Assembly (NCBI GenBank): GCA_964638415.1
Contig: CAZWYP010000001.1
Span: forward strand, 53,706 to 117,705
Reading direction: 5' to 3'
Source of the DNA: an uncultured Gammaproteobacteria bacterium
Lineage (GTDB): Bacteria; Patescibacteriota; Patescibacteriia; UBA1558; GWA2-36-10
Length of the DNA: 64,000 nucleotides
Part shown: piece by piece, positions 1 to 64,000 of the stretch
Layout of the letters: each line of letters starts with the position of its first letter
How positions within the stretch are numbered: position 1 is the first letter of the stretch
The notes under the pieces: model-generated
What the model was told of the DNA's origin: nothing
What the model saw: only the letters and a program-made list of their open reading frames with translations
Databases searched by the model: none
Position numbers and translations under genes: made by a program

Positions 1-370
1 TTACCAAACAAACAACACCTCTTAAATACTGCTTTATTATTTATTATTAGTGCTAATATTAAATAATATATAGTGTCGTAAAATAATTAAATTAGCTTAG
101 ACAATAATCCTTTACTTGCCTCTAGATAATAGAGTACGCCGAAAATTATCAAAATTACTAATAATAATCCCAGGGAACTGTAAATATCTTTTTTTAAATG
201 CTCGTTTTGATTCATATTCTTATTTTTAATTACCCAATCATTCTAATACAGCTTAACTAAAATGTCTATAAAAAAGGCTTTTTTGCTGTTTTTTTAAGCT
301 TTTTTTATTTTGACTTTTTCCCTTCTTTGCCTTAAGATATAGTGGCTTATAATTTATCTAAATTAAATTT

Positions 371-820
371 ATGTTCAACAAAAATCAACCAGCTGTTCAT
401 GTTAAAAGCATTGAAACCATCATTGGCCCGTCGGTTAAAGTTGAGGGGGATTTTCGCGGCGAAGGCGATTTGGTGGTTGAGGGTATTTTAATTGGTAACT
501 TGGAGACAAAAAACAACCTAAAAATTGGACAAAATGCCGTAGTTCAAGCTGAGGTTAAGGCTAACAACGCCTTCATTTCTGGTAAGGTTAAGGGTAATGT
601 TTCTATTAAAGGAAAAATTGAGGTGGCTAGCACGGCTGTTGTTTTAGGGGATATTAAGGCCCAAATTATCTCTGTGGAAAGCGGAGCTTTAATTCAAGGT
701 AAAATAACCATGCCGGTTAGAGAAATTAAAGTTGAAGAGGGTTTTGGTAAAAAGTCCGGCTTGGAAGAAGGTGGAAATGATAAAACCGTTCTAGAAGAAA
801 AATTAAAGCCGGCAGCTTAA
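371..820 (+). CDS. bactofilin family cytoskeletal protein
   Basis: 149 aa. Repetitive beta-strand-like V/G/K-rich core (GDLVVEGILIGNLETKNNLKIGQNAVVQAEVKA...) typical of the bactofilin DUF583 domain. AT-rich upstream region. Confidence 0.7.
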   Translation: MFNKNQPAVHVKSIETIIGPSVKVEGDFRGEGDLVVEGILIGNLETKNNLKIGQNAVVQAEVKANNAFISGKVKGNVSIKGKIEVASTAVVLGDIKAQIISVESGALIQGKITMPVREIKVEEGFGKKSGLEEGGNDKTVLEEKLKPAA

Positions 821-824
821 TTGT

Positions 825-1577
825 TTGTTTTGTATGTATCTTTATATTTACGATTCTTTTTTAAATGATAAAAAATACAGCGACCTGCTAATTGCCATTG
901 AAAAACGTATCACTGATTTAGGAATCAAGGGCAAGGTCGCTCGTTTGTCGGTATTAAAAAACATGAAAGAGTTAATTACCGACGGTGTTAAAGATGGCGT
1001 GCAAACTGTCGTTGCTATCGGTAATAACCAAACTTTTGCCAAGGTAATTAATATTGTTGCTGATCTTAATGTAACTCTGGGTTTAATCCCGGTTGACAAC
1101 AAAAGCACCCTAGCAAAAATCCTAGGTGTCCCGCCGGGAGTATTAGCTTGTGAGGTGTTGGCCTCTCGCATTGTCAAAAAAATAGATTTAGGCAAAATTA
1201 ATAACAATTATTTTATTACCGGCGCGGAAGTGGTTAATGGAGATGTAATTATTGAATATGATGATTTTAAAATAACTCCTGTAGCAGAGGATAGTAGGAT
1301 TAATCTTTACAACTTTGCCAGTGATCCACAGTTTAATAACTCCAATCCTATTGATGGTATTTTAGAAACCGTAATCACGCCTTTGAAAAAAACTTTATTC
1401 GGTAAAAAAAGCATTACCCAGACAGTTTTGCCGTTTACTAAAATTAAAATGTCGTCTAATTCTGATGAGCAGGTTTCTATTATGATTGACGAACAGATAA
1501 TTATTAAGACGCCAGCAGAAGTTTCAGTGGTTCCGGAAAAACTAAAAGTAATTGTTGGTTCAGAAAGACACTTTTAA
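825..1577 (+). CDS. diacylglycerol/lipid kinase catalytic-domain-like protein, GGDGT motif degenerate
   Basis: The pattern VVAIGNNQTFAKVINIV...LGLIPVDNKST...IDLGKINNNYFITGAEV follows the DAGK_cat/YegS core layout, but the GGDGT box is replaced by IGNNQT. Start may be 825 or 834. Confidence 0.45.
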   Translation: MFCMYLYIYDSFLNDKKYSDLLIAIEKRITDLGIKGKVARLSVLKNMKELITDGVKDGVQTVVAIGNNQTFAKVINIVADLNVTLGLIPVDNKSTLAKILGVPPGVLACEVLASRIVKKIDLGKINNNYFITGAEVVNGDVIIEYDDFKITPVAEDSRINLYNFASDPQFNNSNPIDGILETVITPLKKTLFGKKSITQTVLPFTKIKMSSNSDEQVSIMIDEQIIIKTPAEVSVVPEKLKVIVGSERHF

Positions 1578-1615
1578 AACAAAAAACACTGTCAGTATAA
1601 CAGTGTTTTTTTATT

Positions 1616-2332
1616 TTATTTTTTATCTACCACTTCTATGGTGCTTTTTTTAAAGCCAAAAGTCAGATATTGCTGCAAGATAGTAAACACCGTAGTTAAC
1701 AACCAGTAAAGCGTTAGTCCCGCTGGTAAACTAGCACCAATAATTATAGTGATAACCGGCATAAAATAAACCATTTGCTGACTTAAAGCATTAGCCGCAC
1801 TGTTGCTATTATGTGCTTTGGCCATCATCATTTTTGACTGCCAAAACTGACCCAAACCAGCCAAAATAGCCAGCAATATGCTGCGTTCTGACAAATCAAA
1901 AAAACCAAAAGCAATGGGGTTTAAGGTGCCAGGATTAGCAACAAAACTATAAAGGATATTACCATCAAACTCCGGTCCATTGCGTAATTCGTCAAAGAAA
2001 ACTCGATAAATAGCAAAGAGAATTGGTAGCTGGACTAAGATCGGCAAACAAGATCCAAAGGGATTTATTTTTTTCTCCTTATAAAGCGCCATAGTGGCGG
2101 CTGCCAGTTTCTCTTTTTCATCTTTGTGCTTTTCCTTCAGTGCTTCAATTTCTGGCTGCAGGGTCTGCAAAGCTTTTTGTGATTTAATTGCTCGTTTATT
2201 AAGCGGCCACAAAACAATCCTAATTATTAAGGTAATAAGAATGATGGCTATGCCTAAATCCTGCCAAGCCAGCACGTCATATAGCCAGACTAAAAGGTTG
2301 AAAATTGGTTGGTAAAAAATAGTATAAAACAT
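1616..2332 (-). CDS. yidC: membrane protein insertase YidC (short form)
   Basis: 238 aa multi-TM protein with a conserved YidC/Oxa1 core (LWPLNKRAIKSQ...MALYKEKKINPFGSCLPILVQLPILFAIY). Sits in the conserved yidC-yidD-rnpA-rpmH cluster. Confidence 0.9.
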   Translation of the reverse strand: MFYTIFYQPIFNLLVWLYDVLAWQDLGIAIILITLIIRIVLWPLNKRAIKSQKALQTLQPEIEALKEKHKDEKEKLAAATMALYKEKKINPFGSCLPILVQLPILFAIYRVFFDELRNGPEFDGNILYSFVANPGTLNPIAFGFFDLSERSILLAILAGLGQFWQSKMMMAKAHNSNSAANALSQQMVYFMPVITIIIGASLPAGLTLYWLLTTVFTILQQYLTFGFKKSTIEVVDKK

Positions 2333-2337
2333 TTTGT

Positions 2338-2601
2338 TTATTTAACCGGATCAGGACCGCCTTTAGACCAAGGGTGGCAGCGCAACAAGCGCCAAATCGC
2401 TTTTATAGTTCCTTTAATGCTCCCGTATTTTTCTATAGCCTGATAAGCATATTCGGAACAGTGTGGTTGAAACTTACAATAGCCTACGGGGTATCTGTCT
2501 TTAAACCAGCCGGTGTCTGGGGAAAGTGTTTTTTGGTAGGCTCTAATTATTTTTAACAGTGTTCGCGTAAAGATTTTATCAATAAAATAAAAAATATCCA
2601 T
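2338..2601 (-). CDS. yidD: membrane protein insertion efficiency factor YidD
   Basis: 87 aa. Contains the YQKTLSP...[19 protein letters not shown] motif characteristic of YidD. Lies between yidC and rnpA. Confidence 0.9.
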
Positions 2602-2602
2602 G

Positions 2603-2947
2603 CTATTTTTTACTGATCATAATCTTGTCTAGAGCAAACTGTAGTTGTTTTTTAATTTCCGGAAAAGTCAGTTTTAAGCTGCTGGGTTTAGCAATAATTA
2701 CCACGTCGTGTTTTTCCGTCAGTTTTTCTAATAGCTCTTTACTAGCGTTTCTTAGCCTTCTCTTTAACTGGTTGCGCTCAACAGCTTTTTTAGAAACCCT
2801 ATTGGAAACAACAAAGGTAATTCTGCTTTTTGGCTCGTTGTTTTTCTTATATCGAAAAACGAATTGGGGCAAAAAAAACGAGCGCCCGGTTGCTAACAAC
2901 CTTTTAATGTCTTGATCTTTATTTAAACGGTTGTTTTTAGGCAGCAT
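2603..2947 (-). CDS. rnpA: ribonuclease P protein component
   Basis: 114 aa basic protein. RnpA signature region ([25 protein letters not shown]) and a position just downstream of rpmH. Confidence 0.9.
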
Positions 2948-2952
2948 TATTT

Positions 2953-3093
2953 TTAGACTGCTAACCTCTGGCGTTTTTTAAGGCGGCGGCGAGCCAACAC
3001 TTTTCGTCCATTTTTAGAGGACATGCGCGAACGAAAGCCGTGCGCTCTGGCCCTTTTTCTCTTTTTTGGTTGATAGGTTCTTTTGGTAGCCAT
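2953..3093 (-). CDS. rpmH: 50S ribosomal protein L34
   Basis: Not in the ORF track because it is under 60 aa. Manual reverse-strand translation gives [46 protein letters not shown] (46 aa), a canonical L34. The gene ends 5 nt before the rnpA start. Confidence 0.9.
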
Positions 3094-3300
3094 TTTTTTA
3101 TTAATTATTCATAAAAATAACTGCTTTAAGATAGCATGTTTTTGGTTTTTTGACAACCATTTACAATTTTAGCAAAAAACATCAAAATTAACACACTTTA
3201 TACACAATTTGTTAACTTGTTAGCTGTTTTGATAAAAAGGTATTTATGCTATTATTTTATTATATTATTTTTATATAAAATAGGGTTTTTCTAAAAAAAT
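3094..3300. promoter_or_regulatory. putative oriC / dnaA promoter region, AT-rich, with one DnaA-box-like 9-mer
   Basis: 207-bp AT-rich spacer between divergent rpmH (-) and dnaA (+). TTATACACA (fits TTATNCACA) lies at 3198..3206. The classical rpmH|dnaA-dnaN origin context coincides with a strand switch. Confidence 0.4.
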
Positions 3301-4674
3301 ATGGGTAATTTTGACAAAATCTGGCAAAGCGTTCTTGGGGAACTAGAGTTGTTAATAAGCCGGGCTAATTTTACAACCTGGTTTAAAAACACCCTCATTG
3401 TAGAACAAAATGATCAACAGGTGGTGATTGGAGTACCTAATGCCTTTACTAAGGTTTGGTTGGAAAAGAAGTATAACAAACAAATTAAGCAGGCCTTAGA
3501 AAACGTTCTGTCTAAAACTAATCTACAAGTTATCTACAGGGTAATAAACTCGAATAGTGTTGCTAATATTAGCCAAAACATAGAATCTCCTGTTCTTGAA
3601 AAAAAGGCGGTTGTGGATAAAGAAAACAACGAAAAGTTGGCTAATAATAGCAAATTTGGTCTTAATCCCAAATATACATTTAATAGCTTTATTGTGGGGG
3701 CTGGTAATGAGCTGGCCCAGGCGGCTGCCCAGGCGGCTGCTAAAAAGCCCGGGGAGCTTTATAATCCACTATTTATATATGGTGGGGTGGGGTTAGGAAA
3801 AACCCACCTTGTTCAAGCGGTTGGTAATTATATTTTGGCTAAAGATAGCACAAAAAAGGTTTTATATATTAATAGTGAAAAGTTTACCAACGACTTCATT
3901 TTTGCTATAAAAAATGGAAAAACCGACCATTTTAAACAGGTTTATCGAGAGGTTGATGTCCTTTTAATTGATGATATCCAGTTTATTGCTGGAAAAGAGC
4001 AGACTCAAGAGGAGTTTTTTCACACTTTTAACGCCTTACATCAAAACAATAAACAAATTGTTCTCTCTTCAGATCGGCCACCAAAAGCAATTTCAGGGGT
4101 GGAAAGCCGCCTTATTTCCCGTTTTGAGTGGGGAATGATTGCAGACATCTCTTTTCCAGATTTAGAGACCAGAATGGCCATTTTGGAGCTAAAATGCCAA
4201 GAAAAAAACTATTTGTTAGATAAGGAGATAATTGAGTTTATTGCTGAAAACATTCAAGAAAATATTAGGGAGCTAGAAGGGGCCCTTAACCGCCTAATTG
4301 CCTTTCATGAATTAAATAACACTCAACCCAGCATGGAAAGCGTCAAGGCTATTTTGGGTGGTATTTCAACTAATCCGCGGAAAGCTGGTTTAACCACTAA
4401 AAAACTAATAAAAACGATTTTAGACTATTATGATATTTCCGCCGACGATCTTTTAGGATCAAGTAGAAGGAAAGAGTTGGTTGTACCCAGACAAATAACC
4501 ATGTTCTTAATGCGTGAGGAATTAAAAGCCTCCTTCCCTAATATTGGTAATGATTTGGGTGGTCGTGATCACACCACCGCTATGCATGCATGTTTAAAAA
4601 TAGCGCAAGCAATTGAAATTGATGATAAAATAAAAAATGATGTGGCTGTTTTGAGACAAAAGGTTTATGAATAA
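3301..4674 (+). CDS. dnaA: chromosomal replication initiator protein DnaA
   Basis: 457 aa. AAA+ Walker A (GGVGLGKTHL), Walker B (LLIDDIQF) and a C-terminal DnaA-box-binding domain (VVPRQITMFLMREELKASFPNIGNDLGGRDHTTAMHA). Confidence 0.97.
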   Translation: MGNFDKIWQSVLGELELLISRANFTTWFKNTLIVEQNDQQVVIGVPNAFTKVWLEKKYNKQIKQALENVLSKTNLQVIYRVINSNSVANISQNIESPVLEKKAVVDKENNEKLANNSKFGLNPKYTFNSFIVGAGNELAQAAAQAAAKKPGELYNPLFIYGGVGLGKTHLVQAVGNYILAKDSTKKVLYINSEKFTNDFIFAIKNGKTDHFKQVYREVDVLLIDDIQFIAGKEQTQEEFFHTFNALHQNNKQIVLSSDRPPKAISGVESRLISRFEWGMIADISFPDLETRMAILELKCQEKNYLLDKEIIEFIAENIQENIRELEGALNRLIAFHELNNTQPSMESVKAILGGISTNPRKAGLTTKKLIKTILDYYDISADDLLGSSRRKELVVPRQITMFLMREELKASFPNIGNDLGGRDHTTAMHACLKIAQAIEIDDKIKNDVAVLRQKVYE

Positions 4675-4886
4675 CTTGTTAATAAGCTGGTGGGTTGTTG
4701 GTGGTTTTCTAAAAAAACCAAAAACAACAAAAATAAAAGAGCTCTAATTATTAACAGGATATAAAAACAAAACTCCCTGCTTTACCTCCGTTTTACTAAG
4801 CATTTTTGCCTTTTTTCAACTTAACAACATATCAACAGGCCCTACTACTACTGTTTATATAAATAATAAAATCTAATTTTAAGAGT

Positions 4887-5987
4887 ATGAAACTAACCTG
4901 TACGCAAGAAAACTTAAATCAGGGATTAAATATTGTTTCCCATATAGCAAATAAAAACAACAATCTTCCAATCTTAAATAATGTTTTACTAAAAGCAGAT
5001 AAGAATGGACTAACTCTAACCACTACGGACTTGGAAATTGGAATAAAGGCCTTTGTCCGCGGAAAGGTTGAAGAGGAGGGTGAGTTTACGGTGGCCGCCA
5101 AACTATTAAACGATTTTGTTGGACTACTACCCAAAGAAAACATCAACCTCTCCACAAACAACAACACACTATTAATTCAAAGTAGCAACCAACAAACAAG
5201 TATAAAGGGGTTGTTGGCCGAAGACTTCCCCTTAATACCGGAAATTGAAAAAGAAAATGAGCTAAGTATTGATGCTGTTAAGTTTAAACAGGCTCTTAGC
5301 CAAACAGCCTTTGCTGCTTCTCTAGATAGTTCACGAGCAGAGATTAACGCAGTTAACTTTAAGTTTGCTAAAAACGAGTTGGTTTTAGCCTCAACAGACA
5401 GCTATCGGCTAGCAGAAAAAAGGATAAAAATAAACAACAACCAAGAAAAAGAACTAATAATTCCACTAAAAGTAATCCAAGAGCTAGTTAGAGTTTTAAA
5501 TGATCAGGTGGAAAAAACAGTAAAAGTTTGTTTTAACGACAACCAAATAATGTTTTTGTTTGACGGCGTGGAATTAATCTCCCGCGTTGTTGATGGAAAG
5601 TACCCAGACTACCAGCAAATTATCCCAGAAAAGTTTACTAACGCCATTAAAAGTCAAATTAATAAACTTGTTCCAGCAATTAAATCAGCAGCGCTTTTTT
5701 GCAAACCAGGAATTAACGATGTTCGTTTAAAGTTTTCTAATACTAATAAACAAATAATTATTAACGCCGCCTCATCTCAAGCAGGGGAAAGCACAATAAA
5801 GGTTGCTGGAGAAATTGTTGGCGGGGACCTAGAGGTTGTTTTTAACTACCGCTACTTACTGGATGGGTTGAATAATATTACTGGTGATGAAGTGGTTATA
5901 AAAATAAATGACAACAACACCCCCGGCCTACTCCAAGCAAGTAAAGAGGAAGACTACCTTTATTTAATAATGCCAATTCGCCAATAA
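4887..5987 (+). CDS. dnaN: DNA polymerase III beta subunit (sliding clamp)
   Basis: 366 aa. Directly downstream of dnaA, with a three-domain clamp-like sequence (MKLTCTQENLNQGLNIVSHIA...). Confidence 0.93.
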   Translation: MKLTCTQENLNQGLNIVSHIANKNNNLPILNNVLLKADKNGLTLTTTDLEIGIKAFVRGKVEEEGEFTVAAKLLNDFVGLLPKENINLSTNNNTLLIQSSNQQTSIKGLLAEDFPLIPEIEKENELSIDAVKFKQALSQTAFAASLDSSRAEINAVNFKFAKNELVLASTDSYRLAEKRIKINNNQEKELIIPLKVIQELVRVLNDQVEKTVKVCFNDNQIMFLFDGVELISRVVDGKYPDYQQIIPEKFTNAIKSQINKLVPAIKSAALFCKPGINDVRLKFSNTNKQIIINAASSQAGESTIKVAGEIVGGDLEVVFNYRYLLDGLNNITGDEVVIKINDNNTPGLLQASKEEDYLYLIMPIRQ

Positions 5988-5989
5988 AA

Positions 5990-6574
5990 ATGATCGCGTA
6001 TTTATCCGGGAGGGTTTTTAGTAAAAACCCAAAATCAATAATTATACTTAATAACCAACAGGTTGGTTATGAGGTTTTTCTTTCAGCACAAGAGCTGGAA
6101 AAAACACAAACAGACACCGAGGCCTCGTTTTTTATTTTCACCCACGTAAAAGAAGACGCGTTAGACCTCTACGGCTTTAGTGGTAAAGAACAACTAGAGT
6201 TTTTTAAACAACTCCTGTCCGTTTCTGGGGTTGGTCCCAAGAGCGCAATAAACATTATCGGTTTGGCGGATTTAACAGAGCTAAAGAGAGCTATTACCTC
6301 TGGTGACCCTAGTTTATTACAACAAGTTTCCGGTATCGGTAAAAAAACAGCCGAGAGACTGGTGGTGGAACTAAAAGAAAAAATACTAATAGACTTATCA
6401 CAACAGAAAATAACCTCTCCCGAAAACGATCAGGTGGTGGAGGCCTTAGTCTCTTTGGGATACAAAGAAAAAGAGGCTAGAGAAATAATAAAAAACATCA
6501 GAACCGAAGGAGATTTGGGGGCCAAGGTTAAAGAGGCTTTAAATTTAATAAATCAAAGAAGCCATGTTAGTTAG
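5990..6574 (+). CDS. ruvA: Holliday junction DNA helicase RuvA
   Basis: 194 aa. N-terminal OB domain, then an HhH region (LLSVSGVGPKSAINII...VSGIGKKTAERLVVELK) and a C-terminal domain III. Confidence 0.9.
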   Translation: MIAYLSGRVFSKNPKSIIILNNQQVGYEVFLSAQELEKTQTDTEASFFIFTHVKEDALDLYGFSGKEQLEFFKQLLSVSGVGPKSAINIIGLADLTELKRAITSGDPSLLQQVSGIGKKTAERLVVELKEKILIDLSQQKITSPENDQVVEALVSLGYKEKEAREIIKNIRTEGDLGAKVKEALNLINQRSHVS

Positions 6575-7580
6575 TAGAGACATAAAAAACTATGATGAAT
6601 TAATAAAACAAAGGGTTGTCCCGGGGGTTTTTTTACAAAGTACCTTTTGGCGATCTTTTTTAGATAAACAAAACAAGCGCTGGTGGCAACTAACAATAAC
6701 AGATAATCTTGACCGCCTTATTGCTGTTTGTTTGCTTTATGAAAATAAACTTTTTTTAGGCAAGAGCTATTTATACAGCCCCAAAGGACCGCTGTGGTTG
6801 GTGGATGATTTAACCACCGGAGAAAAACAAGAGGCCCTAGAGCTAATTTTGTCGCAAATTAGAGATATTACCATTGCTACTCACGAACGGGAAGAGCTTT
6901 TTTGCAAAATAGAAATGGAAAGTGAATTACCAACCCCACCGCAACTAGTAAAAAGCCAGAATGTTCAACCCCCTTGCACCTGGGTTTTAGATTTAGACAA
7001 AGAACCCAAAGAGTTACTGGGAAACATGCACGCTAAAACAAGATATAATATTGCTCTCGCTCAGCGCCAAGGGGTAAGGGTTTTTATTGGTCAACAAAAA
7101 GAAGATATTAAACACTTTTTAAAACTTTTATCGGGAACAGCTAAGCGCCAAGGGGTAAAGTTTCATAGTGCTAGTTATTATAAAAACCTCTGGGAAACAG
7201 CACTAGAGCAGAAGGTTGGTGTACTTTATTTAGCAGAAGCAAAAGGAAAAATAATAGCCGCCAACCTTATTATTGACTTTGGTGAAATTACAACCTATTT
7301 ACATGGAGTTTCTGACTATAAATTTAGAAAAATCATGGCCCCACACCTGCTGCAGTGGCAGGCAATTAAAGACGCAAAAGAAAAAGGAAGAAAGCTTTAT
7401 GATTTTTGGGGGGTTTGTAATGAACAGGGTTTGCCAAAAAACTGGCAAGGCCTAACGAGGTTTAAACAAGGTTTTGGGGGAAGAATGTTGTGTGCGCCCG
7501 GAGCATATAATTATATTTACAACAAACAATGGTATAAAATATATTTACAAACAAAAAACCTATTACGAATTTTCCGTTAA
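6564..7580 (+). CDS. FemAB-family peptidoglycan interpeptide-bridge aminoacyltransferase (FemX-like)
   Basis: 338 aa. FemAB-like core (MHAKTRYNIALAQRQGV...LHGVSDYKFRKIMAPHLLQWQAIKDAKEKGRKLYDFWGV). Overlaps the ruvA stop by 11 nt. Confidence 0.75.
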   Translation: MLVSRDIKNYDELIKQRVVPGVFLQSTFWRSFLDKQNKRWWQLTITDNLDRLIAVCLLYENKLFLGKSYLYSPKGPLWLVDDLTTGEKQEALELILSQIRDITIATHEREELFCKIEMESELPTPPQLVKSQNVQPPCTWVLDLDKEPKELLGNMHAKTRYNIALAQRQGVRVFIGQQKEDIKHFLKLLSGTAKRQGVKFHSASYYKNLWETALEQKVGVLYLAEAKGKIIAANLIIDFGEITTYLHGVSDYKFRKIMAPHLLQWQAIKDAKEKGRKLYDFWGVCNEQGLPKNWQGLTRFKQGFGGRMLCAPGAYNYIYNKQWYKIYLQTKNLLRIFR

Positions 7581-7581
7581 A

Positions 7582-8874
7582 ATGCAAATAAAAGAGAAAA
7601 TAAAAAAAATAATTCCCAAACAATGGTTATCTGGTTACCATCTTGTTTTAGCTAGGGTGGCTGCTTGGTTATATAATAGGCCAAGTGAGAAGCTGGTGGT
7701 AATTGGAGTTACAGGAACCAATGGTAAGACTGCCACCACCAACTTTATTTCCCAATACTTAGAGTGTTTAGGGTTTAAAACCGGATTAGCCTCAACAATT
7801 AATTTTAAGGTAGCTGAAAAAACCTGGTTGAATGATAAAAAAATGACCATGCTCGGCCGCCTGCAGACACAAAAACTCTTAGCGCAAATGGTCAGGGTTG
7901 GTTGCCAATATGCGGTTATTGAAACATCCTCCCAAGGCATAGACCAACACCGCCACAAAGGGATTAATTATGATGTAGTGGTTTTTACCAACCTAACACC
8001 AGAACACATTGAAGCGCATGGCGGATGGGAAAATTACCGAGCAGCCAAGGAAAAGCTATTTTACCACCTAAGCAACTCTTCTAGAAAAAAAATTGGACAA
8101 AAAACAATAGATAAAATAATTATCACCAACGCTGATGACGAAGAAACCAAAAGGCTAAGAGAAATTAAAAGCGATAAAACAATTACTTATGGTTTTGTTA
8201 AACAGGCGGATCTATTCGGCGAAGGATTAAAACAAGAACAAGATAGTGTGGTTTTTTATCTTAATAAACAAAAGATAGAAAACAAGCTTTTTGGTAGATT
8301 TAATGGCTATAACTTATTAGCAGCGTTAGCGACGGCTTCAGCACTTGGCTTAGACTTAAAAAAGGCGGTTAATTGCCAAATTAAAGCCTTGCCAGGTAGA
8401 CAAGAGTGGATAGAGTGTGGCCAGGATTTTCGAGTTATGGTTGATTATGCTCCAGAGCCAGAGTCCTTAAAACAACTCTATCAAAACATTAAGGAGGTAA
8501 GTTATAATAAACTTATTCATGTGCTTGGATCTTGTGGTGGTGGTAGAGACAAGGCGCGCCAACCAATTTTGGGCAAAATGGCGGGTGAAACAGCGGATAT
8601 AATTATTGTGACCAACGAAGATCCTTACGACGACGATCCCCAGGAGATAATCGACAACGTGGCTAGTGGCGCTGTTGCTGCAGGTAAAAGGGAGGGACAA
8701 ACCCTATATAAAATTCTAGACAGAAAAGAAGCAATAAAAAAAGCGCTAGAAATAGCCCAAACTAACGATCTGCTATTAATTACCGGAAAAGGATCTGAAC
8801 AATACATTTGTGTAGCTGACGGCAAAAAAATACCACACGATGACCGGGAGGTTGTTAAAGAGTTTTTAAAATAA
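7582..8874 (+). CDS. Mur ligase family protein (MurE-like UDP-MurNAc-tripeptide synthetase)
   Basis: ATP-binding P-loop (VIGVTGTNGKTATT) and a Mur ligase middle/C-terminal domain (DYAPEPESLKQL...GKGSEQY). Start chosen at ATG 7582 so it does not overlap the FemAB-like gene; the track ORF begins at 7474. Confidence 0.75.
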   Translation: MQIKEKIKKIIPKQWLSGYHLVLARVAAWLYNRPSEKLVVIGVTGTNGKTATTNFISQYLECLGFKTGLASTINFKVAEKTWLNDKKMTMLGRLQTQKLLAQMVRVGCQYAVIETSSQGIDQHRHKGINYDVVVFTNLTPEHIEAHGGWENYRAAKEKLFYHLSNSSRKKIGQKTIDKIIITNADDEETKRLREIKSDKTITYGFVKQADLFGEGLKQEQDSVVFYLNKQKIENKLFGRFNGYNLLAALATASALGLDLKKAVNCQIKALPGRQEWIECGQDFRVMVDYAPEPESLKQLYQNIKEVSYNKLIHVLGSCGGGRDKARQPILGKMAGETADIIIVTNEDPYDDDPQEIIDNVASGAVAAGKREGQTLYKILDRKEAIKKALEIAQTNDLLLITGKGSEQYICVADGKKIPHDDREVVKEFLK

Positions 8875-8876
8875 AA

Positions 8877-9545
8877 ATGAATAAAGGAGGAAAAAATAAA
8901 AAAGGATTTACCCTAATAGAACTCTTGGTGGTAATTGCAATAATTGGCACACTATCTTCAGTGGCAGTGATTAATTTAACAGAATCAAAAAATAAAGGTA
9001 GCGCCGCTAAAATGATTAAGGAAATTAAGCAAGTGGAAACTGGTTTGCGGGTGATGTGGAATGAAGAAGGACGCTGGGCCACACAATGCGATATACAAGC
9101 AGAGTACGGTATAAATGGTTTGTTTTGTGAAGGAGGAGAATATCCTTATGGATCAGGAAGTTGTTCTTTGCCAAACGGTTGTAACCACGATCCAGAGCCA
9201 ACTATTGTTTGGTTTATAGACAACACGGAATTTAGTCAATTTTTTCCACCAGAAACCAGACCACTGTTAGCTAGTTATGAATATGATAATGACAATGATA
9301 GCCATGACATAGGAAGCAATGGTTGCATTCTTGGTAGTAATCCAGGAGACCCAGTTGGCAGCTGTAATATTAGGCCTTATCGCGGCGTTAGTTTATATAT
9401 TCAAGGTATAGATTATCAAGAGGTTATTGATCAAACCATAGATGGTGGAGATGGTGGTTGTTGCGGTAAGTTTCTTTATGAACAAAGTGACTTAGATATG
9501 GGACGGGGAATTTATAAACTAGGAAACAACCCCACGGATTTTTAA
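8877..9545 (+). CDS. type IV pilin-like protein (class III signal peptide) with a Cys-rich globular domain
   Basis: Prepilin motif KKGFTLIELLVVIAIIG follows a short basic leader. The C-terminal region has 10 Cys. RBS-like AAAGGAGG precedes the start. Confidence 0.85.
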   Translation: MNKGGKNKKGFTLIELLVVIAIIGTLSSVAVINLTESKNKGSAAKMIKEIKQVETGLRVMWNEEGRWATQCDIQAEYGINGLFCEGGEYPYGSGSCSLPNGCNHDPEPTIVWFIDNTEFSQFFPPETRPLLASYEYDNDNDSHDIGSNGCILGSNPGDPVGSCNIRPYRGVSLYIQGIDYQEVIDQTIDGGDGGCCGKFLYEQSDLDMGRGIYKLGNNPTDF

Positions 9546-9589
9546 AAAAGAAAAACCCCTCAAGAGAGGAGTTTTCATCAGTCAAAGTC

Positions 9590-10438
9590 TTAGGATGTCG
9601 ACACTGATTCAAGTTGTTTCTCAGAAGGGGCGACTTGTTTTTTTATTCTAGGGGGCTTTTTTCCTGCTAACCAATCAAGCAGAGAATATTCTTTAATTAG
9701 AGCAGAAGAAAAAATTGCCCAGAGAAAGAAAAAAACCTCGGAGAGCAGCAGGTAAACAAAGGAAGCGAACAAAGAGCCAGAAAGCAAGAGTAGAAAATTT
9801 ATCACTCCTTGCAGTATTCCAAGGAATAGCCCAGAGACAATTCCTGCCCAGAGATCAACAAAAGCAATTAAAACAAACCAACGCTTCGTTTTGAATGAGG
9901 ACCAGGTTGCGGACAAAACAAAACCAACCAGCCAACCAGCCAATAAATAGCTGTTAACAGGCACTTTATCTAACCAGACTGGCTGATTATTAAACCAGAC
10001 CAACATGGTTATACCTAGAGCAACACCGATGAGTCTAGCACCAACCAACTGATTCCAACGGTCTCCAGTAGAGTCTTTTTTCACCCAGTTTTCTTCCACA
10101 AAGCCATCTTTGATGAAGAAAATTGCTGAATCAGCGATGATAATGCCAGCCAGCAACAGAGTCCACCAAAAAGACAAAGAGAAGGGTAGGGTATAAATAG
10201 ATATGCCAGAAAAACCAACCACCCCACTTAGGCGGGGAAAGTCGGCAAACAGATCGGCAAAACCGTAAAAAAGAGCGAAAAATAAGGCCAAGCAGGAAGA
10301 TTGACGTAACCAGAGACGGAAGCCCGCTCCCATGATTTTTCTCCTAAAATAAAGAGGTGAATAGTACAAAAAGACGACAAAAGAATACTGCTTTTTCTTT
10401 TTTTTGTCAACAAAATAAGGTTTTTTTATTAAAAACAA
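9590..10438 (-). CDS. integral membrane protein, function unknown
   Basis: 282-aa ORF with 7-8 predicted hydrophobic helices. The true start may be the internal Met (MGAGFRLW...). No recognisable catalytic motif. Confidence 0.5.
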   Translation of the reverse strand: MFLIKKPYFVDKKKKKQYSFVVFLYYSPLYFRRKIMGAGFRLWLRQSSCLALFFALFYGFADLFADFPRLSGVVGFSGISIYTLPFSLSFWWTLLLAGIIIADSAIFFIKDGFVEENWVKKDSTGDRWNQLVGARLIGVALGITMLVWFNNQPVWLDKVPVNSYLLAGWLVGFVLSATWSSFKTKRWFVLIAFVDLWAGIVSGLFLGILQGVINFLLLLSGSLFASFVYLLLSEVFFFLWAIFSSALIKEYSLLDWLAGKKPPRIKKQVAPSEKQLESVSTS

Positions 10439-10809
10439 AGAGGTTTAATGCTGCATTGTGGATAACTTGTAGGTAAAACCATGATTTTGTTGATAATTTA
10501 GGCACTTTTGACAATAAATTTGACAAAACAAAAAAGCTGTATCTATTGTTTTTTGGCTAACACTAGAATAAATTATTAAAAAAACAAAGATTTTATCTTT
10601 TTTAATACCAACATCCTTGACATGAGTAGGTTTTTCTAGTAACATTTAAGCATGTTAATTTGGCGACTAACCCGAGTTTAGTCAATAAAAATTAGAAACT
10701 GACCTTGTTTTAGCAGAGGTGAGTTTATTTTTTGCCCTTATTTTTTATAAATTATAAAAAATTTTCCAAGTTAGAACACTTGGAAACTAAAAATTTAGTG
10801 TGAACTTCT

Positions 10810-13800
10810 ATGCCTCAAACAAAAGCTCTAACACGAGCTCGTAAATTTTTTACGCAAATAAAAGAAGCCATTCCTCTAACTGATTTAGTGGAGGTCCAGA
10901 AAAAATCCTATCACTGGTTTTTTAAGGAAGGCTTAAAAGAGTTGTTTGAAGAGGTTTCGCCGATTAGAGATTTTATCGGCCGTGATCTAGAGCTCCATTT
11001 GCTTGATTACTATTTGGATGAACCAAAATTCGACGAAGTAACCGCTAAAGCAAAAAATACCACCTTTGAAGCACCGTTACGGGTTAATGTTCGTTTATTG
11101 AATAAAAAGACTAACGAACTTAAGGAACAGGAAATTTATTTGGGAGATTTTCCGATTATGACTGATCGGGGAACTTTCATTATCAACGGCGTAGAGCGCG
11201 TGGTGGTTTCCCAGCTGATTAGATCGGCTGGTGTTTTCTTTACTTCTCAGAGCACCAGAGGCCGTAATTTTTACGGAGCCAAGATTATCCCTAATCGCGG
11301 AGCTTGGCTAGAAATTGAAACTGACGCCAATAATGTTATTTATGTAAAAATAGACCGTAAGCGCAAAGTGCCGGTCACGGCTTTATTGCGTGCTTTTGGT
11401 TATGGCGAAGACGAGCAGATTATTTCTTTATTTAAAGATGTTGATACCCACCCAGAAGCTAAATTCATCAAAGCCACTTTGGATAAAGACATCTCCCACA
11501 ATGAAGCTGAAGGTTTAAAAGAAGTTTATCGTCGTATTCGCCCAGGAGACTTGGCTACTGTAGATAATGCCCGCAGCTTAATTCATTCCATGTTTTTTAA
11601 CTTTGACCGTTATGACTTTGGCCGCGTTGGACGCTACAAGATTAATGCCCGCTTCAGTTTGGATTTGCCAAATAACAAAGAAACCAGAGTATTGCGCCGG
11701 GAGGATCTGGTTTTAGTAATTAAGGAAATTATCCGTTTGAATTTATCACAGGAAGAAGCTGATGATATCGATCACCTGGGTAATCGCCGAGTGAGAGCGG
11801 TTGGTGAATTAGTGCAGAATAAATTCCGTGTTGGCTTAGCTCGCATGGAGCGCATTGTTCGTGACCGCATGAGTACTTTGGATATTAATAGTGTAACCCC
11901 CAACCAACTAGTCAATGCTCGCCCGGTAATTGGTTCTATCAAGGAGTTTTTCATGAGCTCTCAATTATCCCAGTTCATGGACCAGGTTAATCCTTTGGCA
12001 GAGCTAGAGCACAAGCGCCGTTTGTCCGCAATGGGTCCAGGTGGCCTATCTCGAGAAAGAGCTGGTTTTGAGGTCAGAGATGTTCATCGTACTCACTATG
12101 GACGCATTTGTCCCATTGCCACTCCCGAAGGTCCAAACATCGGTTTGGTTGGTCACCTATCTTCCTATGCTCGCGTTAATGATTTTGGATTTATTGAAAC
12201 CCCCTTCCGCAGAGTTTTAAATAAAGTTGACAACGAACCTAAATATACCGAAGGAAAGATCGCTCGCCAGGAAATTGTTAATCCGCAAACTAAGGAAACC
12301 ATAGTCAAGGTTGGTGAAACCATTAGTTCCAGTCAAGCCAAAGAGCTTGCTAAAATCAAGGAGTTAACAACCGTTAATATTAAGCCACTGGTTACTAATG
12401 AGATTGTTTATTTTGATGCTTTTGATGAAGAAAAATATAACACCGCCGCGGCCACTGTGCCAATTACAGAAGACGGTTACTTTGTTAATGATTATGCGGA
12501 AATCAGGATTCGCGGTGCTGCTACTTTTGATAAGGTAGAAAAGATTGACTTGCTGGATGTGGCTCCTAACCAGATCATTAGCATTGCCACCTCACTAATT
12601 CCTTTCTTAGAACACGATGATGCGGTGCGCGCCTTAATGGGCACCAACATGCAACGGCAGGCGGTTTCTTTGATGCGTCCGCAAGCGCCCATTGTCGGTA
12701 CTGGTATTGAAGCTAGGGCAGCTCAAGACTCTGGTCAGGTGATTGTTGCAAAAGAGGAAGGAGAGGTGACTTATGTTGATGGTCGCCGAGTGGAAGTGAC
12801 TAATAAGAACGGTGAAGTAATGGCATACCACCTGCAGAAATTTATTCGTTCCAACACCTCCACCAGCATGAATCAGCACCCTATTGTCGACAAGGGCCAG
12901 AAAGTAAAAAAAGGCGATCCATTAGCCGATGGTGCTGCTACTGACCAAGGAGAATTAGCCTTAGGACAAAACATGCTAGTTGCTTACATGACCTGGGATG
13001 GTGGAAACTATGAAGACGCTGTTTTAATCTCGGAAAGAGTGGTTAGAGACGATGCTTATACTTCCATTAGCATTGAAGATTATTCCATTGATATTCGCGA
13101 CACCAAACTGGGACCGGAACAGATTACCAGAGACATTCCTAATATTAGCGAAGAGAAACTAAAAGATTTAGATGAAGAGGGAATTGTGCGCGTTGGCGCT
13201 AACGTTGGTTCTGGAGACATTTTGGTTGGCAAGATTACTCCTAAAGGTGAAACGGAATTGTCGGCTGAAGAAAAACTTTTGCGCGCTATTTTTGGTGAAA
13301 AAGCCAAAGATGTTCGTGACAGCTCTTTGTATCTTAAACATGGTGAATACGGAAAAGTTATTGATGTTAAGATTTTTTCCCGCGACAGCGGAGACAAATT
13401 GCCAGCCGGAGTTATTAAAACCGTGCAGGTAACTATTGCTCAGCTGCGCAAGGTGCAGGTAGGTGACAAAATGGCCGGCCGCCACGGCAACAAAGGTGTT
13501 ATCTCCAGAATAATTCCTGAGGCCGACATGCCATTTCTAGCCGATGGTACGCCAGTGGATATAATTTTAAATCCACTAGGCGTTATCTCCCGTATGAACT
13601 TGGGACAATTATTGGAAACTCATTTAGGCTTAGCCGCTAGAAGCTTGGGATACAAAGTTGCTAGTCCCGCTCTTAATGGCGTTACCGAAGAAACTATCCG
13701 TGAAGAATTAAACAAAGCTGGTTGGCCAGAAGACGGTAAGCTCCAGTTATATGATGGCCGCACCGGACAGCCTTTTGCTAATAAAACTACCGTTGGCGTG

Positions 13801-14247
13801 GCTTATATGCTGAAATTAAACCACTTAGTGGAAGATAAGATTCATCAGAGATCTATTGGCCCTTACTCTTTGGTTACCCAACAGCCTTTGGGCGGTAAAG
13901 CTCAATTCGGCGGACAGCGCTTTGGTGAAATGGAAGTCTGGGCTTTGGAAGCTTATGGCGCCTCCTCTACTTTGCAGGAAATTTTAACTATCAAATCAGA
14001 CGATGTTCCCGGTCGCTCCAAGGCTTATGAAGCGATTATTAAAGGTCAGGAGATTAATCGTCTAAATATTCCCGAGTCATTTAATGTTTTGGTCAGAGAA
14101 TTGAAAGGCTTGTGTTTGGAGGTAGAGCTGATCGGCAAGAGAGAAAAGAAAATAGAAGAAGTAGATGAAGCCACCGCCAGCGCTTTAAGAGAAGAAGCGC
14201 CAGTGGTAATTGATCAGTCGGAAACAACAGTTACTGAAGAGGAATAA
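10810..14247 (+). CDS. rpoB: DNA-directed RNA polymerase subunit beta
   Basis: 1145 aa with hallmark RpoB regions ([18 protein letters not shown]-like [27 protein letters not shown]). Confidence 0.98.
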
Positions 14248-14274
14248 TTAATTAAAATAATTATTTAAAATATT

Positions 14275-17200
14275 ATGCCAACCCCATCTTCAACCAAAAC
14301 CACTTTCATGATTCCGGAACAGAGTACCATTCTTGAGTTTGATGCTATCAAGCTAAAGTTAGCTTCGCCGGAGGAAATCCATGAGTGGTCCCACGGAGAA
14401 GTAGTTAAGCCGGAAACCATTAATTACCGCACCCAAAAGCCGGAAAAGGACGGTTTATTCTGCGAAAAGATTTTTGGACCATCCAAGGATTGGGAGTGTT
14501 ATTGTGGTAAATATAAGCGCATTCGCTATAAAGGAATTGTCTGCGATAAGTGTGGTGTGGAAGTTACCCGCTCTTTAGTCAGACGCGAGCGCATGGGACA
14601 TATTGACCTGGCTACCCCAGTTTCCCACATTTGGTTTTTGCGTGGCATTCCTTCCAAGATCGGTTTAGTGCTGGACTTAGGTGTGCAGGCTTTGGAAAAA
14701 GTAATTTATTTTGCTTCTTTTGTTGTGACGGATGTTGATGAGGATGCTCGCCGGGAAACCACCGAACAGATTAAGAATGAGCTCAAGACCAAACGCAAGC
14801 AGATTGACAATGAGTTCAATCAGCGCACACAGGAGATTAATAATCGCAAGGCTAAAATGCTAGCGTCTGGAGAGACTAAGGCCAAAACAGAAAAAAAGAT
14901 AGAGCAAGAGCTTATTGATCTTAATGTTGCTAAAATAGACAAACTGAAAACCTTAGAAGAAGCAGCAGAAACTGCGTTAAAAGAATTACGAGAGCTGCAT
15001 CCATTAATGATTATTTCAGAGAATAAATATCAAGAATTATCTTTGCGCTATGGTCATGTTTTTGAGGCTGGTATTGGTGCTCAAGCAGTTAGGGAATTAT
15101 TAAAGAGAATTGATCTAAAAGCCCTATCTAAAGACTTGGATGAAGAAATCAGCAAGGCCATTCCATCTAAGCAGAAGAAACTAATACGTCGTTCCCGGCT
15201 AATTAAAAGTTTATTAGCCAATAAGATTCGTCCGGAGTGGATGATTCTAACCGCCATTCCAGTTATTCCACCGGATTTGCGGCCAATGGTTCAATTGGAC
15301 GGCGGACGCTTTGCCTCCTCTGATCTTAATGATTTATACCGTCGGGTTATTAACCGCAACAACCGTTTAAAGAGACTAAAAGAGCTTAATGCTCCGGAAG
15401 TTATTCAGCGCAATGAAAAACGCATGTTGCAGGAAGCAGTCGATGCTTTAGTTGATAACAACGCCCGCCACGGAAAAACCACTACCTCATCTACCGGCCA
15501 GAAGCGCATGCTAAAGAGTATTGCCGATATGTTAAAAGGCAAGCAGGGAAGATTCCGTCAGAATTTGTTGGGAAAACGCGTTGACTATTCCGGCCGTTCA
15601 GTCATTGTCGTTGGTCCTCGTTTGAAGTTAAGCCAATGTGGCTTGCCCAAGACCATGGCCTTAGAGCTTTTCCGCCCCTTTGTTATTTCCCGTTTAATCA
15701 AGGCGGAATTAGTGCATAATGTGCGCTCTGCTAACCGGTATATTGAAGCTGGTCACCCGGAGGTTTGGGATATTTTGGAAGATATTATTAAGGATGCTCA
15801 TGTATTGTTAAATCGCGCTCCTACTTTGCACCGCTTGGGAATCCAAGCTTTTCAGCCAAAACTAATTGAAGGCAAGGCTATTCAATTACATCCTTTGGTT
15901 TGTACCGCTTTTAACGCTGACTTTGACGGTGACCAGATGGCAGTACATGTGCCACTGACTGAAGAGGCGAAGTATGAAGCCAGAGAGATTATGTTGTCCA
16001 GCAAGAACCTTTTGAAGCCGGCTACTGGCGATCCAGTGGTGGTGCCCAACCAGGACATTGTCTGGGGCTCATACTACCTGACCTTTATTAAAAAAGAAGA
16101 GACGGTTAAAAAGTATTTTGCCAATGAAGATGAAGCAGAAAAAGCCCTGGCCTTAGGTTTAGTGGGCTTGCAGGACCTGGTTAAAGTCAGAGTAGCCAGA
16201 GCGGATCATCAAATCATTGAAACTTCCATTGGTCGTATTTTATTCAACAAGGAATTGCCGGAAGAAATTAAGTTTATTAATAAAACTTTAGACAAAAAAG
16301 AATTGAAAGAAATTGTGGCGGAAATTTTCCGTAGCTTATCTCGGGAAACTACGGTAGAAGTTTTGGATAAAATTAAAGACATCGCCTTCAAGCACATCAC
16401 TGAATCCGGATTGTCTTGGGGCATGGACGATATTCCTAAGCTGAAAACTAAAAAAGAATTAATCACCGAAGGCGAGCGCCGAGTGGAAGAAATTAAAGAT
16501 CAATATAACAATGGTTTATTAACTAATAACGAACGCCGCATTAAGGTAATTGAAGTCTGGACAGATATTAAAAACAAGATCAGCGAACAGAGTCAAAAAG
16601 TCTTCGATCCTAATAGTTCCATTGCTGGTATTATTAATTCTGGCGCCAGAGGATCATGGTCCCAGATGATTCAGATTATGGGTTTGAAAGGCTTGGTAAT
16701 TAACCCAGCCGGTGATGTTATTGAATTGCCAGTCAAGGCTAATTTCCAAGAAGGTTTGGATGTTTTGGAATATTTCATCTCCACTCACGGTACCCGCAAA
16801 GGCTTGTCAGATACCGCTTTGCGTACTGCGTCCGCCGGCTACCTAACCAGACGTTTGGTAGATGTGGCTCAAGACTTGGTGGTATTAGAAGAAGATTGTA
16901 AGGATGATGAAGGTTTGGTTTTAACCAAGTCTGAAGCTAAAGAAGTTGGTGAAAGCTTAGGCCAAAGAGGCCATGGCCGCTATTTAGCTGAAGGAATAAC
17001 CGATCCTAAAACTAAGAAGGTAGTTATTAAAAAAGGAACTCTAATTGACCAGCAATTAGCTCAAGAGATAGACAAAATTAATCCGGAGCAGATTAAGATA
17101 AGGTCAGCTTTGACCTGCCGCTCTATCCGCGGAGTCTGCCAGAAATGCTATGGCTATGATTTGGGATATAATGAGTTGGTTCGCTTAGGTACAGCCGTCG

Positions 17201-18162
17201 GCGTGGTAGCTGCTCAAAGTATTGGTGAGCCGGGCACGCAGCTGACCATGAGAACCTTCCACGTTGGTGGTGTGGCGGAAGGAGATATTACTCAAGGTTT
17301 ACCACGAGTAGAAGAATTATTTGAAGCTCGGCCGCCTAAGAAGAAAGCAATTTTGGCGCCAGCCGATGGTATTGTAGAAATACCAGGCCTGGAAACCTTG
17401 GTCAGTAGAGACAATAGAATTATTAAGATTAAGACTCAAGATGCTAAGGTGGAAGAGTATGAATTAGAAGAAACAGCTCAGCTCAAGGTCAAGGACGGGG
17501 AAGAGGTTAAGCGCGAACAAGTTTTATTCTCAGTCAGTCAGAAAGAAGTCCGTACTAATTTAGGAGGAATAGTTAAGATTAATGGAAACAAATTAACAGT
17601 TGCCTGCAAAGCCGGAGAAGAGATTGAAGTGATTATTCCTGCTGGCTACAATCTTTGGGTTAAAGACAAAGACATGGTGGTTGAAGGACAGACTTTAACT
17701 GAAGGCAGTATTGATTTACAGGAGCTCTATCATCACCAAGGAAGATTAGCCACTCAAAGATATATTATTTCTGAGATTAAAAGAATTTACTCTTCTCAAG
17801 GACAGCACTTGGATGACAAGCACGTGGAACTTATTGTCCGGCAAATGTTCTCCCGCATTTTGGTGCATGAAGTAGGAGACACTGAACTATTGCCAGGAGA
17901 AATTGTTACCAGCACCCAGATTCAGGAAGCTAATTTGAAAGTAAAAAATAAGAAAGCTTCAGGTGAAACCCTCTTATTAGGAATTACCAAAGCCTCACTT
18001 ACTTCCGACTCTTTCTTATCAGCTGCTTCCTTCCAAGAAACTGCCAGGGTATTAATTGATGCGGCAATTACCGGACGAATAGACCACTTGCGCGGCTTGA
18101 AAGAAAATGTAATTATTGGACGCAAGATCCCAGCTGGTACTGGCTACGAGAGTAAAAAATAA
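14275..18162 (+). CDS. rpoC: DNA-directed RNA polymerase subunit beta'
   Basis: 1295 aa. Zn-finger [20 protein letters not shown], catalytic NADFDGDQM, and trigger loop/bridge helix regions. Confidence 0.98.
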
Positions 18163-18174
18163 AAGTAAGTTAAA

Positions 18175-18201
18175 AACAGCCCAATTAATGGGCTGTTTTT
18201 G
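18175..18201 (+). terminator. rho-independent terminator after rpoC
   Basis: Hairpin AACAGCCC-aattaat-GGGCTGTT followed by a T-run. Confidence 0.75.
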
Positions 18202-18255
18202 TAATTAACCAGGCAATTAAACAAGCTGTTTTTAGGTTTTATTTTTACTAGAAAT

Positions 18256-20616
18256 ATGCTAAAATACAATATATTATTTAAGAATATGGCCAGACGTCGT
18301 CGAACAAAAGATTATTCCAATCGCTTACTTGAAGCTGATAATAACTGGACAGTTAATCCGGAAACCAAAAAAGCGATTGCCATTGTTTTTATTTTTTTAT
18401 TGGCTTTTTTGGGAATATTGTCAATGTTTGATTTAGCCGGAACTTTTGGCAGTGTTTTGCGGATGGCCTTAGGTTATGCTTTCGGCTGGGGTGACTGGAT
18501 ATTTTTGCTTATTTTATTAGCCCTAGGCTACATTCTATTAAACAGCGATCGCTACCAAGTTAGATTTACTAATTATTTAGGACTACTGTTGTTTATTATT
18601 GGCTACTCGGGAATTTTTAATTTCTTTGTCACTAGATTAAATTATGATGAGATAGTAGATTTAGCTACAGGCGGTGGTGCTTTAGGATTTTTAATTGGAC
18701 AATTAACCAACCAATTTTTAGGTTTCTGGGGATCGCTGGTTATTTTACTGGCTATGGTAGTGGTGGGTGTTTTGTTAGGATTTAATACTTCATTCCGCAG
18801 CCTTGTTGACCGGGCTAAAGCCGCCGGTATTTTGAAAGAAAAGTTATTGCCGGTTATTGATGATGAAGAAGAAGAGCAAACCGCTGAATTTGTCGATGAA
18901 GAATTATTACAATCCGAAGAGGAAACCCCAACTGAAGAGGAGATGGCAGCAGATAGCGAGGAAGATGAAAAGTCTGAAGAAGTAAAAATCAACCAACCAA
19001 AAGAAAGAAAACAAACTGCTACTATTACCCGTCATCGCTTAAGAAAATTAGATATCCCTATTAACATTTTGACCTTTTCTCATTCCAAACCAGCTTCCGG
19101 AGACATTAATGCTAATATGGTAAAGATTAAAAAGACGTTGGAAAATTTTGGCATTGAAGTCGCTATGGGAGAGGTTAATGTTGGACCGACAGTCACCCAA
19201 TACACTTTGCGTCCAGCAGAAGGTGTTAAACTATCTCAGATTTTAACTCTACAAAATGACTTGGCCTTAGCTTTAGCTGCACACCCTCTGCGCATTGAAG
19301 CTCCGATTCCCGGCAAGTCTTTGGTAGGTATCGAAGTTCCCAACCAGGTGGTATCCACAGTAAAATTGAGAGAAGTTTTAGAAGATGAGGTATTTACCAA
19401 AAGAAAAAGCAATTTGCAGATTTCTTTGGGTAAGGACGTGGCTGGTTCTGCAAAGATGGCTAATTTAGGCAATATGCCGCACTTATTGATTGCCGGCGCT
19501 ACAGGTTCTGGCAAGTCAGTTTGTATTAATAATGTTATTCTCAGTCTGATGTACCAGAATTCTCCGGATGAGCTGAAGTTTATTTTAATCGATCCTAAGC
19601 GTGTGGAACTCTCCGTTTATAATAACATGCCTTACTTACTAACCCCAGTGATTAATGATATTGATAAAACCATCAACGCTTTGCGTTGGGCGGTTAAAGA
19701 AATGGATGAACGGTATAAGTTATTGCAAGCAGCCGGCAAGCGTAATATTGCTGCTTACAACAAAGCGGTAATTGTCAACAAGCTTCCTTATATTGTTGTG
19801 GTGATTGACGAATTAGCTGATTTAATGCAGGTAGCAGCTAAAGAAGTAGAGGCGGCAATCATCCGTTTAGCGCAAATGGCCAGAGCAGTGGGCATCCACT
19901 TAGTCTTAGCCACTCAGCGCCCTTCGGTTAACGTAATTACCGGCTTAATTAAAGCTAATATCACTTCCCGTATTGCTTTTGCGGTGGCTTCTAGTATGGA
20001 TTCCCGCACCATTATTGATGCCGCCGGCGCGGAAAAACTATTAGGTAAAGGAGATATGTTATTTATGACCGCGGAACTATCCAAGCCGCGTCGTATTCAG
20101 GGTGCTTATGTTTCTGATGAAGAAATTCAGGGAGTAGCAGACTTTGTTAAAGGCAAAGCCGAACCGGAGTATAAGGATGAGATTGTAGAAAAAACTGGAT
20201 CGGCTTTAGTGGGTGGAGGTTTTTCTGGCGGGGACAGCTTTGATGATGATTTGGCTATGGAGGCTAAAGAGATAGTAATTAAGGCTGGTAAGGCTTCTGC
20301 TACCTTGTTACAGCGCCGTTTGCGCGTTGGTTATGCTCGGGCCGCTCGCCTGTTAGATATTTTGGAAGAAATGGGAGTAGTTGGTCCAGCAGAAGGAGCA
20401 AAACCCAGAGAGGTTTTAATCACCCAGGATGATTTAGAAGAGAATTTTTCCAGCAGCTTAGATGAGGAAGAAGTAGAGGAAGTTCTAGATGACGAAAATT
20501 TTTCAGAGGAAGCGGAGGAGACTTACCAGGAAGAAGCAGAGCAGCCAGAAGAAGATAATAAAGAAGAGATGGACAAAAATGAAAAACCCTACTTTACCGA
20601 CGAGGAAGATAAGTAA
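18256..20616 (+). CDS. ftsK: DNA translocase FtsK/SpoIIIE
   Basis: N-terminal TM helices, an acidic linker, a motor domain with Walker A (GATGSGKS) and Walker B (VVIDELAD), and a gamma winged-helix (LLQRRLRVGYARAARLLDILEEMG). Alternative start at 18286. Ends in an unusually acidic tail. Confidence 0.92.
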   Translation: MLKYNILFKNMARRRRTKDYSNRLLEADNNWTVNPETKKAIAIVFIFLLAFLGILSMFDLAGTFGSVLRMALGYAFGWGDWIFLLILLALGYILLNSDRYQVRFTNYLGLLLFIIGYSGIFNFFVTRLNYDEIVDLATGGGALGFLIGQLTNQFLGFWGSLVILLAMVVVGVLLGFNTSFRSLVDRAKAAGILKEKLLPVIDDEEEEQTAEFVDEELLQSEEETPTEEEMAADSEEDEKSEEVKINQPKERKQTATITRHRLRKLDIPINILTFSHSKPASGDINANMVKIKKTLENFGIEVAMGEVNVGPTVTQYTLRPAEGVKLSQILTLQNDLALALAAHPLRIEAPIPGKSLVGIEVPNQVVSTVKLREVLEDEVFTKRKSNLQISLGKDVAGSAKMANLGNMPHLLIAGATGSGKSVCINNVILSLMYQNSPDELKFILIDPKRVELSVYNNMPYLLTPVINDIDKTINALRWAVKEMDERYKLLQAAGKRNIAAYNKAVIVNKLPYIVVVIDELADLMQVAAKEVEAAIIRLAQMARAVGIHLVLATQRPSVNVITGLIKANITSRIAFAVASSMDSRTIIDAAGAEKLLGKGDMLFMTAELSKPRRIQGAYVSDEEIQGVADFVKGKAEPEYKDEIVEKTGSALVGGGFSGGDSFDDDLAMEAKEIVIKAGKASATLLQRRLRVGYARAARLLDILEEMGVVGPAEGAKPREVLITQDDLEENFSSSLDEEEVEEVLDDENFSEEAEETYQEEAEQPEEDNKEEMDKNEKPYFTDEEDK

Positions 20617-20618
20617 TT

Positions 20619-21287
20619 ATGGCCAACTTTCAACGCAAGAGTATTAGCCAGGGTCAAACTTTATCTGAGAAGCTAAAGCAAGCCAGGCTAGAAAAAAAAT
20701 TAAGCATTACCGAATTATCTCACCAAACCAAAATCCAAGTTAAATACCTGGAGTTATTAGAAAACGGAGATTATGCTAATCTGCCGGGTGATGTTTATGT
20801 TAAAACTTGGATTAAAATTTATGCTCAAACAGTTGGTTTACCGCCCCATGAATTATTAAGTGAGTATAAATTGGAAAAACAAATAGGCGTTAAGAATAAA
20901 ACCAAAGTCAAGACAAAAAAATTGACCTGGCAGGAAATTTTAAAACCAAAAGTGATGCGTTGGATATTAATTATTACTATTGCTCTGTCATTTTTGGGAT
21001 ATTTAGCGTGGGAAATTAATGATACAATCTCGCCTCCGGAAATTATCATTACTCAGCCGGTTAATAATTATAAAACTCTAGACAGCAGTGTTTTGGTAGT
21101 CGGTCAGACCCTGCCAGAAGTGCAATTAAAGATTAATAATGAAATTGTTCTTTTGGATGAGCAGGGAAAATTCAGCCAAAACGTTAATTTAGCCACCGGC
21201 TTGAATAATTTAGAGATAAGTGCTAAAAAGAAGCATAGCAAGACCAATACAATTACTTTGGTTATTTTGCGAGAAACAATAGAATAA
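20619..21287 (+). CDS. RodZ-like HTH membrane protein (XRE-type HTH + single TM + DUF4115-like C-terminal domain)
   Basis: N-terminal HTH (LSEKLKQARLEKKLSITELSHQTKIQVKYLELLENGDYANLPG), a central TM segment (WILIITIALSFLGYLAW), and an extracytoplasmic C-terminal domain. Confidence 0.65.
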   Translation: MANFQRKSISQGQTLSEKLKQARLEKKLSITELSHQTKIQVKYLELLENGDYANLPGDVYVKTWIKIYAQTVGLPPHELLSEYKLEKQIGVKNKTKVKTKKLTWQEILKPKVMRWILIITIALSFLGYLAWEINDTISPPEIIITQPVNNYKTLDSSVLVVGQTLPEVQLKINNEIVLLDEQGKFSQNVNLATGLNNLEISAKKKHSKTNTITLVILRETIE

Positions 21288-21338
21288 TAATTAAAGCAAG
21301 CCAGATACAGGCAGTTTGCTAGAAGAAAGAAAAATATT

Positions 21339-22349
21339 ATGGCAGATAAAAAAGCTTTGGAAAATATCAAGCCCCAGGCGCTTAATGCGATTGAGCAGAT
21401 CCGTAGCCGCTTCGGCGAAGGAGCGATTATGAAGCTTGGCGAAGCTAAAGCTATGAATGTGGAAGCAGTTTCCACTGGTTGCTTGTCTCTGGACATGGCT
21501 TTAGGAGTCGGCGGCTTGCCTAAAGGCAGAATTGTGGAAATATACGGACCGGAAGCCTCCGGTAAAACCACCTTAGCTCAGCACGTCGTTGCTGAAGTGC
21601 AGAAATTGGGCGGCACCGCTGCCTTTGTTGATGCAGAGCATGCTCTAGATCCGGAATATGCCAAAAGGATTGGCGTTAAAGTGGATGATTTACTTATTTC
21701 CCAGCCGGATACCGGCGAGCAAGCTTTGGAAATAGTAGAAACCCTGGTTCGCTCTGGCGGCGTAGATGTGGTCGTAATAGACTCGGTGGCGGCCTTGGTT
21801 CCTAAGGCGGAAATTGAGGGAGACATGGGCGATTCGCATATGGGCTTACAAGCCCGCTTAATGAGTCAGGCTTTGAGGAAGCTGGCTGGCATTGTCCACA
21901 AAAGCAACACCATTGTGGTATTTATTAACCAAATCCGCATGAAGATTGGCGTATTTTTTGGGAATCCAGAAACTACCACCGGCGGCAATGCTTTAAAGTT
22001 TTATTCCTCAGTCAGAATTGAGGTTCGCCGAGCAGCGCAAATTAAACAAGGAGAGAAAATTATTGGCAACCAAGTAAAAGCCAAGGTAGTGAAGAATAAG
22101 GTAGCAGCGCCTTTTAAATCTGCCGTATTTGACATCATGTACAATGAAGGGATTTCCGTTTCCGGCAATGTTTTGGATACTGCATTGGCTTTTGGCGTAG
22201 TAACCAAGTCTGGAAACAGCTACAGTTATGGTGATGTTAAACTGGGAGTCGGCCGAGAAAATGCTAAGCAGTATTTAAGAGAAAACCCTAAACTGATCAC
22301 GGAGATCAAGAAGAGAACTTGGCAGGAGTATAAAGCTAAAGAGGAATAA
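21339..22349 (+). CDS. recA: recombinase RecA
   Basis: Walker A (GPEASGKTT), the L1/L2 loop region, and canonical RecA length (336 aa). Confidence 0.98.
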
Positions 22350-22362
22350 ATTAATTAAAGAC

Positions 22363-22393
22363 AAAGCCCGCCAAAATAATTTTAGCGGGCTTT
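22363..22393 (+). terminator. possible terminator after recA
   Basis: AAAGCCCGC ... GCGGGCTTT inverted repeat with a fairly long loop, followed by an AT-rich stretch. The T-run is weak. Confidence 0.35.
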
Positions 22394-22426
22394 ATTAATG
22401 GGTATTTTTTCAGTATACTGTAGTAT

Positions 22427-23854
22427 ATGACAATTGCCAGAAAGATTTTTAGTAATACAGTTTGGCAAACAGCCATTCGCTTGGTTAATTTGTTTATTGG
22501 CATTATTAGTCTGGCTTTGATTACCCGCTTATTGGGGCCGACTAATTTTGGCTTCTATACTACCATTTTTGCTTTTGCCCAAATGGCAATGATTCTAGCT
22601 GACTTAGGTCTTTACCTTACTTTACTGCGGGAAGTGTCCACCACCGATGATCCGGCTAAAGAAAGCTATTTTACCAATAATATTTTTACTATTAGGATAC
22701 TAACAGCTTTGCTGTTTGTTATTTTAGCTCCTCTAACTATTCAGCTTTTTCCCTATGCTCCAGAGGTAAAAACCGGATTGATATTTTTTATTGCCTCTTT
22801 CTTTTTTCAGAGCCTAATTTCCACGCTCACGGCAGTCTTTGCCAAGAAACTGGATATGCCTAAAGTGGCGATTACAGATTTACTGAATAAACTGGTTTAT
22901 TTAGGACTGCTGGCCTACTGGTTTATTTACGGTGGAAACCTTAATTGGATTTTAATCGGTAATTCTTTTACTCAAGGGTTATCTTTTGTCTTGTTATATA
23001 TATTCTTACGCAAGCACGTTAACTTGCAATTGGCCTGGGACTTTAAATACTGGAAAAAAGTTTTTATTTTAACCTGGCCCCTGGCTGTTACCGTGGTTTT
23101 AAACTTGTTGTATTTTAAAGCCGATACCTTAATTTTATCTATTTACCATTTGCCAGAGACTGTTGGTTTATATGGCGCACCTTATCGGGTATTGGAAGCT
23201 TTGGCTGCTTTTCCCCATATGTTCATGGGCTTAATTCTGCCTTTATTTACTGCTGCTTGGGTTCAACGCCACCATGAAAAACTGCAGTCAATTTGGCAAA
23301 GCTCTTTTAATTTTTTTGCTGTCATTATCTGCGGAATTATTGCTTTTACCTGGCTAACCAGCCGTCCATTGATGATTTTACTGGCTGGCGAAGAATTTGC
23401 CGCTTCCGCTCCGATTTTAAATATTCTCATTGTGGCCACGGCTATTATTTTTTTCGGGGTGCTGTTTACTTATTTAGTAGTAGCGATTGGCGCCCAGAAG
23501 CAAATGGTTAAATATTTTCTAATTACCGCTGCAATTGGCCTAATTGGCTACTTTATGTTTATTCCCCAGTATTCTTACTGGGCGGCTGCGGGGATTACTG
23601 TTTTAGTGGAAGCCTTAATTGTCATTTTTGCTTATTTAGTAATTCGCCAGCATTATGCGTTGCCCATAAAATTTGGTGTTTTGTTTAGCTGTCTGCTGTC
23701 GGCCGCTTTTGCCCTATTATTATCCTGGCCATTATTATCTGTTAATATATTTTTAGCTATTTTAGTTTTAGCTATAGTTTATTTAACGGGTCTGTATTTA
23801 TCTAAAGCCATTACCAAAGAGCAAATTAAGCAATTATTTAGTAAGCAAAATTAA
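22427..23854 (+). CDS. MOP-superfamily polysaccharide/oligosaccharide flippase (Wzx-like)
   Basis: 475 aa with about 12-14 TM helices. The N-terminus is typical of Polysacc_synt family proteins (WQTAIRLVNLFIGIISLALITRLLGPTNFG). Confidence 0.7.
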   Translation: MTIARKIFSNTVWQTAIRLVNLFIGIISLALITRLLGPTNFGFYTTIFAFAQMAMILADLGLYLTLLREVSTTDDPAKESYFTNNIFTIRILTALLFVILAPLTIQLFPYAPEVKTGLIFFIASFFFQSLISTLTAVFAKKLDMPKVAITDLLNKLVYLGLLAYWFIYGGNLNWILIGNSFTQGLSFVLLYIFLRKHVNLQLAWDFKYWKKVFILTWPLAVTVVLNLLYFKADTLILSIYHLPETVGLYGAPYRVLEALAAFPHMFMGLILPLFTAAWVQRHHEKLQSIWQSSFNFFAVIICGIIAFTWLTSRPLMILLAGEEFAASAPILNILIVATAIIFFGVLFTYLVVAIGAQKQMVKYFLITAAIGLIGYFMFIPQYSYWAAAGITVLVEALIVIFAYLVIRQHYALPIKFGVLFSCLLSAAFALLLSWPLLSVNIFLAILVLAIVYLTGLYLSKAITKEQIKQLFSKQN

Positions 23855-25179
23855 TGTTAACGCTATTGGCTATTATTGTTGTAATAATTTTTGCCATTAT
23901 TTCCTGGCATAATTTGCTTAAGGGCGTTTGTTTAATTATTATCCTGCTGCCTAGCTACTTATGGCGGTTGGATTTTTTTGGTTTTCCATCTACGCTACTG
24001 GAATTATTAATTTTAACTTTGTTTGTTATCTGGTTGTCCAAGAATTATCGTCAGATTAACTGGAACTTAAATAAATCTTCTATTAATCCTTTAAATTCAG
24101 TCTGGCGGTATATTCTAATTAGCTGGCTGCTAGCATCTTTAATAGCTCTGGCTGTTAATCCGACGCTGGCTGCTTTGGGCTTGTGGCGCGCCTATTGGCT
24201 AGAGCCTCTCTTTTTCTTTTTGGTCTTTATCTACACTGTTAAAAACAAAGAGGATTATAAAAGCATTTTATTATCCATTAGCATTTTACTTGGCTGGTTA
24301 GGACTAATTACTTTTTACCAATATTTTACCGGCTGGAATTTACCTGCTGCTTATGATTATCCCAATGTCAGAAGGTTAACCGGAGTGTATTCTTATCCTA
24401 ATGCTTTGGCATTATTAGCCGCCCCTTTAAGTGTTTATTTGGGCATTAATTGGCTAGCCAGCAAAGCTAAAGCTAAAAATTGGTGGCAGGGCTTGGCAGC
24501 GTTATCCGGTCTTGCTCTTTGTTATTTTGCTGTAAGCGAAGGAGCCATGATTGCCATTATTTTGGCTTTGGCAGCATATTGGTTGTTTGGCAATCTTTAT
24601 TTGAAGAATAAAATTATTAAGTGGTTATTTGTTTTAGCTATGGCAATGATCATTGCTTTTTCCAACTTTAGTCAAAGCTTAGTTAAGCAAATTATTAGTC
24701 CCCGCTTCCAGCCGCCAGTTACCTCACTAGAGATCCGCAGTCTGCAGTGGCAGGAGACTTGGCAGCTGTTGCAGGATCATTGGCTGGTTGGCACAGGTTT
24801 GGCTGGCTACCGAGAAGCAATGGCCCAATACCACAAGCTCAATTGGTTGGAAATCTATCTTTATCCTCATAATATTTTTCTTAATTTTTGGACTGAACTG
24901 GGGTTATTTGGTTTACTAGTTTTTGTTTGGGCATTAGGCTATTTAATTTTAACTTTAATTAGACTGGTTAATAAAAAAAACCAGCTGGCCTGGCCGCTGA
25001 CTTTAGCTTGGTTTACTTGGTTTATGCATGGCTTAGTAGATGTGCCATATTTTAAGAATGATCTAAGCCCGCTATTTTTTATTTTACTGGCCTTGACGAT
25101 TTTAGCTGATACAGCGCTATCGACCACAACAGGGCAAGATAAACAATTCCCAAAACATGGAACAGGGCAGGACTGGTAA
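23854..25179 (+). CDS. O-antigen ligase/polymerase-like (Wzy_C domain) membrane protein
   Basis: Polytopic membrane protein with a Wzy_C-like loop motif (YPHNIFLNFWTELGLFGLL). Start overlaps the preceding gene's stop (ATGA). Confidence 0.65.
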   Translation: MLTLLAIIVVIIFAIISWHNLLKGVCLIIILLPSYLWRLDFFGFPSTLLELLILTLFVIWLSKNYRQINWNLNKSSINPLNSVWRYILISWLLASLIALAVNPTLAALGLWRAYWLEPLFFFLVFIYTVKNKEDYKSILLSISILLGWLGLITFYQYFTGWNLPAAYDYPNVRRLTGVYSYPNALALLAAPLSVYLGINWLASKAKAKNWWQGLAALSGLALCYFAVSEGAMIAIILALAAYWLFGNLYLKNKIIKWLFVLAMAMIIAFSNFSQSLVKQIISPRFQPPVTSLEIRSLQWQETWQLLQDHWLVGTGLAGYREAMAQYHKLNWLEIYLYPHNIFLNFWTELGLFGLLVFVWALGYLILTLIRLVNKKNQLAWPLTLAWFTWFMHGLVDVPYFKNDLSPLFFILLALTILADTALSTTTGQDKQFPKHGTGQDW

Positions 25180-26503
25180 GATTAATTACCAGTAAAGAAA
25201 TTAAGCCCGCCAATAGACCGAGCGCTAAAGCTTGGTTTTTGTTTAGGTTGGCAATTAATTCACGGATAATGGTGAATAATAATAGTATAAAGAATATTAA
25301 AGGAAATAAGCCCCACTCTGCCCACATTTCCAAGTAACCCCAGTCAAAGTGCCTGGTAGTTGTTAATTTACCTTGAGCATTGTAAAAGCTAAGGCTTTGC
25401 CCTAAACCTTGGCCAAGTAGGGGTTCCTGCTCAATCTTTTCCCAGATAGCCGGCAGTAATAATATCCGGTTATTACTGCTCTCTTCAATAGTAGGCACGG
25501 TAAAGCTAGTCAGGCGCAATCCCATGATTTCTCCGCCAAAACTTCTACCCCCGCTGGCTAGGAAATTTATGCCTGTAAAAAGCAGAAAGATAATTAGGAA
25601 AGCGGTTATGCAGGCCCTTAACCAATTCTTCCAGCTGTTTTTGTATTTTAAGAATAATAAGCCAGCAGCTAATCCCAAAAAATAACCGCGGGAGAAGTTT
25701 AAGGCCAGAATTAAGCTGGCGGCCACAACTGACCAGGTGATTAATTTATCTTTAACTTTAAGCCAATGTGAATTAAGCAGTAGAAGCAAGGGGACAATTA
25801 GTAAGTGCTCAGGAAAAACTATGCGATAGTAATATTGGGTTACTTGCGTGATCTTTCCTAAATTAATATCTCGCAGCCATTGGTAGTAATTATCATGGAC
25901 AAGATGGAAACCTGACACAAAGACAACATAATTAAACAAGCTCCAAATAGCGGAACCAATTAACAACGCCAGCAGGCCATTGAATAATAATTGCTGATTA
26001 GCTTTTTCTTTAATAAACTCTTTAGCGGGAAAGATTAATAAAAAGTAAGCAAAAGGTACGAAGTCTGCCAGCACATTAGACAGGATATTGTTATTGGCTA
26101 ACCCTAATAGTCCGGACGCTGTTAGCAGCACTAATAATGGCCAGAAAAAATATTCTGCTTGGCTAGGTAATTTAAAGGCAGAAAAATTTTTTTGCCAGGC
26201 AAGGTGGCCAAAGTAAAGAGCCAAAAAAACTATTAACAGCCAAGAGCGCAAAGAGATATCTGCCAAGGATAGGAATTGTCCCGCGCCGCCAATGAATATT
26301 TCAATTAAAAGAAAAAACCAGGCCCAGCGGGGATTTTGGTAATAGGTAAAGATTAAAGCCAGGACAATAATGATTACCAGGATATTTTCTAAAATGGGAT
26401 AGTCAACCAAAATAAAGGATAATAGGCGTAAAGCCAAAAATCCAACAAGCAAAAAAGTAAAAAAATTTTTATTGAATAAGTTTTTTAGGCTAGTCATAAA
26501 CAT
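25079..26503 (-). CDS. O-antigen ligase/polymerase-like polytopic membrane protein
   Basis: 474 aa with at least 10 TM helices and a periplasmic loop (RHFDWGYLEMWAEWGLFPLIFF) resembling Wzy_C. Its 3' end overlaps the convergent upstream gene by 101 nt. Confidence 0.55.
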   Translation of the reverse strand: MFMTSLKNLFNKNFFTFLLVGFLALRLLSFILVDYPILENILVIIIVLALIFTYYQNPRWAWFFLLIEIFIGGAGQFLSLADISLRSWLLIVFLALYFGHLAWQKNFSAFKLPSQAEYFFWPLLVLLTASGLLGLANNNILSNVLADFVPFAYFLLIFPAKEFIKEKANQQLLFNGLLALLIGSAIWSLFNYVVFVSGFHLVHDNYYQWLRDINLGKITQVTQYYYRIVFPEHLLIVPLLLLLNSHWLKVKDKLITWSVVAASLILALNFSRGYFLGLAAGLLFLKYKNSWKNWLRACITAFLIIFLLFTGINFLASGGRSFGGEIMGLRLTSFTVPTIEESSNNRILLLPAIWEKIEQEPLLGQGLGQSLSFYNAQGKLTTTRHFDWGYLEMWAEWGLFPLIFFILLLFTIIRELIANLNKNQALALGLLAGLISLLVINLTSPALFHVLGIVYLALLWSIALYQLKSSRPVK

Positions 26504-26546
26504 TTACATTTTACCATTTTTTGCTATACTAGGTAAGTTTTTAGAG

Positions 26547-26636
26547 GGAGGCGTGCCAGAGTGGTTGAATGGGCCGCACTCGAAATGCGGTAAGCCTTTA
26601 CGGGCTTCGAGGGTTCAAATCCTTCCGCCTCCGCCA
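26547..26636 (+). tRNA. tRNA-Ser (anticodon CGA)
   Basis: Manual fold: acceptor GGAGGCG/CGCCTCC, anticodon stem CCGCA/TGCGG with loop CTCGAAA, long variable arm, T-loop TTCAAAT, encoded CCA. Possible promoter TTTACA-N16-TATACT at 26503..26530. Confidence 0.85.
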
Positions 26637-26658
26637 GAAATACGGTATATTGAATGTA

Positions 26659-26910
26659 ATGATGAATAATAAAATATTATCTGGAGCGGTGCATAAATTA
26701 CCAGGGGATTTACGCCAAGTTATTTCTGAAGATAAAATTGTCAGAGAAGTTTGGCAGGAAATTAGTCCTTTAGCACGCAATGAGTGGATCTGCTGGGTTA
26801 TTTCTGCTAAAAAAGAAGAAACCAGAAGGATTAGAATTGAGAAACTGCAGTCCAAGATTAGAAGCGGAATGCGCCGACCTTGTTGTTGGGCTGGTTGTCC
26901 TCACCGTTAA
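26659..26910 (+). CDS. YdeI/OmpD-associated family (DUF1801-like) small protein
   Basis: 83 aa starting MMNNKILSG... The C-terminal region WICWVISAKKEETRRIRIEKL...RRPCCWAGCPHR resembles YdeI-family proteins. The longer track ORF start (26569) lies inside tRNA-Ser and was rejected. Confidence 0.55.
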   Translation: MMNNKILSGAVHKLPGDLRQVISEDKIVREVWQEISPLARNEWICWVISAKKEETRRIRIEKLQSKIRSGMRRPCCWAGCPHR

Positions 26911-26918
26911 AATATTTT

Positions 26919-27503
26919 ATGCTGAATAATAATGGTAAAACAAGGCCAGGACTGCCTGCTAAGGCACGCCTAGCATTTACTGGAGAACTCTTTGAAGTCT
27001 GGCAATGGGATCAGGAAATGTTTGACGGCAGTCAAAAGGTTTTTGAAAAAGTCTGGCGGCGCTCGACAGTAGAAATTATTGCTACGGTTGGCCAGCAGAT
27101 AATAATTGAAGAGCAGGAGCAACCGGAACGGGGAAAGTTCATCAGCCTGCCCAGTGGTATGGTAGATGATGAAGAGAATATTCTGGAGGAAGCCAAAAGG
27201 GAGTTGTTGGAGGAGACGGGCTATGTTTCTCAGGACTGGAAACTCTGGTTTAAGCAGCAAGCAAAAGGAAAGATAATTTGGGATGTTAATTATTTTATTG
27301 CCAAAGATTGTAATAAGGTTCAGGAGGCATCTTTAGATTCGGGAGAGAAAATCATAGTTAAATTAATTAGTTTTGAAGAGTTTATTAATTTAACTGAAGA
27401 GCCTAAATTTAGAGTTTCTCCCGAGTTTGTTAATTTTTTATTAAGGCTGCAAACAGATAAAAACAAAAAAGAGGAATTTAGAAAAACGATTTTTAACAAG
27501 TAA
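26919..27503 (+). CDS. NUDIX hydrolase
   Basis: Nudix box GMVDDEENILEEAKRELLEETGY. Start moved to the internal ATG at 26919 to avoid overlapping the preceding gene. Confidence 0.8.
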   Translation: MLNNNGKTRPGLPAKARLAFTGELFEVWQWDQEMFDGSQKVFEKVWRRSTVEIIATVGQQIIIEEQEQPERGKFISLPSGMVDDEENILEEAKRELLEETGYVSQDWKLWFKQQAKGKIIWDVNYFIAKDCNKVQEASLDSGEKIIVKLISFEEFINLTEEPKFRVSPEFVNFLLRLQTDKNKKEEFRKTIFNK

Positions 27504-27513
27504 TCAAAAATAT

Positions 27514-27750
27514 ATGTCAGAAGAAAAAGAATCAATAATTAAAAAATGCTGTTCTGAAAACAAGTGTCGTTGCGGCAAGGGTAATAAGGGAGGCGTGCCT
27601 AGCTGCGTTTATGGTTTGGGATTTGTCGGAGCTCTAGTGTATTATATTCAGCAGGCGGATAATTTTCAGGCGGGCTTAATTGGCTTCTTTAAAGCTTTAA
27701 CCTGGCCAGCTTGGCTTATCTATGAGCTATTGAAATTTTTAAGCATGTAA
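27514..27750 (+). CDS. small Cys-rich membrane protein, unknown function
   Basis: 78 aa with an N-terminal CCxxxKCRCGKG cluster followed by two hydrophobic segments. Tightly packed between the NUDIX and dedA genes. Confidence 0.45.
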   Translation: MSEEKESIIKKCCSENKCRCGKGNKGGVPSCVYGLGFVGALVYYIQQADNFQAGLIGFFKALTWPAWLIYELLKFLSM

Positions 27751-27761
27751 ATTAGCAGCCA

Positions 27762-28373
27762 ATGTTTAGTTTTTTAGTGGAGTTATTTACCAGGATTATT
27801 TCCGAAGTAGGCTATTGGGGGATTATGATCTTAATGGCGCTGGAGAGCATGGTAGCGCCAGTGCCTTCAGAAGCAGTGATGCCTTTTGCTGGATTTTTAT
27901 GGTATCAGGATCAAATGTCCTGGTGGCCGATTATTTTCTACAGCACTTTGGGTAGTATTATTGGCTCCCTGCTTTCTTATTATATCGGATATTATTTAGG
28001 TCGCCCGTTTATTGTTAAATTCGGTAAGTATTTCTTGCTTAATGAACATCATTTAGTTTGGACAGAGAAGTTTTTTGAGAAATACGGTAGCAAGACTATT
28101 TTTGTTAGCCGCTTTATCCCTGTCGTTCGGCATTTAATCTCTATTCCGGCTGGAACTTCCAGAATGAATATTTGGAAATTTTCTGTTTATACTATTATTG
28201 GTGCAGGATTGTGGAATGCAATTTTAACTTATGCCGGATATTATTTAGGTAGTAATTGGACAAAGATCGGGCATTATACTGAATTTCTGGATTGGCTGGT
28301 TATTGCTTTTATTATCCTTGGTATTATTTATTTTATAGTTAAGAACACAAAGAAGAATAATTTGTCCTCGTAG
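27762..28373 (+). CDS. DedA/SNARE-associated family membrane protein
   Basis: DedA core (FVSRFIPVVRHLISIPAGTSRMNIWKFSVYTIIGAGLWN). 203 aa. Confidence 0.85.
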   Translation: MFSFLVELFTRIISEVGYWGIMILMALESMVAPVPSEAVMPFAGFLWYQDQMSWWPIIFYSTLGSIIGSLLSYYIGYYLGRPFIVKFGKYFLLNEHHLVWTEKFFEKYGSKTIFVSRFIPVVRHLISIPAGTSRMNIWKFSVYTIIGAGLWNAILTYAGYYLGSNWTKIGHYTEFLDWLVIAFIILGIIYFIVKNTKKNNLSS

Positions 28374-28439
28374 CTCAGTGGATAGAGCGTTTGGTTCCGG
28401 TCCAAAAGGCCGCGGGTTCGACTCCTGCCGGGGACGCCA
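28364..28439 (+). tRNA. tRNA-Arg (anticodon CCG)
   Basis: Manual fold: acceptor GTCCTCG/CGGGGAC, D-arm GCTCAGTGGATAGAGC, anticodon loop TTCCGGT, T-arm GGGTTCGACTCC, CCA encoded. Overlaps the dedA stop codon by 10 nt. Confidence 0.85.
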
Positions 28440-28521
28440 GTTATATTATGGAAAAAGCCAAGAGAGTTTTAAAAATTTGCAGCCGCGGGCATAAATTTTA
28501 CCAGAGCAAAAATAGACCGAC

Positions 28522-29556
28522 TTGCCCTCAATGCTGGCCAGGGAGGTACAAAAAAACATGAAAAAAATATTTTTTATTATCATAACAATTAGCATTATTG
28601 GAATAGCCTATTGGCTAGTTTTTGTTATTCAGCCATCACCAACTTTGGAAAAACCAGAAGAAATTGCCATAGGAGAAATAGAAAAACTAGAATCACCTAA
28701 TTTACCAGAACTGTTTTATAAAGAATTCAACGGTCATAATCTACAATTAGGAGAGGTTTTAGCCGATAATGATATATATACCCGCTATTATATTACCTAC
28801 CAAAGCGACGATCTGAAAATTTCTGGCATTATGAATGTTCCAATCGGCACTGGGCCTTTTCCAGTTTTGATTTTAAATCACGGATATATTGACCCAGAAA
28901 TTTATACCAATGGCCGCGGCTTAAAGCGGGAGCAGGACTATCTCGCCAGGCAGGGTTATGTAGTAATCCATCCAGACTATCGTAATCATGCCCAGTCAGA
29001 TAAAGTAGAAAACGTAGAGGAAAATTTTCGTTTAGGGTACACGGAGGATGTTATCAACCTTATTTTAGCAGTTAAGAATAGTGGTTTTAATTTTTTAGAC
29101 AAAGATAAAATTGGCATGCTTGGTCATTCTATGGGCGGCGGTATAACTGAAAATGTGCTAGTTATTAAGCCAAGTCTAGTTAAAGCAGCAGTTTTATTTG
29201 CCCCAGTTAGTGCTGATGTTAGGGACAATTTTAATAAATGGACCAGATCTCGCGTTGAAGTGGCTGCTAAAATTTTAAATGATCACGGTAGCTTTGATGA
29301 CAATCCAGATTTTTGGGACAATCTTTCGCCTATTAATTTTATTGATCGGATAATTACTCCCATAGCCATACACCATGGGACAATTGATGAGAGTGTTCCT
29401 GTTGCCTGGTCGGAGAAATTTCACCAAGCGCTCAAAGAAAATAATAAAGAATCGTTTTTGTATTTTTATGAAAACGAACCACATGAGTTTATTGACGCTT
29501 GGCCGGAGGTAATGTCTAAAACTGCAGATTTTTTTGATCAGTATTTAAAAAAATAA
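28522..29556 (+). CDS. secreted/membrane-anchored alpha/beta hydrolase (S9 prolyl oligopeptidase/dienelactone hydrolase-like)
   Basis: N-terminal TM/signal segment. Nucleophile elbow GHSMGGG, downstream Asp/His candidates (HHGTIDESV, EPHEF). Confidence 0.7.
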   Translation: MPSMLAREVQKNMKKIFFIIITISIIGIAYWLVFVIQPSPTLEKPEEIAIGEIEKLESPNLPELFYKEFNGHNLQLGEVLADNDIYTRYYITYQSDDLKISGIMNVPIGTGPFPVLILNHGYIDPEIYTNGRGLKREQDYLARQGYVVIHPDYRNHAQSDKVENVEENFRLGYTEDVINLILAVKNSGFNFLDKDKIGMLGHSMGGGITENVLVIKPSLVKAAVLFAPVSADVRDNFNKWTRSRVEVAAKILNDHGSFDDNPDFWDNLSPINFIDRIITPIAIHHGTIDESVPVAWSEKFHQALKENNKESFLYFYENEPHEFIDAWPEVMSKTADFFDQYLKK

Positions 29557-29569
29557 CTTTAAATCCCGC

Positions 29570-29598
29570 TTGATTATTTCTTTGTTTTAGATTATAAT
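29570..29598 (+). promoter_or_regulatory. sigma70-like promoter of the tRNA Ala-Leu-Pro operon
   Basis: TTGATT (29570..29575), a 17-nt spacer, then TATAAT (29593..29598), placed 16 nt upstream of tRNA-Ala. Embedded in the 9-bp inverted repeat CTTGATTAT / ATAATCAAG. Confidence 0.7.
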
Positions 29599-29614
29599 CA
29601 AGCATCGTTAATCA

Positions 29615-29691
29615 GGGCTTGTAGCTCAGTTGGCTAGAGCGCCACATTCGCATTGTGGAGGTCAGGGGTTCGACTCCCCTCAAGTCCACCA
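29615..29691 (+). tRNA. tRNA-Ala (anticodon CGC)
   Basis: Acceptor GGGCTTG with a G3:U70 identity pair, anticodon loop TTCGCAT, T-arm GGGGTTCGACTCCCC, CCA encoded. Confidence 0.88.
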
Positions 29692-29699
29692 GGCATTTT

Positions 29700-29786
29700 G
29701 CCGAAGTGGTGGAATTGGCAGACACGCACGGTTCAGGGCCGTGTGAGCGTAAGCTCGTGGAGGTTCAAATCCTCTCTTCGGTACCA
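29700..29786 (+). tRNA. tRNA-Leu (anticodon CAG)
   Basis: Type II tRNA. Anticodon stem CACGG/CCGTG with loop TTCAGGG, long variable arm, T-loop TTCAAAT, CCA encoded. Confidence 0.85.
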
Positions 29787-29787
29787 G

Positions 29788-29864
29788 CGGGGTGTGGCGC
29801 AGTTGGCTAGCGCGCAGCGTTCGGGACGCTGAGGTCGCCCGTTCAAGTCGGGTCACCCCGACCA
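29788..29864 (+). tRNA. tRNA-Pro (anticodon CGG)
   Basis: C1:G72 acceptor (CGGGGTG/CACCCCG) typical of bacterial tRNA-Pro. Anticodon loop TTCGGGA, T-arm GCCCGTTCAAGTCGGGT, CCA encoded. Confidence 0.85.
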
Positions 29865-29873
29865 GATAAAAAT

Positions 29874-29896
29874 CACCTAAAAGCAGGTGTTTTTTA
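29874..29896 (+). terminator. rho-independent terminator after the tRNA operon
   Basis: CACCT-aaaagc-AGGTG hairpin followed by TTTTTTATTTT. Confidence 0.7.
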
Positions 29897-29955
29897 TTTT
29901 ATCCCACTGTCTGCTATAATATAGGCAATATTAGTTAATTGTTAAAATATAATTC

Positions 29956-30693
29956 ATGAAGAGTATTAAAAAATTTCAGCCTCGGATTAAGAACTTATTA
30001 GATAATATCAAAGAACCGATTTCCGCTTGGAAGATTTTCCGGATCATGGGGGAGTTTGTTAATGGTTTTGAATTCTTAAAAAGATATGATGCGGCGGTAA
30101 CTTTTTTCGGCTCGGCTCGCTTTCATTCCGATAGCCGGGATTATTACCAAGCCAGGCAGCTCGCCAAAGAATTGTCCGAATTAGGTTTTGCTATTATTAC
30201 TGGTGGGCCGGGAATTATGAAAGCAGCTAATCATGGTGCTATTGAAGCTAACGGGGTGTCGGTAGGCTTGAATATTCAGTTGCCTAAAGAGCAGCGGGTA
30301 AATCCTTATGTGCAGGAATCTCAGTCTTTTAATTATTTCTTTGTCCGCAAACTGATGTTGTCTTATGCTTCGGAGGTTTATATTTTTTTCCCCGGCGGTT
30401 TTGGCACTTTAGATGAATTGTTTGAATTACTAACCTTGATCCAAACCAAGAAGATTTGCCATGTGCCGGTTATTCTGGTTGATAAGAAATTCTGGCAGCC
30501 TTTGCTTGATTGGTTTAATACCACATTATACCAGACGAACCAGACCATTGACGCCAATGATTTAAAAATATTTCATTTAGTTGATGATGCACCGGAAGCT
30601 TTGGAATATATCAAGCAGTTGATTAAAAACAATAAGATTAATACTCAAGAATGCCCAATTGAGTATGGTGAAAATGAAAATATCCAAAAATAA
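29956..30693 (+). CDS. LOG family protein (TIGR00730; cytokinin riboside 5'-monophosphate phosphoribohydrolase-like)
   Basis: Motifs AVTFFGSARF, ITGGPGIMKAANHGA and PGGFGTLDELFE. Confidence 0.85.
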   Translation: MKSIKKFQPRIKNLLDNIKEPISAWKIFRIMGEFVNGFEFLKRYDAAVTFFGSARFHSDSRDYYQARQLAKELSELGFAIITGGPGIMKAANHGAIEANGVSVGLNIQLPKEQRVNPYVQESQSFNYFFVRKLMLSYASEVYIFFPGGFGTLDELFELLTLIQTKKICHVPVILVDKKFWQPLLDWFNTTLYQTNQTIDANDLKIFHLVDDAPEALEYIKQLIKNNKINTQECPIEYGENENIQK

Positions 30694-30714
30694 TTAATTA
30701 TTAATAAATTTAAT

Positions 30715-31131
30715 ATGGATTATACCAGTGTAAACTTTATCGCCATCCTAGTCTGTGGAATTATGGCCATGATAGTCGGCGGCCTTTGGTATTCGCCTAT
30801 TTTATTCGGTAAGCAGTGGATTGCTATGTCTGGAGTTAGCCAAGCTAAGCTAGAAGAGGGGAAAAATAAAATGTTTGTCTCTTATGTAATAAACTTTGTG
30901 GCCTCTCTTATTATGTTTTATGTGCTGGCTCATTTTGTTCAGTTAGCCAAAGCTGTCTCTTGGACAGAAGGAGTGACTACTGGTTTTTGGCTATGGCTCG
31001 GTTTAGTTGCTCCCACTAGCCTTGGTTCTGTATTATGGGAACAAAAGCCCTGGTTGCTGTGGGTGCTTAATAACTCCTATTATCTGCTGATGCTTATGGC
31101 GGCGGGAGCAATTTTAGCTGTTTGGTTTTAA
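30715..31131 (+). CDS. DUF1761 family membrane protein
   Basis: 138 aa with four hydrophobic helices. The N-terminal pattern GGLWYSPILFGKQW is typical of DUF1761. Confidence 0.6.
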   Translation: MDYTSVNFIAILVCGIMAMIVGGLWYSPILFGKQWIAMSGVSQAKLEEGKNKMFVSYVINFVASLIMFYVLAHFVQLAKAVSWTEGVTTGFWLWLGLVAPTSLGSVLWEQKPWLLWVLNNSYYLLMLMAAGAILAVWF

Positions 31132-31134
31132 TTT

Positions 31135-31362
31135 ATGATTGACAAAGGAATTTATCGGCACTTTAAGGGCGATGAAGTAGAAGTAATCGGTCAGGCTAGT
31201 CACAGTGAGACTTTTGAGGATTTTGTGGTCTATCGCCATTTAGCTGGCCGTCACGCTGAAGCCGGCCGTTTTTGGGTGCGTCCCCTGTCAATGTTTACTG
31301 AAGAAGTAGACAGAGACGGCAAGAAACAACCCAGATTCCAGCTTATAAAAAAAATCCCTTAA
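31135..31362 (+). CDS. DUF1653 domain protein
   Basis: 75 aa. YRHFKGDEVEVIG...VVYRHL...RFWVRPLSMF matches the DUF1653 consensus. Confidence 0.6.
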   Translation: MIDKGIYRHFKGDEVEVIGQASHSETFEDFVVYRHLAGRHAEAGRFWVRPLSMFTEEVDRDGKKQPRFQLIKKIP

Positions 31363-31376
31363 AAAGGGATTTTTTC
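31350..31376. terminator. bidirectional rho-independent terminator
   Basis: AAAAAAAATCCCTT-aaaa-AGGGATTTTTT. The hairpin is flanked by A-run and T-run between convergent genes. Confidence 0.75.
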
Positions 31377-31382
31377 TTAATA

Positions 31383-32705
31383 TTAATTTTCTCGCAAATA
31401 GCCCCAATTATGCAGCTTGTCGCTGTCTTCAAACCAGCGGTCGCCGATATCGTCACGGTAGAACATGTTGGGGATTAAAATATTATTGACGCGGCTGTAC
31501 ATCTGCTGCTGGGCTTGTTTCATGGTGGAACCAGTGCCGACAATAACAAAGACTACACCCGACTCACCAGCTACTAGCCATTCTCCATTAATAACTTTAG
31601 CATCTTCTAAGTGAACGCCGTCAAAATTTTCTTTTCGGAAGAGAATTACTAAGTCTTTGGAAACCTCGGACTCATTTTTAACATCATGGCCATAAGGGAA
31701 AGGCGGTACCACAATGCGCAGGCCGGTTTGGAAGCCAGACTTAGTTTTAAATTTAGTCAAAGTGCCGGCGGCCATTTCATACAGAAAAGCGCCTGCTGGC
31801 ATATTAATGCCTTCAATCTGGATTTGGATAGTCGGATAGCCGAAGCGAGCGGTAAACTCCAAAGGATAAATGCCGTTATTATTGACAATGCAGTTCAAGT
31901 CAATGTAGCCGACATAATGCTGTTCTTTTAAGATTCCTTCCAGTTTTTTTAGAGTGTTATTGAATAAACGATTAGGCTCACTCCAAAACATACTGGTACC
32001 CATTTCCCCGGTCATTGGTCCGATATTTCCCGGAAACAACCTTTTGTGTTCAAAGTTTATATTGATCGGGTAAAGGAATTCATTGCCGTTGAAGAAAGCA
32101 CCGACCGCCACCTCCACTCCAGACACCCTTTTCTGCAATTGGAAGACTTTGATTTTGTCTGACCAGATTTTTTTATAGATATTGAGAACTTGCAAAACGT
32201 CTTTACCGTCTTCTTCTTCGCCGATAAACAAAAACCTTTTGACATTCTGGGCCTCACCAGAAGGCTTAATAACATAGCGGCCGGGATTATTTTTTACATA
32301 CTCAATGGCTTCGTCAAAATTGTAGAAGTCATGGTAAGGAATAATATTAATCCCTACTCTTTTTAATTCTTCCTGGCCAAAGCCGCGATCATCTTCCAAG
32401 CGGTCAGTGTAGGCAGTGCCGCCTACTACTAATTTGCCTTTGGTTCTCAGCTTTTCCGCCCAAGTGCCCATACCCAGGACATCATCAAAGACGATAATAT
32501 CCGCCCAAGCAACTTCTTTTTCCCAGTTATCTACTTTAGGGACCAAGCCATCGGCGCTATCCCGATCCCCCTTGTCTTTAATATAATATTTGACTTCGTG
32601 TCCTTCTTTATATACATGCCAAGCCAGGTCGCTGATTAAAGCATTGTAGGAAACAAACAAAAACTTTTTTGGCTCCATGGTCTTAGCCGAACCATTATTG
32701 TCCAT
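31383..32705 (-). CDS. phosphoribosylamine--glycine ligase (PurD/GARS)-like ATP-grasp enzyme, divergent
   Basis: 440 aa. Collinear with PurD: EHKRLFPGNIGPMTGEMGT (vs DHKRxxxxDxGPNTGGMGA), PLEFTARFGYPTIQ (vs IEFNCRFGDPETQ), GVVFVIVGTGSTMKQAQQQMY, and DIGDRW at the C-terminus. Confidence 0.7.
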   Translation of the reverse strand: MDNNGSAKTMEPKKFLFVSYNALISDLAWHVYKEGHEVKYYIKDKGDRDSADGLVPKVDNWEKEVAWADIIVFDDVLGMGTWAEKLRTKGKLVVGGTAYTDRLEDDRGFGQEELKRVGINIIPYHDFYNFDEAIEYVKNNPGRYVIKPSGEAQNVKRFLFIGEEEDGKDVLQVLNIYKKIWSDKIKVFQLQKRVSGVEVAVGAFFNGNEFLYPININFEHKRLFPGNIGPMTGEMGTSMFWSEPNRLFNNTLKKLEGILKEQHYVGYIDLNCIVNNNGIYPLEFTARFGYPTIQIQIEGINMPAGAFLYEMAAGTLTKFKTKSGFQTGLRIVVPPFPYGHDVKNESEVSKDLVILFRKENFDGVHLEDAKVINGEWLVAGESGVVFVIVGTGSTMKQAQQQMYSRVNNILIPNMFYRDDIGDRWFEDSDKLHNWGYLREN

Positions 32706-32848
32706 AAATTTAAAATAACAGGTATATTATAGCAGGTTTTCTGCATTTGCAAATAGCTAAGCTTAAAATTATTATGCTTGATAAAACCCTATTAGGTTAA
32801 CTAGTAATTTTTATTTACTTTAAGTGCCATTTTTAGTATAATATAACC

Positions 32849-33709
32849 ATGTCAAAAGTTAGAAAAGCCATTATTCCGGTAGCAGGACTAGGCACTCGCT
32901 TTTTGCCAGCTACCAAAGCCCAGCCCAAAGAAATGCTGTCGTTAGTGGATAAGCCGATTATCCAGTACATCGTAGAAGAAGCCGTAGCTTCGGGAATTGA
33001 GGAGATTATTTTTGTTACTTCGCAGAATAAGCGGGCAATTGAAGATCATTTTGACCGCAATTTTGAATTAGAATACCGCTTAAGGCAGAAGCATAAGAAT
33101 AAAGTATTGGAAGAGTTGTTAGCAATTTCCGATATGGCCCGCTTTATTTATGTTAGGCAAAAAACTCCCAAAGGATCAGGTCACGCTGTGCTTTGCGCGC
33201 GGGAATTAATTGGCGATGAGCCCTTTGCCTTGTTCTACGGAGATGATGTGGTGGATAGCAAAGTCCCAGCCATGAAACAGCTGATGAAAGTCTATGATAA
33301 ATACAATGACGTGGTTATTGGTGTTACTAAGGTAAATAAGAAAGATACTAGCAAATATGGTATTGTTGATCCGATTATGCTGGACGAGAAAACAGCGCAA
33401 ATCAAGAGGATAGTAGAAAAGCCAGATCCAGCCAAAGCTCCGTCCAATTTAGCTGTGACCGGAAGATATATTTTGCCGCCAGCTATTTTTGACTTATTAG
33501 CGGAAGCTAAGCCCGCTAAAGACGGTGAGATTTATATGACGGAAGCGATTGATAAGTATATCAAACAGCAAGCCGGTTATGCTTGCGCTTATTCCGGCAC
33601 CTACTATGACTGTGGCAATAAGCTGGGATTCACCAAAGCAGTAATTAACTTTGCCCTCAAACATCCGGATATTAGGCAGCCACTAAAAAAGTATTTAAAA
33701 GAATTATAG
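32849..33709 (+). CDS. galU: UTP--glucose-1-phosphate uridylyltransferase
   Basis: N-terminal KAIIPVAGLGTRFLPATKAQPKEML, and VEKP later in the sequence. 286 aa. Confidence 0.9.
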   Translation: MSKVRKAIIPVAGLGTRFLPATKAQPKEMLSLVDKPIIQYIVEEAVASGIEEIIFVTSQNKRAIEDHFDRNFELEYRLRQKHKNKVLEELLAISDMARFIYVRQKTPKGSGHAVLCARELIGDEPFALFYGDDVVDSKVPAMKQLMKVYDKYNDVVIGVTKVNKKDTSKYGIVDPIMLDEKTAQIKRIVEKPDPAKAPSNLAVTGRYILPPAIFDLLAEAKPAKDGEIYMTEAIDKYIKQQAGYACAYSGTYYDCGNKLGFTKAVINFALKHPDIRQPLKKYLKEL

Positions 33710-33711
33710 CT

Positions 33712-35076
33712 ATGAAAAGATTGAGAATTATCTCTTTATTAATCCTAGCCATTTTCTTGGTTACCACCGGTTTGGGTTGTAAAAACCCTATTTTAAAAGG
33801 GGAGGCTTTTAAACCGATTACCTTAACTTATTGGGGGGTATGGGATACTCCAGAGCAATTAGATAGCCTGATCAAAGCTTACCAAAGCAGCCACCCAACC
33901 ATTAAGGTCCAATACCGGAATTTCCGTTATGATGAATATGAGGCTAAGTTGTCGGAGGCTTTATGGGAAGACAGATTGCCTGATGTTTTTGCTATTCCCG
34001 CTGCTTGGCTAAGAGAATACCAAGACCGTCTAGAACCGATGCCCAAGAGCGTGCAGATACCGGTTAAGCAAGTGCAAGGCACGGTTAAAAAAGAGGAAAT
34101 TACTTCTCTGCAGACCATTAACAGCCTGTCGGTAAATGATATAAAGCGGCAGTACGTACAAGTTGTTTATGATAATGTAGTATTGGATAACAAGATTTAC
34201 GGCTTACCATATACAATGGATACTTTAGTGACCTTCTACAATCTTGATCTTTTAACCAGGGCGGGTATTGCCGAGCCCATTGTTGATTTTCATGATTTAG
34301 ACGCGCAGACTCCAAAGCTATCTAAAATTGGCACAGATAACAAGATTTATCAGTCAGCCGTAGCTCTAGGAGCTGCCGATAATATTCCCCGTTATTTTGA
34401 CATACTTTCTAGTATTATGATGGAAAACGGCGTGGAAATGAAAGGCCCAAGCTTTAGTCCTACTAGAGAGAAAGAGTCTGCAGATAGGTTTTTGAGTGCG
34501 CTAAATTTTTATTTAGCTTTTTCTGATCAAACCAAACAAGCTTTTTCCTGGACTCCAGACCTGCCCAATGCTTTTGAACAATTTGCTGAAGGAAAATTAG
34601 CTTACTTTTTCGGCTATAGTTACCATGCAGATGAATTACGCAAGCGAGGCGTTGCTTTTGAATGGGATATTGCTAATTTCCCGCAGGCCCGAGGATCGTC
34701 CGGCACCAAATACTACGCTAATTATTGGGTAAATGTCGTACCAAAGAAAGCTAAAAATAAGGACGCGGCCTGGAATTTTGTGCAAAGCACCGCCGGAGAA
34801 TCTTTAGTCAAGGATTATTTGCAGGAGAATAATAAACCAACCGCTTTGCGAAGCTTAATAGATGATCAATTACAGGATGAGGACATTAGGGTGTTTGCCT
34901 CTCAAGTTTTAACAGCAGATAATTGGTATCAGGGTTATGATATTAACGCTGCTGAACAGTATTTGGCTAATTTGATCAATGGTTTGCAGTCGGGAGAATT
35001 AGTTTTGGATAAGGAAGGGACAGTGATTGGCTTATTTATTAACCAAGTGAATCAAACTTATAAAAAACCAGAATGA
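33712..35076 (+). CDS. extracellular solute-binding-protein-like lipoprotein (SBP family 1-like)
   Basis: Signal peptide ending in LGC (lipobox-like). TYWGVWD and overall SBP_bac_1-like composition. No adjacent permease or ATPase genes. The stop overlaps the start of the next gene (ATGA). Confidence 0.6.
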   Translation: MKRLRIISLLILAIFLVTTGLGCKNPILKGEAFKPITLTYWGVWDTPEQLDSLIKAYQSSHPTIKVQYRNFRYDEYEAKLSEALWEDRLPDVFAIPAAWLREYQDRLEPMPKSVQIPVKQVQGTVKKEEITSLQTINSLSVNDIKRQYVQVVYDNVVLDNKIYGLPYTMDTLVTFYNLDLLTRAGIAEPIVDFHDLDAQTPKLSKIGTDNKIYQSAVALGAADNIPRYFDILSSIMMENGVEMKGPSFSPTREKESADRFLSALNFYLAFSDQTKQAFSWTPDLPNAFEQFAEGKLAYFFGYSYHADELRKRGVAFEWDIANFPQARGSSGTKYYANYWVNVVPKKAKNKDAAWNFVQSTAGESLVKDYLQENNKPTALRSLIDDQLQDEDIRVFASQVLTADNWYQGYDINAAEQYLANLINGLQSGELVLDKEGTVIGLFINQVNQTYKKPE

Positions 35077-36149
35077 AAAAAATAAACTGGTTTATTATTT
35101 CCCTTATATTTTTTTCGGCACCAGTAGTAGCTAGGGCAGGAATATTGGATGCTTTAGGTTGTATTCCTACCGGCACTTGCGGTTTGGCTGATGTTGAGCT
35201 CGGTTTTCAATTATTAACTAACTGGTTATTGTCAGCTATTGGCGCCTTGGGCTTATTATATTTTATCTGGGGGGCTGGCCAGTGGATCACTTCTTACGGC
35301 CGAGCAGAAAAGGTTTCTCATGGCCGAGAAATCATGATGGGATCGGTAACAGCTATAGTAATCGCTTTGGTTAGTTATGTATTAATTCAGTTTTTTGTTA
35401 ATGATGTTTTATTGGGAGGAAATAATAATGAATTAAGGATTTCTCTGGAGTGCGTAAATGCCGCTCAAGGAAAAGTTTGTAATGAGCCATTAAGAAACTA
35501 CGTCTGTAGCGGCACGTTTACTGAGGATGATAAGAAGACTTACAGCAATCTTTGTGTTACCCGTTGCCAGTTGCAGAATATTACCGGCGTACCCGGTGAT
35601 TGGAGTTGCTTAGTCAAGGGTAGTTTTATTGATAATGATCGGGTAGAAAAAATGGAAAGCGCTTGCCCGACAGAAGACTATATTTGTGTTAACACTCAGA
35701 CAGTCTCTAAACAAACTTTTGTGCCGCCTAGTGGCGGAGTTGGCGGCACAGGCTCTTGTGGCGGATTGGATGTTAGAGGCATTAATACCGCTCAGTGCAA
35801 TGATGCTTCTGCCGGCTTAACGGCTTTGTTAAGATGTTTAAGCTCTTTGCCTAATTTTCAACAGCAAGTAGTGATTACGAGTATTTCTGATGACCGTCAT
35901 ATTGGCAATTTGCAGGACTGCCAAGGAGATAGATATAATAGCAGCAGCTGTGTTCATACGCGCAACTCCTGTCATTATGGCGGAAGAGATTTGCGGCCAT
36001 ATTCTTGTGCAGTAGATTTGGCTTTAAGAGGCGGCGGTATTAGTTTTAGTGATATAGAGGCTATGGCTGACGGTTGCGGCGCTCAATATACCCTTAATGA
36101 AGGAGATCATGTTCATGCCAGTGTTTCCGGATGTAATTGTGATAATTAA
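35073..36149 (+). CDS. TrbC/VirB2-like T4SS-pilin-fold protein fused to a Cys-rich C-terminal domain ending in a putative LAS/M15-like zinc peptidase module
   Basis: Signal peptide, then two hydrophobic helices flanking WITSYG and a basic loop (shared with the four downstream paralogs). This is followed by about 240 aa with more than 20 Cys. The C-terminus (SCHYGG...SCAVDL...ADGCGAQY...GDHVHASV) resembles Peptidase_M15 / DUF882 zinc ligand motifs. Confidence 0.6.
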   Translation: MKKINWFIISLIFFSAPVVARAGILDALGCIPTGTCGLADVELGFQLLTNWLLSAIGALGLLYFIWGAGQWITSYGRAEKVSHGREIMMGSVTAIVIALVSYVLIQFFVNDVLLGGNNNELRISLECVNAAQGKVCNEPLRNYVCSGTFTEDDKKTYSNLCVTRCQLQNITGVPGDWSCLVKGSFIDNDRVEKMESACPTEDYICVNTQTVSKQTFVPPSGGVGGTGSCGGLDVRGINTAQCNDASAGLTALLRCLSSLPNFQQQVVITSISDDRHIGNLQDCQGDRYNSSSCVHTRNSCHYGGRDLRPYSCAVDLALRGGGISFSDIEAMADGCGAQYTLNEGDHVHASVSGCNCDN

Positions 36150-36157
36150 TCATATTA

Positions 36158-37111
36158 ATGAATAAAAGAAAATTCATTCTTGGTATTTTATTAATTAGCT
36201 GGCCACTATCTGTTCAAGCTGGTATTTTGGATAATTTATCTTGTGTCAGCACTGGAGCCTGCGGTTTATCTGATGTAGAATCCGGCTTTCAGCTGCTTAC
36301 TAACTGGTTATTAGGTGGGATTGGCGCTTTAGGCTTATTATATTTTATCTGGGGAGCTGGTCAGTGGATTACTTCGTATGGCCAACCTAACAAAATAGAA
36401 AAGGGCCGGGAAATCATGATGGGATCGGTGATTGCCATTGTTATTGCTTTGATTAGTTTTATTCTGGTGCAATTTTTTGTTAATGATGTATTATTAGGCG
36501 GGCAAAATAGCGACTTTAGAGTAAGTAGTGAATGTGTCGGGGCTAATCAGGGCAAAATTTGCAATGCTCCTTTGAGAAACTATGTCTGCAGCGGACAGTT
36601 TACTGAACCAGCTAAGCAAAATGCCAGCAATTTATGTATTACTGAATGTGAGTTAAAAAGTTTAATCGGTGAAGATAAATGGATTTGCGTTGATCGTAAA
36701 TTTGCCGAAGAGCTTGAGGAGGCATTTGAAGGCGCTAGTACTGAAGATGGTTGTCCGTCCGAGGAGCAGGTTTGTTTGAATTTATCTAGTGTCCCGGAGA
36801 ATGTTTTAAATTCTGGCGCTAATGGTGCCAATGCCGGTGAAGATTATCCTGGTTGTTGTCAGCTGGGATTTCAGAACTGTGAACCAAGTTCCGCTGAAGA
36901 TTGTCGCGCTCAATCTGGACAATTCTTTTCTCGCTCCTGCGGCCAAGTTAATTTTTGCAATTCTGGTTATGTACAGCAGAGCCATGGTTGTTGTGTAAGC
37001 GAATCCTCTCCAATTTCCTGTCAGGATGTTTCCCAAGGAGATGTTTGCGAGGAGAATGGTAACACTTTAATACCTTACCAGAATTGTAGTGAGCTTGATT
37101 ATTGCAATTAA
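36158..37111 (+). CDS. TrbC/VirB2-like T4SS-pilin-fold protein fused to a distinct Cys-rich C-terminal domain
   Basis: The N-terminal ~125 aa are about 75% identical to the preceding gene (GALGLLYFIWGAGQWITSYG...REIMMGSV...QFFVNDVLLGG). The C-terminal ~190 aa have more than 25 Cys. The first ~45 aa of this domain are shared with the paralog; the rest diverges. Confidence 0.6.
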   Translation: MNKRKFILGILLISWPLSVQAGILDNLSCVSTGACGLSDVESGFQLLTNWLLGGIGALGLLYFIWGAGQWITSYGQPNKIEKGREIMMGSVIAIVIALISFILVQFFVNDVLLGGQNSDFRVSSECVGANQGKICNAPLRNYVCSGQFTEPAKQNASNLCITECELKSLIGEDKWICVDRKFAEELEEAFEGASTEDGCPSEEQVCLNLSSVPENVLNSGANGANAGEDYPGCCQLGFQNCEPSSAEDCRAQSGQFFSRSCGQVNFCNSGYVQQSHGCCVSESSPISCQDVSQGDVCEENGNTLIPYQNCSELDYCN

Positions 37112-37136
37112 ACAAAAATTAAATTATATTTTATCT

Positions 37137-37466
37137 ATGAGTAAGCAAAAAAACAAGTTATTATTTGCCACTATTACCGGATTATTCTTACCCTTAGCCA
37201 GCCAGGCCGCAGTCAGTCTCAGTAATCCTTTGCAAGCAGATAGCTTGCCGGAGCTAATTAATAACGTCATTAAAGGATTGTTGGGAGTGGTGGGAGCTAT
37301 TTCTTTATTGATGATAGTAATTGGCGGAATTTTATGGATGACTTCTGGTGGTAACTCGGACCGCATTAAGCGCGGTAAAGACACCTTGGTTTGGGCGGTT
37401 ATTGGCTTAGTGGTAGTTTTCTTGAGTTATGCCATTATTAATTTTGTTTTCCAGTCATTAGGTTAA
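37137..37466 (+). CDS. TrbC/VirB2-like T4SS pilin-like small protein
   Basis: 109 aa. Signal peptide (LPLASQAA), helix 1, WMTSGGN motif, basic loop (SDRIKRGKD), helix 2. Start set at the internal ATG 37137; the track ORF begins at 37089. Confidence 0.6.
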   Translation: MSKQKNKLLFATITGLFLPLASQAAVSLSNPLQADSLPELINNVIKGLLGVVGAISLLMIVIGGILWMTSGGNSDRIKRGKDTLVWAVIGLVVVFLSYAIINFVFQSLG

Positions 37467-37545
37467 ACTCAGATTGAAAAAAAATATAAATTATTGTATA
37501 ATACATTTATAAATATTAAAGATTTTTTGGAAAGGGGGTGACATA

Positions 37546-37893
37546 ATGAAAAAAATTATCGCAGGTCTATTGTTATTTATGCCCATGATGGCTTCCGCAC
37601 AAGATGTTTTTGGTATTAATGATTTAAATAACAGTAATTTAGGAACCGCTGATCTTAAAACCACGATTAATCAGATTTTGTCCGTGATTTTGGGATTTTT
37701 AGGAATCATTGCTACCCTGATTATTTTGTTAGGTGGATTCAAATGGATGACTTCACAAGGTAATAGTGATAAGGTGGATGAAGCTAAGAAATTAATTGGC
37801 GCCGGCATCGTCGGTTTAGTGATCATCTTAGCCGCTTACGCCATTGTCCGTTTCGTCTTGACAGAAGTTTACGACGCTACCCAAGAAGCATAA
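37546..37893 (+). CDS. TrbC/VirB2-like T4SS pilin-like small protein
   Basis: 115 aa. Strong RBS AAAGGGGGTGA upstream. Signal peptide (MMASAQD), helix 1, KWMTSQGNSDKVDEAKK loop, helix 2. Confidence 0.65.
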   Translation: MKKIIAGLLLFMPMMASAQDVFGINDLNNSNLGTADLKTTINQILSVILGFLGIIATLIILLGGFKWMTSQGNSDKVDEAKKLIGAGIVGLVIILAAYAIVRFVLTEVYDATQEA

Positions 37894-37913
37894 TTTTGAC
37901 TATCTTTATTTAT

Positions 37914-37954
37914 TATAGTCTAGACTATAGTAGGTCAAAATTTTTGACCTACTA
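37914..37954. promoter_or_regulatory. two adjacent perfect palindromes (candidate operator) between pilin-like genes 4 and 5
   Basis: TATAGTCT|AGACTATA (37914..37929) and TAGTAGGTCAAAA-t-TTTTGACCTACTA (37928..37954), read directly from the sequence. Not followed by a U-run on the plus strand. Confidence 0.4.
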
Positions 37955-37976
37955 AGGCGTGGATTATAAACTACAT

Positions 37977-38360
37977 ATGCTAAAAAAAATATTTGCTTTT
38001 CTTCTTTTATTGCCTTCAACAGCCAATGCTTTGACTGCTGCCGACACTGGTTTGGATGACGCTGCTTCCGGCACCGGTCTTAATATGGATTTAACTTTAA
38101 GTGGCTGGGTTAGTTTGATTATCCGAGGATTTTTAGGACTATTAGCCACCATCTTTATTATCATGATTATCGTTGGCGGTTTTCAATGGATGACTTCCGG
38201 CGGTAATGAGAAAAAGATAGAATCAGCCAAAGGTATGATTAGCAATGCGGTAATTGGTGTGGTAATTGTTGTAATTTCCTATGCTATTACTATTTTTGTC
38301 TTCGAAGTCTTATTGGATACTGACGGTAGTGATGGAGGAGACGGTTTCGGCGGCGGTTAA
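37977..38360 (+). CDS. TrbC/VirB2-like T4SS pilin-like small protein with a Gly/Asp-rich C-terminal tail
   Basis: Signal peptide (LLLPSTANA), helix 1, QWMTSGGNEKKIESAKG loop, helix 2, then the tail DTDGSDGGDGFGGG. An alternative GTG start lies at 37959. Confidence 0.6.
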   Translation: MLKKIFAFLLLLPSTANALTAADTGLDDAASGTGLNMDLTLSGWVSLIIRGFLGLLATIFIIMIIVGGFQWMTSGGNEKKIESAKGMISNAVIGVVIVVISYAITIFVFEVLLDTDGSDGGDGFGGG

Positions 38361-38376
38361 ATTTTTAGATAAAGAT

Positions 38377-38409
38377 AAAACCCGTTAAGTAAAACTTAAC
38401 GGGTTTTTT
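38377..38409. terminator. bidirectional rho-independent terminator
   Basis: AAAA-CCCGTTAAG-taaaa-CTTAACGGG-TTTTTT between convergent genes. Likely ends the long plus-strand operon. Confidence 0.8.
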
Positions 38410-38426
38410 AGTGAAGGAGATCGCTG

Positions 38427-39077
38427 CTATCTGGTGGCGTAAAGGTGAGCCACCCAGTCTATTCGGCGGCCCTGCCAATCTTGATCTTTCTTTTCTCGAT
38501 CAATGTACAGAGTGAAGCGGTAGGTTTTTTTAAACCCATCTTCCCTCTGGTAGAGAAAATTAATTTGGCCAGGAGCCACAGCAGTAATTTCACTGTATTG
38601 ACTGGGATACAGTAAGCCATACTGGTTGCCGCGGTCATCCCAAGCATAGACCGGCCAAGGAGTGGAATTAACCACAATTCCCATTTGCAAGACAATGTCT
38701 CGCAAAAAGTTGTCGTCCAGTATAACGGATACCGTGTCTGAAAGTCTTCCTGGCTTTTCCACGCCGATCTTGTACTCATCGTCTTGCCAGCCGTTTTCTT
38801 CCCACCACTTGACGACAAAGGTGATGAGGTCGCGGCGGTCGGGATAAAAAAGCTCGGTTTCTCCCGGGCGAATCAGAATCATGTCGGTTGTGCCGGCATT
38901 CGTCTTGTGCCCAACAAAGACCTCATGTTCAGCGCTGTCGGGATTGGTGAAGGCGATAATTGCCTTTTGAGCATAGGGTTGTTCATGCTGCAATGATTTC
39001 TGGTAGCGATGAGCGCACCCACAATAGCTTGCAGAAGCTAACAGTAGGCCAAAAATGGCCAAATTTTGCCACTTCAT
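38427..39077 (-). CDS. secreted hypothetical protein
   Basis: 216 aa with an N-terminal signal peptide (MKWQNLAIFGLLLASASY). No recognisable domain. Local composition appears more GC-rich than neighbouring genes; this is a visual impression only. Confidence 0.5.
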   Translation of the reverse strand: MKWQNLAIFGLLLASASYCGCAHRYQKSLQHEQPYAQKAIIAFTNPDSAEHEVFVGHKTNAGTTDMILIRPGETELFYPDRRDLITFVVKWWEENGWQDDEYKIGVEKPGRLSDTVSVILDDNFLRDIVLQMGIVVNSTPWPVYAWDDRGNQYGLLYPSQYSEITAVAPGQINFLYQREDGFKKTYRFTLYIDREKKDQDWQGRRIDWVAHLYATR

Positions 39078-39179
39078 GGTTGTTCTCCGGTGTTTGTTGT
39101 ATGGAACTGATTATCATATAATTATACTCTTTTTTATTATTTTTGTCAAGATTAGTTAAAATTGTGTTATAATTAGTTT

Positions 39180-41075
39180 ATGCTTTGGTTTATTAGGGTA
39201 AGAGAATTTATTGATAAAAATAGTGCAGTTATTCTTTGGCTAGCCATTATTACCTATGCAGTTATTTTCAGTTTATTGACTCTAAAAAAACTGGATTTGT
39301 TTTTGTATAATGCTTATGACTTGGCAATTTTTAACCAAGTGTTCTGGAACACTCTGCATGGCGATTGGCTTAATATGACGATTAATGCCAATTCTTATTT
39401 AGCTGATCATTTTACGCCAATCCTTTTTTTATTTTTGCCGATTTATTGGCTAAAACCTGGACCGGAACTGTTGTTGATTTTACAGAGCTGCTTATTAGCT
39501 TTAGCCGCCTGGCCATTGTATGCTATTAGTCGTTTAATTTTGCAGGATAAATTTATTTCTCTAGGCATTGGTTTATTATGGCTGTTTAATCCAGTAGTGC
39601 ACAGTATTAATTTTTATGAATTTCACTTAGAAACTGTTTTAGCTTTTTTAATACTTTGGGTATTTTATTTTTACCAGCGTGAGAAGCTTGGCTTATTTTT
39701 ATTATTCTTCTGCTTAAGCTTACTAGTCAGGGAAGATGCCGCAATTGCTATGATTGGTTTTTCTTTTCTGGCTATTTTAGATAAACGTTCTTGGCAATGG
39801 ATTTTAATCCCGGGACTATTAGCTATTGTCTATTTTATTTTTGCCATTAAGCTGATCAGCTTTTTTTCTCCAATAGAAAACTATAAATTTTTGGTTTATT
39901 ACCAATGGGCCGGTGGAGATTCCTTGTTGACCATTATCTGGTCATGGTTTAAGCAGCCGTTGGAATTTTTAAGGCACTTATTTAACTGGCATAATCTTAA
40001 TTTTTTTATTCTCTTTCTTCCCTTATGTTTCTTACCGTTATTAAAGCCAAAATATCTAATCCTTATTATTTTACCCGCCTTACAGATATTTTTAACCAGC
40101 TCTGGCTTTAGTAGTTTTGTTGCTTTTAGCCATTATGCCGTTTTCTTTTTGCCCGCCCTGTTTATTGCTTTTATTTTCTCTGTTGAAAAAGTCCAGCAGT
40201 CTAGCAGGATACTAAGGGAAAACAAGGCATTTTTAGGGATAGTTTTTCTGGTAACTACTTTTTATTTTTTATTTACTCTTTCACCGGCTAGTGCTGGTTT
40301 CCAACCCAACCATTACTTTAAAGGCGATTATTTCGTTAATAATATTGGATTAGACTCTAAGGTAGCGGTAAGTGATAATCTTGCTCCGCTATTAAGCAGC
40401 CGTTCGGAAATTTATTTAGTGCGCTATGCTTATGTTGGCCGAAACCAATTTTCCACACTGCCTTGGCAATTGCCTCCAGTGGACTATATTTTAATTGACT
40501 GGCAGAGTTTTTTTCAAGAAATATACCGGGCTAATTATGATCGGATGAGCGCAGAGCAGCAAGACAGGATAGCAGTAAATTGGCAGAGCCTTTTATCTAA
40601 TTACTCATTAATAGAAGCTAAAGACGGGATTTATTTATTTAAAGCTAAAGATCAGCAAGAATTTGCAGGATATCCATTATTGGCAAAGGCTCAAGATATT
40701 AATGGTCTTGCTGAACAAACGGCTTCTAAGCAGGGATTGATTTTAGCAGATCGGCTTGCCAAGCAAGGAGATTTTTACCAGCTGCAGATAGTCTATGATT
40801 CCAGTTTTATAGACAGCAGCAAGTCGTATTTAATTAGATTCTATAGGCAAGATAATACTAGTTTTGATCTTCCTCTAGATTACGGGTTATTGCCTACCAG
40901 GCTTTGGCCAGTTAATCAGCCAACCAGCTTTTATTATTATCTTAATCCTCAGGAAGTAGTCGGCTACCAAATTTTTAGCTGGTCGGAATTCAGCAAAGCC
41001 TTAGGCAAGGTTAATGAAGTGGTATTCAATATGAAAACAGAACCAGCTTCGGATTTAAGGAAAATTAGCCAATAA
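39180..41075 (+). CDS. DUF2079 family polytopic membrane protein
   Basis: 631 aa. The N-terminal conserved YNAYDLAIFNQVFWNTLHG segment and at least 12 TM helices, then a large C-terminal soluble domain, are typical of DUF2079 proteins. Confidence 0.6.
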   Translation: MLWFIRVREFIDKNSAVILWLAIITYAVIFSLLTLKKLDLFLYNAYDLAIFNQVFWNTLHGDWLNMTINANSYLADHFTPILFLFLPIYWLKPGPELLLILQSCLLALAAWPLYAISRLILQDKFISLGIGLLWLFNPVVHSINFYEFHLETVLAFLILWVFYFYQREKLGLFLLFFCLSLLVREDAAIAMIGFSFLAILDKRSWQWILIPGLLAIVYFIFAIKLISFFSPIENYKFLVYYQWAGGDSLLTIIWSWFKQPLEFLRHLFNWHNLNFFILFLPLCFLPLLKPKYLILIILPALQIFLTSSGFSSFVAFSHYAVFFLPALFIAFIFSVEKVQQSSRILRENKAFLGIVFLVTTFYFLFTLSPASAGFQPNHYFKGDYFVNNIGLDSKVAVSDNLAPLLSSRSEIYLVRYAYVGRNQFSTLPWQLPPVDYILIDWQSFFQEIYRANYDRMSAEQQDRIAVNWQSLLSNYSLIEAKDGIYLFKAKDQQEFAGYPLLAKAQDINGLAEQTASKQGLILADRLAKQGDFYQLQIVYDSSFIDSSKSYLIRFYRQDNTSFDLPLDYGLLPTRLWPVNQPTSFYYYLNPQEVVGYQIFSWSEFSKALGKVNEVVFNMKTEPASDLRKISQ

Positions 41076-41078
41076 AAA

Positions 41079-41109
41079 ATCTCCGCCAGGCATGGACGCG
41101 GAGATTTTT
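41079..41109 (+). terminator. rho-independent terminator
   Basis: ATCTCCGC-caggcatggac-GCGGAGAT hairpin followed by TTTTT. Confidence 0.7.
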
Positions 41110-41296
41110 AGCAAGGTGTATTTTAGATATTTGTATCTTATTATCTTAGTCTAAATAAGTCAAGGATTTTCCAAGCTCCTCTGGCCAACAGCCTCTTTTC
41201 CCGGTTGATTTTTTCCTAGAAAAATGGTAGTCTGAGCTTACTAAGCAGCATAAATATCCTAATATTTATGCTTTTTAATTTATCAGACAAGAGCCT

Positions 41297-42004
41297 ATGA
41301 GCGGACATTCAAAATGGGCGACTACCAAGCGGGCTAAGGCCGCGGTTGACGCTAAACGCAGCAATTTATTTACCAAATTATCTAAGAATATCATTATTGC
41401 CGCCAAGCAGGGAGCAGACCCCAATGCTAATTTCAAATTAAGGCTGGCTATCGACAAAGCCCGTGCTTTCAGCATGCCCAAGGATAATATTGAACGGGCC
41501 ATTGCTCGGGCTACTGGCGCAGGTTCTGATGCCCAAATGGAAAGTTTGGTGTATGAAGCTTATGGACCGGAGGGTGCAGCGATTATTATTGATGTGGTAA
41601 CGGACAGTCGCAATCGTTCAGTGTCCAATATTAAGCATATTCTGGCTAAGTATGATGGCAAGCTGGGTAATGCCGGCAGCGTGCTCTGGATGTTTGATTT
41701 GAAGGGGGAAATTGTTTTAGCCAAGACACAGTTAACTGAAGCAGAAGAATTAATAGCCATTGAAGCTGGTGCAGAAGATATTGTGCCGGATGAAGAAGGA
41801 GTGTTGGTTATTACCAGTCAGCATGAATTGGAGACAGTAAAGAATAAGTTAGCGGCTTCCGGTTTGGAAATTAAATCCTCTGCCCTTAATTATTATCCTA
41901 AAGAGAAAGTAGTGGTTGCCGACAAGGATAAGTTGCTAAGATTATTAGATGCTTTGGATGATGACGATGATGTCAATAATGTGTATACTAACGCAGATAT
42001 TTAA
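41297..42004 (+). CDS. yebC: YebC/PmpR family DNA-binding transcriptional regulator
   Basis: MSGHSKWATTKRAKAAVDAKRSNLFTKLSKNIIIAAKQGADP is the canonical YebC N-terminus. 235 aa. Confidence 0.93.
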   Translation: MSGHSKWATTKRAKAAVDAKRSNLFTKLSKNIIIAAKQGADPNANFKLRLAIDKARAFSMPKDNIERAIARATGAGSDAQMESLVYEAYGPEGAAIIIDVVTDSRNRSVSNIKHILAKYDGKLGNAGSVLWMFDLKGEIVLAKTQLTEAEELIAIEAGAEDIVPDEEGVLVITSQHELETVKNKLAASGLEIKSSALNYYPKEKVVVADKDKLLRLLDALDDDDDVNNVYTNADI

Positions 42005-42501
42005 TGGCTAGTTCAGCTAAAATTATTTTAGGCATAGATCCCGGCTTAGCGGATACCGGCTTTGGCGTTATTAGCCTGCAGCCCAGCCTGACTTTTTTAA
42101 CCGCCGGCACCATTAGGACTAAAAAAGATTTAACTACTCCTGCCCGCTTGCAGATTATTTTCACGGAAGTAAAAAAACTCTTAGCAGAGTTTAAGCCAGA
42201 TCTAGTGGCTATTGAAAAATTATTTTTTGCCCGCAATGTAACTACTGCTCTAGAAGTCGGTCAAGCGCGGGGCGTGGTATTATTAGCTGCCGCTAGTATT
42301 AATAAGCCAATTAGAGAGTTTACTCCGTTACAGGTCAAACAGGCAGTGACGGGTTCTGGCAAAGCCGACAAGCGGCAAATCGGCTTAATGGTCAAAACCT
42401 TATTAAAATTAGACAGCGTGCCCCAGCCGGATGATGCGGCTGACGCCTTAGCGATTGCCATCTGTGCTGCGGCCAATAATTCCAAATTAATTAAAGCATG
42501 A
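42004..42501 (+). CDS. ruvC: crossover junction endodeoxyribonuclease RuvC
   Basis: ILGIDPGLADTGFGVI (catalytic Asp) and RNase H-like fold length (165 aa). Start overlaps the yebC stop. Confidence 0.92.
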   Translation: MASSAKIILGIDPGLADTGFGVISLQPSLTFLTAGTIRTKKDLTTPARLQIIFTEVKKLLAEFKPDLVAIEKLFFARNVTTALEVGQARGVVLLAAASINKPIREFTPLQVKQAVTGSGKADKRQIGLMVKTLLKLDSVPQPDDAADALAIAICAAANNSKLIKA

Positions 42502-43979
42502 AGAATTTAAAAATCGTCAGTATTGCTTCTGAAGTTGATCCGTTTGCCAAAAGCGGCGGCTTAGCCGATGTGGCCCGTTCCCTGCCTAAGTCTCTTTACC
42601 GCTTAGGCCATGAGGTGATTATCATCACCCCGCTTTATGGCAAGGTGATGGATAAGGATAAATTCCACTTGGAACAGATTTACCAGGATGTTAATCTTCA
42701 TATTGATAGCAATAACACCGTCAAAGTCAGCTATTACCGCGGTGAGCTTTTGCCCGGATTAAAAGTTTACTTTGTCGGCAACGATAAGTATTTTTCCCGG
42801 CGCAAGGATCTTTACGGCTCTACTCATGAGAATGCCCGCTTTTATTTATTCTCGGTAGCCGCCTTAAAGCTTATCTCCCTGCTTAAATTCAAAGCAGATA
42901 TTATCCATTGCCATGACTGGCATACCGGCTTAATTCCCTATTTAAAGAAAACCCGCTTTAAGGCTAGTAAGACCTTAGCGCAGGCAGCCACAGTTTTTAC
43001 CATTCACAACTTAACTTACCAGCTAGGCTCTAATTGGTGGGAAGTGCCGGTAAAAAACCGCGATCAGGGCAAAAAAGCTTTGCCGGAATTTTCCGATCCG
43101 GCTTTGGAGTATATTAATTTTGCCAAGCGGGGGATTTTGTCTGCGGATATCATCAACACTGTTTCAGAAACTTATGCGCAAGAGATTCTGCGCAAGCATT
43201 TCGGTCAGGACCTGCACCGCATCCTACTGAATCGCCAGCATAAATTATTCGGCGTAGTTAATGGCATAGACTACAATGAGTATAATCCCAAAACTGACAA
43301 AGGCTTGCATAAGAACTATACGCCAGAAACTTTAGCTAAGAAGAAAAATAATAAGCGGTATTTGCAGGAGCATTACCAATTGCCGGTTAAAGACAATTTT
43401 CCACTGATCGGCCTGACCTCAAGAATCGTGGAGCAGAAGGGCTTTGACCTGATCTTAGAAGTCTTACCTACCATTCTATTGCGCGATGTGCAGCTAATTA
43501 TTATGGGAGACGGGGATAAGGAATATTTAAAGAAGCTTAATAAATTGAAAAAGAAATTCCCGGAAAAATTACAGATAGTGCCTTTTGACAGTGAGATGGA
43601 AACCTCCATTTATGCCGGCGCGGATATGTTCCTGCTACCCTCCAGATTTGAGCCCTGCGGCATTAACCAGCTGATCGGTTTGCGTTATGGCTGCGTGCCT
43701 ATAGTGCGCTCTACCGGCGGTTTAGGAGACACGGTAGATAATTTCAGCCCAGATGAAAAACCACAGGGCAATGGCTTTACTTTCAAGAATTACAGCAATA
43801 AGGAATTGCTGGTAGCCATTACCCGCGCTTTGGAAACTTACAAATACAAGGAAGTTTGGCAGGATTTAGTTAAGCGCGGTATGCAGGCCTCCTTTTCCTG
43901 GGAATTACCAGCGCAAAGGTATTTACAGTTATATAAAAAAGCCAAAAAATTTAAAGATGAAGAAAATAACTTGGGTTAA
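42498..43979 (+). CDS. glgA: glycogen/starch synthase (GT5, NDP-glucose dependent)
   Basis: N-terminal KxGGL motif (AKSGGLADVARSLPKSL), CHDWHTGL, C-terminal PSRFEPCGINQL. 493 aa. Confidence 0.9.
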   Translation: MKNLKIVSIASEVDPFAKSGGLADVARSLPKSLYRLGHEVIIITPLYGKVMDKDKFHLEQIYQDVNLHIDSNNTVKVSYYRGELLPGLKVYFVGNDKYFSRRKDLYGSTHENARFYLFSVAALKLISLLKFKADIIHCHDWHTGLIPYLKKTRFKASKTLAQAATVFTIHNLTYQLGSNWWEVPVKNRDQGKKALPEFSDPALEYINFAKRGILSADIINTVSETYAQEILRKHFGQDLHRILLNRQHKLFGVVNGIDYNEYNPKTDKGLHKNYTPETLAKKKNNKRYLQEHYQLPVKDNFPLIGLTSRIVEQKGFDLILEVLPTILLRDVQLIIMGDGDKEYLKKLNKLKKKFPEKLQIVPFDSEMETSIYAGADMFLLPSRFEPCGINQLIGLRYGCVPIVRSTGGLGDTVDNFSPDEKPQGNGFTFKNYSNKELLVAITRALETYKYKEVWQDLVKRGMQASFSWELPAQRYLQLYKKAKKFKDEENNLG

Positions 43980-45102
43980 TTTTTTGCATATTTACCAGCC
44001 ACCTTGGCAGCAACCGGGAGTAATTAGGCAGGCGGCCATAGAAAGCTATGATTATCTCCTTACTTTGCTGGAAAAGTATCCCCGCTGCCGTTTGACGCTT
44101 AATATTGCCGGCGTATTGGTTGAACAGCTGGAAACTATTGCCCCAGAATTATTAGTTTCCCTGCAGAGCTTAGTGGCTCGAGGCAGAGTGGAATTAACTG
44201 GTTCAGCCAAGTATCATGCCCTATTACCTTTATTGCCGGTGGCGGAAGCAGAGCGGCAGATTTTGCTTAACCAGGAAACCTTGAGTCGTTATTTTAATTT
44301 CCAGCCTCGGGGATTTTATCTGCCGGAAATGGCTTACAGCAGCCAAGTGGCTAAATTAATTAAAGAGCTTGGCTACCAATGGCTAATTTTAGATCCCATT
44401 ACTTATGCCGGACAAGTAGATAACACTGTTTTGTATAATCTTAAAAACATCGGCTTGTCAGTAGTCTTTAGAGATCGGCAGATTTCCAAGAGTTATCCCG
44501 CGGAAGTGATATATAACAAACTGGAAAAAGATTTTAAGGAAGAAGTAATTATTACCGGCACTGACGGGGAAATGTACGGCCATTACCATGAAGACTGGCA
44601 GGGGCATATTGAAAAGGTCTTAGCTTCCCCTCAAGTGCAGGCCATTGGCATCAGCGAATATTTAGCCGGACTCACTAAGAAAAAAGAAATCAGCTTGCGC
44701 ACTGCCAGCTGGGAAACCACGGAAAAAGATCTGCAGCAGAAAATTCCCTTTGCCTTATGGCAGCATCCGCAGAATAAAATACACAAACTGCTTTGGCAGC
44801 TGGTGGCTTTAGCCCAAGCGGCGATTGCCAAATATCCTGAAGATGATAATTTCTTTTGGGCTAGAGAGCATTTGGATCGCGGCTTGTCTTCCTGCACTTT
44901 CTGGTGGGCTTCAGCCGTCAAGCCTTCAGAGTTCTCTCCCTTAACCTGGAATCCGGACATGATTGATAACGGCTCGGAAGAATTAATCCGTAGCATTCGC
45001 TCTTTGTCTTCTGCCACCAAACAGGAGAAACTGCAGGCAGAGAAAGTTTACATTGAATTGAAAAAAGTCACTTGGGAAAATCATTGGGAAAAATATAATT
45101 AA
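43957..45102 (+). CDS. glycoside hydrolase family 57-like protein
   Basis: The N-terminal FLHIYQPP...LTLNIAGVLVEQL resembles the GH57 catalytic (beta/alpha)7 N-terminus. Embedded between glgA and a kinase gene. Shorter than characterised GH57 branching enzymes. Confidence 0.55.
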   Translation: MKKITWVNFLHIYQPPWQQPGVIRQAAIESYDYLLTLLEKYPRCRLTLNIAGVLVEQLETIAPELLVSLQSLVARGRVELTGSAKYHALLPLLPVAEAERQILLNQETLSRYFNFQPRGFYLPEMAYSSQVAKLIKELGYQWLILDPITYAGQVDNTVLYNLKNIGLSVVFRDRQISKSYPAEVIYNKLEKDFKEEVIITGTDGEMYGHYHEDWQGHIEKVLASPQVQAIGISEYLAGLTKKKEISLRTASWETTEKDLQQKIPFALWQHPQNKIHKLLWQLVALAQAAIAKYPEDDNFFWAREHLDRGLSSCTFWWASAVKPSEFSPLTWNPDMIDNGSEELIRSIRSLSSATKQEKLQAEKVYIELKKVTWENHWEKYN

Positions 45103-45106
45103 ATTT

Positions 45107-46189
45107 ATGAATCGTAAATCCATACCAGACAGTTTAAAAAAGCAAATAGCTAAATTAGCCGACAGCAAGTTTATTACCAAAGTATTAACTGAGCAGCTGC
45201 CTAATTTTTATCCGGATTTTAAGAAATTAGCCAAGCTTAAGATTATTCCTCACAAGAAGCATATTGGTAAAACTTCCGCAGTTTTTGTCATTGAATACCA
45301 GCTTAGTTACTTTGCCGCGGCTAAGCAGGAAAAACCCTTGCGCCTGTTTGCTACCGGCCATTCGGACGGCTCCCGTCGCTCAGCCTATGACAAGCTTAAT
45401 CTTTTGTTTAACAATGGCTTTGGCGACGGACAGTATACCGTTACCAAACCATTGTTTTTCTTAGACGAGCAGCAGGGATTTTTTTATGAAGCTTCACCGG
45501 GACGCAGCCTTTACCACTGGTTTTCTAAAGATCCTCAGGCAGATTTGACCAATGCCCTGCAATTATCTGCCGGCTGGATCCGCAAGCTGCATAATTTATC
45601 TATTAAAGAGCGTTTTGCTTTTCCGCAGTTTGCCATTGCTAATATGATTCCTGCACCAGACAAATTCTTAGCAGATTTCCGCAAGAGCAATCCAGAATTG
45701 GGAGACTGGGTCAGTGAAATGGTTAATACCATGCAGACCTGGGAGGCAAAATTCAACCAGGAGCATGATTTGGGCTTAATTTATGGAGATTACCATCCAG
45801 AGAATGTAATTGTAGACGGCCTGCAGGCTAAAGGGCTTAAGATGATTGACTTTACCGATGTCGCTTTGGGCGATCCAATGATCGACTTAGGTACTTTCTT
45901 GGAGCAGTTCTATTTCATGAGCCAAGCATATATGACTCCGGCCAAAGTCAAAGCCTACAAAGAGTATTTCCTGGCTAATTATTTCAACCAGGAGCTTAAA
46001 GACTTGCCCAGCCATTATTTCCAAAGGATCAATCTCTACCAAGCCTGGACTGCTATGCGCACTGCTGTCTTTATCTTCTACCAGAACAAGCCCAATTCAG
46101 TGAACGATGTCTTGGGAGATGCGGAAAAGTATTTGAAATTATTAACTGAGGCTAAAAAGCAGATTAGCCTGCACCACCATGAAGCATAA
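45107..46189 (+). CDS. APH/ChoK-type phosphotransferase (kinase-like fold), possible sugar kinase
   Basis: Brenner motif YGDYHPENVIV and metal-binding IDFTDVALGDPMIDL. The glgA context suggests, but does not prove, a maltokinase-like role. Confidence 0.6.
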   Translation: MNRKSIPDSLKKQIAKLADSKFITKVLTEQLPNFYPDFKKLAKLKIIPHKKHIGKTSAVFVIEYQLSYFAAAKQEKPLRLFATGHSDGSRRSAYDKLNLLFNNGFGDGQYTVTKPLFFLDEQQGFFYEASPGRSLYHWFSKDPQADLTNALQLSAGWIRKLHNLSIKERFAFPQFAIANMIPAPDKFLADFRKSNPELGDWVSEMVNTMQTWEAKFNQEHDLGLIYGDYHPENVIVDGLQAKGLKMIDFTDVALGDPMIDLGTFLEQFYFMSQAYMTPAKVKAYKEYFLANYFNQELKDLPSHYFQRINLYQAWTAMRTAVFIFYQNKPNSVNDVLGDAEKYLKLLTEAKKQISLHHHEA

Positions 46190-46748
46190 AATTATTTTTG
46201 AAGGAGCGGAATTAGCCGGTAAGAGTTATCTATTAAGTCAGGTATATAATTACTTGGAACCTAAGTATAATTCCGGAGGAAGAATCCTTGACGGCTGCCA
46301 TTGGTTTAACTGCGATGTCGGCCTGTATGGCACGCCTTATGGCCAAACTACCTTGCAGAAATTCTTGGAACTGATGGAAGAGCTTGATGAAGCCAATGTC
46401 ATGCTGGAAAAATTCCATTTAGCCGAAGCAGTTTACCAACAGCTTTACCATGGCCAGGCTTTTAATTTTAAGCCTTTAGAAGAACGCTTGCAGAAGATCA
46501 AGGCCAAGATAGTCTTAGTTACTTTCCAAGAAGACGAGGAGCTAATTAAGCACCGCTTAGCAGATCGCTTAAAGCTCTATCCCCATTATGCTAAAATCGC
46601 CCAAGCGCCCCAAGCCTATATTTACCAGCAGCAGTTATATAAACAGCAGATTAAAGATAGCCAGCTTGAGCACTTAATTGTGGATGCCACTAAATTACCT
46701 AATGATAGTTTAGTTGATGAAATCCTAACTTTCTTAAAAGAAAAATAA
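46179..46748 (+). CDS. P-loop kinase (deoxynucleoside/nucleotide kinase-like)
   Basis: N-terminal IIFEGAELAGKSYL P-loop. 189 aa. Start overlaps the upstream gene. Confidence 0.5.
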   Translation: MKHKIIFEGAELAGKSYLLSQVYNYLEPKYNSGGRILDGCHWFNCDVGLYGTPYGQTTLQKFLELMEELDEANVMLEKFHLAEAVYQQLYHGQAFNFKPLEERLQKIKAKIVLVTFQEDEELIKHRLADRLKLYPHYAKIAQAPQAYIYQQQLYKQQIKDSQLEHLIVDATKLPNDSLVDEILTFLKEK

Positions 46749-46751
46749 AAT

Positions 46752-47624
46752 ATGTTAAGCAGTAAATTTGTAGATTTGCAAATCCATTCCCTTTACTCTG
46801 ATGGAGATTATACCCCCACCCAATTAGCTGCCTTGCTTAAGCATTATAATATTGCGGTAGCGGCTTTGACTGACCATAATACCGTCAAAGGCGTGCCGGA
46901 ATTTGTAAAAGCCTGCCAGAAGCTGAAAATAAAGCCCATTGCCGGCATTGAATTGTATGTGAAGTTTAATAATAAGCATTTGCATTTATTAGGATACAAT
47001 CTGGATATCCATAATAAATTCTTGCAGGCAGAGCTGGCTAAAATTCACTGGCGCAAATACCAGCTGCTAAAAAGTATTGTTTCCCCCTTAAAGAAAAAAG
47101 GCTTAGTAATTGATCCAGAAAAATTATCTCAAGAGCCCGCTGATTATATCGGTATGAACAATCTTTTGCACCACATTGAAGCTAATCCGGAAAATGTCCG
47201 GCAAATCCAAAAGACTCTAGGCAACCAGTTTTACGAGCATTGGCAGGTGATAGTGAAATACTTTGTCAAAGGCAGGAATACCTATTACCCGGAAGTATTT
47301 ATTCCCGTCAAATTAGGCCTTAAGATGATTCAGCGCGCTGGCGGTACTGCTATTCTAGCCCATCCTGGACAGCAGTTAAGATTTGAAGAGGACTACCTTA
47401 TCCGGCGGTTAGTTAAATTAGGTGTAGCCGGTATTGAATGCTTTTCTTCCCACCATAAATACAGCCAAATAGCCCATTATCTGCGTTTGGCTCAGCAGGA
47501 AAAGATCATTGCCACTGGCGGTTCAGATTTCCATGGCGATCTGGAAGACAAGTTAGCGATTAAGCGGCATTGGGATTATACCTTACTGCCTTTTAAGCTT
47601 TACCAAGACATTAAAAAATTCTAA
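46752..47624 (+). CDS. PHP family metal-dependent phosphoesterase
   Basis: N-terminal DLQIHSLYSDGDYTP and later ALTDHNTV, then AHPG. This is a PHP-domain His/Asp motif series. Confidence 0.75.
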   Translation: MLSSKFVDLQIHSLYSDGDYTPTQLAALLKHYNIAVAALTDHNTVKGVPEFVKACQKLKIKPIAGIELYVKFNNKHLHLLGYNLDIHNKFLQAELAKIHWRKYQLLKSIVSPLKKKGLVIDPEKLSQEPADYIGMNNLLHHIEANPENVRQIQKTLGNQFYEHWQVIVKYFVKGRNTYYPEVFIPVKLGLKMIQRAGGTAILAHPGQQLRFEEDYLIRRLVKLGVAGIECFSSHHKYSQIAHYLRLAQQEKIIATGGSDFHGDLEDKLAIKRHWDYTLLPFKLYQDIKKF

Positions 47625-47630
47625 ACAAGA

Positions 47631-47662
47631 CTCCTTAAGCTTTAAAACTTAAGGAGTTTTTT
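47631..47662 (+). terminator. rho-independent terminator
   Basis: CTCCTTAAG-ctttaaaa-CTTAAGGAG hairpin followed by TTTTTT. Confidence 0.8.
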
Positions 47663-47697
47663 ATTACTCTTAAATTATGATATAATTCTCCTGTAAA

Positions 47698-49185
47698 ATG
47701 TTTAACAGAAACAAAAATAAACCAGTAGTATTATTTGCCGGCGCTGAAATTGCGCCTTTGGTTAAGGTAGGAGGCTTAGGCGATGTGATGGGCTCTTTGC
47801 CCAAAGCGCTAGCTTCTTTAGGAGTGGACGTTAAGATTATTATCCCCTACTATGGCGCGATTAAATTGCCAAGTAAGCAAGTTAAACTAGTCAAAGCTAA
47901 TCTCCGCCTTAAGCTTGACGGACAGTTAAAGAAATTCAGTCTGTACCAGACTTCCTTACCTAATACCAAGATTCCCGTTTATCTTATTGCTTCACCGCTG
48001 TTTAAGGGAGAGGAAGTATATATTGGCAAAAGAAAGTATGTAAAGAAGAATGTCTATTCTCGCGGCTCGCAGGATATTGAAAGATTTGTTTTCTTTTCCA
48101 AAGCGGTTGTTGAAACAATTAAGCAAGTGCCCTTAAAGGTAGACATTGTCCATTGCCATGACTGGCATACAGCTTTAATTCCCACTTTTATTGATGAAGA
48201 AAGCTTACATGATTACGGTTTTTACAATTTAAAGACTTTGTTTACCATCCATAATCTAGCTAACCAAGGAATTGCCGGTTTAGATATTATTGACTACGCG
48301 GCTTTAGATAAAAAGCTGACACCGGCTATTATGGAGGATTATTATGATCAGGATGGTGATAGGATTGATTTGATGAAAATCGGGATTCTGACCGCTGACT
48401 TAGTTAATACCGTCAGCCCAAGTTATGCCAAAGAAATTTTAACTAAGGCTTATGGTGCTGGCTTACAAGAATATCTTAAGCGCAGGAAAAAGCATTTATC
48501 CGGGATTATTAACGGTATCGATACTCAAATATTCAATCCCCAGCAAGACAAGAATATTAAAAAAAGATACACTGCCAGTAATTTTTCTACTGCTCATTTA
48601 GTCAATAAGAAAGGTTTGCAGCAATCTGTTAAACTGCCAATAGTTTCTGCTCCAGTCTTTGGCTTAGTCAGCCGCTTAGTTAAGCAAAAAGGCTTAGACA
48701 TACTATTGCCAACTTTAGAGCAATTGCTTAAAGAAGAGGATATTCAAGTAATTATCTTAGGTTCCGGCCAGGAAGAATATGAACAGGCTTTACGCAAGTT
48801 AGCCAGGAAATATTCTAAGAAGCTAAAGGTTAAGATTGGGTTTAATTTGAAGCTAGCTCAGCAGATTTATGCCGGCGCGGATTGGTTTTTAATGCCTTCC
48901 CAGTTTGAGCCTTGCGGTTTAGGCCAGTTAATTGCTATGCGCTATGGCTGTCTGCCAATCGTGCGCAAAACCGGCGGATTAAAAGATACGGTGAAGCATA
49001 AAAGAAATGGCTTAGTATTTAGTCAGTATAAAGCTAAGTCCTTGGTTAAAGTTATTAGGCAGGCAATTAAAATTAGCAAACAGCCAGTAAAGATTAATAG
49101 GATGGTAAGATCTGCTTTAGCAGCAGATAATTCCTGGACAGTGTCAGCTAAGCAATATCTTAAGCTATATAACAAATTAAAATAA
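47698..49185 (+). CDS. glgA: glycogen/starch synthase, second paralog
   Basis: KVGGLGDVMGSLPKALASLG, CHDWHTAL, PSQFEPCGLGQL. The preceding AT-rich spacer begins with the 47631..47662 terminator and should also carry this gene's promoter. Confidence 0.9.
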   Translation: MFNRNKNKPVVLFAGAEIAPLVKVGGLGDVMGSLPKALASLGVDVKIIIPYYGAIKLPSKQVKLVKANLRLKLDGQLKKFSLYQTSLPNTKIPVYLIASPLFKGEEVYIGKRKYVKKNVYSRGSQDIERFVFFSKAVVETIKQVPLKVDIVHCHDWHTALIPTFIDEESLHDYGFYNLKTLFTIHNLANQGIAGLDIIDYAALDKKLTPAIMEDYYDQDGDRIDLMKIGILTADLVNTVSPSYAKEILTKAYGAGLQEYLKRRKKHLSGIINGIDTQIFNPQQDKNIKKRYTASNFSTAHLVNKKGLQQSVKLPIVSAPVFGLVSRLVKQKGLDILLPTLEQLLKEEDIQVIILGSGQEEYEQALRKLARKYSKKLKVKIGFNLKLAQQIYAGADWFLMPSQFEPCGLGQLIAMRYGCLPIVRKTGGLKDTVKHKRNGLVFSQYKAKSLVKVIRQAIKISKQPVKINRMVRSALAADNSWTVSAKQYLKLYNKLK

Positions 49186-50132
49186 TGTCCAAGCAAGTAA
49201 AATCTGAAATCCGCAAAGATTATATCCAGGAGAAGTATGTAATTATTGCCCCTAAGCGCGGTAAGCGTCCGCATGAGCTTAAAATCACTGCTCCAGTCAA
49301 GCCAATAGTTAGCAATGATGCTTGCATCTTCTGCCCGCATAATTTGTTGTCAGTACCCAGCCTTTACCAGCAGGGGCCTAAAGCCAATTGGCAGATCAAG
49401 GTTATTAAGAATAAATACCCAGCGGTGTCTTTGAATAATCCTAAAGCCTATGGCCAGCAGGAAATAGTAATTGAAACTGGAGACCATGTTAAAGAAATGG
49501 AAGATCTGTCTGTTAAACAGATTGCCGATATTCTCAAAGCTTATGCTGCCCGCACCAAGTCAATTGCTAAGAATAAGAAGATAGAGTATATTTTGATTTT
49601 TAAAAACAATGGCGGTTCAGCCGGAGCAACTTTGCAGCATACGCATTCCCAGATTTTTGCTACTCAGTTCTTACCTCCCCACTTGCTAGATAAAAGTCAA
49701 CGTCAGCAGCAATATAAGCTGCAGCATAAAAGCTGTGTTTACTGTGATGTCATAAAGAAAGAAGCTAAAGGCCCTCGTTTAATCTGGCAGGATAAGCAGG
49801 TCATTGCTTTTACTCCTTATGCTTCTAATTTTAATTATGAGGCTTGGATTCTACCTAAAAAGCATTATGATAATATTACTGACTTAACCGCTAAAGACAG
49901 ATTGTCTTGGGCTAGAATACTTAAGCATATTTTAAATAAGATTTCCCAACTTAATCTGCCTTACAATTTCTATTTCCACCAAGTAATTAATGATAATGAC
50001 CAGCATTTGTATATGAAGATAGTTCCCCGCGGTTCTATTTGGGCGGGAGTGGAAATAGGATCAGGTTTAGTGATTAATCCTATTCTACCGGAAGAAGCAG
50101 CTAAATATTATCGGGAGGGGATAAGTAGATAA
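49185..50132 (+). CDS. GalT-family HIT nucleotidyltransferase (galactose-1-phosphate uridylyltransferase / NDP-glucose phosphorylase-like)
   Basis: Zn site CIFCP, and active-site HxHxQ present as LQHTHSQ. Two-domain length (315 aa). Start overlaps the glgA stop. Confidence 0.7.
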   Translation: MSKQVKSEIRKDYIQEKYVIIAPKRGKRPHELKITAPVKPIVSNDACIFCPHNLLSVPSLYQQGPKANWQIKVIKNKYPAVSLNNPKAYGQQEIVIETGDHVKEMEDLSVKQIADILKAYAARTKSIAKNKKIEYILIFKNNGGSAGATLQHTHSQIFATQFLPPHLLDKSQRQQQYKLQHKSCVYCDVIKKEAKGPRLIWQDKQVIAFTPYASNFNYEAWILPKKHYDNITDLTAKDRLSWARILKHILNKISQLNLPYNFYFHQVINDNDQHLYMKIVPRGSIWAGVEIGSGLVINPILPEEAAKYYREGISR

Positions 50133-50140
50133 CCACATGA

Positions 50141-50401
50141 TTAATAGTAAATATCGTGGTCGCCAACTGAATGGAAGTAAACTGTGTGTTTATCAGCAGA
50201 AAACTCAAAGATTATCCGATATTTATAGCCAATAGAAAAAGACAAAAACCCACTTAACCTGCCTTTCAGTTTGTGGGTTTTTAGTTTGGAATTAAAAGGA
50301 TTTTTGCGGAAAATCACCTCCTGTTTTTCTGCCAAATCTTTGACTTCGCTAGGCAGCTTCTGGTACTCTCTAGCGAATTTTGAACTGTAGATTATCTCCA
50401 T
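50141..50401 (-). CDS. type II toxin-antitoxin system RelE/ParE family toxin
   Basis: 86 aa. KTHKLKGRLSGFLSFSIGYKYRIIFEF...VYFHSVGDHDIY matches the RelE/YoeB-type fold signature. Located 5 nt downstream of an RHH antitoxin gene. Confidence 0.75.
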   Translation of the reverse strand: MEIIYSSKFAREYQKLPSEVKDLAEKQEVIFRKNPFNSKLKTHKLKGRLSGFLSFSIGYKYRIIFEFSADKHTVYFHSVGDHDIYY

Positions 50402-50405
50402 GTTC

Positions 50406-50621
50406 TTATCTTAAAGCCTTTAGAGATTTTAAGATTTTTCCCTTGCCGGCTGTTGTTTCTGCCCGACTGGCATTAAGCTCGCTCAAAATCTTGTTTTCCT
50501 GCCAATCCCTCAATAGATCTCGGAAGAATTCACTGGTAGAGGAGTAAGAGCCGGTTTTAACAGCGTTTTTTACGGTTTTGGCCATAGGGGCTGGCAAAGA
50601 GATATTTATTATTTCTCTCAT
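50406..50621 (-). CDS. ParD/CopG ribbon-helix-helix antitoxin
   Basis: 71 aa. The N-terminal beta-strand REIINISLP and the STSEFFRDLLRDWQE helix are typical of ParD-type RHH antitoxins. Confidence 0.7.
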   Translation of the reverse strand: MREIINISLPAPMAKTVKNAVKTGSYSSTSEFFRDLLRDWQENKILSELNASRAETTAGKGKILKSLKALR

Positions 50622-50705
50622 ATGATTATAGGTTAATTGTAATACATTGTATTACAACATTATCACAAGATAAATACCCTGTCAAATTGATAGATCAGGG
50701 TATTA

Positions 50706-51746
50706 TTAATCTTCAAATATTTTTTCTACCAGTTTGAAAGTTTTATTCTGGCAGTCAACTTCCGCTTTGATGCCCAGCGGCATTATCCATTGCGGATCTG
50801 TGTGGCCAAAATCCATATTAGTGATAATAGGCAATTTGTCATTTTTAAATTCACCGCGCACTACTTTCAGGATATTATCATTGAGTAATTTCTTCTCTTC
50901 ATCATTGTAATCCCGAGCCCGTCCAACCAGCAGAGCGGAGACTTTATCCAAAACACCTTGGCTGCCATAATTACGGAGCATCCATTTGACTTGTTCCGGA
51001 GTCGGTTTATCTTCAGAAGTTTCTAGGAATAGTATTTTATCCTGCCACCAGTCTTCTTTGGGCCAAAACTTAGTGCCCTTCATAAATTCAAAGACTTCAA
51101 TACAGCCGCCAAATAACTCCCCAGTCACCTTAGTATCTCCTTGCAGCCAAGTCCAGCCAGCATTGGGTATTTTATCTTTAATCTTTCCCAAGTTAGCTAG
51201 ATTACCCCAGTCCGGATAACCATTGTCATAAAAGGGAAAGGGTTGGTAATTATAGGTTTCGGGATTAGCCAGCAGAATAGTCTTAATATGTTCTTGGAAT
51301 TCTTTACCTAAAGCTTTCCATTGAGAAAAGCCAGCCATAATAGAGGTGCCATTAAGCATAATTAAGCCTAATTGGTTTAAGTAGGTGTTAAGAGTAGTGG
51401 TGTCAGAATAGCCTAAAATAGGTTTAGGATTAGCTTTAATAATAGCTAAGTCAAGATAAGGGAGTATTCTAATAGAGTCTTCTCCACCAATGCTGGTAAA
51501 GATAGCCTTGACTTCTTTATCTGCAAAAGCATCATTAATATCTTTAGCTCTGAACTCTGGATGCTCATAGTTATATTGATTATCTTTGCGAGCTGAGGGA
51601 AATTCTTTTATTTTAAAGCCTAAAGCTTCAATATTCTTTAAGCCTAATTCATAAACATGAGGAAAAATACTAGGTCCTCCCCAGGAGGGAGAAACCGTAG
51701 CAATAGTATCTCCTGTTTTTAGTTTTTTGGGTTTGATGAAAGTCAT
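50706..51746 (-). CDS. S66 family LD-carboxypeptidase (LdcA/MccF-like)
   Basis: GYSDTT nucleophile motif (ILGYSDTTTL). The N-terminal KTGDTIATVSPS layout and the C-terminal His region are consistent with peptidase S66. Confidence 0.8.
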   Translation of the reverse strand: MTFIKPKKLKTGDTIATVSPSWGGPSIFPHVYELGLKNIEALGFKIKEFPSARKDNQYNYEHPEFRAKDINDAFADKEVKAIFTSIGGEDSIRILPYLDLAIIKANPKPILGYSDTTTLNTYLNQLGLIMLNGTSIMAGFSQWKALGKEFQEHIKTILLANPETYNYQPFPFYDNGYPDWGNLANLGKIKDKIPNAGWTWLQGDTKVTGELFGGCIEVFEFMKGTKFWPKEDWWQDKILFLETSEDKPTPEQVKWMLRNYGSQGVLDKVSALLVGRARDYNDEEKKLLNDNILKVVRGEFKNDKLPIITNMDFGHTDPQWIMPLGIKAEVDCQNKTFKLVEKIFED

Positions 51747-51758
51747 AAAGTTATTAAC

Positions 51759-52379
51759 CTATTTTTTTATGTCATTTTTTATCATTTTGATCAATTCCGG
51801 GAATCTAGTTATTTCAAAATGTCCTTTGACATGTTTGTAAATTATTATCTTTGATTTTTTTAATCTAGTCTGATATTTTTTAGCATGGCTAATTGGCACC
51901 ACTAAGTCATTCTTAGAAAACATTAAAGTAGTATTAGCACAGTTTTTTTCCAGTAATGACAAATCTGCTTTGAGTTTAAAACCACCAACCAAATCTTCGT
52001 GCCCCAGACTATTATCAAATGGTGGACAGATCAGATAGACAGCCAAAATTTTCTTGGGGAATTTATTTTCTGATAAATATTTAGCTAAAAATATTCCTCC
52101 CAAAGAACTTCCTAATAGAATTATGTTGTTTTTTAATAAGGGAATATGTCTTTCAAAGTGGATCTTCCAATCGACATATTTAGCGTTATCTTGTAATGGC
52201 ATGCGTGGCCGGATAATTTGTAGTTGTTTTCCTAAAGATTTATCTAGATAACTGCCATACCAGCCGGGTTTTTTAATTAAGGATATTTTACGTTTCTTTA
52301 AATAATTTATATAAGCGACACGACTTTTAAAGGTCATGCCGCCGTGTATTATAAATAATTGAGGATTGATTTTAGACAT
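51759..52379 (-). CDS. alpha/beta hydrolase (RBBP9/YdeN-like serine hydrolase)
   Basis: 206 aa. Nucleophile elbow LLGSSLGG. Short single-domain hydrolase with N-terminal FIIHGG. Confidence 0.6.
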   Translation of the reverse strand: MSKINPQLFIIHGGMTFKSRVAYINYLKKRKISLIKKPGWYGSYLDKSLGKQLQIIRPRMPLQDNAKYVDWKIHFERHIPLLKNNIILLGSSLGGIFLAKYLSENKFPKKILAVYLICPPFDNSLGHEDLVGGFKLKADLSLLEKNCANTTLMFSKNDLVVPISHAKKYQTRLKKSKIIIYKHVKGHFEITRFPELIKMIKNDIKK

Positions 52380-52383
52380 GTGA

Positions 52384-52821
52384 TTATCTTATTTTTTGGA
52401 ATATTTTTATAACTTCTCGCTGGTTTGCTAAGTATAGTAATTTAATTGCTTTATCCAGTGACAGCCAAACTAAAGTATGATCTGGTTCAGTCTTTTTATC
52501 TAGGAATTTTTTAATTGCACAATGATAGAAATGACCAATATTTTCCAGATTTTTTTTAAGACGAGCTGAGTACATATAACAATTACCCTGTCCAAGCTTT
52601 TTTATTATTACTAACTGATAACCGGTTTCTTCCAAACATTCCCTGATTAGACATTTGATAAAGGACTCATTTTTTTCTTTGCCGCCACCTGGTAGGAAAT
52701 ACCCTTTTTTAGTTTTTATAACAGCCAACTTTTTTTGCTTATTTATGATAATAGCGTAAGCGCCTACTCTTTTTTGGTATTTTTTATTTTTCCCCGGCCT
52801 GTTAGCTGTAAATTTGATCAT
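52384..52821 (-). CDS. NUDIX hydrolase
   Basis: Nudix box GGGKEKNESFIKCLIRECLEETGY. 145 aa. Confidence 0.85.
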   Translation of the reverse strand: MIKFTANRPGKNKKYQKRVGAYAIIINKQKKLAVIKTKKGYFLPGGGKEKNESFIKCLIRECLEETGYQLVIIKKLGQGNCYMYSARLKKNLENIGHFYHCAIKKFLDKKTEPDHTLVWLSLDKAIKLLYLANQREVIKIFQKIR

Positions 52822-52904
52822 TTCTTAATTAGTTTGAATTTTTAAATTTGGTTTTGGAGTATAGCTTTTTTATCTATAACTTAATGTATCAACTATCCAA
52901 CTTC

Positions 52905-54332
52905 TTAACTCACCCTCCCAAACTTCCTTTTCCCGGCTTGGATAATATCTCCAGACTTTAAGTTAAGCACCTGCTGCCAATCACTTACTTTCTGCTGGTT
53001 AATCTTCAGACCTCCTCCTTCTACTAATCTTTTACCTTCAGACTTGGAGGAAACAAACTTTAACTCTACCAATAAATCAGCGGGTAGAATATTTTTACTC
53101 TTTAAGCTAAAGATTGGTATTTCCTCTGGCATCTCTTTTTTAGCAAACACCCTATTAAAATTAACCTCAGCTTCGTTTGCAGCTTTGGTTGAATGGAAAA
53201 TTTTAATGATTTCTTTAGCCAGCAAAATTTTAAAAGTTTTGGGATTAGCACCTTGTTTCATTTCTTTTTCTATTTTAGTTATCTCTTCCATTGGTAAACG
53301 AGTGCATAATTCTAGCCCAGGTAAAATCATACCATCGGTCCACGACATAATTTTACCAAACATTTCTTCTGCTGTTTCATTAAGCATGGCCATATTTCCT
53401 TCAGTTTTTCCCATTTTTACGCCTTGGTCATCGGTAAGTAATTTAGTAGTAAGGACAAACTTTTCTTTATTAAGCAAAGATTTCATCAAAGTTCTTCCTG
53501 CTAACATATTGAAAGTCTGATCATTACCGCCAATCTCGCCGTCCACTTGCATTGCTACTGAATCATAGGCTTGCATCAGCGGATATAAAAGCTCCTGTAG
53601 ATAGATCGGTTTTGGTTTTATTTGTATAAGATCATCTTTATCAATGGGAGTATTTTTCTTACAGTGAGGGCATGTTGTTGTATTGTTTTCGACTCTCGCT
53701 GTATCAAATGCCTTATTGTTAATAAATTGGATTGGTGATGGCCAGACAAAATTACAATATCTACATTTTACATATGTTTTGTGGGTTATTCTTTGAATCC
53801 CGCTTTTTTCCAGTAATATTCTAATTTCTTCACTTCCAAACATTCTTTGTGCAAACATATCACGATCCAATAATTGTTGGACAGTAAAATTAGTAGTTAG
53901 TTGCAGGACATCAGCAAAATTCATTTTACTAAACCACTGGCTATTGTATTTTAACTGTGCTTTATTGATTCCGGAAAAATTGATAATTTTACTGATTTGT
54001 TTTTTGTAATCTTTAGCGTTAGCTAATACTTCCTCCCTAGTTAACACTCTACGGGTAGCTTTTTTGTCTGTCGGGTCGCCAATCATAGCGGTATAGTCTC
54101 CAATTAGCAAGATTATTTGATGGCCTAACTCTTGGAATTGTCGGAGTTTTTCAATAATTACAGCACTACCCAGATGTAAGGTGGGCGCTGTCGGATCGAT
54201 ACCTAGGTAAAGAGTTAACCTTTTTCCTGAAGATAGTAGATTTTCCAAGTATTTTTTATCTGGGTAAACATTAGTCACCCCCCTTGTTAATAAAGCTTGG
54301 ATTTTTTCCCTATTTGTGTTAATTTTAGGCAT
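52905..54332 (-). CDS. tyrS: tyrosine--tRNA ligase with an inserted CxxC...CxxC zinc-ribbon segment
   Basis: HIGH-like GIDPTAPTLHLGS, KMSKS-like KMGKTEG, and a C-terminal S4 domain. A ~55-60 aa insertion lies between FAQRM and LLYPLMQAYD and contains CRYC and CPHC. Confidence 0.85.
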   Translation of the reverse strand: MPKINTNREKIQALLTRGVTNVYPDKKYLENLLSSGKRLTLYLGIDPTAPTLHLGSAVIIEKLRQFQELGHQIILLIGDYTAMIGDPTDKKATRRVLTREEVLANAKDYKKQISKIINFSGINKAQLKYNSQWFSKMNFADVLQLTTNFTVQQLLDRDMFAQRMFGSEEIRILLEKSGIQRITHKTYVKCRYCNFVWPSPIQFINNKAFDTARVENNTTTCPHCKKNTPIDKDDLIQIKPKPIYLQELLYPLMQAYDSVAMQVDGEIGGNDQTFNMLAGRTLMKSLLNKEKFVLTTKLLTDDQGVKMGKTEGNMAMLNETAEEMFGKIMSWTDGMILPGLELCTRLPMEEITKIEKEMKQGANPKTFKILLAKEIIKIFHSTKAANEAEVNFNRVFAKKEMPEEIPIFSLKSKNILPADLLVELKFVSSKSEGKRLVEGGGLKINQQKVSDWQQVLNLKSGDIIQAGKRKFGRVS

Positions 54333-54387
54333 ATTTTATTTATTTAATAATGTTTAAATTATAGCTTATTTCTGCTATAATTCAAAT

Positions 54388-57330
54388 ATGTCAGAAAATT
54401 TCAATTCCAGCTTTCACCGGAGAAAAATTGGGGACACTGCTCCCCAGTTTTCTCGCAAGCAGGTGAGCGATATCAACGAAGTAGTAGTTAAGCGTCCTAA
54501 GCGTAAATTGGCTTGGTTTGCTTGGCGTCCCAAACTGCCTAAATTACCGTCTAATAACCGCGGTTGGTTTTGGCGTTTTCTCGGCCGCCACTGGCGCAAA
54601 TTAGCCGGCTTAGCCTTTGCTTTAGGCATTATGTTTGTGGGCTTAGTAGCCTGGTATTCCAGGGATTTGCCGGATCCTAACAAGATTATTGACCGTTCAG
54701 TTGCTTTAAGCACCAAGATTTATGACCGGACTGGGGAAGTGTTATTGTATGAAGTGCATGGTGCGGAAAAAAGGAGCTTAATTAAAATTGACGAGCTGCC
54801 CGAGTATGTTATTAACTCCACCATTGCCATTGAAGATAAGAATTTCTACAACCATGGGGGCATTTCTATCTGGGGAATTCTCCGCGGACAGATTGTACCG
54901 CGTTTGCAAGGCAAGCGCTCTCAGGGTGGATCTACTCTAACCCAGCAGTTTGTCAAAAACGCTATCCTTACCGATGAAAGAAAATTATCTCGCAAGATTA
55001 AGGAGTGGATTCTATCTTACCGCATTGAGCAGAAGTTTTCCAAGGAAGAAATTCTCCAATTGTATTTCAATGAGATACCCTATGGCTCTTCCGCTTATGG
55101 CGTAGAAAGCGCGGCCCAGTATTATTTTGACAAACCAGCCAAAGATTTGACTCTAGCGGAAGCAGCTATCTTAGCAGCCTTGCCGCAAGCTCCCAGCTAT
55201 TATTCCCCCTACGGCAACCATAAGGATTTGCTAATTGCCCGCCAGCAGACTATTTTGGATTTAATGGTTGAGCAGGATTATATTACCGAAGAAGAAGCAG
55301 AGACTGCTAAAAGCCAGGAATTAGTTTTTAAGAAAAGAGCAGAGCAGATTAAAGCACCGCACTTTGTCTTTTATGTCCAGCAGTTATTGGCAGAAAAGTA
55401 TGGAGAGACTTTGCTGGAACAATCCGGCTGGAAAATAATTACCAGCTTAGATTGGGAAAAGCAGCAGAAAGCGGAAGAGATTTTAGCCGAGCAAGCTGAG
55501 AAGAATTTAGAAAATTACCAGGCCAATAATGCGGCTTTAGTGGCTTTGGATGTGCCGACGGGAGAAATAATTTCCATGGTCGGCTCTAAAGATTATTTCA
55601 ATGATGAAATTGACGGCCAGGTTAATGTAGCGGTTTCTCCCCGCCAGCCGGGAAGCTCGCTAAAGCCCTTGGTATATTTAACCGCCTTTAACCAAGGCTA
55701 TCGTCCAGACACTATTTTACTGGACTTAAAGACTAAGTTCGGCTACAAAGCCGACGGCTCGGCCTATGAGCCGAATAACTATGACGGCCAGGAGCACGGA
55801 GCAGTGACTATGCGCCAAGCTTTAGGCGGATCACTGAATATCCCGGCGGTTAAAACTTTGTATTTAGCCGGAGTAAGGAATGTCACAGATTTAGCCGCTG
55901 ACTTTGGTTATACTACGTTAACGGATCCTGACCGTTATGGCTTGTCTTTAGTCTTAGGCGGCGGTGAAGTTAAATTATTGGAGCATGTTAATGGCTATGC
56001 GGCTTTGGCGCGGGAAGGAGTTTACCAGGACAGCGTTGCAGTGCTAAAGATTGAAGATTCAACCGGTAAAGTAATTGAAGAAAAGAAAGACATAGACAGC
56101 CGTCGGGTAATTGACAAAAAACCTGTTAGATTATTAAACAGCGTTTTGTCAGATAATGGCGCTCGGGCTTGGATTTTTGGTGAAGCTAATTATCTGACTT
56201 TGCCGGACCGGCCAGTGGCTGCCAAAACCGGTACCACTAACGATTACCACGATGCCTGGACCGTTGGTTTTACACCGCAAGTAGCAGTCGGTGTTTGGGT
56301 AGGGAATAACGATAACACTGAAATGAAAGCTGGGGCTGACGGTTCCGTAGTCGCTGCTCCTATTTGGAATAAGGTTATGAGGGAATTGACTAAAGACCTG
56401 CCAGTAGAAGGCTTCAAGACTGAAGAGCTGGATGCTTGCGACAAGGCAATGGTCTGCGGTAAATTAGCCGGTGAAGAGATTATTAAAATAGACAAGCTGT
56501 CCGGTAAATTAGCTACGGAACTTACGCCATATAACCAGATTGAAGAGAGAAAATATATGCAGGTGCATAATATCCTGCATTATGTGAATAGAGCAGATCC
56601 CTTGGGACCGGCACCAGCTGATCCTAGTACTGACGGCCAATATGCTTTCTGGGAAGAGCCGGTGAAGGCTTGGGCAGAAGAGCAGGGGTATTTGACTGAA
56701 GCGCCACCTACAGAATATGATGACATTCATTTGCCGGAATACCGCCCCAGCATTTCCTGGTTAAGTCCGCAGGACAACCAAACAGTCAGGGAGAATGAGT
56801 TTACTTTCCGGGTTAATGTTTCCGGACCGCGGCCAGTAGAAAGAGTTGAGTATTTTATCGACAGCAGAAAAGTCGGACAAAGTACCAGTGCTCCTTTTGA
56901 CTTTAACTACCAGGTTAATCCACTGCTAAACAATGGTCGCCACCAGTTAAAGGCCATGGCTTTTGACGGCTTGGACAATTGGCAGGAATCAGTAATTAAT
57001 ATTGACCTGCAGACTGAACGATCATCTTCAGCGTTTAATATCATTTGGCTTAATCCGGAAAACGGCGCCAATTTAACGGCTAACAGTTTGCCTTTACCGG
57101 TGCGCTTAAGTATTACCAACCCAGAGAATATTAGTAAGGTAGATTTTTACTATATCAATCCAGATCAGAATACTAATTGGTTCGGCTATGTGGAAAATCC
57201 CTCTAGTGATGTAGTGGTTAACTGGCAACCAGCTTCTACTGCTCCCGGTATTTACCAGCTCTATGTCGTCGTTAAGGACACCGGCAATAATTTAATCACT
57301 GCCCCGCCAGTTATTATCAACTTGGAATAA
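54388..57330 (+). CDS. penicillin-binding protein 1A family (GT51 transglycosylase + transpeptidase) with a C-terminal extension
   Basis: GT51 motifs (EDKNFYNHGGIS, GGSTLTQQ), transpeptidase SxxK-type region (PGSSLKP), KTGTT. The ~250 aa C-terminal extension is beta-rich. Confidence 0.9.
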   Translation: MSENFNSSFHRRKIGDTAPQFSRKQVSDINEVVVKRPKRKLAWFAWRPKLPKLPSNNRGWFWRFLGRHWRKLAGLAFALGIMFVGLVAWYSRDLPDPNKIIDRSVALSTKIYDRTGEVLLYEVHGAEKRSLIKIDELPEYVINSTIAIEDKNFYNHGGISIWGILRGQIVPRLQGKRSQGGSTLTQQFVKNAILTDERKLSRKIKEWILSYRIEQKFSKEEILQLYFNEIPYGSSAYGVESAAQYYFDKPAKDLTLAEAAILAALPQAPSYYSPYGNHKDLLIARQQTILDLMVEQDYITEEEAETAKSQELVFKKRAEQIKAPHFVFYVQQLLAEKYGETLLEQSGWKIITSLDWEKQQKAEEILAEQAEKNLENYQANNAALVALDVPTGEIISMVGSKDYFNDEIDGQVNVAVSPRQPGSSLKPLVYLTAFNQGYRPDTILLDLKTKFGYKADGSAYEPNNYDGQEHGAVTMRQALGGSLNIPAVKTLYLAGVRNVTDLAADFGYTTLTDPDRYGLSLVLGGGEVKLLEHVNGYAALAREGVYQDSVAVLKIEDSTGKVIEEKKDIDSRRVIDKKPVRLLNSVLSDNGARAWIFGEANYLTLPDRPVAAKTGTTNDYHDAWTVGFTPQVAVGVWVGNNDNTEMKAGADGSVVAAPIWNKVMRELTKDLPVEGFKTEELDACDKAMVCGKLAGEEIIKIDKLSGKLATELTPYNQIEERKYMQVHNILHYVNRADPLGPAPADPSTDGQYAFWEEPVKAWAEEQGYLTEAPPTEYDDIHLPEYRPSISWLSPQDNQTVRENEFTFRVNVSGPRPVERVEYFIDSRKVGQSTSAPFDFNYQVNPLLNNGRHQLKAMAFDGLDNWQESVINIDLQTERSSSAFNIIWLNPENGANLTANSLPLPVRLSITNPENISKVDFYYINPDQNTNWFGYVENPSSDVVVNWQPASTAPGIYQLYVVVKDTGNNLITAPPVIINLE

Positions 57331-57337
57331 ATAAAAA

Positions 57338-57367
57338 AACACCTTGTTAATACAACAGGGTGTTTTA
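57338..57367 (+). terminator. probable rho-independent terminator
   Basis: CACCTTGTT-aataca-AACAGGGTG (one mismatch) followed by TTTTAAG. Confidence 0.55.
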
Positions 57368-57380
57368 AGTTAAAGTTTTG

Positions 57381-57623
57381 TTAAAATCCTTCATTGGCAT
57401 GTATTTTATTAATTTGTTCAATAGTCATATTTTCCATGTTTTGGTAACCGCGGTTAACGGTATTGAGAATGATCATCAGCAGACCTAAAATCAAGAGCAG
57501 CAAGTCAAGCCAGACTGGCATGACTACTGACAGCGCTTTGATCCAACCCACTAAGGACAAGGCAATCAGGAACACTCCGATAAAAACATTGAAACCAATC
57601 GGACAGTTGCAAGTTTTGGCCAT
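57381..57623 (-). CDS. small two-TM membrane protein, unknown function
   Basis: 80 aa. N-terminal CNCP motif followed by two hydrophobic helices. Confidence 0.4.
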   Translation of the reverse strand: MAKTCNCPIGFNVFIGVFLIALSLVGWIKALSVVMPVWLDLLLLILGLLMIILNTVNRGYQNMENMTIEQINKIHANEGF

Positions 57624-57735
57624 AAAACCACCCCCTTTCGGAAATGATAAATAATAGTTTTATCTTAGCCAATCTATTTGGTTTTAGCAAATCAGCCAGT
57701 TTGGCAAAATCTAGCTTTTTTGCTAACCTAAGGCT

Positions 57736-59700
57736 ATGGATTTTAAATTGCAAGCTAAATTCAAACCAGCGGGAGATCAAGAGCAGGCCATAGACAAGCT
57801 AGTTGCCGGTTTGCGCAAGCAGTACCGTGAACAGACTTTGCTGGGTGTTACCGGCTCCGGCAAGACTTTTACCATGGCTAATGTTATTAATAAAATAAAT
57901 AAGCCAACGCTGGTAATTTCCCATAACAAAACTTTAGCCGCGCAATTAGCTTCGGAATTTCAGGATTTCTTTCCGGACAATGCTGTGCATTATTTTGTTT
58001 CCTACTATGACTATTACCAGCCGGAAGCTTATCTGCCGGCTTCTGACACTTATATTGAAAAAGAAACGCAGATCAATGAGGAAATTGACCGGCTACGCCA
58101 TATTTCCACCCAAAGCCTATTAACCAGAGATGATGTAATTATTGTTGCTTCAGTTTCCTGCATTTACAATTTAGGCAGCCCTTTAGATTACAGCAATTAC
58201 CGCCTGACTTTAGAACAAGGTAAAATCTATAATCGTTTGAAAATTCTCAAGCATTTAAATGATCTGCATTACCAGCGCAATGATGTTAACTTAGTGCGTG
58301 CTACTTACAGCGTGCAGGGAGAGCTTGTTAATATCTTTGCTTCTGGGCAAGATGACAGCTTTTTCCGCTTAAGCTTTTTTGGTGATACTTTAGAATCCAT
58401 TGAATTGGTGGATTTGTTTAATCATCGGGTAAAAGAGAAATTAACTACCGTAGATATTTTTCCAGCCAAGCATTTCTTGACTAATTGGGATAACTTGCCG
58501 GCAGTAGTAGAAGCCATTCGCCATGATGCCGAACAGGAAGTTAAAGACTTACAAGCTAAAGGAAAAATTTTGGAAGCTGAACGCTTGAAAACCAGAACCA
58601 ATTTGGATTTGGAAATGATTTCCCAAGTAGGCTATTGCAACGGCATTGAGAATTACTCCCGGTATTTTACCGGCCGCCCGATTGGCTCACCACCTATTAG
58701 CTTGCTGGAATATTTTCCTGATGACTTCCTTTTATTTATTGACGAATCCCATATTACTATTCCCCAAATTGGCGGTATGTATCTAGGAGACAAAGCGCGT
58801 AAGCAGAACTTAGTAGACTTTGGTTTTAGATTGAAGTCTGCCTATGACAACCGACCTTTGAAATTCGATGAATTTGAAAAATATATTAAGCAGGCAGTTT
58901 ATGTGTCAGCTACCCCGGGACATTACGAATTGGAGCATTCTAAGGCGGTAGTAGAGCAGGTAATCCGTCCCACTTATATCTTAGATCCCCAGGTGGAAAT
59001 CCGCCCAACTACTGGTCAATTAGACGATTTGTATAATGAGATTAAGAAAGTAATTGCTAACAAGCAAAGAGTTTTAATTACTGTCTTAACTAAGAAATTA
59101 GCAGAAGATGCTACAGAGATATTCTTGGAAAAAGGAATTAAGGTTCAATACTTGCATTCTGAAATTAAGACTTTGGAAAGATTAGATATTTTGCATGACT
59201 TGCGGTCCGGTAAGTATGATGTTTTAATCGGAGTTAATCTCTTGCGGGAAGGCTTGGATTTACCGGAAGTTTCACTAGTAGTTATTTTAGATGCTGACAA
59301 GGAAGGCTTTTTGCGTTCTGCTCAAGCCTTAATCCAGGTAATGGGCAGAGCCGCTCGGCATAGCGAAGGTAGGGTAATTATGTATGCAGATAATATTACC
59401 GGTTCGATGTCCCAAGCGATTAAGGAGACGGAGCGTCGGCGCAAATTGCAGGAAAGGTATAATCGGCAGCATAAGACTAAGCCAGTGTCGGTGAAGAAAA
59501 AGCTTAAGGAAAAAATATTAACAGAGTTAGACTTAGCTAAGACTTTTTCTGAACAGATTAAGGATTTAGATAAAGAAGCTAGAGAATCTTTACGCCAAGA
59601 ATTAGAAGAGAAGATGAATTTAGCAGCCGAGAATTGGCAGTTTGAAGAAGCTATTAAATACCGTGACCAGCTGGCGATATTAACTAAGCAGAAGAAGTAA
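57736..59700 (+). CDS. uvrB: excinuclease ABC subunit B
   Basis: Walker A (GVTGSGKTFT), helicase motifs, and a C-terminal UvrB/UvrC interaction domain (QFEEAIKYRDQL). Confidence 0.97.
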   Translation: MDFKLQAKFKPAGDQEQAIDKLVAGLRKQYREQTLLGVTGSGKTFTMANVINKINKPTLVISHNKTLAAQLASEFQDFFPDNAVHYFVSYYDYYQPEAYLPASDTYIEKETQINEEIDRLRHISTQSLLTRDDVIIVASVSCIYNLGSPLDYSNYRLTLEQGKIYNRLKILKHLNDLHYQRNDVNLVRATYSVQGELVNIFASGQDDSFFRLSFFGDTLESIELVDLFNHRVKEKLTTVDIFPAKHFLTNWDNLPAVVEAIRHDAEQEVKDLQAKGKILEAERLKTRTNLDLEMISQVGYCNGIENYSRYFTGRPIGSPPISLLEYFPDDFLLFIDESHITIPQIGGMYLGDKARKQNLVDFGFRLKSAYDNRPLKFDEFEKYIKQAVYVSATPGHYELEHSKAVVEQVIRPTYILDPQVEIRPTTGQLDDLYNEIKKVIANKQRVLITVLTKKLAEDATEIFLEKGIKVQYLHSEIKTLERLDILHDLRSGKYDVLIGVNLLREGLDLPEVSLVVILDADKEGFLRSAQALIQVMGRAARHSEGRVIMYADNITGSMSQAIKETERRRKLQERYNRQHKTKPVSVKKKLKEKILTELDLAKTFSEQIKDLDKEARESLRQELEEKMNLAAENWQFEEAIKYRDQLAILTKQKK

Positions 59701-60443
59701 TGCTAAGCCAAGAAAAAATAAAGAATATTATTAATGATCCTCAGGCAGGAGTGTATCTAATAGATAAACCTAAGGGAGAGCATTCTTTTGATACAGTTAG
59801 CAAACTTAGGAAGATATTGAACATTAAAAGAATAGGCTTTGCGGGCACTCTGGATCCTTTAGCTTCCGGATTGTTAATTGTAGCTACCGGCAGAGCTACT
59901 AGGCTGCTGGATTATTTCCATAAATTTACCAAAGTCTATGAAGCAGATATTTTATTTGGTCAGCAGTCAGATAGCTATGACTTAGATGGCAGAATAGCTA
60001 TTAACCAAGATGTTAAAGAGTTTTCTTTAACTGAATTAAAAGAACAATTAGCTAAGTTTATGGGCAAGCAAAAACAATTTGCTCCCTTATATTCTGCTAA
60101 GAAAGTAAAGGGAGAGAAATTGCATAAATTAGCCAGAAGAGGAGAGTTAATTGATTTGCCAGTATCAGAGATAGAGATTTTTAATTTACAGATTTTAAGT
60201 TTTAACTATCCCCATTTAAGCTTGCAAGTAGAGTGTTCAGCTGGCACCTATATCCGCAGCTTAGCTCATGACTTAGGAAAAGCTATGGGTACCGGCGCTT
60301 TACTTTCTGATTTGCGCCGAACAAAAATCGGACACTGGTCAGTATCCGAAGCTTTTCGCTTAGCAGAGTCAGAAGAAGTAGTAGATAAGAAATTGCCTTT
60401 GCTAGAGATTATAGGCTCTCTAGGTCTATCTCATGTCCGCTAA
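59700..60443 (+). CDS. truB: tRNA pseudouridine(55) synthase
   Basis: Catalytic Asp motif GFAGTLDPLASGLL and TruB length. Confidence 0.9.
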   Translation: MLSQEKIKNIINDPQAGVYLIDKPKGEHSFDTVSKLRKILNIKRIGFAGTLDPLASGLLIVATGRATRLLDYFHKFTKVYEADILFGQQSDSYDLDGRIAINQDVKEFSLTELKEQLAKFMGKQKQFAPLYSAKKVKGEKLHKLARRGELIDLPVSEIEIFNLQILSFNYPHLSLQVECSAGTYIRSLAHDLGKAMGTGALLSDLRRTKIGHWSVSEAFRLAESEEVVDKKLPLLEIIGSLGLSHVR

Positions 60444-60657
60444 TATCTTTGGTGTGTTTTTCCACTTCCAGGCTCTTATGTCCAGCTGTTTTCATTATCC
60501 GGGCGAATTCGCTGGCTTCCATTGATCTCTCGCCTAACTGGCCTAAAGTAGCACCATGCTGCTTGTTGAATTTTTCGGTGCTGCTTAGAGCATCATCAGA
60601 GCGGTATAGTTTTTCCAGGATCAGCCGCTGCTGCTCCGGGGAGATTATTTTTGCCAT
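60409..60657 (-). CDS. hypothetical small protein (uncertain)
   Basis: 82-aa ORF filling the truB-rpsT gap. No recognisable motif. Its 3' end overlaps truB convergently by 35 nt. Confidence 0.25.
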   Translation of the reverse strand: MAKIISPEQQRLILEKLYRSDDALSSTEKFNKQHGATLGQLGERSMEASEFARIMKTAGHKSLEVEKHTKDISGHEIDLESL

Positions 60658-60731
60658 AGCTATTGACTAAATTTATTATATTTGTTAGTATTTTACCATT
60701 ATTATTTATTTTAAACAAACTTTTTAAAACT

Positions 60732-60998
60732 ATGCCTATTAAGAAAGCTGCTATTAAATACTTGCGCAAAAGCACTAAGCGAGCTGCTAAGAATGCTTTG
60801 GTTAAGCGCAATATTAAGGAATTAATTAAGAAAATCCGCAAAGCGACTGAACAAAAAAGCGCTCCGGATAAATTAGCTGAATTAACTAAGCAATTGCAAA
60901 AAGCTGTTGATAAGGCAGTAAAAGCCAGAGTGCTGAAAGCTAATACCGGCAACCGCAAAAAATCCAGAATTGCCAAGGTGATTAAATCCAGCAAATAA
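60732..60998 (+). CDS. rpsT: 30S ribosomal protein S20
   Basis: MPIKKAAIKYLRKSTKRAAKNALVKRNIKELIKK... is the canonical S20 N-terminus. Start moved to the internal ATG 60732; the track ORF begins at 60663. Confidence 0.9.
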   Translation: MPIKKAAIKYLRKSTKRAAKNALVKRNIKELIKKIRKATEQKSAPDKLAELTKQLQKAVDKAVKARVLKANTGNRKKSRIAKVIKSSK

Positions 60999-61010
60999 TT
61001 TTATTTTTTA

Positions 61011-61039
61011 AAACTGCCCATGAATATCTGGGCAGTTTT
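61011..61039. terminator. bidirectional terminator between rpsT and holA
   Basis: AAACTGCCCA-tgaatatc-TGGGCAGTTT hairpin flanked by T-rich and A-rich runs. Confidence 0.75.
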
Positions 61040-62009
61040 ATAATTGGTTAATGAATTGAACGAAGAGGATTTTTTCCGCTTGGCCAGTTTTTAATTTCTC
61101 ATCTAGAATTAATAGTTTTTGGTAAATCCTTTTTAATTCTTCCAGGCTATAGATTTTACTTTGCGCTAAAGACTTCTGCACCACAAAGGAATGGACTTTC
61201 AAGGCCTGGGCTAAAGCAAAGTTATTCTTAATTTTTTCCGACAGTATCTTTATTTTAATTAGCAGCCTAAATTGTCTGGTAATCATAGTCAGTAAATAAA
61301 TAGCATTCTCGCCACTGGTTAATTGCTCTTCCAAAAGCTTAAGTGCAGTCTTTTTATCTTTGCGGCCAATGGCATCAATTAGATTGAAAACATTGTCATT
61401 GGCCTTGGCTTGGATAAGCTCATTGACATCAGCTAGGGTAATCGCTTTATTTTTAGCAAAGTGTATTAACTTGCTGATTTCCTGATCAAGCTGCCAGAGA
61501 TTATTACCAACATAGCCCAGCAAGGCTTCCAGGGCAGCGGGAGCAATTTCTCCGCCCGCTAAAGTTATCTGCTGCTTAGTCCAGGCGGCTAGTTTAGCCG
61601 GTGGCAAGGGAGTAAACTCTTCGGTATATTTGAATTTCTTCAGAGCTTTGTAAAGCTTACTGGCAACAGAGGGCTTGCTGTCTTCCCAGAAGATCAGGTA
61701 ATTTTCTTCCACGCTGTCAGTTAATTTGTTAAGGTAGTCAATTAAGCTGTCTTGGAAATTTTTTAATTTCTTGTTTTTAAAAATATTCCTAATGGTTACC
61801 AGCTTTTTGCTAGCCAAAAAACCGGTGGCGGTCACCGTTTTGAAAAAATCGTCAATCTTTAGCTCTTCTCCATCCAATTGCTGGATATTCTGTCCGCTAG
61901 CATCAATAGTCTGCTGGAATTTGTTTTTTATCGCTTGGATTTTAGCTTGAGCTAAGAATGAATTTTCACCGTAGAAAAAGAAAATCATATTTTTTCCAGT
62001 TTGTTCCAA
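61038..62009 (-). CDS. holA: DNA polymerase III delta subunit
   Basis: 323 aa. The N-terminal FFYGENSFLAQAKIQ and AAA+-like delta fold length match HolA. Start overlaps the polA stop by 25 nt. Confidence 0.8.
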   Translation of the reverse strand: MEQTGKNMIFFFYGENSFLAQAKIQAIKNKFQQTIDASGQNIQQLDGEELKIDDFFKTVTATGFLASKKLVTIRNIFKNKKLKNFQDSLIDYLNKLTDSVEENYLIFWEDSKPSVASKLYKALKKFKYTEEFTPLPPAKLAAWTKQQITLAGGEIAPAALEALLGYVGNNLWQLDQEISKLIHFAKNKAITLADVNELIQAKANDNVFNLIDAIGRKDKKTALKLLEEQLTSGENAIYLLTMITRQFRLLIKIKILSEKIKNNFALAQALKVHSFVVQKSLAQSKIYSLEELKRIYQKLLILDEKLKTGQAEKILFVQFINQL

Positions 62010-64000
62010 TTGGGTCCGGCTTCCACATCAGCTACCAAAGGCACTTTTAAGGTGTAGATATTCTCCATAGTGGTTTTGACGAATTTAGCCACTGGCTTTA
62101 AGTCGTCTTTAGGTACTTCCAGTACCAATTCATCATGGACCTGCAAAACCATCTTAGCTTCGGGGGATATTTTTGGCAAGCCAGCCTGGATTTTAATCAT
62201 GGCCAGCTTCATTAAGTCAGCGGCTGTTCCCTGCAGGGGCATATTAACCGCCATTCTTTCGGCAGCCGCCTTAAGCATCGGCAAGGTAGAGTGGATGTCC
62301 GGCAGATATCTCCGGCGGCCAAATAAGGTTTTAACATAACCCTGCTTTTCAGCTAGCACTTTAGTATTATCTATATACTGTTTAATGTTTTTGTAAACAG
62401 AAAAATATTTGTTAATAAACTCTTTAGCTTCATCCCGCTTTAATCCGGTGCGCTGCGCTAAGCCCAATGATCCTAAGCCGTATAATACTCCGAAATTTAC
62501 TTCTTTAGCAGTACGGCGGATTTCTTTGGTAACCTCGGCTAAATTAATTTTATGGATTTCAGCCGCCGTGCGGGCATGAATGTCTTCACCTTCCTTAAAG
62601 CTTTTAATCATCTTCGGGTCATGGGAAATGGCAGCCGCTAAGCGCAATTCAATCTGCGAATAGTCAGCGGACAGCAGCAGTTTGTTTTTAGGGGCAATAA
62701 AGGCTTGGCGTATTCTTCTTCCCAAAGCAGTTCTTACGGGAATATTCTGCAGATTAGGATCTGAAGAAGACAGGCGGCCGGTAGCGGCAATAGTCTGGTT
62801 GAAGCTGGTATGGATGCGGCCGGTGCTGGGATTGATCATCTCCGGTAGCGCTTTAATGTAAGTTGACTGCAATTTAGTCAGTTCGCGGTATTCGGAAATC
62901 AGGGGAATAATGGGATGGGCTTCCATCATCTTATCCAGTTCAGAAGCAGCCGTTGACAAGCCAGTCTTGGTTTTTTTAATTTTTCCCGCGGCGATCTTAA
63001 GCTTAACAAACAGTATTTCTTTTAACTGCTGGGGAGAGGAAATATTAAATTCTTCACCAGCTAGCTTATAGATCTTCTGGCTGACTTTGTTTATCTCCCG
63101 ATTAAACTCTTTAGCCATGTCTTTCAGCAGTTTAACATCCAAAGCTACGCCAGTCAGTTCCATTTCCCCTAAAACAGGGATTAAAGGAATTTCCATGTTC
63201 TGCAGCAAGTCAAAATTCTGCTTCTCTTTAATTACCGGCAAGAGCTTTTGGTACAAGCGCCAGGTAATGTCAGCGTCTTCAGCGGCATAGTAAGACAGCT
63301 TGTCTAAAGGAATTTTGGCAACGACAATTTCTTTCTTTTTTTTAGGCAGGTCGGCTATTAAGTCTGTCAGCTTAAGTTTTTTGTAGCCGAAATAGGTGAA
63401 AGCTAATTCTTCCAAGCGCAGCCCGCGACTAGGGTTAATAAGGTAAGCGGCAATTAAAGTGTCAAAGTAGATGCCCTTGAGGGTAATGCCCAATACTTTT
63501 AAAACTTTGTAGTCAAATTTAATATTATGGCCGACTTTTTTTATTTTGGAATTTTCTAAAATAGGCTTAAGTTTTTCTAAAGCCAGTTTAGCTAGTTTCT
63601 GGTTAGCTAAATTAAGATACCAGCCTTTATTTTCCTGCCAGGAAAAAGAGCAGCCTAAGATCTGGTCATTAATTACATCCAGGCCTTCGGTCTCCGTGTC
63701 AAAAGCAAAGATTTCCTGCTTAGCCAGCTCATTATAAAAACTGGCAAAAGCTTGTTCATCGTCAATTAACTGGTAATTGTTTCCAGTTTCTTTTTTGGCT
63801 GGTACGGTAAAATTAAGCTGGTTGTTTTCCGGTGCTGGTAATTTTTTTAGCAAAGAGTTAAATTCAAATTTCTGGAAGATATTATATACTTCTTCTAGTC
63901 GGTATTGTCCCCACTGGGCTTTGCCAAGGTCTAATTTAATCGGGACAGCTGTGCTAATGGTTACCAGCTTCTTGCTTAAGAAAGCCTCAGATTTTTGTGC
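61985..64000 (-). CDS. polA: DNA polymerase I (3' portion; gene continues beyond the window edge)
   Basis: 3'-5' exo-like domain (IFAFDTETEGL), polymerase motifs A/B/C (RRTAKEVNFGVLYG, VHDELVLE). The reading frame stays open upstream of the track's TTG start to position 64000 (…EEVYNIFQKFEFNSLLKKL, resembling the end of a 5'-nuclease domain). Confidence 0.9.
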   Translation of the reverse strand, partial: AQKSEAFLSKKLVTISTAVPIKLDLGKAQWGQYRLEEVYNIFQKFEFNSLLKKLPAPENNQLNFTVPAKKETGNNYQLIDDEQAFASFYNELAKQEIFAFDTETEGLDVINDQILGCSFSWQENKGWYLNLANQKLAKLALEKLKPILENSKIKKVGHNIKFDYKVLKVLGITLKGIYFDTLIAAYLINPSRGLRLEELAFTYFGYKKLKLTDLIADLPKKKKEIVVAKIPLDKLSYYAAEDADITWRLYQKLLPVIKEKQNFDLLQNMEIPLIPVLGEMELTGVALDVKLLKDMAKEFNREINKVSQKIYKLAGEEFNISSPQQLKEILFVKLKIAAGKIKKTKTGLSTAASELDKMMEAHPIIPLISEYRELTKLQSTYIKALPEMINPSTGRIHTSFNQTIAATGRLSSSDPNLQNIPVRTALGRRIRQAFIAPKNKLLLSADYSQIELRLAAAISHDPKMIKSFKEGEDIHARTAAEIHKINLAEVTKEIRRTAKEVNFGVLYGLGSLGLAQRTGLKRDEAKEFINKYFSVYKNIKQYIDNTKVLAEKQGYVKTLFGRRRYLPDIHSTLPMLKAAAERMAVNMPLQGTAADLMKLAMIKIQAGLPKISPEAKMVLQVHDELVLEVPKDDLKPVAKFVKTTMENIYTLKVPLVADVEAGPNWNKLEKI

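Follow-up and report, generated by a model that had tools for sequence, protein, structure and literature searches.

Several described systems resemble parts of the locus presented here. For alpha-glucan synthesis the reference is the classical GlgC-GlgA-GlgB pathway, and Pseudomonas provides the example of a UDP-glucose-using GT5 GlgA in glgC-less bacteria. The GlgE pathway combines TreS-Mak with GlgE; the TreS-Mak fusion is established, although in the PDB the pair is represented only by the TreS:maltokinase complex 5jy7. The GNB/LNB pathway of Bifidobacterium contains NahK and a class II GalT. Within the GalT family, the Pyrobaculum enzyme has uridylyltransferase activity, and the Arabidopsis protein At5g18200, for which we know of no pathway partner or physiological role, reportedly lacks GalT activity. 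The equilibrium of ADP-glucose phosphorolysis is said to lie toward ADP and glucose-1-phosphate (Keq about 5-40), so that net synthesis would need a high glucose-1-phosphate/Pi ratio; both reports are ascribed to McCoy and colleagues in 2006. PMC6329318 and bioRxiv 10.64898/2026.09.13.751320 describe At5g18200 as acting as an ADP-glucose phosphorylase, and the latter treats the Pyrobaculum GalT as a genuine class I GalT.

The locus described here lies in a 64-kb window (the whole stretch of DNA that was analysed, part of a 228-kb contig) and is a real, undescribed variant of alpha-glucan metabolism, for which we propose a mechanism.

Organisation and conservation of the locus

Seven open reading frames on the plus strand fill positions 42498-50132, delimited exactly as in the first-pass annotation. 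The families it had assigned are recovered with TIGR02095, PF03065, PF01636, PF02811 and PF01087/PF02744, and with a Walker A motif for the P-loop protein. The features are as follows, the names of yebC and ruvC being Pfam labels taken from related loci.

41297-42004, + strand: yebC, conserved upstream neighbour; context, not a glucan enzyme
42004-42501, + strand: ruvC, conserved upstream neighbour; context, not a glucan enzyme
42498-43979, + strand: GlgA-1, GT5 alpha-1,4-glucan synthase; module A; TIGR02095, PF08323
43957-45102, + strand: short GH57 protein of 4-alpha-glucanotransferase-type architecture, 381 aa; module A; PF03065
45107-46189, + strand: APH-fold small-molecule kinase; module A; PF01636
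46179-46748, + strand: P-loop kinase of NMP/deoxynucleoside-kinase fold, 189 aa; accessory; Walker A and AlphaFold model
46752-47624, + strand: PHP-domain phosphoesterase, TrpH/YciV-like; accessory; PF02811
47627-47660, + strand: terminator-like hairpin, 13-bp stem and T run, between modules A and B; pattern match only
47678-47686, + strand: TGATATAAT motif, downstream of the hairpin; pattern match only
47698-49185, + strand: GlgA-2, second GT5 alpha-1,4-glucan synthase; module B; TIGR02095
49185-50132, + strand: GalT-family HIT nucleotidyltransferase of At5g18200 type; module B; PF01087, PF02744
32849-33709, + strand: galU, UTP-glucose-1-phosphate uridylyltransferase, outside the finding; TIGR01099

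The genes are tightly packed: the ruvC stop and the glgA1 start share 4 nt, glgA1 overlaps the GH57 gene by 23 nt, and the kinase gene overlaps the P-loop gene by 11 nt. The stop-start overlap of glgA2 and the GalT-like gene, noticed beforehand, amounts to 1 nt (TAATG), and translation of the GalT-like gene is coupled to that of glgA2. yebC and ruvC are probably co-transcribed with glgA1. The hairpin and the TGATATAAT motif, identified by a consensus scan and direct reading of the 73-nt spacer, likely divide the block into two transcription units, namely module A, glgA1-GH57-APH(-P-loop)(-PHP), and module B, glgA2-GalT; the boundary between the modules is the exact insertion point of extra genes in other genomes.

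The core order yebC-ruvC-glgA1-GH57-APH ... glgA2-GalT is kept across Patescibacteria, and relatives of the APH-fold kinase occur in at least 280 species. Flanking sequence was long enough in 38 related loci: all 38 have glgA1, 34 have GH57, 32 glgA2 and 26 GalT, and all four occur together in 20/20 loci of the close clade. yebC-ruvC lies directly 5' of glgA1 in 37/38 loci, and GalT immediately 3' of glgA2 in 31/37. The P-loop gene (19/38) and the PHP gene (10/38, chiefly from distant clades and invariably located between APH and glgA2) are lineage-variable accessories. The clustering is far beyond chance, with synteny in dozens of species, and is also recovered when GlgA1 or P-loop homologues, not the kinase, start the search; the earlier view that these genes belong together therefore stands. 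The term "island" does not fit the block, since its GC content is 0.411 against a window value of 0.396 and the gene order is kept throughout the phylum. In some genomes, a ROK glucokinase, a GDE_C-like glucosidase, a GH15 enzyme or a beta-PGM-family HAD is inserted in or beside the cluster; the co-occurrence of ROK glucokinase and APH kinase indicates only that neither makes the other redundant.

Our best explanation, which as a whole we rate slightly below even, is that the locus serves intracellular alpha-1,4-glucan metabolism as a two-module operon, passed on by vertical inheritance and typical of Patescibacteria; the absence of GalT from 12 of the 38 loci counts against it.

The two synthases and the source of their donor

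Both synthases score well above the TIGR02095 cut-off of 328 bits (GlgA-1, 505; GlgA-2, 501), and GlgA-1 matches PF08323 with an E-value of 1.8e-65. All species-level equivalog models stay below cut-off for both, which are thus divergent members. The catalytic motifs are present (KSGGL/KVGGL, HCHDWH in both, RFEPCG/QFEPCG). The two are distinct paralogues, as first supposed: they are 38% identical and fall into separate groups across most loci. Among solved relatives, GlgA-1 scores highest with barley SSI (260 bits), Arabidopsis SS4 (257 bits) and E. coli GS (236 bits), and GlgA-2 with the A. tumefaciens (236) and E. coli (235) GS enzymes. Both synthases reach 230-260 bits with GT5 enzymes of bacteria and plants that use ADP-glucose, versus 90-100 with the archaeal dual-specificity type, and so belong to the ADP-glucose-type group, which is only suggestive of ADP-glucose as the donor.

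The first-pass annotation recognised no ADP-glucose pyrophosphorylase, GH13 branching enzyme or glycogen phosphorylase, and our search agrees: glgC, GH13 (glgB) and GT35 (glgP) are absent from the annotated window ORFs of at least 120 aa, a scan that left out the rpoC-like ORF at 14275-18162 and two apparently spurious overlapping ORFs (21104-21571 and 53044-53520), and from eight Pfam-annotated related loci. The scope of this absence is the 64-kb window and the roughly 20-kb loci of relatives. In the window and the fetched loci, the sole NTP-transferase seen is galU, located upstream as previously indicated (TIGR01099, 363 bits, cut-off 327; TIGR02091, 46 bits, cut-off 425), and a galU-like gene lies similarly far upstream in L005, L017, L074, L086 and L088. 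It is a possible alternative donor supply, and its presence keeps UDP-glucose as a rival. Overall, the original observation is borne out and its interpretation, a non-canonical glucan pathway, is supported in part; such a pathway appears plausible.

The GalT-like protein matches both PF01087 and PF02744, passes TIGR00209 (galT_1) marginally (106 bits, cut-off 102) and carries H152-T-H154-S-Q156, the class I GalT/HIT motif, invariant in 15 sequences. Its profile gives 206 bits to Arabidopsis At5g18200, 149 to the P. aerophilum GalT and 106 to the E. coli GalT, margins of 57 and 100 bits. The suggestion that it acts as an NDP-glucose phosphorylase gains support from this best solved relative; as the Pyrobaculum GalT is also fairly close, its nucleotide and acceptor specificity are only predicted. 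The gene persists in L086, where three GT4 genes take the place of glgA2, and in L087, which has no glgA2; this fits a role in donor supply.

In our best explanation, the HIT enzyme of module B would interconvert glucose-1-phosphate and ADP with ADP-glucose and phosphate through a covalent His154-AMP intermediate, and so supply or drain the donor that the neighbouring GT5 synthase uses, with no need for GlgC. Since the synthase releases ADP again, ADP would act catalytically, and the net reaction of the module would be Glc-1-P + glucan(n) <-> glucan(n+1) + Pi.

The strongest competitor, which we regard as doubtful, is an ordinary pathway with dispersed genes, in which the GlgAs use UDP-glucose from GalU or ADP-glucose made by a glgC elsewhere, the GalT-like protein is a Leloir-type hexose-1-phosphate uridylyltransferase that salvages galactose or another hexose-1-phosphate from the APH kinase, like NahK/GalT2, and the genes for the P-loop and PHP proteins are passengers with no relation to it. 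It is favoured by galU, a conserved upstream neighbour that scores above its equivalog cut-off, by the Pseudomonas precedent of a GT5 GlgA without glgC, and by the coverage of our gene search, confined to the window and related loci. The marginal TIGR00209 match (106 vs 102 bits), the relationship to the Pyrobaculum GalT and the known case of an APH-fold anomeric kinase paired with a GalT-family enzyme (bioRxiv 10.64898/2026.09.13.751320) point the same way. However, neither a GalE-type epimerase (Pfam Epimerase) nor a GHMP galactokinase occurs in the eight Pfam-annotated loci or the scanned window ORFs, and in 31/37 loci it is the glucan synthase gene, rather than that of the kinase, to which GalT is coupled. 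Its best relative is reported in PMC6329318 as an ADP-glucose phosphorylase and not a GalT. Both GlgAs group with ADP-glucose-type enzymes, and P-loop homologues outside the cluster, too, sit among glucan genes.

The GH57 enzyme, the kinases and the phosphoesterase

The HMM assignment proposed as a check on the GH57-like protein gives PF03065 with an E-value of 1.5e-34 (120 bits, cut-off 21), in a family of 243 representatives at E<=1e-30. Across 18 homologues, H11, Y13, Q14, P15, E79, E124, D203, E205, W316 and W317 do not vary. The best solved relative is the 4-alpha-glucanotransferase of Thermococcus litoralis (PDB 1K1W), with which the profile is colinear over the catalytic barrel; E124, at the nucleophile position, aligns to E123 of that enzyme, and D203/E205 to its DGE region. 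The branching enzymes 3n8t, 5wu7 and 1ufa align only as two segments, on either side of an insert of ~150 aa that our protein lacks. The E124-D203 spacing is 79 residues, whereas branching enzymes have about 170, with three domains in about 520-560 aa, and the NCBIfam branching-enzyme models reach 38-50 bits against cut-offs of 920-1000. Judged by its sequence, the architecture is of the 4-alpha-glucanotransferase type, not of the branching-enzyme type. The earlier statement that glgB is lacking says less than it appears to, as branching enzymes are also known in GH57, although this GH57 protein does not have their architecture.

The APH-fold kinase matches PF01636 (E 2e-14, 54 bits, cut-off 23) and has the ATP-binding K50, the catalytic loop D228-Y-H230-P-E-N233 and the metal-binding motif D248-F-T-D251 invariant in 23 sequences; the motif first read as HGDYHPEN is actually YGDYHPEN. 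Its AlphaFold model (pLDDT 94) confirms the APH fold. Three diverged proteins of 741, 753 and 735 aa, 35-52% identical over both domains, from separate 50%-identity clusters and several data sources, are GH57-APH fusions. These tie the kinase to glucan metabolism, in line with the link first suggested; it is functionally tied to GH57 and GlgA1, and its substrate is probably a sugar. We also found one GlgA1-APH fusion (L066), a singleton on one contig with an 83%-identical unfused relative.

In module A, GlgA1 would lengthen chains, and GH57 would cut or transfer alpha-1,4 segments by a disproportionating or amylase-type, not a branching, activity. The APH-fold kinase would phosphorylate a small sugar that GH57 releases or needs; conversion of glucose to glucose-1-phosphate would be the most parsimonious reaction, as all glucose-1-phosphate consumers (GalT-like, GalU) are encoded nearby.

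The same fusions mirror those of GH13 (TreS) with maltokinase, and GH57 enzymes, like those of GH13, are retaining and use a Glu as nucleophile, so we also considered an analogue of the GlgE pathway, in which the kinase is a functional maltokinase making maltose-1-phosphate and GH57 either yields maltose, as TreS does, or extends the glucan from maltose-1-phosphate, as GlgE does. We judge this improbable. Fold searches with the kinase return generic APH-fold relatives, and it is no nearer to maltokinase (Mak/Pep2), in sequence or structure, than to other APH-fold kinases; the resemblance remarked on at first sight is not upheld, and maltokinase is not among its nearest relatives. GH13 GlgE or TreS occurs in none of the loci, two nucleotide-sugar-type GT5 synthases would be redundant, and we know of no GH57 enzyme with a sugar-1-phosphate donor.

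The P-loop protein has GAELAGKS as its Walker A motif, and K15, S16, E77, K78, R126, D129 and R130 are among its invariant residues. Its AlphaFold model (pLDDT 94) has the dTMP-kinase/YorR fold, with the LID arginine region of NMP kinases; the top Foldseek matches are dTMP kinases and B. subtilis YorR (TM 0.6-0.7). It matches no Pfam or NCBIfam model (e.g. PF02223), and its profile reaches YorR in the PDB with an E-value of only 0.012, so we treat it as a separate, new family. Distant homologues are found again in the cluster or adjoining a GDE_C-like gene. The PHP protein (PF02811, E 2.4e-16) is established only as far as its domain: the nearest NCBIfam model, 3',5'-nucleoside bisphosphate phosphatase, gives 132 bits (cut-off 400), and that of RNase RNM (RNase AM, TrpH/YciV) gives 100 (cut-off 375).

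Kinase and phosphoesterase genes within a glucan-synthase cluster, the closeness of GlgA-1 to the plant starch synthases SSI and SS4, the fusion in L066 and the lack of a recognised branching-type enzyme, given the GH57 architecture, would suit a glucan phosphorylation cycle, in which the APH-fold and/or P-loop kinase phosphorylates chains and PHP dephosphorylates them, as plant GWD/PWD and SEX4/LSF2 do, keeping a poorly branched, starch-like polymer soluble and degradable, but this is very unlikely, as PHP (10/38) and the P-loop gene (19/38) are too scattered for a universal cycle, the fusion is a singleton with an unfused 83%-identical relative, the nearest PHP families act on nucleotides, and APH-fold enzymes normally act on small molecules.

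Returning to our best explanation, it adds to the observed gene families, conserved catalytic residues, synteny, GH57-kinase fusions and nearest relatives a set of substrates, reaction directions and a GlgC absence that we infer. Its boldest form, which we consider a long shot, is a GlgC- and GlgP-free cycle of Patescibacteria in which an ADP-glucose phosphorylase and a GT5 synthase form a reversible two-enzyme "phosphorylase", fed with glucose-1-phosphate by a new APH-fold anomeric sugar kinase, often fused to GH57, that uses the GH57-released sugar. If true, glucose-1-phosphate would be stored and retrieved with only catalytic ADP and no ATP-to-PPi cost; this would be the first GlgC-independent route to ADP-glucose with a genetic anchor and the first physiological context for the orphan plant enzyme At5g18200.

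Comparison with known systems

With the classical pathway the locus shares ADP-glucose-type GT5 polymerases and an operon with glucan-remodelling enzymes. It differs in lacking GlgC, GH13 GlgB and GlgP (in the window and related loci), in having two paralogous synthases, in placing a HIT-family enzyme where a donor-forming enzyme is expected, and in adding two kinases and a PHP phosphoesterase. In the Pseudomonas glgA operon, too, a GT5 synthase works without glgC alongside a 4-alpha-glucanotransferase function, and GalU is likewise present. There, however, GH77 MalQ, TreY/TreZ and GlgX, none of which is present here, make trehalose, and to our knowledge that operon has no GalT-like, APH or P-loop genes.

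As in the GlgE pathway, an alpha-glucan locus unites a glycoside hydrolase and an APH-fold kinase, either fused or side by side, but the hydrolase is GH57 rather than GH13, the kinase is not specifically related to maltokinases, and nucleotide-sugar synthases are present without GlgE. The GNB/LNB pathway also has an APH-fold sugar kinase and a GalT-family enzyme in one operon; in our locus, the GalT is of class I, At5g18200 type, no phosphorylase or epimerase accompanies it, and the context is glucan synthesis, not hexosamine catabolism.

For single enzymes, the GH57 protein and the T. litoralis 4-alpha-glucanotransferase have the nucleophile Glu and acid/base Asp regions in common. The latter is longer (659 vs 381 aa) and has a C-terminal beta-sandwich domain, in contrast to the Trp/His-rich helical C-terminus of our protein, and HxHQP in place of HxYQP. 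At5g18200 (PDB 1Z84/2H39) matches the GalT-like protein over its full length, including the HxHxQ nucleophile motif and the C-terminal EIG[ST]GxxINP motif; the activity of the patescibacterial enzyme is predicted, and its gene, unlike that of At5g18200, is coupled to a glucan synthase gene.

Layout of the block and its surroundings

By its appearance, the window comes from the part of a Patescibacteria (CPR) chromosome close to the replication origin; besides the features listed below, it carries recA, several T4SS-pilin genes, DUF2079, uvrB and a family A DNA polymerase.

Features of the window
3301-5987, dnaA and dnaN
10810-14247, rpoB
20619-21287, HTH_25 (RodZ-like) and Glucodextran_B in one protein, just upstream of recA
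23854-25179 (plus strand) and 25079-26503 (minus strand), two Wzy_C/O-antigen-ligase-like genes, 3' ends overlapping by about 100 nt, adjoining a Polysacc_synt flippase-like gene
33712-36149, SBP_bac_1/8 sugar-type solute-binding protein gene right after galU, with no adjoining permease or ATPase genes; a 358-aa protein of unknown family and then pilin genes follow
42498-50132 (plus strand), block of seven genes: glgA1, GH57, APH kinase, P-loop kinase, PHP, glgA2 and GalT-like
50141-50401 (minus strand), YafQ-like type II toxin gene (match to PF15738 under the cut-off of Pfam), directly downstream of the GalT-like gene and convergent with it
52905-54332 (minus strand), tyrosyl-tRNA synthetase (TyrRS)
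54388-57330, PBP1A-type gene, named from Transgly and Transpeptidase homologues in related loci

The seven ORFs of the block have exactly the coordinates proposed by the first-pass annotation, and its family calls (two GT5, GH57, APH, PHP and GalT-family) were upheld by Pfam and NCBIfam; all parts are from known superfamilies. The kinase motif quoted there as HGDYHPEN actually reads YGDYHPEN, and the overlapping stop and start of glgA2 and the GalT-like gene share a single nucleotide. The word "island", also used there, does not fit: the GC content of the block is 0.411 versus a mean of 0.396 for the window, so it is not compositionally distinct, and its synteny is phylum-wide, which together rule out a horizontally acquired island.

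Junctions between neighboring genes
ruvC / glgA1: overlap of 4 nt
glgA1 / GH57: overlap of 23 nt
GH57 / APH: gap of 4 nt
APH / P-loop: overlap of 11 nt
P-loop / PHP: gap of 3 nt
PHP / glgA2: gap of 73 nt
glgA2 / GalT: overlap of 1 nt

The spacer between PHP and glgA2 (47625-47697) contains a 13-bp hairpin and then a T run (47627-47660), as well as a TGATATAAT motif located 11 nt upstream of the glgA2 ATG. Because of these elements, the block is probably split into two transcription units, and the motif, if used, would produce a nearly leaderless glgA2-GalT transcript. Two antisense ORFs on the minus strand (44631-45020 and 49023-49340) were taken as spurious, since they are contained entirely in conserved plus-strand genes. 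Scanned with Rfam and for tRNAs, the window yielded nothing but tRNAs, all of them far from the block.

Conservation of the cluster across Patescibacteria

A profile search with the kinase family detected relatives in at least 280 species genomes. We fetched the loci of the best 80 of these relatives and mapped the window proteins onto their ORFs. All fetched loci look like Patescibacteria MAGs, irrespective of their record titles. Among the MAG records with this Patescibacteria-type locus and synteny, many bear the title "uncultured Gammaproteobacteria bacterium" (L005, L010, L013, L014, L019 and others), and these titles are probably generic mislabels. The gene order yebC-ruvC-glgA1-GH57-APH is nearly invariant across loci, and the GalT-like gene lies at most 60 nt after glgA2 in 31 of 37 cases. 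Presence was counted in the 38 loci with sufficient flank and in a close-clade subset of 20.

Presence of the cluster genes in related loci (loci with sufficient flank; close clade)
glgA1: 38/38; 20/20
GH57: 34/38; 20/20
yebC-ruvC upstream: 37/38; not counted
glgA2: 32/38; 20/20
GalT: 26/38; 20/20
P-loop: 19/38; 15/20
PHP: 10/38; 1/20

As a control for the bias of a kinase-based search, the contexts of GlgA1 homologues and of distant P-loop homologues were inspected. In the GlgA1-based loci, the kinase adjoins glgA1 or GH57 in three of three, and a GalT-like gene closes the cluster in the same proportion; this gene is kept in L086 though three GT4 genes stand in place of glgA2, and in L087 though glgA2 is absent. 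The P-loop homologue of L089 is within the same cluster, while that of L090 adjoins a GDE_C-like gene and lies 6 kb from a GT5 gene.

The cluster also accommodates other genes. Between module A (glgA1-GH57-APH, with or without P-loop and PHP) and module B (glgA2-GalT-like), some lineages have a ROK glucokinase, a GDE_C/GH100-like glucosidase, GT4s, a methyltransferase, a pyruvyl transferase or a second APH-like gene, and in a few genomes a GH15 and a beta-PGM-family HAD lie beside the cluster. In distant clades, the cluster has gained GT4 genes (13 loci), a SAM-methyltransferase (L051, L052, L054, L060, L064 and L069) and a polysaccharide pyruvyl-transferase (L043, L044, L049, L050 and L087).

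The flanks are syntenic in related loci too: the cluster is preceded by galU, the gene of the solute-binding protein and pilin genes, and followed by those of tyrosyl-tRNA synthetase and PBP1A. The galU-solute-binding protein pair is kept in L086 and L088, and the pair formed by the HTH_25/Glucodextran_B gene and recA is syntenic in L090. The TyrRS of the window has 475 aa, compared with 397-402 aa for its syntenic counterparts; Pfam breaks its catalytic domain into two stretches, and the extra segment, with a CRYC...CPHC pattern, looks like an inserted zinc ribbon.

Enzymes of the two modules

The GalT-like protein is a GalT-family HIT enzyme with an HTHSQ motif. Its profile scores 206 bits, over the full length, to Arabidopsis At5g18200, 149 to the Pyrobaculum GalT and 106 to that of E. 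coli, and among the proteins compared only At5g18200 has the same C-terminal EIG[ST]GxxINP. Passages of PMC6329318 and bioRxiv 10.64898/2026.09.13.751320 cite 2006 work in which At5g18200 is an ADP-glucose phosphorylase.

GlgA-1 and GlgA-2 are both above the TIGR02095 cut-off of NCBIfam, contain the KxGGL, HDWH and FEPCG motifs, and share 38% identity. Against the ADP-glucose-using synthases of E. coli and Agrobacterium, barley SSI and Arabidopsis SS4, each of them reaches 230-260 bits, compared with just 90-100 bits against the archaeal Pyrococcus type. Their orthologous groups are clearly distinct in the closer clades; in ten distant loci, the second GlgA copy scores about equally to both.

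The GH57 protein (381 aa) has ten residues invariant among 18 homologues (H11, Y13, Q14, P15, E79, E124, D203, E205, W316 and W317). Aligned to the Thermococcus litoralis 4-alpha-glucanotransferase, E124 falls in the nucleophile region and D203 in the acid/base region, and the family profile runs colinear with that enzyme across the whole barrel. GH57 branching enzymes and AmyC match the profile in separated pieces only, because they contain about 150 inserted residues that the short GH57 lacks. Residue conservation and colinearity without the branching insert therefore make the enzyme look active and of the transferase/amylase type; on its predicted architecture, we rule it out as the missing branching enzyme. 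The short family is sizeable (243 representatives at 50% identity, E<=1e-30). Longer forms of about 490-520 aa, which carry a UVR motif at the C-terminus, are common too, and L088 has two tandem GH57 paralogues.

In L087 (10494-12716), GH57 and APH are fused in a protein of 741 aa that covers both domains end to end and is recorded in NCBI (MFA6255229.1), JGI, ENA and Logan. This architecture recurs in P0364 and P0371, two proteins from separate 50%-identity clusters, one of 753 aa and the other of 735 aa, and the three are 35-52% identical to one another over their whole length, representing at least three diverged lineages. Judging from these sequences, the fusion is maintained, which says that the kinase and GH57 would share the same carbohydrate substrate. 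An 829-aa GlgA1-APH fusion in L066, unlike the recurring GH57-APH fusion, was downgraded as Rosetta-stone evidence, being a singleton on one 13-kb contig with an unfused relative of 83% identity.

The P-loop protein (189 aa) has a Walker A motif and matched no curated family in Pfam or NCBIfam; its predicted model (pLDDT 94) resembles dTMP kinases and B. subtilis YorR, and its invariants are Walker A, an E-K pair following strand 3 and an RxxDR lid. The PHP protein is closest to nucleotide-acting TrpH/YciV-type enzymes, with scores far under their cut-offs. Both proteins would be accessory.

A candidate glucan route and its relation to known systems

The operon is conserved and internally coherent, and an alpha-1,4-glucan is almost certainly what it makes. 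From the observed families, catalytic residues, synteny, fusions and nearest relatives we infer a mechanism for both modules. In module B, the HIT enzyme would move AMP between phosphate and glucose-1-phosphate (Glc-1-P), linking the Glc-1-P pool to ADP-glucose for the neighboring synthase. As the synthase regenerates ADP, the pair would be thermodynamically equal to a glucan phosphorylase. McCoy et al. reportedly found in 2006 a Keq of about 5-40 for phosphorolysis of ADP-glucose towards ADP and Glc-1-P, so that the pair could run in either direction, set by the Glc-1-P/Pi ratio. In module A, GlgA-1 would elongate the chain, GH57 would disproportionate or trim alpha-1,4 chains, and the APH kinase would phosphorylate the small sugar released. 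Since consumers of Glc-1-P (GalT-like and GalU) are encoded nearby, the most economical guess is that the kinase converts glucose into Glc-1-P; the joint presence of a ROK glucokinase and the APH kinase in several clusters argues that the latter is not simply a glucose 6-kinase.

An ordinary dispersed pathway, with UDP-glucose from GalU or a glgC elsewhere in the genome and a HIT enzyme that is a true GalT, is rather unlikely, though it is the strongest competitor: glgC-less Pseudomonas, with UDP-glucose from GalU, provides a precedent, and galU is present in the window, while the GalT-like profile scores higher to At5g18200 than to either GalT. No glgC, GH13 or GT35 was found within the window or the fetched loci, eight of which carried Pfam annotation. 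Specific evidence makes a GlgE-like route via maltose-1-phosphate improbable, and no consumer of this compound was recognizable at the loci; a cycle of glucan phosphorylation and dephosphorylation, which specific evidence also opposes, is equally hard to credit.

The two-module mechanism proposed above is the likeliest of these readings. The existence of sources of ADP-glucose besides GlgC/AGPase has been debated for years in bacteria and plants (for example, PMC4136846). The operon bears on this old question of GlgC-independent ADP-glucose formation. We know of no role for At5g18200-type ADP-glucose phosphorylases; the operon, where the GalT-like gene is translationally coupled to that of a glycogen synthase, supplies a genetic context for them across dozens of sampled species. 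The operon also links uncharacterized families to glucan metabolism, namely the short GH57, the GH57-fused APH kinase and a P-loop family that has no Pfam model. Our literature search found no description of the operon, of the GH57-APH fusion or of a bacterial ADP-glucose-phosphorylase-type gene linked to glgA; the CPR literature it found mentions just "genes for starch or glycogen metabolism", or GH57 among amylose-degrading enzymes.

Patescibacteria have very small genomes and little ATP-generating capacity, and a route without an ATP-to-PPi step would suit such an energy economy. That a glucan operon of 7-8 kb is kept beside yebC-ruvC in reduced genomes suggests that a storage glucan is important for their episymbiotic life. 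The GH57-APH fusion has a known parallel in the GlgE pathway, where TreS (GH13) is fused to an APH-fold maltokinase, and the clusters bearing SAM-methyltransferase and GT4 genes recall the mycobacterial methylglucose-lipopolysaccharide locus (GH57, GT4 and methyltransferases), an analogy which hints that the glucan may be decorated in some lineages.
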